A stretch of DNA of 57,083 bases, counting the filler, from Jimgerdemannia flammicorona (lineage: Eukaryota), in assembly GCA_003990765.1 (NCBI GenBank). It is 3 parts of 3 records of this genome, joined end to end, with 100 filler letters (N's around TTAATTAATTAA, not from the genome) between each part and the next. Parts side by side here need not be neighbours in the genome. Positions count along the whole stretch, not along the records: positions 1 to 18,964 come from RBNJ01002062.1; 2 more parts are not named here. One strand, 5' to 3'. The translations under genes were made by a program, and so were the position numbers. Every line of letters begins with the position of its first letter. The stretch's first letter is position 1. The notes under the pieces were generated by a model. It had not been told where the DNA came from, did not search any database, and saw only the letters and a list, made by a program, of their open reading frames with translations. This document shows positions 1 through 57,083 of the stretch, in pieces.

Positions 1-338
1 ACTTTCCGAATGCTTAGAAATCCTTTCTTGGCACTGAGCATTAACTAGTACTTATTTAGTTAGTCACTGAATGTCCTGGAAACTTGTAGAACTTTATTTG
101 TCATTATTTGTCATCTTTGCCAAGAACTTTCCTCTTGGCATTTTCCTTTGATTTCTCAGATCCTTCTGGATCCTTCTCTCAGATCTTGTATAAATAACCC
201 CTTTGTTCTCATGAATAAAGTCTCAGAATATTTTCTCCCAGAAATCCTTCGAGACCACTTAAATCCTTAGTATCTCTTTGAGCTACTTAGGACTACCAGA
301 ATTAGTCGCTTCCTCATTTAGAAACTAGAACTGTTACA
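1..338 (+). mobile_element. 3' part of an LTR (truncated by window start), related to the LTR at ~29860-30267
   Basis: Contains TATAAATA and AATAAA and ends ...CTGTTACA at 338. Shares blocks such as gtcatctttgc, cagatctt.tataaata and agtatctctttgagctactt with 30068-30267. Confidence 0.7.
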
Positions 339-1680
339 AGAGTGCATATTCTGAGAATTTGTAGATCTAAGGATTAGGTATACAAGTGGTCATTTTTCAA
401 GCCTTCTGAGAGGTTCTTCAGACATTTTACTTAGTGAATTCAGTCTATATCCAGACCAATTACCACCCTTTGACTGTCAAGCGATTCCAGTAGAGACTGC
501 TACAATTATTTGGGATCATATGTCACACTAAGAGAATAAAATGTAGGCAACACTGGCGATTGAAAAAAGCACGAACTCTCAAACCCAAAAAAGATTTCTT
601 ATCATCATCAGAAAATGATTGATTGTGTGAATTAGATGTAGAGTAAGTTGAGGTATATATATGATGGAGACCGGTTTCAAGTTAAAGTATTGAACTTTTG
701 TATTCTGAGATTTCTTGTAGGAAGTGGTTATAGATCACTAAAATCATAAACATTCTAAAAAAAATAGGTACTGCACGTAAATAATGGTATAGTCATAATT
801 ATGATACCAGATCATTTCACATTAAGAGACCCTCAAGACCATCAGAGTATATACTTATTAAATGTATTATTACCCATTTTCATTTATGGATATGATGGGG
901 ATCTACCATTTCTACTATATCGCAGATTCTGTTTCCCAAGATCTCTGGAGCCATCTATGTTATACTGGGCATATTATTAATGATAGACCCCAAAATACCT
1001 TACAGGAATGAGTGCAGCCAATAGGCTACAGGAAGCTCAAATATTTGCCTTAATGATCAAGGGTCACTGACAAGTGGGTCATTAAGTGGACAAGTGGATT
1101 GGTGAATTTGTTGTCTATATATCCAGAGAGAAATAAAATAAAACCAAACATCACATTTATGGTTATTAATTATTTTCAAATCAATGACACACCTATCTAC
1201 TCGACTATTATGAGGATAGCGATCATTACATTATATAATCAGAAGTGTCACTATATATATTGATGGCTCAGAGGGTTTTCATGTTTTTGATGCTATAAAA
1301 AATAAATAAAAAATAATAAAATAAATATTATTCATTAATTTTTTATAAAGATAATTATATTAGACTACTATTAAATATATATTATAGTTTATTATATAAT
1401 TTATTTTTACTAAGAATTCTACTTAATCTTTTTACTATTGTAACGGTGACCCCAGAATGATGACATCAGCACTAGAGACAGCCTTTCCTTGCAAGTTACC
1501 AGATCGGAGCATAAGAAGATCATACAGTATATAAGATGAGCAATGATGACCAGCTGTGAGTCATTGTGACCACAGCATAAGCATCCTGAAGAATATAAAA
1601 GAAGGATCAAGGAACCACAGTAGCAGCAATCAACAAGAACCACCAATCTCAAAATAGCTCAAAGACTTACCACAAACAAA

Positions 1681-2508
1681 ATGCCTGCTGCCTGCCAAAC
1701 CTCAAGGTCAAGGAATTACTAAGATATCTCAGTCGAGAAAAGGATGTTCCAAGACATCAGAAGAGCCATGAGGATCTGCTCAAGAAGGACTCCTAGTGTT
1801 AACCTGGGTACTGTAGACCCTTATCACTTTATTCTCTACCACCATGAAATGGAAACAAGGATCACTATTGCTATCAAATGCCTCCAAATATGGCAGAAGT
1901 ATGAAATAGGAAACCTCCTCTGCCAGGAGTTCCCACAAGCCAGCACCCAAGAGCTATAAGATGCCACTCTCATGGATATATGCAAAACAAGGATAGCTAA
2001 AAAGATCTATCAGATCTTCAGGCATGCACCATGGTCAATCCCCAACTTAGAGTATGTTAGAGTCTCAGACTTCAGAGACCTATCATCTCACTGTATCAAT
2101 GTACTAGAAGCTAGAGTAACTACAGAAGCCCAGTCCACTATCACTCTCAACAGTGAAGAAGTAGAAGACTTCTGGTACTCTATTCTTCAGAACAATCCAG
2201 ACCAATTCCTACAAGGATTGATCTCAGTATTCCAAGACCTAAGCATCCAGGTTAGACCTCCCCAAGACCCCACATTTATTCTCTATTTTGTGGAAGAGAA
2301 CCTCATAGACTGGAGAGCTCCAGACCTTGTCCCTGATTTCTCCACTACAGCCAAATGTGATGATGTCATCAATGATGTCATCCCATGTGATATACTCAAA
2401 GCATGCAAAGTATGCGAAACACATGACCTACATGACGAATTCATGGATCTCATCTCCTTCAGTAATAATGATGATGAAGCCCCCATGATTCTGAACTTTC
2501 TGCTCTAA
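1681..2508 (+). pseudogene. LTR-encoded accessory ORF of unknown function (275 codons, two CAA>TAA stops)
   Basis: ATG 1681 to TAA 2508 in one frame. Stops at 1720-1722 and 1957-1959 are CAA in the 3' LTR copy. Homologous to 20942-21748. Confidence 0.85.
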
Positions 2509-2520
2509 GTTCTTTATTAC

Positions 2521-2684
2521 ACTAGATAATGCCAGCACCGGTATTCTCATATAACACTAAATAATGCCAGCACCAGTATTCTCATATAATACTAGATAAT
2601 GCCAGCACTGGTATTCTGAGGTGACGCGAAATTGTTCCAGTACTGGCATTTTGATGTGATAATAAATAATGCCAGCCCTGGAAC
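2521..2684. repeat. 35-bp tandem repeat / palindrome array in LTR U3 (also ~9768-9931)
   Basis: About 3 units of ACTAGATAATGCCAGCACCGGTATTCTCATATAAC plus 2 degenerate units. Each contains the dyad AATGCCAG-N2-CTGG(C/T)ATT. Confidence 0.85.
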
Positions 2685-2991
2685 TCAGTAGTTTTAGTTA
2701 TTGGAATTTATATTTAGCTTTATATCTTAGCAACCATTGAATTGTATTTTGTATAAATACCCCTCTTATTTCCTCTGAAATAAAGTCAGTTCCAGTTTCA
2801 CTTACATACACTTCCTTATAAGTAATCTAAGAGATAACAAGATAGTTAAAGATAAGAAGTTTGAGGACTATAAGATCTTGAGAAGACACTCCAATAAGAA
2901 CTTGCTTATAACAACTTGAGTTAGTCTAAAAGATATACCTTGAAGAGAATCTGGCATATTTGAAGGACTCAGCAACCACTATGTGACAACT

Positions 2992-3009
2992 TGGTGCCCA
3001 TTGGCTGGT
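2992..3009 (+). promoter_or_regulatory. Putative primer-binding site
   Basis: TGGTGCCCA... begins 3 nt after the 5' LTR; cognate tRNA not identified. Confidence 0.7.
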
Positions 3010-3017
3010 GATTCAAG

Positions 3018-6000
3018 ATGAATCCTCACTTTCAAGCTGAAAAACGAACAACCCCCACAACAACTACTCTGACTACAAGAGTCATCTCTACAAGAATTCA
3101 AGACAAGATGGAAATGCATCCCCTCACATTCTATAGATATACTACTGAAGAGTCAATTCTGACCTTCATTGAAGACTTTGAACAATTCACCACCATATGA
3201 GCCCTTGGTGTAGATGCTCAATTGGCCCTTCTACCAGTCAGCCTCAGAGGACCTGCCAGAGACAAGTTTAATACAGCCACCATTGCTGATGCTGGTACAG
3301 CCAAACTTGCCAACATGAAGATCTTTCTCAGAACAACATATTATACTGAAGAGATCAAGCAAGTTCTCAAGAATTAACTCAATACTATCTGCCAGAGACT
3401 TAGTGAAGATCTCAACTCATTTTATACCCGAATCTGCCACTAGATTGTCTTGGCTGGCTATGATGACTGCCTCAAGGAATAAATAGCAGATTCAACCTTC
3501 CTTAAAGGAGTTCACTCTGAAATTGCCCTAGCAATCTGGTCTATCCCAGCTGCACTGACCCTTGATCAGAAAGTGGTCTTTGCATAGAGATATTGGACTG
3601 CCAGACACTCTGCCGAATACTCAATGGAGAAAATAACTGGCATCAAGATGGAGCCATTAAAGCCAACTAGTATCTTACCTGCCACAGTTGTAAACAGACA
3701 ACCAACTCCACCTACCCCCAAGACAGCCAAAGCTGATCTAGTGGAAGAACTTGCCAAGCAGTTCGCCAAGATGACTGCACACCTTGGTGATGTTGTTAGA
3801 GAAGTCTGAAGTGCCAACAGGAGACCAGTGCAGAGATTTGCAGCTGCTACAGAAGAATACAATATCACATGCTTCAGATGTAGAGAAGAAGGCCATTATG
3901 CAAAGAGTTGTATGACCAAAATGAGATGCAAAGCCCAACCAAGTAATGCTAGCAGAACCAGAGAACAAACCAATGCAGTAGTCATCGAGGAGATCAGTGA
4001 CACTGATGACGAAGAATACTACAAGGAGCTCGAATTCTACCCTGCTACTAAAGGTACCAGAATCTGGTCCAAGCCCTATGACAAGAAGAGCAACAGCAAG
4101 CCAGTTGGAAGACCAAAGAAGACTCCAGCTGTCACTATTCAAAGCAAGACCCAATCCAAGGAGATTGATCAAGACATGGAGTTAGACAAAGCTGCCTGCC
4201 AAATTATCAAAGGCACTACTCCAGTCTTAGGAGAAAGCAAGAACAAGAAGGAACAGAAGCTGCACAAGACCAAGATCCACCAGTATGACATCTATAAGGA
4301 TCTCAAGGAACAGAAGGTCAATGCCACTTTTGGGCAGCTAGCTGAAGTCCCTGCCTTCAGACAGCAGTTGAGAGTAGGACTTGCAACTATTACCAAGAAT
4401 CAAGAGTACAAGATCATAGAAGCTCATAATGCACAAGAAGAATCTGAGAACTCAGGTGAAGAATCCAAAGACTAGTGCAAGACATCAGCCTATACCCCCT
4501 GCTAGATCGAAGACTGTATCTTTGATGTCATCATTGATACTAGTGCTGGAGGATGTCTCATGAGCAAGAAGACAATTGACTGCCTAGGTTGGGACATTGA
4601 AAAGTCCACCAAGATGGTCTATGTCATAGCAGACAGTACATGAGCTACCCCCCTTGGCAAAATCCAAGAAGTTTCCATCAAGATAGGAGGAGCTACTATC
4701 CCAGTAGACATGATTGTTATAAGTGCCACTAACTATAACATCCTCATTGGTAACCAATGGCTTTACAAGGCTAAGGCCATCATTGACCTCAATGCCCAGA
4801 AGATGCAGATCAACTATAGAGGAAGAAAGGTATGAGTTTCTATCAATGTCCACAAAGGAGTCCTGCCAGACATAGAGGAAGGAGATGAAGAAGATACAGG
4901 GTCTTTATGCACTCAGTGAATAAGAATAAGAACAAGACACCCAAGCTCACAGATGAGCAGTGATATAACAAGATCATCAATGGGTATGCCTCTCAAGGAA
5001 GATACCCCCATAGTACTAGAATGTACTACTCCGAACACCTGAATGACTGCTGATCCTGTATCAGTGAAGTCAGGAAAATCTGACAACAGAAACATGAGCA
5101 AGAAGCTGCTGAAGCAAAAAGGAAAGCTGAAGAAGATGACCAGCCCCCAGAGCTTCAAGCTGATAGTGACGATGAGGCAGAACAAGAATCAGACATCACC
5201 CTCAAGGTCAAGAAGTTTTACCCTGAAGCCAAGATCCCAGAATATAAGACTGAAGGAGTCATAAGAATAGATCTTGCCAGCATCCAAGATGCTACCCTTG
5301 AACCACAGACCACTACCCTACTTGGTACTGAAATTGGAGTCAAGTTGTCAGAAAACTATACTAGAATTATCAAGACTAGGAGCAGTCTGGCCAAAAGCAA
5401 AATCTCAGTTAAAGGAGGAGTAATTGACCCTGATTACACTGGTAAGATTTTTCTCATAGTCAGAAATTACAACCACACCACCCCCTTCAAAGTCAAGAAG
5501 CATAACAGGATTGACCAGATGCTGATCCACGAAATCAAGAAGCCCAAGATCATAGAAGCCACTGAACTTATCAAAACCAAGAGAGGAGAACAAGGCTTTA
5601 GATCTACTGGAAGAGGAGCCTATGCCACTACCAAGATTACTGAACTTAAGTATAAGAAAGACAAGGACCAGAATAAGTACACATATACCATTGGAGAAAA
5701 CTTTCCCCTAGAGGAACAACTTCTCAAGATCCTGTACCAGAATGAAGGAGTACTTGCTACAGACTTTAGAGATATCCACAATCAAGAACCCAAGTACTAC
5801 CATGAAGTTGACACTGATGATACCAAGCCTATTTATCAGAAAGCCAGACCCATACCACCTGTCTACAGAGAGTGGCTGCAAGCCAAACTCAAGGAAATAG
5901 AAGAAGCCGGAATCATCAAGCAAGCTATCAGCCCCTGGGCCTCACCCATTGTCCTTGCCCTGAAGAAAGGAAGCAAGCCTGGAGAGTTTGCACCAAGACT

Positions 6001-8320
6001 CTGCATTGACTACAGGAAACTCAATGCCATTACCAAGAAGGATAGGCAGCCCTTGCCAAATATTCAAGAAATCCTTACCACCCTTGGAAGCAAAGCCAAA
6101 TACTACACCATCTTGGATCTGTTCTCAGGCTTCCATCAGATCGGTCTCACTCAAGATATCAGTGAGAAATCAGCCTTCATCACACCTGATGCCACCTATA
6201 TCTATCTATAAATACCATTTGAAATGTGCAATACTCCAGCAAGTTTCCAGCGAATGATGAACAGAGTCTTCAGCAATGAGATAGGAAAATAACTCTTTGT
6301 CTATATTGATGATATGATTATCTTCAGCAACACTACACGGGAACATATCAATCACATACAGCTAGCCCTCAAGAGGCTCAAAGAGCATGGCCTCTACATC
6401 AAGCCCAAGAAATGCAAGTTTGTAGCTCAAGAAATTGCCTACCTAGGACATCTCATCAACCAGACTGGAATCCACACAGACCCCATGAAGATCGAGGCTG
6501 TTGCAGCCTACCCAAGATCCAGAATAACCACAGAAGTTCATGCCTTCCTTGGACTGGCCAGCTACTACAGAAGATTCATCAAAGGATATTCCAACATTGC
6601 AGCACCTATCTACAAGCTACTGAAGAAGGAGACTAAATTCGAATGGACCAAGGAGTACCAAGAAACCTTCAATGAACTTAAGACCAGGTTTACCCAAGCA
6701 TCCATCCTCAGAAGACCAGACTGGAACCTAGAATTTATCCTGCAGACAGACGCGAGTGCTATAGGACTTAGAGCAGTCCTAGCTCAGAAGAAAGATGGAC
6801 ATGAATATGTCATCTCCTATGTAAGCTGAGGTACTCATAGAGTGGAACAGAACTACAAGTCATACAAGCTTGAATGCTTAGTGGTAGTTTGGGCAGTAGA
6901 CAAGTTCCACTACTACCTAGCTGGAAAACACTTCACCATTCAAACAGACTATTCCGCTCTTGCCTGGCTATTCCACACTCTGAACCCCAAAGGAATATAT
7001 ACCAGATGGATCTACAGGCTGTAAGAGTATGACTATACTGTCAAGCACCACTCAGGAAAGATCAATACCAATGCCGATATACTCTCAAGAATACCCCGAA
7101 ACACTCCCATCAAGACTACTCAACATGAATAAGGAGCTATACTATAGATTAATCAGTTATCTTGGGCAGCGAAAGATGCCCAACCACCTCGAACCCTGGA
7201 CAATCACCATTATCAACTGGACTTGGAAATAGTTTGAATTAGACAATACTACACTCAGAAAAGGAGGAAAGCTAGTAATACCTGAATACAAGAAGTATCA
7301 AGTAATGAAGAAAATATATGAGCAAGGATACTTAGGAGGAACCAACACATACAATAAGACAAGAAGAACCATGTGGTGCCCCAAGATGGAAGAAGACCTG
7401 TGCCAATTTGTCAAAGGGTGTGACAAGTGCCAAAAACAGAAACAAGATTAGTAAGACCAGGCACCTGGGTCATCAATAATTGAGCCTATCTCCTTCTACC
7501 ACATCATAATGGATATCATTAGACCACTACCAGTAACACTATCAGGAAACTGCTATATTATAGTTATTGTAGACCTCTTCACCAAATGGATAGAGGCAGG
7601 AGCATTATAAGAAGCCAATGCCCTCTCTATAGCTGACTTCTTATACTGAGAAATCATCTGCTACTACAAGACACCAAAGCAAATCACAACAGACTGCAGC
7701 ACAGAATTTGTCAATGGATTCCATAAGATAATATATCAGAAATACAAGATCCAGCATATCAAGACCACTGTGTACCACCCTCAAGGAAATGGACAGACAG
7801 AGAGAACCAACAAGACCCTCAAGAACATCTTAGCGAAGATCTCAGAGACATATGAGAATTGGGATAACTATCTCCCAATTGTCCTCTCTGTTCTATGAGA
7901 CATATAGTCACAGAGCACACATTTTACCCCAAGAGAGCTGCTCTTCGGAGAAGAAGATTCTGATGGAACCTCAGCTACAAATCTAGACCTAACTTGGAGA
8001 TGGATTGATGCAGAAATCCAGAAACTACACCAAATCAGGAAGAAGGCTGAAGATTACATTACCAAGTTACAAGTGCTGACAAGGAAGAATGTGGAAAAGA
8101 ATCACAAGGCCCTAGAACTCATCTGAATCAGAGAAAAGGTTCTACTGTATCGAAATATGGTAGAAGCCTCATGGTCATGAAAACTGAAACCCAAATAGGA
8201 AGGACCCTTCTATATACAAGATATCAAGGGAACTATCTTCTAGCTTAGAAAAATCTCAGGGACCATACTGTCTACCACAGTATATAGGAACAGACTCAAG
8301 AAGTACCATGAACCTATATA
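3018..8320 (+). pseudogene. gag-pol of element A, with many stops and some frameshifts
   Basis: Zinc knuckle CFRCREEGHYAKSC; protease IIDTSAG (~4530); RT SPWASPIV, RLCIDYRKLN, LDLFSGFHQI, VYIDD; RNase H FILQTDAS; integrase CDKC, YHPQGNGQTERTN and a GPF motif. End coordinate approximate. Confidence 0.95.
5200..5612 (+). pseudogene. Trimeric dUTPase domain between protease and RT
   Basis: Motifs RSSLA, GVIDPDYTG, RIDQ and RGEQGFRSTG, in frame with the downstream RT (ORF 5345-6211). Confidence 0.92.
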
Positions 8321-8675
8321 AGAGAAGCAAAACATAATGACTGCCTGTGAGGTTCTAATCCATGAATCATAACAGTATGTCCTGTGACCAGCAGGCTATC
8401 TGTCTGGACCATTCTCTAAGAGATACGGCACTGGCAACTACTCATCCATGAGACTTTCGAAGTCAGAGGAGTTCGAACCATCTACTGATTGGTCAAGATC
8501 AGAATCAGGCCCTTGCTCTATATGAAGGGAGCGACTCTTCACCATCATGCCAAAATATAAAGGGAAGATGCCAGCCCATAAACACCAGTTTTCAATCCCT
8601 TGCCAGAGGTTATAGGATCAGCAAATTTTTCAAGACTAGACCAATGAATAAGGATGCTCAGGAAGATCCTTATTC

Positions 8676-8685
8676 AGGAGAAAGA
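8676..8685 (+). promoter_or_regulatory. Polypurine tract of element A
   Basis: AGGAGAAAGA directly before the 3' LTR TG; preceded by a perfect 11-bp stem (8645-8655/8666-8676). Confidence 0.8.
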
Positions 8686-10211
8686 TGTAATAGTGACTCT
8701 AGAATAATAACATTAGTACCGGAGACAGTCTTTCCTTACAAGTCACTAGATCGGAGCACAAGAAGATCATACAGCATATAGGATGAGCAATGATGACCAA
8801 CTGTAAGTCATTGTGACCATAGTATAAGCATTCTGAAGAATATAAAAGAAGGATCAAGGAACTACAATAGCAGTAACCAATAAGAACCACCAATCCCAAA
8901 ATAGCTCAAAAACTTACCACAAACAAAATGTCTGCCACCTGCCAAACCTCAAGGTCAAGGAATCACCAAGGTATCTCAGTTGAGAAAAGGATATTCCAAG
9001 ACATCAGAAGAGCTATGAGGACCTGCTCAAGAAGGACTCCTAGTGTCAACCTAAGTACTGCAGACCCTTATCACTTCATTCTCTATCACTGTGAAATGGA
9101 AACAAGGATCACTATTACTACTGAATACCTCCAAATGTAGCAGGAGTATGAAATAGGAAACCTCCTCTACCAGGAGTTCCCACAAGCCAGCACCCAAGAG
9201 CTACAAGATACCACTCCCATAAATATATGTGAAATAAGGATAGCTAAGAAGATCCATCAGATCTTCAGACATGCACCATGGTCAATCCCCAACTTAGAGT
9301 ATATTAGAGTCTCAGACTTCAGAGACCTATTATTTCACTGTATCAATACACTAGGAGCCAGAGTGGTTACAGAAGCCTGGTCCACTATCACCCTCAACAG
9401 TGAAGAAGTAGAAGACTTCTGGCACCCTATCCTTCAGAACAACCCAGACCAATTCCTGCAAGGATTGATCTCAGTATTCCAAGGCCCAAGTATCCAGGTT
9501 AGACCTCCCCAAGACCCCACATTTGTTCCCTATTTTGTGGAAGAGAACCTTATAGACTGGAGAGCTCCAGACCTTGTCCCCAATTTCCCCGCCACAGCCA
9601 AATGTGATGACATCATCAATGACATCATCCCGCGCGACATACCTGAAGCATGTGAAGTATGCAAAATGTGTGACCTACATGATGAATTCGTGGATCTCAT
9701 CTCCTTCAGTGATGATGATGATGAAGCCCCTATAATCCTGAACTTTCTGTTCTAAGTTCTTTGTTACACTAGATAATGCCAGCACTGGTATTCTCATGTA
9801 ATACTAGATAATGCCAGCACCGGTATTCTCATGTAACACTAGATAATGCCAGCACTGGTATTCTGAGGTGATGCAAAATTGTTCCAGCACTAGCATTTTG
9901 ATGTGATACTAAATAATGTCAGCCCTGGAACTCGGTAGGTTTAGTTATTGGAATTTATATTTAGCTTTATATCTTAGCAACCATTGAATTGTATTTTGTA
10001 TAAATACCCCTCTTATTTCCTCTGAAATAAAGTCAGTTCCAGTTTCACTTACATACACTTTCTTGCAAGCAATCTAAGAGATAACAAGATAGTTAAAGAT
10101 AAGAAGTTTGAGGACTATAAGAACTTGCTTATAACAACTTGAGTTAGTCTAAGAGATACACCTTGAAGAGAATCTGGCATATTTGAAGGACTCAGTGACC
10201 ACTATGTAACA
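8686..10211 (+). repeat. 3' LTR of element A (1526 bp)
   Basis: Colinear with the 5' LTR except for a 24-bp deletion between ATAAGA microrepeats. Differences are almost all transitions. Confidence 0.95.
8928..9755 (+). pseudogene. LTR-encoded accessory ORF, 3' LTR copy (275 codons, one TGG>TAG stop)
   Basis: Single frame from ATG 8928 to TAA 9755. The only stop (9138-9140) is TGG in the 5' LTR. Confidence 0.85.
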
Positions 10212-10349
10212 CTATATATAATCTCTCTACTACAACCTCTCTACTGCAATCTCTTCATCTATAACTTCCCTACTACTGCTGCCATGATCTCTTCGCTGAT
10301 CTCTAATGAACCCTCACCAAGCTCCTCTCCCTCTCTGCTGTTAAGACCC

Positions 10350-10700
10350 TTTTGACATAAGCTTTGTGCTTTTTATAACATTGCAACGAATGTCTCCGAC
10401 GATCACGTGCTCTGTCGACCGTCCGTCCAGGTGCACCTCCGCACCATGGTGCGATATTACAACGGCTACCGCTTTCCTTCTACTCAAGTCTCGTGTGTCT
10501 TCAACATAAACACCTGTCTGGAATATCTTCAGGTGAGCGAGCAAAGCTACAGATTGAATTTTTATCATCATTATTCTCACTGCCGCTGCTGCTGTAATCC
10601 GGTCTTGTCAGATTTAATGAGAAAAAGACTCCAACTCGGAAGTATCCGAAATATTGGCTACAGATGCTCGCCGTCCTTGAGAGGGTTTCTGACCTTGAAT
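10350..10700 (+). pseudogene. Possible fragment of an AAA-ATPase-like (PD-(D/E)XK nuclease-associated) gene
   Basis: Peptide MVRYYNGYRF...VFNINTCLEYLQ followed by a GTGAGC donor, with YNIATNVS upstream. It resembles the YNGYxF motif of that family from memory only. Confidence 0.35.
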
Positions 10701-11018
10701 GTCGTTTGCGATGGGCAAGGGCACCTTTACATAACCGCAATAAAGACAATTGTACAGTCGATTTTTTTATTATATGTTTGCTTATTATATGTTACATGAT
10801 GCTATACATTGTGTAAATGAGATGGTGCGAAATTACCCATCCATACAGACACTACTTTATAATTAAAATATGTGTCTTTAAAGTGTCTCGTGGATTTCCG
10901 TGATTCGTTACAGAATCAAACAATGTCCATCGGATGTTGAAGGCCCCTAAGTTACCAACAATAATAAATAGCAAACTGGAGGCATACAACAAACAAAGGA
11001 AATCCAGTGGCACGTTTC

Positions 11019-13111
11019 TCATCGCATCACCAATCCACTTTCTGGTCCATCCATGCTTCCATAGCTCACGCTACTCCTCACACTCCCTGAGTCTGTCGTC
11101 GCGGTCCCAGCATTCTTCGGGATCAACATCGAAGCGACGTGAACATGATGTTGCTCCTCCAATGGATTTTCCTCTTCCTGCTGCTTCACCTCACCCCACG
11201 CGGCGCTGTTGACCGCCACGAACCCGGCAATAACCAAAAGGGCGCCGCACCAGTATTGCGGACCAACAAAAAGAAGTTTGAAAAGGATGTCGCCAGTGAG
11301 AGCGAGGGGAATCTATATTTTAGATGAAATATAGATAATTAGCCATGGAAATTGTCAGAGAAAACCGAGGCAAGAACAGAGTGTATAGGTATGTAATCCT
11401 CGTGACAGTGCAATAAAGAGATATACATACCGTCAGCGACAAGCCCAATGTCACGACCAGCGGCGAAGTCATCAGCATCGACAACAACCATAGATAGTCG
11501 GATCTAAAGCAGTTTATCGATTAAAATCATGCATTTCATATCCAAGCACCCACACTATCCAAATTTCCAAAACATAATGTGCCCACCCCCATTAAAAAAA
11601 TCCCATCAGTATACTCACAAAAATGTCCCGACCAACGCATTCACCACCACCATGCCCCAAACCATGGCTGTTGATGGCAAATCGAACGGTTCGATCCCCG
11701 TGAAATGTAGAATGAAAAACGCGGGCCAGAGTAGGCAAACGTTGAACGCGCCCACAAACCCAAAGAAGAGGGGCATGCTGACACGCTCCTCGTTCCGGAT
11801 ACGAAGTTTGAGCAAAACGGTGTAACAGCCGTAGAAGAGGGCGCCGATCAAGGCTAAGAAATCACCAAAGAGTTTGTTGGTGGGAGCGTCATCGGCAGTG
11901 GCATTAAAGACGGCGTTGGTGTGTGTGAGAGGGAGGGATGGAGTGCTTTGGTTGTCGGAAGTGGAGACAAGAATGACGCCGAGGACGCTATGATGGAAAA
12001 GTACATTGTGAGTCTGAAAGAAAAGGAAAATATGTGTGTCAAAACGTCAGTCTCAAAACGTCAAAGGGCTCACCTCAAACAAACAGCCCCAAATTTAATC
12101 CAGTTGAAACGTTCGATGCCCGCCATGGCACCAATGGCTAACGTAAAGAAGCCTGGTATCGCATCGCATCGTGAGTAATATGAAAAACACAAACGAATCA
12201 ATAAATTCATGGCCAATGATCCCAATCGGCTAGAACTACCAAAGGACAGACAAATTTATAATTACCTGACATAGACGCCAAGATGGTACTACTCGCGACA
12301 GTTGTATACGCCAAGCTTGCATTCGTGCTCCAATTGGCGAGAAACCAGAGGATGCAGAAGGTCATACTGAGTTTAGCAATCTAAAAAAATGGGTATATGC
12401 GTTGACGAGGGTGATAAATGGTCAGTATCTCTATATATCAGTCAATCAATTGGCCAGAATGGACTCTGTGAATGTACTAACCTCTCGTATGTTCAATGGT
12501 TCGCTGTTCAGAGCGTCGACTCCAGTAGATTCGCGCTTCTGGGAGATAAAACAAAAATAAATAAAGGTCAACGTGTGGAATGACAGTGTGACAGTACGTT
12601 GCATATAAAAAGATTCGAGGGTATGATGGCACAAACACCCACGTCGGCAACATCGTGTAACCTGCACGTTCAGAATGTGTAGAATGTGAGCAATCCAGTA
12701 CGAGATTCAATATTTATGTGTTACATATCCATCGTGTGTGGAAGTTATCTGACTGACCTCGCGTACTCTTCTTGATCGGCGACCCTCCTCCGAGCAGGGT
12801 CATCTCTCCGGAAAAGCAGGAAAGGTATGAGGTACAACGAGAAGGACGCGGTGTTGACATATGTGACGAGGAATGGCTTGTTGAAGTTTTGACTGGAAAA
12901 TATGTTCTGGAAGAGAAAAGGGATAGTGTGTTAGATTGTTAGATTTAGTGGGGGAGGAGGAGGAGGGGGGGGGGGTGTAGTGTTACTGTTACTCAGAGGG
13001 ATGACGTACGTTCATGAGAAACGATGAGGCGACCCATATTAGCACGACGGACAGCAGTGCCAATACGCCCACGAGGTAGCGTTTTCGTTGAGTGTTGTTG
13101 TGTTCAGGCAT
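11019..13111 (-). CDS. SLC35F/EamA (DMT superfamily) transporter, YML018C/THI74/SLC35F5-like; multi-exon
   Basis: Exon peptides IWVASSFLMN, FNKPFLVTYVNTASFSLYL, FCILWFLANWSTNASLAYTTVASSTILASMS, GALFYGCYTVLLK, FFGFVGAFN, DYLWLLSMLMTSPLVVTLGLSLT, separated by GT-AG introns. Start codon is the best candidate only. Confidence 0.88.
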
Positions 13112-13727
13112 TAGTGAAGGTAGCGATGGATAGGAAGAGAAGGAGAAGAGAAAACAAAGATGTGTGTTAGTGGCTTACCAATGGTACCAGAATGTTGTAC
13201 AATGGCGAGCTCAGGGCAAAATGACATAATCTCCTCGGCCATCCTAACCAATATAAATAACCACCACCTCCTCCCCGTATATATACTTCCTCTGGAATAT
13301 GATGGCCCTCAACAATCTTTGAGATTGACCGCCCGAGATATCACAAGTGCGATGCTAGTACAAGCACAGCCAACCAGTTTTACAATCAGTGTAATTGAAG
13401 CATTGTGTTCCGGGTCCCTGATCTGTACAGCCTGACACGAATGGCTTACTTGTGATCCATGACCATTCCCTGTGACGGCGGTTTAGTATATATACAAGTA
13501 TCGGAATGCATCGACGCACAGGCCACGGAACAAGTATATATATACATCGGAACTGAAGGGTGATAAGGCGACATGAACATTGTGGCAAGAGGACTTTCTG
13601 ATGTATATAGAATTGTATAGATAATAAAGTGCCTTAATAAAAAAAAAGGCGACATGAACATCTTGAGGGTGATAATTAATTATGTAGTAAAGCGCGGACC
13701 CAAATGTTCAGCTGAGCCAACCAAGGC

Positions 13728-13799
13728 GGCATGAGCCAGTCAGAGAGGCATGAGCCAGTCAGAGAGGCATGAGCCAGTCAGAGAGGCATGAGCAGTCAG
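13728..13799. repeat. 19-bp tandem repeat (GGCATGAGCCAGTCAGAGA x3 plus a partial unit) in a divergent intergenic region
   Basis: Read directly from the sequence. Confidence 0.95.
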
Positions 13800-14093
13800 G
13801 TGTCATCTTAATTAATTACATGGTAAGAAATCTGATGATCTGAGGTTGAGGCGATTTCTTTGGTGACAGCTTTCTATTCATTCGATGCTCTTGAACAAAT
13901 AGGTCATCTCGGTGGTGGCAGGCGTGGTGGCCAAAAAGACAAAGCAGCCAGTCATGGCCCCACCTTCTGCTGCCCATACTATTACTGGTTCTGGACCAAA
14001 TGCAAGCCACAGACGATAATCGGAGACGACCGACACGCTCACAAAATTCAGGAACACAAACGCGTCCCCCTTCTCCCGCCCCCTACCCACACC

Positions 14094-16100
14094 ATGAAAT
14101 TCGGCAAGTACCTGGAAGAGCGCAAGTCCCGCCTGCCGGAAGGCTGGGCAGACAAGTGTATTGATTATACAAAGCTCAAGCTGTTTCTCAAGACAACCGT
14201 CTACCTGCACTCCGTCAAACTCGACCCTACCCAAATGACCTGGGACTCAAAGGATCAACCCTCCTTCGCACAGTTGCTATCCGAGCGTCTGGCAAAGCTG
14301 CAGATAAGCGAAGCTGAATTTATCAACATGCTCGACGCTGAGGTGCTGAAATCTTCCAACTTCTTCATCGAGGAATGCGTGCGACTCGTCGCGGAACACG
14401 ACAAGATAGTGGCTGTTCGCGTCGCTGACGGGACGTCAACTAATTCGGCCAGCACCGCAGAGAAAACAGCGCAACTTTTGCAAGATGTCGTGACTCTCGA
14501 AAGATTCGTGTTCCTCAACTACACTGGCATCATCAAGATCCTCAAAAAGAGCGACCGTCACTCGGGTCTGTCCATCTCCGACCCTTACCTTTTCCGCGTC
14601 TCCTCCCTTCCCCTCGTCCGCGCTGAAAAACTCTCGGTGTTGAAGCAGTCTCTCATGAACGAATTCAATTATCAGAACCTTCATCCCAACAACGTCTTCC
14701 GGCCCAGCGCTACTCCGACTCCTTTATCCGCGCGTAGATCACCCTTTTCTCCGACTCTGCTCCCAGCCTCCACTTTCCCACCGACGACCCTTCTCCCGAA
14801 CCAAAAAGTATTGGTCTCCCTCTCCGGTCCGCACGGCACCGACATCATTGGCGCGGTCCTCTCCTGTGTCGCGCAGCACAACTGCGACATTGAAGATTTC
14901 ATGTTCTCTCGCCTCTACCACAACGTCACCTTCGGCGTCCTCATTACGTTCAAATTCCAGAACGTCGCCATTTTCCAGGACCTCGCCGCCCAAGCCCGCA
15001 AATGGGATGCCACTCTTACCTTCGACGTTCCAGACATGCAGGCCACGGAGCCAGGCACCAAAGCCCAGCTCACCTCCAACGGCCAGATCTACCTCCCCTC
15101 TTCGCTCGACGAGGCTCCCTACGAGAATCGCGTCAAATACACTGCCACAGTCTTGAACCAAAACGGCCTCACGCCTGGATTCCTCTTCGAGTGGACTCAG
15201 CTGCTGCTGGCGAACCGCATCAGCGTAGAGAAGATGGCGCGTCTGAATGAAGGAATGATCTCGTGCGCGGATTACAAGCTCTCCATGCCACGCGATGTCG
15301 ATATGGAAAAGTTAAGAGAGAAGCTGTTCGATTTGAGTAGGAGCCATGGAACTGATGTGGCGTTGCAGCTGAACGATGTATTCAGGAAGAACAAGAGACT
15401 GGTAGTATTCGATATGGATTCAACGTTGATTCAGCAGGAGGTTATTGATGAAATTGCAAAGTATGCAGGAGTGGTTGGCGAAGTGGCGGTAGGTGCTTTT
15501 TTTTTTACTGTTTGAAGATTCTTCTCCGTTGAAATTTTCTCGTCGTTTGAGGTTCCCACATACCCTCCTCTCTGTTTTCTTATGTCTATTCGCCAACCTT
15601 CTTGACCATACCATTGCCATCGGGTATTTCTACATCTTATCCAAAATAGAAAATTACGGAAGCGGCCATGAACGGCGAAATTGACTTTAAGGAATCCCTC
15701 CGTCGTCGCGTCGGTCTTCTGCGCGGGACAAGTGTAGACGTACTCCAAACAGTTAAGGCCAATTTGACGTTTATGGAAGGCGCGAGGTTCCTATGCCGCG
15801 CCTTGAAAAAGATTGGGTTCAAGCTTGCGGTCATCAGCGGTATGTATGTAAGAGGTATCTTGGCGAGGAATATGGTTTTGGTAGGCCTTTGAATCATCAT
15901 TTGACGCGTTTCTCTTACTCCGGGATTGTTATGATGAAAGGTGGCTTCATGCCTCTTGCTCTCCACGTCAAGTATGAACTTGGTCTAGATTACGCTTTTG
16001 CGAATCAGGTGTGCAAATGTAATTTTACGTTATCTCGCCACTGTGAACTTTGTTCCAATCTCAACTTTAATAATCATGTATTTTCCTTCCTTCCCCCTCC

Positions 16101-16139
<39 letters not shown>

Positions 16140-16588
16140 ATTATTTCCCGCAAGCTTAAAGTCTCCTCTGACGGCCTCACTCTCACCGGCGAGACCGTTG
16201 GCCCTATTGTAGATGGTCAACGCAAAGCTGAGCTACTTGAAGTCATTGCTCAAGCCGAAGGAGTGACACTGGACCAAGTGATTGCCGTAGGTGACGGTGC
16301 GAACGATTTGTGGATGCTGGCTAAAGCTGGATTGGGGATTGCGTTCAATGCTAAGCCAAGAGTTCAGCAGCAGGTATGTAGTTTGGCTTTCCCCTCTTCG
16401 ATTTTTGTGACATGAATTACTAAGATTGGTATCTTAGGGCTTGATTTAGTTTTATGGCTTTAACAATAGTTTTCAATGTTCATTTCCTGCAACAGGCGCG
16501 AGCGAGGATCAATCAAAAGAGCCTAAAGCATGTACTATATATGCTGGGATACACCGATGAGGACATGAAGCAGCTGCATGACGAATAA
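14094..16588 (+). CDS. serB: Phosphoserine phosphatase with N-terminal SPX domain and two ACT domains; exons 14094-15488, 15650-15839, 15941-16008, 16155-16373, 16496-16588
   Basis: SPX: MKFGKYL...IDYTKLK and LNYTGIIKILKKSDR. HAD: VFDMDSTLIQQEVIDE, TEAAMNGEIDF, ISGGF, VGDGANDL, GIAFNAKP. Four GT-AG introns keep the frame. Confidence 0.95.
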
Positions 16589-16783
16589 ATCACCACATTG
16601 AAAATTTCTCATGAATAGATGGTCAGATGGATAGCTGTAAAAAAAAAAAAAAAAGTGTGAGGGTTTATTTATATAATCAGCAAGGAGATTAGATATTTGC
16701 TCAGGAGCTCGCAATACGAATAGACTGAGGTACTGTCATCTGCAAAGTTCTGCGCTTATACGAATTTTAGGGAAATGTATAAT

Positions 16784-18900
16784 TTATACCGTGTCCGTCA
16801 CCTCTTCGGACCTTTTCTTCATGCACAAATCTTCACTTTTCATGCCCGCCCTCCCGAAAGAAGTAATCTCCTTTGCGATCATTCGAAGCTGGTCCTTATC
16901 TGTCTTGTCGCGCGTCGCCCGATCCATAGAAACAAGGACAAATGGGGAAGTTTGATAGGGTCTAAAAGAAGATAGCGATTAAGAATGGTTACAAGTAGAG
17001 TTGTGATATAAAGAACAATCCAGAAAAGGAATTTCGCGTACCTGCACATGACCAGCCATCGCTCGTGAAACGGCTCCATACCTCTTACCGTGACAGCCTC
17101 CCCCGCCATGTTTCCTAGCATCGCTGCCAGCTGCTGCTGACGTTCACTAGTCAGAAGTGATTGCAATTGCAGCTATTTTCCCGCAATACCGTTGTGATAG
17201 ATATTAGCTTTACCATTCGTTCGCCCCACGTACACTAAATGAATAAATCGTCCCAGCTACATGCCTCTTTCAATATCTCTATCACCGCCTCTGTCGCATC
17301 CTCGGTCATTATGTCCTTCACCAATCCTAAAAACGCGTCCATCACGTCCGTGCGAAAGAGAGATCGTAACCAGTAGGGTTTTCGGGATACAAACTAGGAG
17401 GCGGGGGTCGCAATAAGGACCTCGATCATTTCAGAAAGGGCGCAAATACTTGATTGATCACATGACCTACCAAACGAATGAGCCGCAGGAGTTGCATCAC
17501 CGAAAGATCGCTATCCGTCTTTATATCGGTACCACTGTTGCGGCGAAACCACAGTGCCCCGAGAATGGTCTCGAGCATGAATCCATTAGCGGGGTTATTG
17601 ACTAGGTATCGGTCTTCGAAGCGTCATTTTAGGACATATATTTAGCAGGAGCTGTACTCACTGTCGGTTTGCTTGGCGGGGCTAAAAAGAAAACTGAATT
17701 CACAAATGCTCGAGAGGAACTTTGAATATCACCTACCAATTTGTCTAGAACCACGCGCGAGCACCGCTTCGAAACATTCAACGATAGCCGGTAATTGTTG
17801 CCAAGTGAAATTGTGGTCGAACTTAACGGCAAATGAAAGAATTGTTAAGATTTTGTATGAGCTTTTATAAAGGAGTTCGCAATATAATTATGTGGACAAA
17901 AATGTAGATGCACAATTTACTTCCGACATCAGCAAATCCCTCGCCACGTTCCATATCTTGAATAGGGTGTGATTTGCTCGTTTCTCCATGTCTTCTAATG
18001 ACCAGGGAGGTATGTCAGATGACGCTAAGAAATGGGCCAAGGCCGCTATTGGACATCAAGATACGTATAAGCGAACCTTGCTTGAAACCAGGGGGGCAAC
18101 GATTTAGGGAGAAAGGTACACAAAAGAGCCGGTCGGACTTACGTATAATCATAGATGTATCAACGATACCCACCAACACGGTATCACAAATATCGAGAAA
18201 TGTAGACGAGGCAGAAATTCTCTATTCGAATCAGCGATGAGCAGATCGCCATGGTGTTAATCTAGCGAGCTCCAACCACCTCCGACCTGGCCATCGAAAC
18301 CACCTCCCTACCCAGCTCATACCTCAACCTCAACTCCCATCCTCCTCTCAGTATCTATCACTGTCGCAAGCAATTCTAAGGCCGCGCTCTTTAAAGAATC
18401 CGCAATAATCGATTTTTCCAACCGATATCCAGCAGCTTTAATGGAGCCATTACCGCCATCTGGCCCAGATACCCATTGACAAATCCACTGACGCAGAGAG
18501 GTAACGAACAAAGGATGGTTCAGAATCTGGCAGCTTGCTGCGTTTTAGGAGATAACAAATAGGGTGTCGCTGAGCATACTGCAAATATCAGAGAAACCAG
18601 AAACGACGATATCCAGAGTGATGGTAAGGCTCTCAGACTAACCGGCAGTATTACGCGCGTATGCTAGCAAGGTAAGAAACTGTAATGTCCCAGTTAGATG
18701 TCGCATGAGATCTCTCGCCACAAGTGTTGCTTCGTCGTTTGTTTCGTGAGCGAGCGGGGGATCGCGTTTTCTCATGTTCCTATTCTCGACTTGAGTTAGC
18801 CGCTGCATTTCGCTGGAAGAATCGTTATAGTTTGTGGGCGTTTCCCTAAGCGCAAACCGAATGTTGCAACATTTCATATAAAGTGAAGCTTATATTCGTT
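16784..18900 (-). CDS. 3' portion of an unidentified multi-exon gene (5' end lost at the gap)
   Basis: CpG-rich, coding-like segments separated by GT-AG introns. Last exon reads RPYQTSPFVLVSMDRATR...EEVTDTV*. Family not recognised and exon structure only partly resolved. Confidence 0.55.
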
Positions 18901-18964
18901 GCTACCTACTCTAAAGCACGGTTCAGCACTGGGGGAGATATTATGCGTGAGCAAACAAAAAAAA

Positions 18965-19064
18965 NNNNNNNNNNNNNNNNNNNNNNNNNNNNNNNNNNNN
19001 NNNNNNNNTTAATTAATTAANNNNNNNNNNNNNNNNNNNNNNNNNNNNNNNNNNNNNNNNNNNN
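18965..19064. other. Assembly gap with artificial TTAATTAATTAA spacer
   Basis: 44 N + TTAATTAATTAA + 44 N. Confidence 0.99.
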
Positions 19065-20298
19065 TCAAGAGAGTTCTACTAGCCAAAGATGACTAAGGAT
19101 ATCAAAGACTTTGTGGCCTCATGCGAGATGTGCCAAAGGTTCAAAAGTGGTAACAAGCTACCAGCAGGACTCCTGCAACCCTTGCCTATCCTGAGTCACA
19201 ATTGGGACCAGATTGCAATGGACTTCATTGTCCAACTCCCCAAGACCAAGGTAGGATGGGATGTCATCGTGGTATTCGTGGACCGCCTAAGTAAACAAAC
19301 CCATTTTGCACCCACCAAGACCACTGCTACAGCACCAGAGATTGCCGAGATCTTTCTCAACTAAGTATTCAGGCTACATGGCATGCCTAGCACCATTGTA
19401 TCTGACCGAGATGCCAAGTTCACAAGCAACTTCTGGAAGACATTTTTCTCTCTCCATGGAACCAAGCTGAAGTTCTCTACTGCCTACCACCCTCAGACTG
19501 ATGGTCAAACCGAGCGAACCAACAGGACCCTCAAACAGATGCTTAGCATCTTCTGCTGTTACAAGCAAAATAACTGGGACAAGTACCTAGCCCATGCTGA
19601 GTTTGCCTACAACAACAGTCAGCAAACCTCCACAAAGAAGACTCCATTCTTCCTGAACCATGGTCAACACCCAAGGACCCCAAGTACCTGCGAAATCAGC
19701 AGTCCCAGCAGCCCAAGATCTGGCCGAAACCATTTCTGACCTTACGCGAATGACAAGAGATGCTCTCATAGAAGCACAAGACTACCAGACCAAGTACACG
19801 AACTTGAAGCGAAGAGAAGCCTCCTACAATATTGGTGACAAGGTCATGCTTAGAACAGACCACCTCCACCCAGACACCCTGGCACAACAACTAGCCAAGA
19901 AACTCCGTGCTAGAAGAATTGAACCATACAAGATCATGGAAAAAATCAGCGAAGTCAACTACAAGTTGCAACTTCCCCACAATATCCGAGTACACCCAGT
20001 ATTCCATATCAGCCAATTGGTGGACTACCATGAGAACCCATTTCCTGAGCATACAGTTCCACCACCACCCCCAATTAGGATCAATGATCATGAGGAATTC
20101 GAAATTGAGGAAGTACTTGACCACAAGATCCGAAAATATCCCAAAGCAGTCAAGCGCTTTTTCCTGATCAAGTAGAAGGGTTACCCCACCCATGATGCCA
20201 CCTGGGAAAAAGAAGAAGTCCTGAAGAATGCACATGAAGCCCTCCAGGACTACATGGAAACACTCACTCCCCAGCAAAGAAAGGAACTACAGCTCTAA
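19065..20298 (+). pseudogene. Integrase plus chromodomain of element B
   Basis: CEMCQRFK, IAMDFIVQLP, IVSDRDAKF, YHPQTDGQTERTN, VHPVFHISQL; chromodomain EEFEIEEVLDH...FLIK*KGY...DATWE. Confidence 0.93.
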
Positions 20299-20941
20299 GC
20301 ATAGGAGCACACAGCAAGCAGAAGGATACCACATATTTTTATCTGGAAATATAAAATACTGAGCATTGCGAAAAAAGGAACACTATGGATAACTAACAAG
20401 AAGATACCCGAACAACAGAACAATCTAGTACAGTATAGCAAAATGCATTTGAACAACCCTATTTCACGCCATCTGTGTCATCTCCGCTGGATGATGACAG
20501 ATGCTTCATGTGAAACTTAGGAAAGCTGACAATGTCGAAACCAGTCTAAGTCCATCCATGTGACAGATATTGTTACTAAAGAATTGCCTCGGATTACAAG
20601 AAAGTCTATTTCTGAGAGGTTCGAACCCCCAGCCACGACAATGGGAGCCCTCACCTTAGACAAGGATGGTCAGTCCTTGTAAATGCACCAATCAGACAAA
20701 AAAAAAGTGGACCAAGACCTGTTAACTCTGTGTAACCACAGACGGGTGACAAGATCTTTGAAATCAGGATTTCCTCATGTGACCAGCACATGCTCCGCTT
20801 ACAGCACAGGTCATGCATTTTGCCAGAAAGTATGACCAAAGGAAGATCACATCAGATGGGTGAATAAGTATAAATACCCAAGACAAGAATACCCCGCAAC
20901 TCTCATCCCCCTTTCCCTCACAAAGAAAAGACAAGACAAGA

Positions 20942-21748
20942 ATGCCTGCCACCCGCCGCCAATCTGCCCGCCGTAGCCGGCCCCTCCCAAGCCAGGTTGA
21001 CCGCCTCTTTGGACACATCCAAGTTGCTATCCAAGGAAGGAACTGCCACTCAGAGGCCCTTGACCTCTCCCACCAGGACCTAGGACATTATGTCCTCAAC
21101 CACCGTGAAGTCATTGACAGAGCCTACCTTGCCACCAGCCACCTAGAGATTTGGCATGAATACGAGATTGGCCATCAACTCCTCCAACGTGCAAAGGACC
21201 TGCCTACAGACCAAGTCTCTGACTGGACTCACCTAGACAGGCATGAGCAAAGACTTGCCAAGAAGGTCCATCAAATCATGCGCCATGCACCTTTTGCGAT
21301 TCCCAACCTCAATTATGTACAACTGAAGGACTTCCAGAACCTCTCTTTCCCTGAGGTCAATGAACTGGAGATCAAGGTAGCCCAAGAAGCCAACTCCTGG
21401 ATCACCCCCAAGTCTACCGACTGCGAATCCTACTGGAGCCCCCTCCTGAATGACAACTCTGACCAATGGCTCCAAGGCCTCTCTGACCTCTTTGAAGGAC
21501 CACCTATTCGAATGGATATTCCCAGGTATGAAGATCAAGAGCCCTACTTGGATGGCCCCAACTGCATCAGATGGAGAACCCCAACACCAGCACAAAACCC
21601 AGTATGAGAACCATTTGCAGACCTCATTGACTTCTCCATCCTGGACATCAAGCCATCAGTAACCACCCCCCCTGCCCCTGAGCAAGATTCCCCACCTTTC
21701 TCTCCCCTGGTTCTCAATTTCTCAATCAACGAGGACATTGATTTCTAA
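20942..21748 (+). pseudogene. Accessory ORF homologous to the element-A LTR ORF (268 codons; one TGA at 21605-21607, probably CGA>TGA)
   Basis: The frame continues past the TGA as EPFADLIDFS...PLVLNFSINEDIDF*, matching DLISFS...PMILNF of element A. TATAAATA at 20869. Confidence 0.85.
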
Positions 21749-21759
21749 GGGGGGAAGGA

Positions 21760-22591
21760 TGTAACAGAATGAACAGATGGGATGCGAAGAGTGACAAACG
21801 ACGAACGACGAACGACGAATGACGAATGATCACGTGACCCGGCGATGACGTCATCATACGATCGAGCACGACATATGAATAACGATGCAAATGAACGATG
21901 CAAACAAACGATGTGGAAAACGATATTCAGCTTATCCCCAACAATCGGCGCCACAGTAACAGTTGCCACAGTTGCTGATCATTGCCTAGTAATTGAGGTC
22001 CTGATCACAAAGTTGTTTTTGCCAAAAACCACCTGACAAAGATCGCAATTACAAACCTCATTATAGTTACCAAATTAGTCACTCATACTTAGTCAGAAAT
22101 CGTGGACCAACTTGTATAAATACCCCCCAGTTTCCATCTGAAATAAATCAGTTTTAGTTCAGTCCTTAATACAAGAATCAAGTCTCCCCCACACACACAC
22201 ATTCCCCTGAGTCTTAGTAATGACATCTAAGTGACTCTAGTGTTTCTGACTAAACTCCAGAAACCTAGCTAACTTCTGCCAGAACTGAGACCGGTATATA
22301 AATCACCAAAGACTTAAGTAAACCCATTGAACCTGAATTCCAAGGCGAATTCAGTCTGTGCACAGCAAAGAACAAGACCCTCGAAATAGGGTACAAAAGA
22401 AAGACCTTTGAAAGATAAGGCAAACCAGAAAGACCTTTGAAAGATAAGGCACTGCCACTACAACTACTTAAAGCGAGCGCTTCCTCAACTGAAGGCTTCT
22501 TGGTACACATTGTGTACTAAGTCCCTAAGTAATAGTCCACTTCCCTAATTATCCTAAGGATAAGAGAGGGATAGAAGTGAGAGTTATTACA
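21760..22591 (+). repeat. 3' LTR of element B (832 bp)
   Basis: TGTAA...TTACA termini after the PPT. Contains CACGTG and ATGACGTCAT palindromes, TATAAATA (~22114), AATAAA (~22142) and a ~25-bp duplication (~22399-22451). Confidence 0.88.
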
Positions 22592-25500
22592 TCCAGTAAA
22601 GGCATGCCTCCCAGAAGAATGCTATCCCATCTCCACATCACCGGGTCCCATGCCCTCTCCCCCTCATCCCCTTGCCAGCGAATACCAATGTGGTGTGCCC
22701 CCTTGGCTATCCCCCACCAGAAGCCCTTATATCTCAGTTGCGCAGTATTCTGAAGCCCAACTAATGAAAGAAGATCACCAGTCAAGCCTCTAGGAGATGT
22801 CCGCCTCTCCCATATCTTCTACAGCAGAGGGACCCAGCCCCCTCCATGCAACTCCACCACCCTCTTCAGCCACCAAACTCTCAAGCAGTATAGTCTTTTG
22901 GAGAAGTCCACCAGCCCCAGACCACCTCTCACCACCAGTATAGACAAAGTCTCCCAACCAATCTGACTCCGTCTGCCAGCCCAAATCCATCCCTTGGCCA
23001 CCTTCACCAATCTCTTCACTACCCAGGCTGGGAAGTCCAGATGATAGGCCAAATACTACAGCTTCAGCAGCCAGTATACATTCAAAATTGAGATCCTTCC
23101 TGCCAGAGAGAAGTGTCTACCCCCCCAACCCCGCAGGTCCTCCTCCCAAATTCCAATTCTCTGCTCCCACCACAGCCTGGGCAAAACAGACCCATAGACC
23201 GACAAATAGATGCCCAAATACCACACTGCCTCTTCAGTGGGGACAATTGTTCCAATAACTTCTCCGCCCACCAAGCCATTGCCCAGCACCATTGTTTCAC
23301 ACTTGTGCCAATTCAGCTTCACCCCAGAGTTCTCCTCATACCACTCCACTGTCTTTCGGAGCTCCTCGACATCTGCAGTCACTCCCAAACCAACCACCAT
23401 ATTGTCCGCAAAGGCTCCAACCTTCCAGCCAATGCCATAGATAGAGAGCCCCACGATCTTCTGCCGAATACTGTCCATTAGAGGTTCCAAGGAAAGAGCA
23501 TACAAAATGGGGGACAGTGGGTCCCCCTGGGGCACTCCCCTACCCAGAGGGAAAGCCACCCCTTGATGCCCATTGCACATGAGCGCAGCCCTACTCCTTT
23601 CCAGTAGGCTGACCATTGCTGACTGAAATGGGCCCGGAACTCCAATTCTATCTAATACTTTCACCAGTCAGACTCACTATACCCTGTCATAAGCCTTCTC
23701 CTGATCCAAGAAGACAAGATGCCCATCTAGTCCACAGGCTCAAGCACCTTCAATAACTCCATATACCCAGGCTGTGCCATCTCTAATAAGTCGACCCCCT
23801 ATGAAGCCCCTCTACTCAACACCCACAATTTGCTGGGCTACCTTCTGTAGCCTTGTGACCACCACCTTAGTCACCAACTTCCTGTCCATATCTAGTAACA
23901 TTATCGGCCGCCAGTTCTTCCAATCCTCTTGCCTTCCCTTGTTTTTATAAAGCAGTATCACCAGCCCAAGGTCTTGCTCCCCCACCCATCTCTCTGACTG
24001 CAATATAGAGTCACACAGTGCTGTCAACTCCCCCAATATGCCCAGAACTCCAACCATTCACTTCCAGAAATCCCAGGGGAGGCCATCCTCCCCAGGCGCC
24101 GTACCCAAGGCTGTCACAGCAAGAACCTGATGGATCTCATCCTCCTTTACAGGCATCACCAGGTCACTTAGTCCCTCAGCTTGTGGTGGGTGCCAATCTT
24201 CTAATGTTTGGTCAATGGCTGTAGCATCCACCCCACCCTCCTCCTCACTCCACAATCCACTCCATCATGCCTTTAGCGTTTCAAGGATGTCCTGTACACT
24301 ATGCACTAGTACATCATCTGAGCCAAGTACCCCTTCCCACCGCTGCTGTACCCTTTTTGCTCGAAGTGTCCTTGTGAGAAACTTGGAAGGCCTCTCCCCT
24401 TCCTCCAGCCCCTGCCAATGAAGCCATGCCACCAGGCCTTGCACCCTTGACTCTTCCTCTTCCCACAGCACCTGATGTAGTTCCCCAACCTCCATCCTCA
24501 CCCTTGTTATTCTCCAATCCTCTTCTCCCTCTACTGCCACCAGTCTCGCCCACTCCTCTAGGAGCCTAGCCAATCTAGTAGAAGCCCAATGCACTTTCTG
24601 CCTTCACTGCTTCCCAGCCACTCTGCCAGCCTCACTCCAATACATCTTGGCCATCTCTTTCATCCTCATCTACCGAAACCCAATCGCAGCCCCTTCCAGC
24701 TGCCAATTTGTCACCTTCAGCTGAATGTCTTTTGCCCACTCCTCCCACCAGGCCTCATCATCCAACAAGGAGGAATTTAGGTATCAATATCCAGGCCCAT
24801 CTCTACTTCCCCCAAAATACCCCTATCCCAAGAGGCCCCAGTGATCTGACCATGGACACCATTCTACCTCTATTACCTTCCAAACATCTCAGCCCCAATA
24901 GTTGGCTGTCAGAATCCAGTCAATCCTTGTCCCCAGACCTCCAGCCCAATGCGTATATACCCTCTTGTCCCCCCAGTGCTCCCTACCAGCATCCACCAGT
25001 GCTCCTAGCCTTTCAACCTCCTCCCACATCGCTAACCCCCCACTCCTGCTCTCCACACCCCATCCTCCATCAGTTCTATCTAGCCATACATCCTGAACCA
25101 TATTGAAATCTCCTCCAAGCATATCCAACCTAGTTTCAGTAAGGATCCCACTCTCCAGGAGCCCCTTCACCCAATCCACACACTCCCCCCACACAGCAGG
25201 GCAGTAACAGGAGCCAACAGTAACCAGCTCCCAACCTGCACGAATCCACTCCCCCCAGACCAGTCTCTCCCCCCAGCTCCTCACATCCTTTATCTCCCCT
25301 CTGCCTTTCTGAACCAGAATCCTGACCTTGCTGTTCCAAGTTGCCATACCACCCCATTCCTTAGTCCATTCTATCCTATCAGCATCATCCTCGCACCTGA
25401 CATCCTGCAAGAGGAAGAGATCGGCCTCCAATCCCTTCAACCAAATAAAAATGTTCCTGCATCGAACCATGCCCCTCAGCCCATTCACGTTCAAAGAAAA

Positions 25501-27667
25501 AATGTTGGTTGTACTATTCATAGTAAAATACAGTTTGTTCTCAATCAATCCCTACTGCTCCATGCCCCTCTCCTCCTGCACCATGTCCAGATTATGTTCA
25601 GCCATCACCTCCTCCTCTTCAGCCCTCTGAGCCTCCAGTCCAGCCAACAGCTCATTCATCTCCTCATCAGCCTTCTCCTCAAACTCCTCTCGGTACTTGA
25701 TGCAAGCCTCCTGCCAAAGCTGCAACCCATGATGCCTGTTCCAACAGTACTCAGCCTTCTCCCCAGCGACCACCACCAACTCCACCTCCCTCTCCTTATC
25801 CACCTCATACCCTTCCTCCTCCAGATACACCGTGAGAATTTCCACCTTCAGCGCCATCGCCACTCCTTCTCCCTGCAAAATTCTCATCCAGTGCTCATCA
25901 CCTATCCCATGCAAGTCTACCTCCCCCAGCTCTTCTGCTGCCAGGTTATTCATCATCCGGCCCATCCAAAGTAGGTTTCCCACCTCCTTTCCACCAGGGG
26001 TCGCCGGCCTCTCTCCATCCAGCATCGTGGTGTCAGCTCCTGTACTCGCGTCCTTATCCCACACCTCCGGGACATCCACCAGTTCCTCCTCTCCTGCCGC
26101 CACTACTTGGTCTCCATCCAATACCTCCAGAATGCTAAATTTCACCTGCTGGGTCCCCAGCATCATCACGTCCTCCCCAGACTTGTTCCTGGAAGCCGGG
26201 CCATACCTGATAAGAGGGGAAGGGGTGGGGGAATTCTCTCAGACTTCATCCCAAACCTCCAAGATGCTGTCAGCATATAGGTCACTAATCTCCGCCTCCT
26301 TAGCCTTCCCTGACTTTGCCCCATCGTTCCCACTCCTCTCACCAGCCCAGACACTCACTCTGGCCCCTTCTGCACCCATCTTCATGCTCACATCCTTCTG
26401 TGGTCCACCCCCCAGCTTAGCCAGCAGATCCTTCTGCCTCTTCTGCTCCTGAGCCCTTTCCTACTGTACCTTGTCCACTCGAATCCTCTTTCCATCCACT
26501 ATCTCCAGGAGCATCAACTCCTTGAAAGTCTTCCAGGCCTTAGCTCGCTATTCCACAGCCCCATCCAGCTCCTCCAGCACTTCCAATAAATCTTCCTCCT
26601 CTTCTTCACTTCCTTTCACCCACATTACCTTGCACAGGAAAGCTCCCCAGACCAACACCGAAGGCCAGTCCCTCGTCTTCCTGGTAGCCTCTTTCCCAGC
26701 CAGCCGAATCCTCACATCCACATCCCCAGTCCTGAGCGTGGTCCCTTCCCAGACCCTGAATCTGATATCTACCACCTCTCCATACTCCGCCATGACATCC
26801 TCTACTCTCTTCCTCATCTCCATTGCCATCACTGTGGGTACTCCTTTCACCAGCAGTTGGACCACCCTTGGATCCCATTTCAGACACCTTGCCATTGGAA
26901 TACATACCTCCCCAACCACCAACCCAACCTTCAGCACCTCCTCCAGTAGTTCAACCTCCTCAAATCTCACCTCCACCCTCTCCAGTCCCTTTAGAAACTT
27001 CACTGAAGCCACTCCCACCACCTGCTTAGCAATAAGCCCCAACACCATTTTTGCTGTCACCGCTAAGCCCTGGAAGCACAGTATGACTGTGAATGCTGAG
27101 ATCAACTTCTTGAGTAACGGAGCCACTGCCAGTCCCATTACACTATCTGCCAGGTTCCCGGGCCTCATGCCCTTCCCACCGCTCGGCTCACCATCAGCAG
27201 TCCCATCTAGATTTTTTTTCCAGATCACCTATCATACCCCCATCAGCAGTCCCTGCCCCAGCCACTACCCCCCCAGCTTCACTCCTATGGCCCACTAGAG
27301 AGGTACCCTCAAGAGGTTGCTACCTGGAAGCCACCACCGGTACCTTCCCCCCTCTCAGCCAGCTCTCCAGTCCAGCTCCCTGCCGACCTCCCTTCACCTT
27401 CTCTGCAAAGCTCACCCTGCCAGACCCTTGATCTCCAGCTCTGCCCCCTCCTCCACTGCAGCCCCCTGCCAGCAGGCCCCTCATACTTCCCCCCAAGCCA
27501 GGGCCTCTCCCCACTTACTGCCATTCAAATGCTCCAGGGCCACCCTGCCCAGTATACACCTCCAGATACTCTTTGGTCACCATGATACTAGTAGCTTTTC
27601 TCCAGAAACTGTGTCGAAAGTGTTGCCAAAGGGTTGTATAACCTGAATGTTACCAGAGAAAGATATC
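22592..27667 (-). mobile_element. L1/Tx1-type LINE copy 1 (ORF1 ~27590-25552; ORF2 from ATG 25521), interrupted at its 3' side by element B
   Basis: APE endonuclease IFSLNVNGL, LLQD, GGDFN, RIDWI; RT NWRPI, DQEKAYDRV, GVPQGDPLSP, FADN. 5' boundary approximate. Confidence 0.93.
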
Positions 27668-30267
27668 ACTATTCTGCTATACCTGAGACCTCTTTTATCA
27701 ACAAGTTTTTCAAAATCTCAAGAACTATCTGATCCATACTCTAGTTCTACACAATGCAGATCTAAATCTAAAATTTACTATTACTACTGATATATTGAAT
27801 TTCATCATTAGAGTAGTTTTATTACAAGATAATGATAAAGGATATCACTCTATTGTCTTTAAGTTCTATAAGTTATCTCTAGCTAAATAAAAGCTAGCCA
27901 CCTATGAAATAGAGCTACTAGTAATAATATATATACTAGATTACTGATAATGCTATTTAGAAGGTATTGAGTTTATTATCATTACTGATTATTAAACACT
28001 CAAGTATATTAATACCTAATCTACTCTTATCATATCTATAAGTCAAGTAGAGTCTGAAGCTTTGAACTTTCAATCTGATAATTATCTACAAGTCTGACAA
28101 AATACTTATAGTATCAGATATTTTATCCAGATACCCAGATCTTACAAGTTACTTTGGTATCAGAATTTCTAGACCAAATCAGATAAGCTTATAAAGAAGA
28201 TACTATTGCTACTAGAGTTTTCTCAAACAAGCTCAAGAATATATATACTATTAAGGATAATCTGATCTATCATCAAGACAAAGTCTACCTACCTGATAAT
28301 ATAAATCTATATTATAAGATACTATAAAAATACCATAACTCTCTACTTGCTAGTTATCTTAAAATTGAGAAAACTGTTAAAAATATCTAATATCACTACA
28401 ATTGATCAAATATGATCAAAAAAATCAAAAACTATATTACTAGCTATGATCTCTATCAGTATAAGTCTACTAACTAAATATTAACTAGTTTACTATAACT
28501 ACTAAGTAAGTTATAATAGACTTTATAACACAACTATCTAAAACTCAATCTAGTACTAATATTATTATTATATTTATTAACTACCTGACCAAGACTATGA
28601 TTACTGAACTTACTACTACTAATACTACTATATCTGAAATTATAAGAATCTTTTTCAAGTCTATCTTCTATTACTATGATCTACTATAAGTAATTATTAG
28701 TAACTATGATTTTAAGTTCACTAGTTACTTCTGGAAAACTCTCTTCAAGACTCTAAGAATTCAATTAGCTATATCTATCATCTTTCACCTACAAACTGAT
28801 AGCTAAACTAAATATATAAATAGAATCTTAGAGCAAATACTCAAAAACTATATCTCTTATAAGTAAGATAATTAGAATCACTATTTGACTTATATAGAAT
28901 TTATATATAATAATACTATCTAATTATCTACTAGTCTTTCTCTCTTTCAGCTACTCTATGGTCAAGATTCTGAAGTCTAGTCTCTTTTAAGAAAAACAGT
29001 CAAATATAAGTCTCTATCACTAAGAATCTTATAGATAAGATAGATGAACTACTCAAGATTACTACTATAAATCTTCAGAAAGCTCAACAATATCAAGTCA
29101 AATATGCTGACAAGAAGTATCATAATATCATATATATTATTAGAGATCAAGTCTACTATCTACTAAGAATCTTAAGATATAATCTCAAGTCAACTACTTA
29201 TTAAACAAATTTCAATTTAAATATATTAGACCCTTTAAGATTACCAAATAAGTCTCAATATCCTCCTACTATCTCAAGTTATTTAAGACTATGAAGATAT
29301 ATCTAGTCTTTTATATATCATATCTCAAAATCTAAAATCAGTTACTATCCTACTCTGGTTGAATTTCTATTAAGTATAAAGTTGAGAAAATCCTTAACAA
29401 ATAAATCTACTACTACTGTCTTGAATATCTGGTTAAGTAGATGAGCTATTCTGAATATAATACTATCTGAAAACTACTAGTTAATCTCAAGAGCTCTCAA
29501 GACCTAGTCCAAAATCTCAAGATAAAATATATTGTCTAATCTCTATAGTAACTTCTTTGGATTATTGACAATTTATAATAATAACTAGTATCTTATATAT
29601 TTATATATTAAAAATTTACTTTGGAATCCTAGAACTAGCAGAATAGCTAGTAAATAAGAAGTCTACCAAAATGAAGCTATTAGTAAGTTTGAATCTCTCT
29701 CAGTTAGTTAGTCTAGTAATAGGTCCTCTGTCTTATATAAGAATAGCTAGTTCTTACTAATATATCAATATAAGTTTGAGAAATTTTAGTTAAGTATATT
29801 TAGTCTTATATAATCTAAGAACTCAATAAGGATATTAATTCTTAAAGAGAGAGAAAATAATTTCATAATTATATTTTAGTCTTAGTTCTTTTTGTACCTT
29901 TTCTACTAGTCTTTTCTTGTCTTTTTTTAAATATTTTACTATGTACCAGCACCTTTTGAGTATCTAGAAATTTTCTCTTAGTATTAAGATTCATTAGAAC
30001 ATTTTTGTTCTAAATAGTACCAAGTATCTAGTTATAGAACTTTTTGGAATATTATAAAATTCTATTAGTCATCTTTGCTAAGAAGCCATTTCTTGACCAT
30101 TCTCTTCTTTTCCAAAATTCTTTCAGATCTTTCCTTCAGATCTTATATAAATATTCTTATTCTCTGCTTAAATAAAGCTTAAAATATTTTCTCTCAAAAT
30201 TTTTTCAAGAATATTTAAACTTACAAGTATCTCTTTGAGCTACTTTAGGCCTACTAGAACTATTATA
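27668..30267 (+). mobile_element. Heavily decayed chromovirus-type Ty3/Gypsy 3' half with LTR (element C)
   Basis: Relic RNase H (FTITTD...VLLQD ~27770), integrase (FHLQTD ~28785), chromodomain-like YKVEKIL...EYLVK (~29375-29440), purine tract ~29848-29858, then an LTR like 1-338. Boundaries approximate. Confidence 0.8.
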
Positions 30268-30269
30268 CT

Positions 30270-30476
30270 CTCAGTAAGATATAGAGATATATAAGTTCAA
30301 AGATATATATCTATCTATAGACTACTAGTTCTTTACTTTGAACTATTTTAATCTAAGATTTATTTACTCTAAATATTGTAATTATTTATACAGATTTATT
30401 AGCTAAATTATATATCTTCAAAACTGCTTTTATAATCTTCTTTAGACTTTACAAATTTCTAGTCTTAGTATTTAGT

Positions 30477-30478
<2 letters not shown>
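30270..30478 (+). pseudogene. Decayed Ty3 RT fragment (element D, left part)
   Basis: Relic IDY and KTAF...YKFLV.VFS; continues at 36381. Confidence 0.6.
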
Positions 30479-30549
<71 letters not shown>

Positions 30550-33500
30550 GTTACTTGGACTTTACTATTTATTATCAATCTATTAATAAGTATACAGTAT
30601 CTCCTCTTCTACCCAATTCCCATAGAGGAACCTCTCTCTATATTATTATAAATAAAGACTACCTTCTTACTCACTACTCCAACTCTCACCCCACTCTGCT
30701 TACAGATCTTCTCTACTAAGCAATGCTTTCAACTACCCTGCAGCCCCCAACCAAGCCACTAGCCTGTTAAGGTGTCTTCCATAAGACCATGCCAATATAA
30801 TAACCTGTCACTCAAGCCAAGTCACCTCCTATCTTTAAAAACAAATAGTCAGTAACTGATCAATCTCATCCAAATCGCCAAAACCCAGCCTAAGGTTAGC
30901 TACTCCTTTCCTATCTCTCTCACCAGTTCATCCCTCAGATCTTCCCACTGACCCTGTGTGCCATCTCCCCAATACACTACCCCCAAGCAAACTCCAATAG
31001 CCTACCAGAAGTTATGAAGTATCTTGTACTCTCTTAGCCAATATTCAGATATCTGTACATACCCCCCTTTCTGCCCTACATTATGACACTCTTCACAGTT
31101 AAAGCAACCCCTCTTGATAAGGTGACCTGAGCAGAAATTGAGCATTACATTCCTCCTCAGTATGTATCACCAGACCACCCAGTACTTTGGCAGTATCCAC
31201 CTTCTCATCTCAGTACTTCAGGCCCATACACTATGTCAGTTCCACTCTTCTTTGATACCAATACTCTGTCATCTGCTAGGCCACAGATCCTGGCCTTGTC
31301 CCCTTTGGCAGTCTATTCTATTGCCAATATCAAACTCAACTAAGGGAATACCCTCCAACAATACTTGATCCCATCTCTATATCACTAGGGCCCAAGCCAT
31401 CTCTTCTTCATTACTCTGCTAATAAATTCCAATATAGTGTGCTCCCTCTGCTACTCCCCACCAGAAGCCTTTATATTGCAATTGTACAGTCTTCTGAAGC
31501 CCAACCAATGATAGGAGATCACCCATCGAGCCTCTTAGTGAAGACCTTATCTCTCAGACCTTCTGTAATAGGGAAACTCAACCACTCCCTCACAATTCCA
31601 CTGCTCTCTTCAACCACCATGCTCTCAAGCAATATAGCTGCTTCGGAAAGTTGACTAGTCTAAGCCCTCCTCTTACCACTAGTAAGGATAAGACCTCCCA
31701 ACTGATCTGACTTCTTCTTCCCACCCAGATCCACTCCTTGGCCAGCTTCAATAATCATTTCACTACCCAGACTGGGAATTTCAGATGATAAGCCAGATAC
31801 TATAACTTCAGCAGCCAATAGACATTCAAAATTGAGACACATCCTGCTAAAGATAGATAGTGACCCCCCCAGCTCTGTAGGGCCTCCCCCCAGATTCCAA
31901 CCCTCTGTTTCTACCAAAGTCAGAGTAGTACTGATCCATATACTGACAAATAAATACCTAGGTACTACACTATCTTATTAGTAGGGATAATTGTTCTGAT
32001 AACATCCCCTCCTACCAGACTATTATTCAACACTATTGTTTCACACTTGTGCCAATTGAGTTTAGCTCCAGAGTTCTCCTCATATCACTCCACTATCTTC
32101 TTGAGCTCCTCAACATCAACAATAGACCCCAGACCAATCACTATATTATCTGCAAAGATCCCAACTTTCCATCCAATTCTAAAGATGGAGAGCCACACTA
32201 TCTTCTATCTGATTCTGTCCATTAGGGGCTTCAGAGAAAGAGCATATAGGATGGGGGACAGTAGGTCCCCCTGGAGAACTCCCCTACCCAGGGAAAATGA
32301 TACTTCTCTATATCTATTATATATGAGTACAGCCCTACTCCTTTCCAGTAGAATGATCATTGCTGACTGGAACTGGTACAGTACTCCAGTCCTATCTAAT
32401 ACTTTTGTCAGCCAGACTTACCACACCCAGTCATAAGTCTTCTCTTGGTCTAAAAAGACCAATTGTCCATCTAGTCCACAGGCTTGTACCCCTTTAATAA
32501 CTCTATATACCCAAGCTGTACCATCTCTAATGAGTCTACCTCTTACTGCTCAATATCCAAGACTTGCTGGGCCACCTTCTGTAGTCTTGTGACTACTACC
32601 TTAGTTACCAACTTTCTGTCCATATCCAGCAGTATAATCAGCCACCAGTTCTTCCAGTCCTCTCACCTTCCTTTGTTCTTATAAAGCAGTATCACTAGCC
32701 CCAGATCCTGTTCCCCCACCTATCTCTCTGTCTGTAATATAAAGTCATACAATGTCATCATCTCACCCAGAACTCTCAGGACTTCTACCATCTTCTTCCA
32801 AAGTCTTAGGGCAGACCATCTTCTCCAGGTGCTGTATCTGAGGTTGTTGTAGCAAGAACCTAGTAGATCTCTTCCTCTTGTACTGATAACACCAAGTCAC
32901 TCAGTCCATCTACTTGAGGAGGGTATCAATCCTCCAATGTCTGATCAATGGCATCAACATCTGCCCCACCCTCCTCCTCACTCCACAATCCACTCCATCA
33001 CTCTTTTAAAGAACTAAGAATATCTTATATACTATGCACCAGTATACTATCAGAGTCCACCACCCCCTCCTACCTTTGCTTTATTCTTCTCACCTGAAGG
33101 GCTCTCATGAGATACTTAGAGGGCCTCTCTCCTTTCTCCAATCCCTGTCAGCAAAGCTATGCTGCCAAGCTCTGTACTCTAGCCTCTTTCTCATCCTATA
33201 GTACCTTTTATAATTCTCCAACCTCCAATTTTACTCTCATCAATCTCTAATCCTCTCTCCCCTCCACTATCATTGCTAGCTCTGCCCAATCCTCCAAGAG
33301 TCTGGTCAGTCTAGCAGAAGCCCATCTCACCTATCACCTCCTCTGCTTCCCAGCCTCTCTGCCAGCCTCACTCTAGTAGACCCTGGCCATCACTTTTATC
33401 CTCATCTACCTAACATCAACTGGGACACCTTCCTGCCTTCAGCTCTCTGCCCTCAGTTGAATGTCTTCTACCCACACATTCTACCTGATCCTATCATCTA

Positions 33501-36380
33501 ATAATGAGGAATTGAGACACTAATGTCCAGGTCCATCCCCACTTCCCCCAAAATATCCTTGCCCTAACAACCCCTAATGATCTGACCAAGGACACCATTC
33601 CACCTCCAGTGACTTCCAAACATCTAAGCCCTAGTAGCTGGCTGTCAATATTCAGTCAATCCTCATTCCCAGAACCCCTGCCCAGTATATATATGTATAC
33701 CCTCCTATCTCCCCAATACTCTCTACCAGTATCTACCAGAGCACTTAGCCTTTCTACATCCTCTCATACTACCAACTCTCCACTCCTACTCTCAGCTCCC
33801 CTACCACTATCTGTTCTATTTACTAATATATCCCAAACCATATTGAAGTCTCTACCAAGCACATCCACCCCAGCCTCTGCAAGGACTCCACTCTTCTAGA
33901 GATCTGTCACCCAATCCACATGCTCACTCCATACAGCAGGGCAGTAACAGGAGCCCATGGTAACTAGCTCTCAATCTGTATATATCTACTCTCTCCAGAC
34001 CAATCTATCTCCCCAGCTCCTCACATTCTGTATCTCCCCTCAGCCCTTTCAGACCAGAATCCCAACCTTGTCCTTTTAAACTGTCTTACCTCCCCATTCC
34101 TTCATCCATTCCAGCCTATTCAAATCATCCTCACACCTAACATCTTACAAGAGAAAGAGATTGGCCTCCAATCCCTTCAGCCAAGTAAAAATATTCCTAT
34201 ATCAAGAAGTGTCCCATAACTTATTTATGTTCAAAGAAAAAATATTGGTTATACTATTTATAGTAAAATATGGTATATTATCTAGTCTATTCCTACTGCT
34301 CCATATTTATCTCTTCCTGTACCAGGTCCAGATTATATTCTACAGTCACTGTCTCCTCTTCAGCCCTCTGAGCCTCTAGTCCAGCCAATAGCTCATTCAT
34401 CTCCCCATCTGCCTTCTCCTCAAACTCCTCATTGTACTCCAAGTAGGCCTCCTGCCAGAGCTGCAATCTATGACATTTGTCCCAGCAGTATTTAGCTCTC
34501 TCACCAGCAACCTCTGCCAGTTTCACCTCCTGCTCCTTATCTACCTCATACTCTTCCTCCTCTAGATATACCATAAGGATTTCCACCTTTAATACCAACT
34601 CCACACCATCCCCCTACAGTATCCATACCCAATACTCATTGCTTATTACTCTCAAGTCCACCTCCCCTAACTCCTTAGCTACTAGATTATTCATCATTCT
34701 GCACATCCAAAGTAGGTTTCCCACCTCCTTTCCCCCAGGAGTTGCTGGTCTCTCTCCATCCAACATTGTGGTGTCAGCCCCAGTACTCACAGACTCATCC
34801 CACACTTCTGGGATATCCACCAGTTCCTCCTCTCCAACCACTACTACTCATCCCCCATTCACCATCTCAGGAACTCCAAATTGTACTTGCTGAACCTCTC
34901 TCATTGGCACATTCTCTACCATCTTGCTTTGGGAAGCCAGACCTTGCCTGATAAGAGAAGTAGGGGTAGGTGATCTCTCCCATTCCTCCTCTCAGATCTC
35001 AAATATACCATCAGCATATGGGTCATCACCAGTCACTTTTCTGTTCTCTCCTGCCACCTTCCCTGCACTCCCTCCAACCTTGCCAGCCCAGACACTTGCT
35101 TTGGCACCCCCCACCTCTACCATTCCACTCACATCCTTCTGAGATCTGTCTTCTAGCTTAGCCAGCAGCTCTTTCTGATGCTTACATCCCTGAGTTCTTT
35201 TCTACTATCTCTTGTCTACTCTAATCTACTTCCCATCTACTACCTCTAAGTATGTCAACTCTACAAAAGTCTTCTAAGCCTTTGTCCACTGCTCCACCAC
35301 ACCACTCAGCTCTTTCAGTATTTCTAATAAATCCTCCTCCTCCTCCTCCTCACTCCCCTTCACCCTCATCATCTTGTACAAGATTGCCCCCCAGACTATT
35401 ACTGAAGGCCAGTCCCTTGCCTTCTCAGTAGCTTCCTTCCCTGCTAGTCAAATCTATATGTCAATATTCCTAGTCCTGAGTGAGGTCCCTTCCCAGACTC
35501 TGAAGTCTATATCCACTACCTCACTATACTCTGCTATGACCTCCTCAACTCTCCTTCTCATCTCTACTGTTATCACTATAGGCACTCCTTTTACCAGCAG
35601 TTGTACCACCCTGGGATCCTATCTCAGGCAGTACACCATAGAGACACACACCTCTCCAATAGTCAGACCAACCTTCATTGTCTCCTCTAAAGGCTCTGCC
35701 TCCTCAAAGCCCACCTCCACTCTCTCTAATCCCTTCAAAAACTTTACCAATGTCACTCTAGCCACCTGCTTAGCAATAAGCCCCAGCACTATTTTCACTA
35801 TCACTGCTAGGCCCCAGAAGCACAGTGTAACTGCAAATACTAAGATCAATTTTTTGAGTAATAGGGCCACTGTTAGGCCCATCATACCATCTACCAAGTC
35901 CTCCTGCCCTCTAAGCTCTTGTCACTCAACCACTCTATCAGTAGTCACATCTGGATTTTTTTTCTAAATTGGCAGCCCAGCTACTACTCCTCCAGCTCTA
36001 CTGCTCTTACTACTAGGAGCTACTCCCCTGTGAGTTACTGTCTTCTCTATCTCCTTGTCTTTCCTCAGCCATCCCTTCAACCCAGATATCTGTCTTCTCC
36101 CCTTCACTATCTCTGTAAAGCTCATCCTCCCAGACCCCTGTCCTCTATCACTACCTCCTCTCCCTTCTTGTCCTCCCACCAGCAGCCCCCTCATACCTCT
36201 CCCCAGGCCAGGACCTCTCTCTACCTACTGCCAGTCAAATGTGCTAGGACTGCCCTGCCCAGTATATGCCCCAGATTTCTTGTTGTTTGCCATTGCCTTA
36301 GTACCTTTCTCTAATAAACAATATGAAAGTATATTGTAAAAGTATATATAATGTGAATTATAGTAGAGAAAGGTCTGATA
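30479..36380 (-). mobile_element. Full-length decayed L1/Tx1-type LINE copy 2 with poly(A) tail and 14-bp TSD
   Basis: Poly-T at 30480-30546. TTAGTATTTAGTCT at 30465-30478 and 36381-36394. Colinear with LINE copy 1. Confidence 0.9.
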
Positions 36381-36800
36381 TTAGTATTTAGTCTTATTAA
36401 TATATCTATAATATTCTAGATCCTTATAAATAAGATATTTAAGAACTAGCTTTTTATTTTCTTATTAGTATATCTTAATGATATTCTAATCTTAGTATAC
36501 TAAAGAAGAATATCCCAAATATATTTATCTTATTTTGAAAATCCTATGAGAATATAAGTTATATATCAAACTTAAGAAATATGAATTTTTTAAGAAATAA
36601 GTCAAATATCTTAACTACATTATCTTTGCTCAAGAAATCTAGATAGATCTATATAAGATAAAGATAATTTAAGAATAGTCTAAGTAGTGAATCTTATAGA
36701 ACTCAGATTTTTTCTTAACTTAGCTAGCTATTACTACTACTCTATCAGAAACTCTCTGAAATTACTAAGTCTCTTATGAACTTAATAAGAAGATAACTAT
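36381..36800 (+). pseudogene. Decayed Ty3 RT fragment (element D, right part)
   Basis: Relic ...INKIFKN..., LVYLNDILI (YLDD box), KLYIKLKKYEFF, VKYLNYII. Confidence 0.7.
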
Positions 36801-36839
36801 ATAGATATCATTATACATATCAGAAATCACATACTCACT

Positions 36840-38003
36840 TTTTTTCTACTATCTTATCAGTTATAATAATTTAGTAGACAACCTTCTGAGTCTACTTTCT
36901 CCAATTAATACCCCCTCTACCTTGAGTTGGTTTACTATATCTATTATAGAGTAGTGGGAGAGAGACAATAGTAATGAGTTGTCCTTTTATTAATATCTGA
37001 TTGGTATCTTCTCTACTTTTTTGCAGTTTCTAGTAACTTCAGCTATATCTGAAATATACTAATTTTGGTATAGTATCTTCTTCCTTTTGCCATTATCAAT
37101 AAGATATTATCTTGGTATATCATAGATTATATAGAGAGTTGGCCAACCTTGGACATCAAGTGCCCAGTATAGGTTATCTATAGGTTCTTGGTACCTATGG
37201 TGGGGCCCTCTGACTTTGGTGAGCTTCCTAGCAAGCATGGTTCTGATATAAGTGATTGTTTTCTGGGTATTATCAAGATGAGAGAGGAGATGATCATCAC
37301 AGATAGGAGAAAGGGTAATAACAGTGAACTGGTAGGATACTAGACTGGGGGTAGTTATCGGAGCTGGAATGGGTATTGCTTTAGTGGGGCCTTTTAATTG
37401 GTACAGAGTGGTTAGATGATAGGTATTACTCTTAGCTTCTTTTGGCAATTTATGGGATTGGGTCCCAGTTATTGAAGGAGGTCAGAGGGCCCAAGGCTAC
37501 CCATTTTAGATATCTTGGCTATACTTAACTAGAACCAAAAGCTAATATAGTAATGTAATTGAGGCTTATAGACTTGAGTAGTGAGATATTGAGAGTCTCC
37601 TTCCACCTTATATATAAGTTCTTTACTTACTTCATCTGAGAGAACTAGGCCCTATTCACTATAATGTACTTTGATGAGAGTTTTTTCTTTATCTGGCATT
37701 CTCCTTAGAGTGGCAGAGACTATTCTATTTGGCTCAGATATAGTCTTGTACATATATTGGAGTTTTGGGTATATGCTTTCAGTCATTAGCATATGGCTGA
37801 GTTTGCTCTAGTGGTAGGGAGAGTATGGTATACAGAATGAGGTATGGGCTACTATAGGTTCTACTACATCTGATATGGTCAAACTACTAGACAATAGCTA
37901 GCCTAGGTTAATAGGAGAATAGTGCTTAATAGGTAGTGGGAAAGGGTTTTGGCCTATATAGTCTAGGTTCTCTTCTAATAAAAATCTGTGGAACTCTAAG
38001 TCT
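36840..38003 (-). repeat. Unclassified ~1.1-kb repeat, inverted relative to 38125-39235
   Basis: Reverse-complement similarity along its length; relic ORF MPKEAKSNTYHLTTL... present in both copies. Confidence 0.8.
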
Positions 38004-38024
38004 GTAAAACAAACCAAAAAAAAA

Positions 38025-38124
38025 NNNNNNNNNNNNNNNNNNNNNNNNNNNNNNNNNNNNNNNNNNNNTTAATTAATTAANNNNNNNNNNNNNNNNNNNN
38101 NNNNNNNNNNNNNNNNNNNNNNNN
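38025..38124. other. Assembly gap with artificial spacer
   Basis: 44 N + TTAATTAATTAA + 44 N. Confidence 0.99.
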
Positions 38125-39235
38125 ACTCAAAGTCCTATAGATTTTTATTAGAAGAGAACCTAGACTATATAGGCCAAAACCCTCCCCCACCACCCACTAA
38201 GCACTGCTCCCCCATTAACCTAGGCTAGTTATTATCCAGCAGCTCAACCATACCAGGCACAGTAAGGCCTATAATGGCCCACACCTTATTCTGCACACCA
38301 TGCTCTTCCTATCACCAGGGGGAACCCAGCTATATGCCAATGATCAAAAGTGCATACCTGATCCAAAGAGAATGACAGGTAAAGAAAAATTCTCATCAAA
38401 GTACATCATAGTGGGTAGGGTCTGGTTCTCCCAGTCAAGGTAAGTAAAGGACTTATATATAAGGCAGAAGGAGACCCCCAATACCCCACTACTCAAGCCT
38501 GTAGGCCTTGGTCATGTTGCTATGTCAGCTCTCAGTTCTAGTTAAGTATAGTCAAGATGTCTGAAATGAGTAGCCTTGGGCCCCCTGACCCTCTCCAATA
38601 ACTAGAGCCCAATCCACCAAATTGCCAAAAGAAGCCAAAAGTGACACTTACTACCTAACTACTCTACACTAATCAAAAGGCTCCACCAAAGCAGCACCCA
38701 CCCCAGCCCTGATGACCACCCCTAGCCTGGCACCCTACTGGTTCACTGTAATCACCCTTCCTCCTATCTGTGATGGTCATCTCTCCTTCTATCCTGATAA
38801 TATCTGAAAAGCAGTCACCTATACTAGAACTGTACTTGTTAGAAAGCTCACCAAAGCCAGAGGGCCCCACCATAGATACTGAGGACCTGCAGATAACCTA
38901 CACTGAGCACTTGATGCCCAAGGTCAGCCAACTCCCTATGTAGCCTATGATATACTGAGATAGTACCTTATTGGTGATGGCAAAAGAAAGAAGGTATGTA
39001 CCACACCAAAATAAATGCATTCCAGATGCAGCCAAAGGTACTAGAAACTGCAAAAAAGTGGAGAAGACACTGATCTGACACTGATAAAAGGGCAACTCAT
39101 CACCATTGTCTCCCTCTCACTACCCTGCAACAGATATAGCAAACCAACCTAAGGTAGAGGGGGTAATAATTATGGAAAGTGAACTCAGAAGGTTACCTAC
39201 CAAACCATTATAACTGGTAAGATAGTGGAGAAAGA
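38125..39235 (+). repeat. Unclassified ~1.1-kb repeat, second copy
   Basis: Inverted match to 36840-38003. Confidence 0.8.
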
Positions 39236-39269
39236 GGCCAGCCACTAAGTTGTTCATTGTCTAGTACAT

Positions 39270-40950
39270 TCATTATAGGTTTCCCACCTCTCTCCTCCCT
39301 GAAGTTACCAGTCTCCTTTCTCTCAATATTGAGATATCAGCCCCTATACTCACAGTCTCATCCCACTTCTCCTCCAGGACATCTACCAGTTTATCTCCAT
39401 CAGCCATCATTACTTATCCCCCTTTTGCTACCTCAGGAACTTCAAAGTATACTTACTGGGCATCTCATATTGACATATCCTCTGCTGTCTGGCTTCTTAA
39501 GGCTGGACTCTACCTGATAAGAGAAGGAGTATCCTCCCAGACTTCAAACATATCATCCTTATATAGGTCTTTGCTTGGTACCTTCCTGGCCTCCTCTGGA
39601 CCCTCCTCTACATTCCTTCCATCTTCACTGGTCCAAACGTTCACTTTGGCTCTCCCAGTATTCTTAATTCTACTAGTGACTCTCTTTGTCTTTTCCTCCA
39701 GATTCACTAGTAACTCCTTCTGTCTCTTGTATCTTTGAGACCTCTCCCACAGCCCCTTATCAATACAGATGTACTTTCTATTCACTATTTCTAAATGCAT
39801 TGACTCTACATATACCTTTCAAGTCTTTGTCCTCTACTCTACTATATTACTCAGCTCCTTCAGTATCTCTAACAAATCCTCTTTCTTCTCCTCACTCTCC
39901 TTTACTCTCATCACCTTATATAAGAAGGCCCTCCACACTATCACTAAAGGCCAATTCCAAGCCTTCTCAATAGCCTCTCTCTCAGCTAGCCAAATACAGA
40001 TATCAATATCTCCAGTTCTAAATGAGGTTCCTTCTCAGATCTGAAACCCAATATTGACCACCTCCCTGTACTTGACTATGACTTCCTTGACTCTCCTTCT
40101 CATCTCTATAGTAGTTACCATAGGAACTTCTTTCACTAGAAGTTGCACTACTCTAGAGTCCCACCTCAAGCAGTGTATCATCAAGACATATATCTCTCCA
40201 ACAGTCAGTCTAGTCTTTAGCACATCCTTTAATAGTCCAGCCTCCTCAAAGCCCACCTTCACTCCTTCTAATCTCCTCAGGAACTTTATAGACACTATAC
40301 TAGCCACCTACTTAGCAATTAGCCCCAATACCATTTTTGCTATCACTGCTAAGCCCCAGAAGCACAAAATAATCATGAACTCCAAGATTGACTTCTTGAG
40401 TAATGGGACCACTACCAGACTCATTACACTATCTGTCAGATCTCTCATTTATCTGAGTCTCATTCTCTCAGCTCTACCATTAGTAGTTACATCTGGATTT
40501 TTTTCCAGATTACCAGTTACCACCCCATCAGCAGTTATACTCTCAGCCACTACACTACTGGCCCTTTTACTTGGTATCTCCAAGAGAGCCCCTCCTGGTC
40601 CTTTTGCAGTAGTCTTCTCTTTGCTACCCTGCAGCCATTTATCCAGCTCAGTCACTAGATCCCTCTGCTTAACCTTCTCAGTAAAACTCATCTGATTTCC
40701 TCCTAGCCATACTATATCTCCTCTTCCACCCTTGCCAACCCCCCTTCCTTCTGACAAAGTGCTCAGTATCTCCAACCCTGCTTCCTGATCTCTCCCCACA
40801 TGCTATCAGCCAAATATACTAGGGCCACCCTGCCTAGTATACTCCTTAGAACTCTGATTTGAAGATATATTCTTAAGATATTTCTTCAAAGAACAGTATA
40901 AAAGTAGGTGATATTTATTTGTATAATATGAGATATATCAGAAAGATATA
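39270..40950 (-). mobile_element. LINE copy 3, 5' part only (5' UTR and ORF1)
   Basis: ORF1 relic WDSRVVQLLVKEVP matches WDPRVVQLLVKGVP of copy 1; similar 5' terminus. Confidence 0.85.
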
Positions 40951-40952
40951 TA

Positions 40953-41625
40953 TTATGGGCTGACAATTTCTTGAAGTCTGAGACTCTAATATACTCTAAG
41001 TTGGAGATTGACTAAGATATATGTCTGAAGATCTAATAGATCTTTTTGGCTACCCTCAATTCATATATATCCATAGAGGTGTTATCTTATATCTCTTAGA
41101 GGCTGGTCTGAGAGAATTCCCAATAGAGAAGATTTCTTATTTTATATTTCTATCATATCTAGAGATATTTGGTAATAGTAGTAATCCTTGTCTCCATTTT
41201 ATAGTAGTAGAGAGTAAAGTGATAAAGATCACCAGTACTCAAGTTGAGGCTAGAAATTCTTCTAGTGTAAGTTCTCATGGCTCTTCTGATGTCTTGGAAT
41301 ATTCTTTCTTAGATTGAGAAGTCTTGGTAGTTCCTGGATCTTGAGATTTGGTGAACAATAGGTATTTTGTTTATAGTGAGTCTTTTGAACTATTTTGGAA
41401 TTTTGTGAGTCTTGTTTGAGTTACTACTACTGTGGTTTTTTAGTTCTTCTTTTATATTTCTTGAGATGTCTATCTTGTAGTTATTATGACTTATAATTAG
41501 TTATTATTACTCATCTTATAGCCTGAGTGAGTCATGCTATATAATCTTCTTATGCTCCAATTTAGTGACTTATAAGGAAAGACTGTCTTCTGTAATGATG
41601 TCACTATTTTGAGATTACTATTACA
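40953..41625 (-). mobile_element. Reversed partial LTR of the element-A family, carrying a fourth truncated accessory ORF copy (41365-40953)
   Basis: Reverse complement starts TGTAATAGT... like 8686 and encodes FQDIRRAMR and RVAKKIY*IFRH...NLEYIRVSDF. Cut by LINE copy 3. Confidence 0.88.
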
Positions 41626-41629
41626 ATAT

Positions 41630-43165
41630 ATTTACTATTATAATAATTTATATAATTGCAAACTATAACTAATCTATTTAATAAATAAATTATAATTTAT
41701 TATGAGTAGAAAGTATACTTAAATAGTCTTCTTTAGATAAAATATTATTGTTTTAATATTTGAATTCAGTATATTAATAATATATTATATATATTTATAT
41801 ATATTTAAAAAAAAGTTTTATTATTATTTTTTTAAAAGATAAAATTAATAAGATTTTAAAAAATAAATTATATGATATTATAGAGAAATATTAACAGAAT
41901 AATTATAATAAGTTTTAAATATATATCTCAATTTATTATCTGTCAATTAAATAAAAAATATTTATAAATAATTTTATTTCAAAACTGAACTAATAATTTT
42001 TTTTTTTTTAGAATTTTTTTTAAAGATAAAATAAAAAATTTTAAAGATAAAATAAAAATTTTAAAATAATAAATTTAATATTTTTAAATATCTCTAATAT
42101 AAAACTATAATATATTATAATATAAAATATATTTATATAAAGTATTTTATTTAAATATCTAAAATATAAAATTTAATAAAACATTGATTTAGTTTTAGAA
42201 TATACTATAATAATAATAATAATAAAAGTTATAAAGCTAATAAAAAATATAAAAATTTTTTTTTTTTAATTAAAAATTATTTATTATTTATATATTTTTT
42301 AATATAGTATTTATTTTAACTAAATTTAAAAGGAGAGATAAATAATAAATTAATTTTAAAAATTTAGAATATCTAAAAATTTAATTTAAAAAAATATATA
42401 ATATTTAATTTAAATATGACTATCTCTTAAATATAAATTATTTATAAATTATTAAATTGTAATATTAAATATTTTAATTATAAATAATAATAATAGTTAA
42501 ATATTAAGTAAATATGTATAAGAATAAAACTCTTTAATTAAGCTAATTATTAAAAAAAAATTAAATTATAAAATTTTATTATATATTAAATTTATATTAT
42601 AATATATTATTTTAATTAATAATATATATAAATATAGAAATACTAATTAAGTTTATAAATATTATATAAATAATATTTTTATAAATATATATTATTTATC
42701 TATAAATTTTATTATTAAATTTGATTACAAAAAAAAAAATAAAAAATAAAAAATAAAAAAAGACAATATATAAAAATTTTAATAATAATATATATTTAAA
42801 ATTAAATTTAAATAATTATAAATTTATTAATTATTAATTATATAATATTTGTAATATATTAATTTATTAGTTTATTTTAAATATTTGAATAATATTTAAT
42901 AATAAGTAAATAATTTGATTTTTTTAGTTTTATTTACATATAAAAATTAAAATGTTATTATATAATTTATATATTATATAATTAACTAAAATAATAATAT
43001 AATTGAAATTTAAATTAGATTTTATAATATTTATATTCAATATTATTTTATTTTAATTTATAATGTTATTATAACAATTTAAAGACTTTACTAAATTTAT
43101 AAATCATTTAATTTTAATATTATAATTAAAATTATTAAAATATGTTAAATATTATTTTTTTTTAG
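41630..43165. other. Extremely AT-rich island
   Basis: Almost only A/T for ~1.5 kb, with a sharp return to normal composition at ~43170. Confidence 0.9.
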
Positions 43166-43489
43166 AATTTCTTGAAAGGTGGCCTGGAGAATCGGGAAGC
43201 TCACGAACGGTCTTGAGCGGACGGAGTGTCGCGACCATCCAAAATGGTCAGTTCAAAATACTTAGACTCCGTCGTCGTGATCTCGTAAACTTCAAGATTG
43301 ACATCTGTGAGCAAGGAAACCAGCCATGGCAAAGCCACCAAATACGTTGGCTTCAAATCCGTGTAAATTCAGCTGTTGATGGCAGGGAATGGAGCTGTAA
43401 ACCGTTTACCCTGAACTCGTCCACTTCACTCATTTCTCGCAAAAGCAGTGACGGTGCTCGAGCCTAGAGCCAGCTTGCTTTGCATACGG

Positions 43490-46060
43490 GCATTGTGAGG
43501 CTCAAGAAGAAATAACTGCGATGTCCAGGACCTCACGAGGACCCTGGGAATGCACTATTATGCTCGTCACGAACTGCCCAATCAAGCATTGATGGTTTGG
43601 GTCTGTTGCACATGTCAGCAGACCGCTCGGGAGTGGCCAAAATGAGAACAGTGATGTGATGAGCCTTATATCTCAGGAATTTAACCGTCCGTCATGCATG
43701 TACCACCTTCCCCAATTATTGGGTTTTTGCGGAACCTTTCTTGGTTAGATTTGACGTATATACTAACCTTGTTTCATAGAGTTGTCAAAGTCCGCAAAGA
43801 ATATATGCCCTATATTGTAACAGCGAATATCTACAACAATTTCTCCGACGAGGTATGATTTTCGCAACCGTGGTTCCTTTTCCATGTTATCCATCCTAAA
43901 TTGGAGTAACAACCCTCAAAGATGCGGAACTTATTCTCCCAGCGGTGGGTTCCTTGGGAGAAATGTAGATCACTTGTAGTCGCATTGGTTGTCTACGCTA
44001 GCTGACTGTGAGACTAAGCTACAATGTGAACTATCGAGGTTCGTTGAATAAGAGGCTTCTTCAAATCGGAAATGTTGATCCGTGAAGCGGCCGCCTTGTA
44101 GTAGGTTACGTTGCATCAACTTATGTGCAGTGCAGTATAGATTGTGAATTATGTCATATGATGTGGCGTTCCGATCAAGCCAATATGTTGTGGGGACACG
44201 GAGTTTGGGCAGTCACCTAACCCGGGTCAGCTCATTTAGATGTAGGCCCTCTTCTAATTCCTATAATTTCTGCTTCGAACATATTGTCAGTTCCGAAATG
44301 AATTTGATATGTAATACTTACATACTGATGTTTGTCTCTATGCGAAATGTTATGATCACTTTTCATTAAAGACGAATGAAATTCTGCCAGATCGGAGATA
44401 GGTGTTAGGACGACATAATTATATACTGAGGCAACCGCAGTCCTACAGAAATGGCATCGGAAAAATAATGACGCCAAACATCAGGCCGTGTGATTGCATC
44501 CATTTCTGGTATTTTGATCTCTAAAAGTCGATAGCAGAATCACAAAGGGAATCTCGATATTAAGGCTCTCCTATATTATGACCGGATTGTCAAACAACCC
44601 ACACCACATCTCTCATTATAAATGCCATATAAACCGTCGAGCACGCTCCCCCCTACTATAGGACAAGAAGATTCGCAACGTACGGCTGACGAGATGAATA
44701 CATTGCTTTGCTGGATGGCCGGGTTTCTGAACGACGTTTAATTAATGATGACTAGAATGTTTTTCAGATCACATTAATCGTAGTCGTCCCCGCGTTCGCC
44801 ATACTGCTCACGAGCGTCGGTGTCTGCCTCCCGCTCTCGCTCTCGCTCTCGCTCTCCTACTCCCCCTCCCTCTCGCTTTCGCATGACATACGAACCGTCG
44901 AACACGCTTTCCCCTACTATAGGACAAGAAGATTCGCAACGTACGGCTGTCGAGATGAATACATTGCTTTGCTGGATGGCCGGGTTTCCCAACGACGTTT
45001 AATTAATGATGACTTGAATTTTTTTCAGATCGCGGTCGTCGCCGCGTTCGCCAAACTATTCGCGAGCGTAATTGCTCTGCCTGCTCTCGCTCTCGCTCTC
45101 CCTCTCCCACGTCTACCTGGTCCGACTCGACCAGATCCACCACTATGTCTACTATGTCCACCATGTCCTTCGAAGCGGCCAGCGCCACACATGACAAATT
45201 CCCCGAAGGCTGGTTTTTCATCCAGAACCGCAAATTCGGGTCCGTGTTAGACATTTCAAATGCCCACATCGCGGTAAGATCCACGATTCAAGCCTCTCAA
45301 CCAAGGAAGCGTTCCAAGAGTCAGTTATGGAAGTACGAGGATGGAGTTCTGCGAAACAGGGTTTAAAATTCGATCCTGAAAGTCCGAGGAGGTAGGGAAC
45401 CTGTCCGCAGCTTAATGCATTGTCAGTCATTTGTTACTATTTCTTTCGTTTATTTATTTACCCATTCAATCGCTTTTATTTATAGGTCTCTTTCAAGCCC
45501 ACCTTAAGAACACAAAAATCATCCACGACACTAAATCTGTCGATTCTAGCATTCAGGAATGGGATGTAACCCTCGAAGGTACAATCTACAAAAAAGCCAA
45601 CAATTCCAAGGTCCTTTCCCTTAAGGAACACGAACACGCCACAGTTTCTGCGGACGTGTACATTCAGGACTTGAAGCCCAATAAGCATATTGAACAGCGA
45701 TGGCAATTTTTGGTCATGAAAACAGACTGTGGGTAATCAAATAAATGTACCTTTTTTCGGCGGGTATTGGTGCTTCCCTCACATGTTTTTGACTTTTTCT
45801 TGCCATCGCCCCACAGTTGGTTACCACGCCAACTTCCCTCAGAGTTGGTTCTTCATCCAAGCGGCTGTCAAAGGCCATGTCCTGAGTGTCAAGGATTCCT
45901 CTACCGAAGTCGGCGCCCAAATCGTGCTACATCCGTGGAGTTCTACAGAATACCGGAGCCAACTGTGGAAGTACGACAGAGGTTGCCTGGTCAACTTCAA
46001 CTCAAAACTCGTTCTTGACGTTGATAAAGGTAATTACATGAGATGTCACAATGCCGCCAT
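43490..46060 (+). repeat. Segmental duplication, copy 1 (copy 2 ~54180 to window end)
   Basis: Colinear upstream region and first lectin exons and introns, e.g. gtccgtcatgcatgtaccaccttcccaattattgggt in both. Confidence 0.9.
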
Positions 46061-49000
46061 CTTTTGCGAAAAACAAAAATCAAAAATCAACGGGCGCTCA
46101 TACCTCGACCGCTCTCTGTTGTCCAGAAAATTTTTCCATTGGTGGCGACCTTGTCCAGCAGCATAGGAATCATAATTAAGGAAACGGCCAGTATTATTTC
46201 CTGACGGACCAGGGCGAAATCTTCAATCGAAAGTACCACCACCTTGCCATCGGCCTGGCCAATGAAGCAACAGCCATGGTGGACGGCGCGCAGGTCCGCG
46301 TCAAAAAGCACACGAAACGACACGTGCCAGAGGAGCAGTGGCGCTTCCTGCTTCCTGTCTTCGGCCGCAATTCGGACGGTCGCCAGGTCGTTGAGGGCAC
46401 GGAGGATGCCTTGCTGGACTTGCAAAGCAATTGTGATGATGATGGCGAAGACGATAACGCCATTACCGTGACATCTGAGACCACCGACGACATGTACGAC
46501 GAGTACAGTACGTTCCCCGAGGGGCCGTTCTTCATTGGGTTATCCTCGAACAAGGACTTCGTGGTGAGTGCCGCAAGCGACTCCAATGGCAGCGATGGGC
46601 TGTTCCTGCGCAAGTTGAACGTCAATGATTACAAAAAATGCTTATGGGTATATCGCAATGGATTCTTGGTCAATGATGCTACCAAGTTTGTGCTCCATAT
46701 CAAAGATGGTTAATATCAACTGCATTCATTTCGTCCTTCGTTTTGTCAAAAATATACGATTCCTCCTCGATGTACCTGGGATCCATGTCGGACTGATGGA
46801 ATGTTTGTTCTATTCCAGGTGTTCTTCCTATGGCACACCAATAGTCACGTCTCAACACTGACATCGCAAACCGTGGGCACTGACCATCGATAGGTATATC
46901 CTTAACCGCAATAACCCTGACTTGGTGCTTGGTGTTGCCAATATAGCTGGCAATGATTTACAGAACACCACGGTCCAGCTTCTCCATAAAGAGGACGGTG
47001 GTCAACGGTGGAGCTTCCTTCGCCCAATATTCCGCGAAGATTTAATTGTGTTCGTCGAGGAGGTCGTCATGATCCTCATCCCCGAAAGCAAGTCTCGGGG
47101 TCTTTATAACAATCACAGATTATCGCTTACCGTGGAAATGGCCAGGATAATTGGTATATATATATATATATTTTTTTTTGGGGGGGGGGGCTCACGAGGT
47201 AATGACGCGGATTGTTGGCTTGCAATGATGACGTAATAGTTTATTGATTATATATATATATATGTATATATGTATCTTTCTGCCTTTTAGAACACTGTAT
47301 TACCCCTTGGGGGGCCTCCACCATCCCATTGCAGACGATAGTCCCATCACCAGATGACGCACCCGGCATCGTTTCATCACAGGTTGACGCTTCGCCAGAT
47401 GACGTGCTCGACACTGCTTCAACACAATGTAACGCGCTCGACTTTACTTCAACACCAGATGACGCACCACATGTTAACGCGCTCGACATCGTTTCACCAA
47501 AGGATGGCGTATCCGAAATTGCTTCACGACAAGTTGACGCGCTCGATATCGCTTCACCAGATGACGTGCTCGACATAGCCTCAACACAAGATGACGCGCT
47601 CGACATCGTTTCGCCAAAAGATGGCGTATCCGAAATTGCTTCACCACAAGTTGACGCGCCCGATATCGTTTCAACACAAGATGCACCACCACAAGTTGAC
47701 GCGTTCGACATTGCTTCACCAGATGACGTGCTAGACATAGCTTCAGCACAAGATGACGCGCTCAACATCGCTTCACCAGATGACGTGCTGGACATCGCTT
47801 CAACACAAGCTGACGCACTCGACATCGATTCACCAACCGAAGATGCACCCGGTATTATTTTACCACAGGTTGATGTGTTCGATATCTCTTCGACACAAAA
47901 TAACGCGTTCGACATCACTTCAACAGAATATGGCGTATCCGAAATTGCTTCACTAGACCATCGCTTCAGATGACGCACCACCACAAGTTGACATGCTTGA
48001 CAATGCTTCACCAGGTGACGTGCTCGACATAGCTTCAACACAAGATGACGCGCTCGATATCGTTTCACCTAAAGATGATGTATCCGAAATTGCTTCATCA
48101 CAAGTTAATGCGACCGACATCGCTTCAACACAAGATGAAGCACCACCACAAGTTGACCATCTCGACATCGCTTCATCAGATGACGTATCACAAGTTGATG
48201 TGCCCGACACCGCTCCAACACAACATGACCCACCACCACAAGGTGACATGCTCGACACCACTTTAGCACAATGTAACGCGCTCGACATCATTTTAGCAAA
48301 TGCTGACGCGCTCGACTTCGCTTCAACACATGACGCACAAGTTGATGCGCCCAACATCGTTTCAGCGCAAGATGACATGCTCACCATCGGTTCACCAATA
48401 GATGACGTGCTCGTCATGGCTTCAACACAAGATGACGCACCTGGCACAAGTTGACGCGCTCGATGTCGCTTTATCAGATGAAGTGCTCGACATCGCTTCA
48501 ATGCAAGAGGACGCGCTTGGCATCGTTTCACCAAAAGATGAAATACCCGACATCCCTTCACCAAACGATGACACACCCGGCATCAATTTACTACAGGTTG
48601 ACGATTCTGAAGCGCCTCTCACAGACCCATTGTGGACGATAGACATCGTAGAACTAGAGTGTTGGCGTGTCGACGTCACCGACGTCGACTCTCAGTCCGA
48701 ACCCATCCGAACGGTCAACTTCACAGAAGCGACTACCGTCTTCGCTATTGACATATCCGGATCCGTTGCCGGTGGCATCCTGGTCACTGAAAAAAACATC
48801 GTCCAATCCCTGGCCACCAGCCCTCACCACCTCGAGCATTCAAAGATTGTCGCATGGGATGACGAGACGCGTGATCCTATTCCAGTCTCGAATGTCGACA
48901 CCATCTCAGCCATCGGAGGCACGGTCCCCGCGTGCATCCTGAGGAACCAAGAAAGCACCCAACTCATACAACAGTCGGACGTTTGGTTCCTTATCACCGA

Positions 49001-52000
49001 CGGTGTCATCGGCGAGTACAGTATACGGTGTTTCGCAGAGCAAATTAGAAAAAAAAACATAACCCACATCCCTGCCGTCACTATCATCATTGGTGATGCC
49101 GTTAGGAGAAAAGAGTTTCCTGTAAGCATCGACATCTCCGTCGGCGTTGCGGTCTTTTCCTCAATCGACCACTGCCATTTCCTGTATGCCGACACATACG
49201 AATGGGATAGCGGCATTCGCAAATTTTACGTCCTCCAGGCCAAAGGCTGTTTCGAGAACCTCGGAGCCGTGAAGCTCATGAATAAATCTGTCCAGTGGCC
49301 GAACCTCCCCGTTGTTGCTCCGGATGTCCTCTCCAATAATGTCCTCTCGAAGACCAAGGCTCGCGTCGATGGCAGCGTCATCCGCCTCAACGACTCCCTC
49401 CACGTTCACATCGACACACTCCTGTCTCCTCGCACTACCCTCACCCGGGACGAGATCGGCGAGGTCTTCAAGAACGAATCCGCCCGCGGTGCCCTCTTCC
49501 TTGCCTGCAAGGTCCGCGGCCTCATTAAAATCTTCGTGTTTTCATGAACCGTCACAAGACTAAGAATATCGATGGAACTACATCCAGAGCATCCACTTTC
49601 ACCTTACTCAGGTTCGCCAGTCCGCTGCTCCCACCGATGACATTCTCGACCTCCAGCGTCAGCTCCGCGAAGCTTACCAACGTAACGAGCAAGAAATAGT
49701 TATTCAGTGTGCTCTCGACGAGCTTGACCAGGTTGAATGCAGCGGGTACTTGGCCCGACAGCTCGCCCGCCCCTCCATCGGTGCCACCGAGGCAGTCTCG
49801 GATGCCGAGTACGCTAAGCAGCTCGATTCGTTGCTGTTCAACTCTGCTGACACGGATTCGTTCTGTGGAAAGTGCCCCATCTGCGGTGACGAGAATGTCG
49901 TCATGGCTTTTGCATGCAAGATTCTTCCTGCAGACAAAATCGAGGCCAACTCCAATGACTTACCATTCGCATGGAGATCTGCGTTACGCAATGCTGACTT
50001 ACTCGGTGCGCAAATTATGTGCTTCCGGTGTACAAAATATACCACGAGCAAGGAGGCCTCGGTCATCCTACCACTCGTGAGCTTGGCCAAAAACATGAAG
50101 CTATGGAGGGTGAAGTTGGGCCTCATGCTGGGTAACGGTTTACACTTCGAGAGCCGGGTGCAACTATTTATGACTCTCCTGGAAGAGTGCCTGGGTGTTC
50201 AATCGACCGAGGATAAGGGTGAGAGCGACGCAGAGACCAGGTTCTATCGGGATGCTCTGGAGTGGACACTTGGGATGCTATGGAGGGAGTTCAAGATGAA
50301 CAACGAGATGAGAAATACGGTACAATTATCAAGGATATCGATGGTGGCATGGCACTTCGACCCCTGCCTTCCCAGATACCCGCTCAAGAGGTTCTTGAGG
50401 ATCCTGCGCCGCAACAAAAAATTCGACGTCTCCAACCAGCCGCCGGACGACGACTCCACACCTATCTCATGGCTCTCCTGATCGAAAACTATCAAGTCGA
50501 CAAAGCACGGCAATCTCCAGATCGCGTACGACCGCATATGGACTGCACTTTACGATGAGCAGGAAGCTCCTCGCATCGTCACTACGATAGGTAACTTCGT
50601 TCAACCCGACGAACTCAAGCTCATTGCCGACTATGTTGGCTACGATAACCCGATTTTCCCCTTCCCCGCCGCCACAACCATCTTCTTGCGCCGCCTTCTC
50701 GAGATAAGGAAACTTGACTCCGGCGCCAACTATATTTTGGAGATGCGTGCTCATGACACCCTTGTTATCCAGGCCCTTGACCATCCTTATGGTGTTACCA
50801 ATGCCGATGCCCTTGCGGCCCTCAACGAGACGTTCGTGGGAAAGATGAGGACCAACTTGAGGGATCTCTGTGTCACAACAAATGTTATTCCTAGAGTGAA
50901 GTTGCACCCAGCCGAGGGTCCCGAGGTCTCTGAGATCATCTGTGGCAATATGCGGGGAAGCTATTTCGGGACCCCTGAGAAAGTATTAGAGCTCATTCAC
51001 GCCTGCATCGAAGTGGGTATCACCACTTTCGACACCGCAGAAATTTGCGGGGGTTCAAATGAGGTGTTGTTTGGTAAGTTGTTTGGGCGTTCGTTTACCG
51101 CATCTCGCTTTACGGAATGGGTTAACGTTGTGAAATTTACCCAGTGGATACATGTCTAAAGTACAACGACATTCTCAGGCGACGCGCTGAAGATGGAGTC
51201 AGGGCTGCGTGATAAAATTGAAATGTAAGTGTCATTCATATTTGAAAGAATCAGAGTTTTTGCGATCTTTTCATTCATACAATATCTCATTATGAAGTAT
51301 CACCAAATGCAACATTTGCTTTCCTTCAGCCCAAGACCGCAATTCCTCGTACGAGTGCGTCGTCACCGAAGTCAAGCGATTGCTACATGAGCTGGGTGTC
51401 ATATATATTGGTGAGTATATATATATATTGGTTCAATCTGGTTTGTTGGTGAAGAATGAAAACTAAATTATTTTATGTGTCTTGTATATAGATGTGCTGC
51501 TGATACACGGTCTGATTACCTGATGGATGCCGGTGAGGTAAGTTGAATCGACGTGTGATGGAGGGATTTGTTATTCTTGAACACTTTCCCACTTTCGTCG
51601 GCTTCCTCTTCCCGCCCACAGCTCGCCAAAGCGATGACCGAGCTCCGTGACTCAGGCAGTGTCCGCCACTGGGGTGTATCAAACTACCCAGCTAGCAAGT
51701 TCCGCCTTGTGCAGTCGCGCTTGTCGTTCCCACTCGTGACGAACGAGATCGAACTCGGCGTGACCAGCTTCGATGCCATGCTCGATCTGGCGCAGGAGCA
51801 GCGTATTCGGCCTATCTCGTGGTCTCCTTTCGAATTCAAGATTGAGGGTGCCGCGGAGTTTGGAGAAGGTGTTACGACCGATCAGGTAAGGTGTCGTGCC
51901 AGGCACTCTCAATGGTTTTAGTATTCCCGATCCTTTAACGCTTAAACGGCACCCCTGCATCAGATCTCTCATGCTTTCGCACTAGCACATTCTTCGCGTC

Positions 52001-52124
52001 CATCAATATCAAAAATGTCGACTGCATCACGGACGCCGCGATCGTTTACAAAAAGGGCATTAAACTGAACCGGCGGCAGTGGTACTCCATCTGCACGGCA
52101 GGAGGAGGAATGAATGTGACGTAA
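44622..52124 (+). pseudogene. Disrupted multi-exon gene: His/RS-rich N-terminus, ~3 ricin-B lectin domains, acidic tandem repeats, vWA, CxxC region, YdhF-like aldo-keto reductase
   Basis: FPEGWFFI / SQLWKY / QRWQF lectin motifs; MIDAS DISGS...GGT...ITDG; CPICG and CFRC; AKR GITTFDTAEI, WGVSN, LVTNEIE, WSP, RQWYSI. In-frame stops (45364, ~46177, ~50589) and frameshifts (~44822, ~47960, ~48450, ~49540, ~50470). Confidence 0.7.
47330..48600 (+). repeat. Coding tandem repeats of ~10-aa acidic units (DDALDIASTQ / VDALDIASPD)
   Basis: Recurring gatgacgcgctcgacatcgcttca(a/c)ca motif over ~1.3 kb. Confidence 0.9.
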
Positions 52125-53370
52125 GCTGGGATGTGTGGGATGCGTCGGATGTGTGGGATGTGTGAGAAGTGTGGTATGTGTGGTATGTGAAATGATGTAA
52201 AATTTGTAATCAAAGTCGTTGAGCGTTGTGTAGGGCCGGGAAATGTGATGTTCATCATGTTATTTTATTTATATTTATTTATTTGGGAGGGCTCACGCGG
52301 ATATATTGAGATACCTACATATGCCTGATCTGGACGTACATCGCACGAGGGAATGTAAAAAATGAAGATAACGCCGGTGCCAAATGAATAGATGGGGATA
52401 CTGTTTTCCGCCCTCTTCCGTGAACTGAGTTTTTAAGCTGGCTTTTGAGGTAACGCTCATTTAGAGGATTAATCCGATTAATGGAAGCATTGTTTGCCGT
52501 CCGAACGGGGCAGCAATTCAAAAGTGTCGAATCCCAAATATATGGTCCCCTCCCCCCCTTGGCAAACATAAGGCGTTGATCTCTGAGATGAGGTGCAACT
52601 CATACTTTGATCAGTAGGACTGGTCCTATGCATCAACTCACCAAAATATATCTTTGGCTATTACAAAGTTGTTAGTTTCTAGAAATTAATATCATCTCTG
52701 TAAATTATACAATATTATCAAGATAAGAATTTGCTCTTTAGAAGATCTATATTCTATATTAGACTAATAAAAGTCAAGTATAAATAACTATATAGTTATA
52801 CATCAAATCTACTTAGTAATAGTCTATTAAGTTTAAAAATGTTACAATATAAAGAAGTTTTTGATAATAATTTTCTAATATTTTATTTTGACTAATTATT
52901 ATATTTATATTAAATTAAAGCTAATAAAAATAAAAGTAAAATAGAGATATTAATTTTTTACATTTGAGTTTTTCTAATAAGTATTTATAATATATAATCT
53001 TAGTCAATACAATCTAAGATATTATTTTATAAAGCTTTTATAGTATATATGTTTTTGTTAAAAAAGAGTAATCTCATATCAATTATTGATAGTATTATTC
53101 TATTTTTAAGCTATAATAGATCATTTAGCTTATAATAAAGCTTCTTATTATTAATATTAAAAAGAGTATATATATATTTTTATAGATATAGCAAAGTAAG
53201 AATTTTATATTATAATTTATTTATTTTTATAAATAACTATATATTTATCATATACTAGTATTCTAGTAATAAGTAATATTTGAACATCTATCTCTAGCTT
53301 CAAAGTTGTCTTATTGTCTAATATTATAAAGTTAATAAGTTAACATTATTCAAGCTATATAATGGTCTAA

Positions 53371-53537
53371 TTTGAACCCTATTTTTCAAAATGTGATAAC
53401 TTGATGAAAATATGTCCAAATTTAATGACCTTTAGCTTATTAGATTCTGCTTATATAGAGAAATCTAACAAGCTAAAGATCATTAAATTTGGAGATATTT
53501 TCATCAAGTTATTACATTTCAAAAAATAGAGTTTGAA
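53371..53537. repeat. ~167-bp imperfect palindrome within an AT-rich relic (~52680-53600)
   Basis: Arms 53371-53446 and 53462-53537 are reverse complements with few mismatches. Confidence 0.88.
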
Positions 53538-55575
53538 TCAAATCAATAAATTATTAATTTTGAGAATTGTATATTTAGATATGAATTAAATGTTTTATGC
53601 TCAATTTGCTTTAATGCTAGTAAATGTGCTAGTGCACTGTGCATACATGCTAGTGGACATTGCATGAATTGCCGTTTGGTGCTAGCAAATGCTGAATGTG
53701 TTTGGGCAGAGTGTAATGCACGTATTCAACATTGTGCCCAATTGGCTTTGGTGCTAAGGGTGTTTGCACCTTTTTTGCGGGCCGCAGTAGGGAGCATATT
53801 TTGATCGATCCCCTTTTTCATTAATTTGTAGCAGCTGGGGTAGTGCAACCCAGCTGCCTTTGCCCGCTTAATTATATCAACGAACGCCAACCTTGGGCTC
53901 TCTCTCTTTAACCATATAGCATATGTTGGCCAAAGGCTAGCTTTGCATTTCGGTTATGCGAGAACATTCAGTTGGAGCCAGGGTTGTCGCAAAAGCCTAC
54001 CATATGTATAGACAATCATCTTCGAGTTATCATAGCCTTAATTCTGGTAGAAATCCATAGCCTGAAGGACGGCCAGGACGCCGCCCAGACTATGCCCAGC
54101 CAGAACGAGTTTGTAGTCGGAGTATGCAATAGTGCAAAATGCGTTCTAGTGTTTGTGACTGGTTCTGTGCGCACATGGGCATTGTGAGCTCAACGTCGTA
54201 GCAAGCAAATACCCCGTGAGCACGACAACGAAAAGCGAGAGAGCGGATCGGTTGCTGCTGTGGAATTTATCTCCCCTCGCCTTGCCTCAACGCCATTATG
54301 CTCGTCACGAACTACCCAATCAGGCATCGAAGCCGGTCTGACCCCCCTGTCTGTCGCACTTGTCAGCAGACTGCTCGGCTTGCTCTAAAATGAGAGAATA
54401 GCGAAAGTCAACGCCGAAATGGCAATACCTAGATGTCTACATCAATGTGAATGGCGCTGTCGACGGCAGCATACACAATGAAAATAATGCGTTGATGTTG
54501 ATGAGCACGACAAGTATTAAAATAAATAAAAAAAGGGGAAGAAAAAAAAAAAAAAAAAAAAAAAAAGGGGAAAAAAAAAAAAAAAAAAAAAAAAACCTGT
54601 GACTGGGTGTGAGCAGAAACCATGGTCTTATATTTCAGGAATGTCCGTCATGCATGTACCACCTTCCCCAATTATTGGGTTCTGCGGTACCTTTCAGGGT
54701 TAGATCTGGCCCGTTGCATTGTACAAACCTTGTTTCATAGAGTTGTCAAAGTCCGTAGCTTTTGAGAATCGGTCCAACAGCCACTTCTCCGGCTAGATAC
54801 GGTTTCGCAGCCTTGGTTTCTTTTCCGTTAACGAGTAACGACCCTCAAAGATGCGGAACTTATTCTCCCGGCGGCGGCTTAGGAGAATGCAGATCGCATT
54901 GATGTCTACGCTAGCTTACTGTGACAATGTGAGCTATCGAAGTTCGTTGAATGCCAAATCGGAAATATTGAACCGTGCAAGGTGCAAGGGACTAGGGTTG
55001 CATCAACTGACGTGCAGCGCAGTTTTTTGTGAATTATGACCGGGAATTTAAGCATTTGACGGAAGTCAACCAACTTGTTCCGGGCGATGGGAAAATATTA
55101 CATAACCCGAACGGTACCGTGTGCAAATCCTTACCATAGAATTTCAGCTCACTTAGATATAGGCCCTCTTCTAATTCCCATAATTTCTCTGTTTCGAACA
55201 AATTGCCAGTTCCGTATTCTACCTCGGAATGTGTTTGATATGCATTAAATACTTACACACTCATGTTTGGCTCTATGGGAATAATCATGATCAAGGCGGA
55301 TGAAATTTCTGCCAGATCAGAACCACATCTGAAAGTTTGAGAATCTGAGAAGCGACCGAGTTGGGTGTTAGAACGATATACTAAGCAAACGAGTTTTTGC
55401 ACCACGGAAAATATGAATTTCCAAATTTCGTCGAACCTGATTGCACCCATTTCCGGCATTTCGATCTCTAAAAGTCGGTAGGACGATATCAGAACCACAA
55501 AGGGAATCTCGATATTAAGGTTCTCCTATATTATGACCGGATTGTCAAACAACCCCACCACATCTCTCGTTACAA

Positions 55576-57083
55576 ATGCCATACGAACCGTCAAAAAAGC
55601 TCTCCCCTACTACAGGACAAGAAGATTCGCAACGTACGGCTGACAAGATGAATCCATTTGCTTTGCTGGTTGGCCGGGTTTTCAACTAATGATGACTTGA
55701 ATGCTTTTCAGATCACCATGATCGTAGTCGTTCCCAAGTTCGTCATACTGTTCACCAGCGCAGTTGCTCTGCCTCTCGCTCTCGCTCTCCTTCTCCCTCT
55801 CCCTTTCGTATGACACACGAAACGTTGAACACGCTCTCCCCTACTATAGGACAAGAAGATTCGCAACGTACGGCTGACGAGATGAATACATTGCTTTGCT
55901 GGATGGTCGTGTTTTCCAACGACGTTTAACTAATGATGACTTGAATGCTTTTCAGATCACCATCACCATGATCGTAGTCGTCCCCAAGTTCGCCATACTG
56001 TTCACAAGCGTCATTGCTCTGCCTCTCGCTCTCGTTCTCCCTCTCCCTCTACCTCTCGCTCTCGCTCTCGCTCTCGCTCTGGCTCTTGCTCTGGCTCTCG
56101 CTCTCCCTCTCCCATGTCCACCTGGTCCGACTCGACGAGATCCACCACTATGTCTACTATGTCCACCATGTCCATCGAAGCAGTCAGCATCACACATGAC
56201 AAATTCCCCGAAGGCTGGTTTTTCATTCAGAACCGCAAGTTCGCATCCGTGTTAGGCATTTCAAAAACCCACATGGCGATAAGATCCACGATTCAAGCCT
56301 CTCCCCCAAGGAAGCATTCCAAGAGTCAGTTATGGAAGTACGAGAATGGAGTTCTGCGGAACAGGCTTACAAAATCGATCCTGAAACCCCGAATAGGTAG
56401 AGAACCTGTTCGCATCTTGATGCATTATCAGTCATATATCTCTATTTCTTTCGTCTATTTATTTACCCATTCCCCGCCGAATCGATCGCTTTTATTTAAG
56501 GTCGCTTTCACGACCACCTTAAGAACACAAAAATCATCCACGACACTAAATCTGCCGATTTTGATATTCAGAAATGGGATGTGACCTTCGAAGGTGCAAT
56601 CTGTAACAGAGAGAACAAAACCAAGGTACTTTCCCTTAAGGAGCACGAACACGCCACAGTTTTTGCGAACGTGTTCATCCAGGACTGGAGGCCCAATGAG
56701 TATTTGGAACAGCGATGGCAATTTTTGGCCATAAAAACAGACTGTGAGTAACCAAATGAATTCGCCCTTTTCGACGGGTATCGATGCTTCCCCCGCGTGT
56801 TTTTGACTAATTTTTTGCTGTCATTTTGTAGTTGGTTATCATGCCAGATTTCCTCAAGGTTGGTTCTTCATCCAATCGGTTGTCGAAGGCTATGTCCTGA
56901 GTGTCAAGGATTCCTCTACCGAAGTCGACGCCCAAATCGTACTACATCCGTGGAGTTCTACCGAATACCGGAGCCAGTTGTGGATGCATGACGGAGATTG
57001 CCTGGTCAACTTCAATTCAAAACTCGTCCTAGACGTCGGTAAGTATATGAAATGTCACATACCCTATTTTTTGTCAAAAAAAA
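55576..57083 (+). CDS. Ricin-B lectin-domain protein with His/RS-rich N-terminus, intact as far as visible; exons 55576-55633, 55712-55867, 55956-56396, 56501-56743, 56832-57038; runs off the window
   Basis: Splicing at GT-AG sites gives an open frame MPYEPSKKLSPTTGQEDSQHHHDRSRS...RSRSRS...FPEGWFFIQ...SQLWKY...QRWQF...FPQGWFFIQ. No signal peptide evident. Confidence 0.85.

Follow-up and report, generated by a model that had tools for sequence, protein, structure and literature searches.

The window, by which we mean the whole stretch of 57,083 nucleotides analysed here, comes from Jimgerdemannia flammicorona, an ectomycorrhizal symbiont rather than a pathogen, belonging to the Endogonales (Mucoromycota). 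It contains two retroelements, hereafter called A and B, each associated with an accessory reading frame. It also contains host genes, among them an SPX-ACT-phosphoserine-phosphatase exon (14094–15485) whose product is 100% identical to an NCBI protein assigned to J. flammicorona and 81% identical to a protein of an Endogone species.

Structure of element A and of the reading frame in its LTRs

Element A is a Ty3/Gypsy LTR retrotransposon, as established by its TG...CA LTR ends, its PBS, its polypurine tract, a 4-nt target-site duplication and the order of its domains. The 5' LTR occupies positions 1439–2988 (1550 bp, TGTAAC...TGTGACA) and the 3' LTR positions 8686–10211 (1526 bp), both on the plus strand, and the duplicated CTAT flanks the element on the left (1435–1438, +) and, after the 3' LTR, on the right (10212–10215). 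The two LTRs are direct repeats that start with TGTAAC or TGTAAT and end in ACA, and they are 89% identical over an alignment of 1550 columns with one 24-nt indel. A PBS-like sequence read from the DNA, TGGTGCCCATTGG (2992–3004, +), is found 3 nt past the 5' LTR and is presumably complementary to a tRNA 3' end, and the polypurine tract AGGAGAAAGA (8676–8685, +) adjoins the 3' LTR. The body of the element (3810–8250, +) consists of ORF fragments with many stops, in which Pfam matches identify gag (CCHC), protease, dUTPase, RT, RNase H and integrase, in the order zf-CCHC, RVP_2, dUTPase, RVT_1, RT_RNaseH and Integrase_H2C2.

As the original prediction had it, both LTRs of element A carry a frame of 275 codons followed by TAA, at positions 1681–2508 in the 5' LTR and 8928–9755 in the 3' LTR (both +). 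The 5' copy is interrupted at codons 14 and 93, which read TAA where the 3' copy has CAA, and the 3' copy at codon 71, which reads TAG where the 5' copy has TGG. All three stops are single transitions, in agreement with the earlier claim that they fall at different codons and that each results from one C>T or G>A change. Over the complete LTR pair, 145 of the 147 substitutions are transitions. The observed/expected CpG ratio is 0.0–0.2 in the transposable elements of the window versus ∼1.0 in genes. Classical RIP was considered as the source of the stops, and 57 of 103 single transitions are of the CpA/TpA type; however, the values obtained over element A (index (CA+TG)/(AC+GT) of 1.4–1.5, TpA/ApT of 0.8) are unlike those of classical RIP, which was not retained as the cause.

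The fourth copy that had been announced on the minus strand belongs to a truncated and heavily mutated remnant of an A-like LTR (41628–40972, −), comprising the LTR start, the upstream TATA box (TATA1, see later in the text) and the first ∼139 codons. Positions 1–640 of the A LTR align to this remnant with 74% nucleotide identity, and its translation, which contains many stops, is 59–60% identical to the protein of A over 134–139 residues. The ATG is mutated to ATA and TATA1 is kept; neither pol nor a polypurine tract was found upstream of the remnant. Because it starts at the same base as the LTR of A, this copy independently fixes the 5' boundary of that LTR upstream of the ORF. None of the copies in the window has an intact ORF. 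Two 2.4-kb direct repeats (43665–46076 and 54627–57083) were also considered as further coding LTRs and were discarded because their ORFs resemble host genes.

A related frame upstream of the probable 3' LTR of element B

Element B is cut by the N's at 18965–19064, which hide its 5' part or mark its loss. Its visible portion encodes an integrase (H2C2, core and SH3_Tf2-1) and a chromodomain (Pfam, 19083–20298, +), the latter read through one TAG at position 20173. A chromodomain is seen in B only and not in A, and the two integrases are only 42% identical over 69 residues. Downstream of pol we found an ORF of 268 codons (20942–21748, +), interrupted by a single TGA at codon 222; its product is 37–39% identical to that of the A ORF over 214–231 residues (tblastn within the window, E 1e-39 to 1e-43). 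The two proteins align without gaps over residues 1–214, as expected for the colinear homologue, about one-third identical, that had been predicted in this element.

The stop codon of the B ORF (TAA, 21746–21748) overlaps the polypurine tract AAGGGGGGAAGGA (21747–21759, +), and directly after this tract comes the TGTAAC that opens the probable 3' LTR of the element (TGTAAC...TTATTACA, 21760–22592, +; TATA2 at 22115, AATAAA at 22142). The end of this LTR is presumably position 22592, since TTATTACA mirrors the LTR start and a different repeat family sets in at this position. A similar arrangement exists in an environmental contig, L001, where the ORF stop overlaps the polypurine tract AAGGAGGGAGGA (1250–1261), which is followed by a T and then by TGTAAT. 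The order stop, polypurine tract, TGTAAY is found in both B-type DNA sequences (B and L001). The nucleotide alignment of L001 with B stops exactly at this junction, and only the ORF aligns (69% identity), the flanks being unalignable. The 3' LTR of A opens with the same type of polypurine-tract and TGTAAY junction, and the octamer CAGAATGA, which follows TGTAA in B, recurs 8 nt deeper in the LTR of A.

As its stop overlaps a polypurine tract that is immediately followed by TGTAAC, the accessory gene of B is most probably internal, with pol on one side and the 3' LTR on the other, and not LTR-borne. A sense ORF between pol and the polypurine tract is present in B (pol end at 20298, ORF at 20942–21748) and in L001 but not in A, where the ORF is located past the polypurine tract. 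The start of the B LTR is set by the polypurine tract and TGTAAC, together with L001, the 5' LTR of B lying outside the window. Alternatively, the B copy could also reside inside an LTR, if the latter really started with the TGTAAC of position 20731; the junction after the stop would then be a relic. This TGTAAC sits 138 nt upstream of TATA1 of B, a distance comparable to the gap of 155 nt in A. However, no purine run adjoins position 20731, the nearest one ending 23 nt upstream; moreover, the junction is kept in L001 precisely at the limit of its nucleotide alignment with B, and CAGAATGA is common to the LTR start of A and to the sequence past position 21760 of B. We consequently regard an LTR location of the B gene as quite improbable. 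The original prediction of an LTR-encoded gene common to two Ty3 lineages is therefore upheld for the U3 of A and for the existence of two lineages, as judged from the integrases, but not for B, whose copy is most probably internal. The same cassette is found past the polypurine-tract/LTR boundary in A and ahead of it in B: either the boundary crossed the gene, or the cassette moved. The idea that the accessory gene is exchangeable is plausible.

Putative promoters and poly(A) signals

Each of the five DNA copies of the accessory gene (A 5', A 3', B, L001 and the minus-strand remnant) has a TATAAAWR motif (TATA1) 72–87 nt before the ATG; with both strands counted, the 57-kb window contains this motif 56 times, about once per 2 kb per strand. 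In the 5' LTR of A, it reads TATAAAAG (1594–1601, +), lies 87 nt upstream of the ATG at position 1681 and constitutes the putative promoter of the accessory gene, and its counterpart in the 3' LTR is at position 8841 (+; ATG at 8928). The corresponding motif of B, TATAAATA (20869–20876, +), is internal to the element, 73 nt upstream of the ATG at 20942, and that of L001 is at position 296, with the ATG at 376. Next to the ATG, the A-rich leaders of A and L001 are 96% identical across 29 nt, the proteins being only 38–46% identical. The TATA box of the accessory gene is absent from the original description of the locus.

A second block common to A and B is found downstream of the ORF, TATAAATACCCC...CTGAAATAAA, in otherwise unalignable DNA. 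It is laid out as TTGTATAAATACCCC, ∼10 nt, CTGAAATAAA and TCAGTT (2752–2784 in A, 22115–22147 in B). In the 5' LTR of A, it comprises a second TATA box, TATA2, TATAAATA (2752–2759, +), and an AATAAA hexamer (2779–2784), which are found at positions 9999 and 10026 of the 3' LTR. This block looks like the genomic core promoter with its poly(A) signal, which would mark the U3/R border. With the border placed from these motifs, the ORF of A lies in U3, as it is situated between the LTR start at 1439 and the TATA2/AATAAA block at 2752–2784. The accessory gene of A probably has a promoter of its own and a U3 position. Between the ORF stop and TATA2 of A, tandem repeats with a 35-nt unit (2515–2681, +; 2.9 close copies, then diverged) are enhancer-like, as is typical of U3 enhancers. 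On this reading, the poly(A) hexamer would be positioned at or just before the genomic start, an arrangement also described for MMTV, RSV and HTLV, in which the signal belongs to U3 and genomic RNA therefore lacks it at the 5' end (PMC12789967, in excerpt).

A protein family new to the databases searched

About 14 relatives of the accessory protein were recovered, all from environmental contigs and several of them intact. A word-seeded search with the A 3' copy as query yielded 5 relatives among 156 candidates, and an exhaustive HMMER search of 1.84 billion representative proteins with the B query gave 5 matches of 138–342 aa, among which there was no longer fused or host form. A profile search gave 12 matches among 8000 scored candidates; the matches come from JGI or ENA environmental contigs of 0.6–4.8 kb, and none of the 12 has an NCBI or UniRef source. 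A scan of metagenome DNA returned a single locus, L001, and a scan of viral contigs produced 66 pattern matches and no relative. The intact relatives measure 271, 291, 325 and 342 aa and fall into three subtypes, namely the A-type (intact form of 271 aa), the B-type (the 291-aa frame on L001 and a protein of 342 aa) and a third one of 325 aa. The family is new to the databases searched and appears to be restricted to Endogonales-like fungi.

The protein had not been recognised in the original prediction, and our searches of Pfam, PDB sequences and fold libraries did not assign it to any described family. With the three window copies as queries, Pfam returned sub-threshold matches only (ATG5_HBR, E 0.077; VraX, E 0.18; Apo-CIII, E 0.0067), and a sequence profile search of the PDB gave no match at E up to 10. 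Two AlphaFold models, both poor (mean pLDDT 52.5 and 53.5), contain a helical core of ∼135 residues (residues ∼20–155, pLDDT 60–90) and a tail with pLDDT <50. With these low-confidence models, the best E values were 0.73 for Foldseek against the PDB and 0.029 for BFVD, VIA-align against 48,161 chains reached a best Z of 4.4 with none at 5 or above, and the best feature score (0.83) and TM (0.33) in the ESM Atlas were both within the chance range; the ESM Atlas search with the host protein gave nothing. Given the mean pLDDT of the models, these fold searches are no proof of a new fold. The Pfam, PDB and fold searches, the latter with poor models, revealed neither a DNA-binding domain nor any other known one.

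Net charge ranges from −20 to −28 among the four intact relatives examined. Their first 40 residues carry a charge of +5 to +8 in three cases and of +1 in the fourth (P0007), and the last third is acidic in all of them; the tail is strongly acidic and, according to the models, disordered. The highest mean Kyte-Doolittle hydropathy over 19 residues is 1.07 and no hydrophobic segment was detected in these four proteins, as expected from the earlier statement that a transmembrane segment is lacking. An N-terminal motif, MP-x-x-RR...PLPS (MPxxRRxxxRRSxPLPS), is kept across the three subtypes. The core contains the conserved motifs W-x-EYEIG, AKK-x-HQ-x-F-RH-x-P and DNPDQ-x-LQGL, and the tail the motifs F-x-D-L-I-x-F and P-x-x-L-N-F. 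A reading of DLIxF as a clathrin box was abandoned, as the closing acidic residue varies (judged by eye). An acidic tail with F-x-x-L is also compatible with Atg8-binding or export signals.

Comparison of B with L001 gave a dN/dS of 0.24 overall, of 0.12–0.16 for codons 60–215 and of 0.63 for the tail. The pN/pS ratio is 0.41 in frame against 1.04 and 1.49 out of frame, and the differences at codon positions 1, 2 and 3 number 81, 60 and 122, respectively. The dN/dS of 0.24 and the contrast in pN/pS between the coding frame and the two others point to a selected coding gene and not to a chance frame. We are thus highly confident, from the comparison of sequences, that the accessory frame is a real, selected gene of transposable elements. 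The original prediction of a selected gene is borne out by this dN/dS value and by the intact relatives of 271–342 aa. The two copies of A are not informative in this respect: all 93 differences between their ORFs are transitions, and the pN/pS of 0.49 is in line with a control of random transitions (median 0.545, range 0.34–0.81; 175 of 500 gave a ratio no higher than that observed), which indicates neutral decay since insertion. Between A and B, the pair for which the original prediction had proposed a dN/dS estimate, dS is saturated (pS 0.76–0.79).

Accessory ORF-like sequences in RNA

Sequences resembling the accessory ORF are present in RNA. Two runs, X1 and X2, are RNA, as 15 spliced joints with GT..AG or CT..AC ends, in host genes, are found among the joints listed; both consist of contigs only, which carry no strand, transcript starts or ends. 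ORF-like contigs include one of 404 nt on 8994–9397 (52 differences) and one of 350 nt on 9057–9398 (35 differences), and many of the listed differences are a G or C where the window has an A or T. In X1, the summed word depth is 373–2456 in the LTR bins (8319–10450), 0–61 in the gag-pol bins and 2.7–543 in the host gene bins, a contig depth that cannot rank genes; the LTR bins of X2 are low (5.6–31). Stretches of gag-pol without contig cover are no sign of silence. Some RNA contigs extend beyond the LTR at each edge, where they continue in dissimilar sequence (loose ends at 8701 and 10211), so that read-through RNA could account for the cover.

Possible role of the accessory gene

We propose that TATA1, the short A-rich leader and the ORF would form a self-contained cassette, placed in U3 in A and internally in B, the 3' end of its transcript being provided by the LTR AATAAA. 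TATA1 would drive a monocistronic mRNA, of ∼1.2 kb in A, and every A-type LTR, solo LTRs included, would constitute a complete promoter-gene-terminator unit. In B and L001, a 3'-coterminal subgenomic RNA would be produced from the internal promoter, in the manner of foamy virus tas/bet. The protein may then act in the nucleus as a trans regulator of the promoters of its own element, that is, as a Tas-like feed-forward self-activator. The transcript ends, the nuclear location and the activator function are suppositions of this model, and we hold the reading as a whole tentatively, without calling it probable.

The function suggested for the protein, a transactivator or anti-silencing factor in the original prediction, is still more uncertain, since it relies on composition and position. 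A Tas-like activator is favoured because of the basic N-terminus and of the acidic tail rich in bulky hydrophobic residues, a composition that is the one of acidic activators; we consider it possible, though doubtful, and place it ahead of a counter-silencing role, which in turn comes before a role in RNA handling. A counter-defence factor, directed in a Bet/Vif-like manner against RNAi, DNA methylation or a restriction factor instead of activating transcription, would suit elements that are as heavily attacked as those of the window, where almost all LTR differences (145/147) are transitions and CpG is depleted (0.0–0.2 versus ∼1.0 in genes). Output from every LTR would fit a factor required in quantity, and the absence of a known fold is compatible with a fast-evolving antagonist. 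However, purifying selection on the core is fairly strong (0.12–0.16), unlike the diversifying pattern usual for antagonists, no similarity to known suppressors was found, and the copies of the window were mutated despite the supposed counter-defence. This makes such a role unlikely in our opinion.

The basic N-terminus MPxxRRxxxRRSxPLPS, kept in the three subtypes, could also belong to an RNA chaperone or to a Rev/Rex-like export or translation factor, in which the Arg-rich N-terminus would bind RNA and the hydrophobic motifs of the tail would serve as an export signal. The B tail F-A-D-L-I-D-F-S-I matches the spacing of leucine-rich export signals, but the A-type proteins lack this spacing, the first 20 residues contain only 2–4 Lys/Arg, and we saw no pair of spliced and unspliced RNAs that would require an export factor; a function in RNA handling is accordingly improbable. 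Finally, the ORF might be a mere passenger, either a captured fragment of a host gene or a frame without a role in the life cycle, as it has no assigned function and no copy is intact within the window. This reading is at odds with the dN/dS of 0.24, with the conservation across lineages of the promoter and of the position beside the polypurine tract or in U3, and with the HMMER search of 1.84 billion representative proteins, in which just 5 relatives came up and none was a longer host form. It seems to us very improbable.

Returning to the cassette model, its strongest form would make the A-type LTR an autonomous gene, solo LTRs left after recombinational loss of the element still making the trans factor, activator or anti-silencing, as a 'public good' for the whole family, and would have the gene enter the LTR through a shift of the polypurine tract/att across an internal gene that was already there. 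We find this extension rather unlikely. If it is true, however, retroelements would have a means of duplicating and dispersing a gene that has not been described before. More generally, if the gene is expressed as proposed, every LTR copy, including solo LTRs, would be a source of protein, which would change the way in which the 'active' load of a transposable element family is counted in a genome swollen by such elements. In addition, the A/B pair offers a natural experiment on how U3 gains coding capacity.

Comparison with other retroelements

The LTR-borne cassette is a real, unusual feature that carries a new protein family. Additional genes of LTR retrotransposons are already known, as are U3-encoded genes in a few retroviruses, but no report of a retrotransposon LTR holding a complete gene with its own promoter was found by exact-phrase searches of open-access papers and preprints, or among the titles and abstract openings listed by broader ones. 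Nef of HIV and SIV, a myristoylated, membrane-associated protein, is encoded by one such gene. As in A, the nef coding sequence reaches the U3 of the 3' LTR (PMC12789967, in excerpt). However, nef overlaps U3 only partially and is expressed from a spliced RNA, whereas in A the whole ORF and its own TATA box are in U3.

A close parallel in layout is MMTV sag, whose whole ORF is, like that of A, in U3 and hence in both LTRs; sag also has extra promoters beside the classical LTR promoter and a poly(A) hexamer just upstream of the genomic start (PMC12789967, in excerpt). In contrast to MMTV Sag, a membrane protein (type II) encoded by a retrovirus of vertebrates, the accessory protein has no hydrophobic segment and no Pfam match, and it is encoded in a fungal host by an element without env. 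With regard to membership of the Sag group, an entire ORF within U3 was found in A only, and neither a transmembrane glycoprotein nor Sag homology was found.

The B-type layout, that is, pol, TATA1 (a putative promoter), ORF, polypurine tract and LTR, resembles that of foamy virus tas/bet, accessory genes located 3' of the structural genes and served by an internal promoter that precedes the 3' LTR, and Tas activates both viral promoters (PMC12789967, in excerpt). The searches of Pfam, PDB and BFVD (best E 0.029, with low-confidence models) brought up no resemblance in sequence or fold between the accessory protein and those of foamy viruses, and unlike in foamy viruses, the cassette of A is within the LTR itself. 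The sense aORFs of plant LTR retrotransposons, located between pol and the 3' LTR and without assigned role, also resemble the B-type (PMC7264820, in excerpt). These elements belong to a different kingdom and no homology was found; a phrase search of that review gave no match for a location within the LTR. Among fungi, the Boty-like Ty3/Gypsy element of Botrytis cinerea has an extra gene, brtn, with no role assigned to it and, according to a cited title, in antisense orientation (PMC8365987, in excerpt); we liken it to the accessory gene by description, without sequence comparison. The available part of a review of fungal LTR retrotransposons only mentions additional domains (PMC3248453), and elements of bdelloid rotifers are described as capturing extra ORFs (PMC5408684, in excerpt).

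Mutation pattern of the transposable elements

The two LTRs of element A, a Ty3/Gypsy retrotransposon (1439-2988 and 8686-10211), differ almost exclusively by transitions, which account for 145 of the 147 substitutions between them. Among 103 single transitions in this comparison, 57 are of the CpA/TpA type; loss of CpG is indicated by 11 paired CA/TG sites. When the whole window was divided into 3-kb bins, the CpG observed/expected ratio was 0.0-0.2 in the transposable element regions and about 1.0 in the host genes. The divergence of the elements carries the signature of a RIP-like process or of methyl-cytosine deamination, here in a fungus of the Mucoromycota, and disagrees with the classical RIP indices.

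Coding and putative regulatory features of the retrotransposons

In the pol region of element A, a dUTPase domain (5084-5650, + strand; Pfam dUTPase, E 2.5e-22) occupies the interval between the protease and the reverse transcriptase (RT). Element B, the chromodomain Ty3/Gypsy element, is truncated on its 5' side by the first of two pairs of 44-N runs. The four runs are located at 18965-19008 and 19021-19064, and at 38025-38068 and 38081-38124, with 12 bases between the members of each pair.

Several short motifs recur within or between A, B and L001, an environmental metagenome contig carrying an intact B-type accessory ORF. A CATGTGA/CACGTGA box is repeated close to the LTR starts of all three, near which a TGACGTCA-like box is also recurrent. 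In L001, GTCAGGCGGAAC is present twice, at 172-183, upstream of TATA1 (the proposed promoter of the accessory gene), and at 1482-1493, in the LTR 3' of the ORF. These three motifs may be shared regulatory sites.

Other repeated sequences

A ~4.9-kb element is present in two copies (22592-27567 and 31336-36276) that are 74% identical. It contains an RT-like frame (23056-23667) and a second long frame (24889-25551), both on the minus strand, and by eye it resembles a non-LTR (LINE-like) element. The plus strand is extremely poor in G, with a GC skew of -0.3 to -0.5. A third integrase-like stretch, at 28663-29025 (+), shares 36% identity over 121 residues with the integrase core of element B and lies in decayed, very AT-rich surroundings.

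In the third part of the window, gene-like ORFs are flanked by direct repeats of about 2.4 kb each (43665-46076 and 54627-57083; 71-91% identity, 11 kb apart), which look like a segmental duplication rather than LTRs. A long imperfect tandem array (47336-48600), with a unit spacing of 27-57 nt and including nine 168-nt copies (61-87%), is contained in an open frame coding for repeated ...DALDIASP... peptides. The frame that follows the array (48402-49547) resembles, by eye, a von Willebrand A domain.
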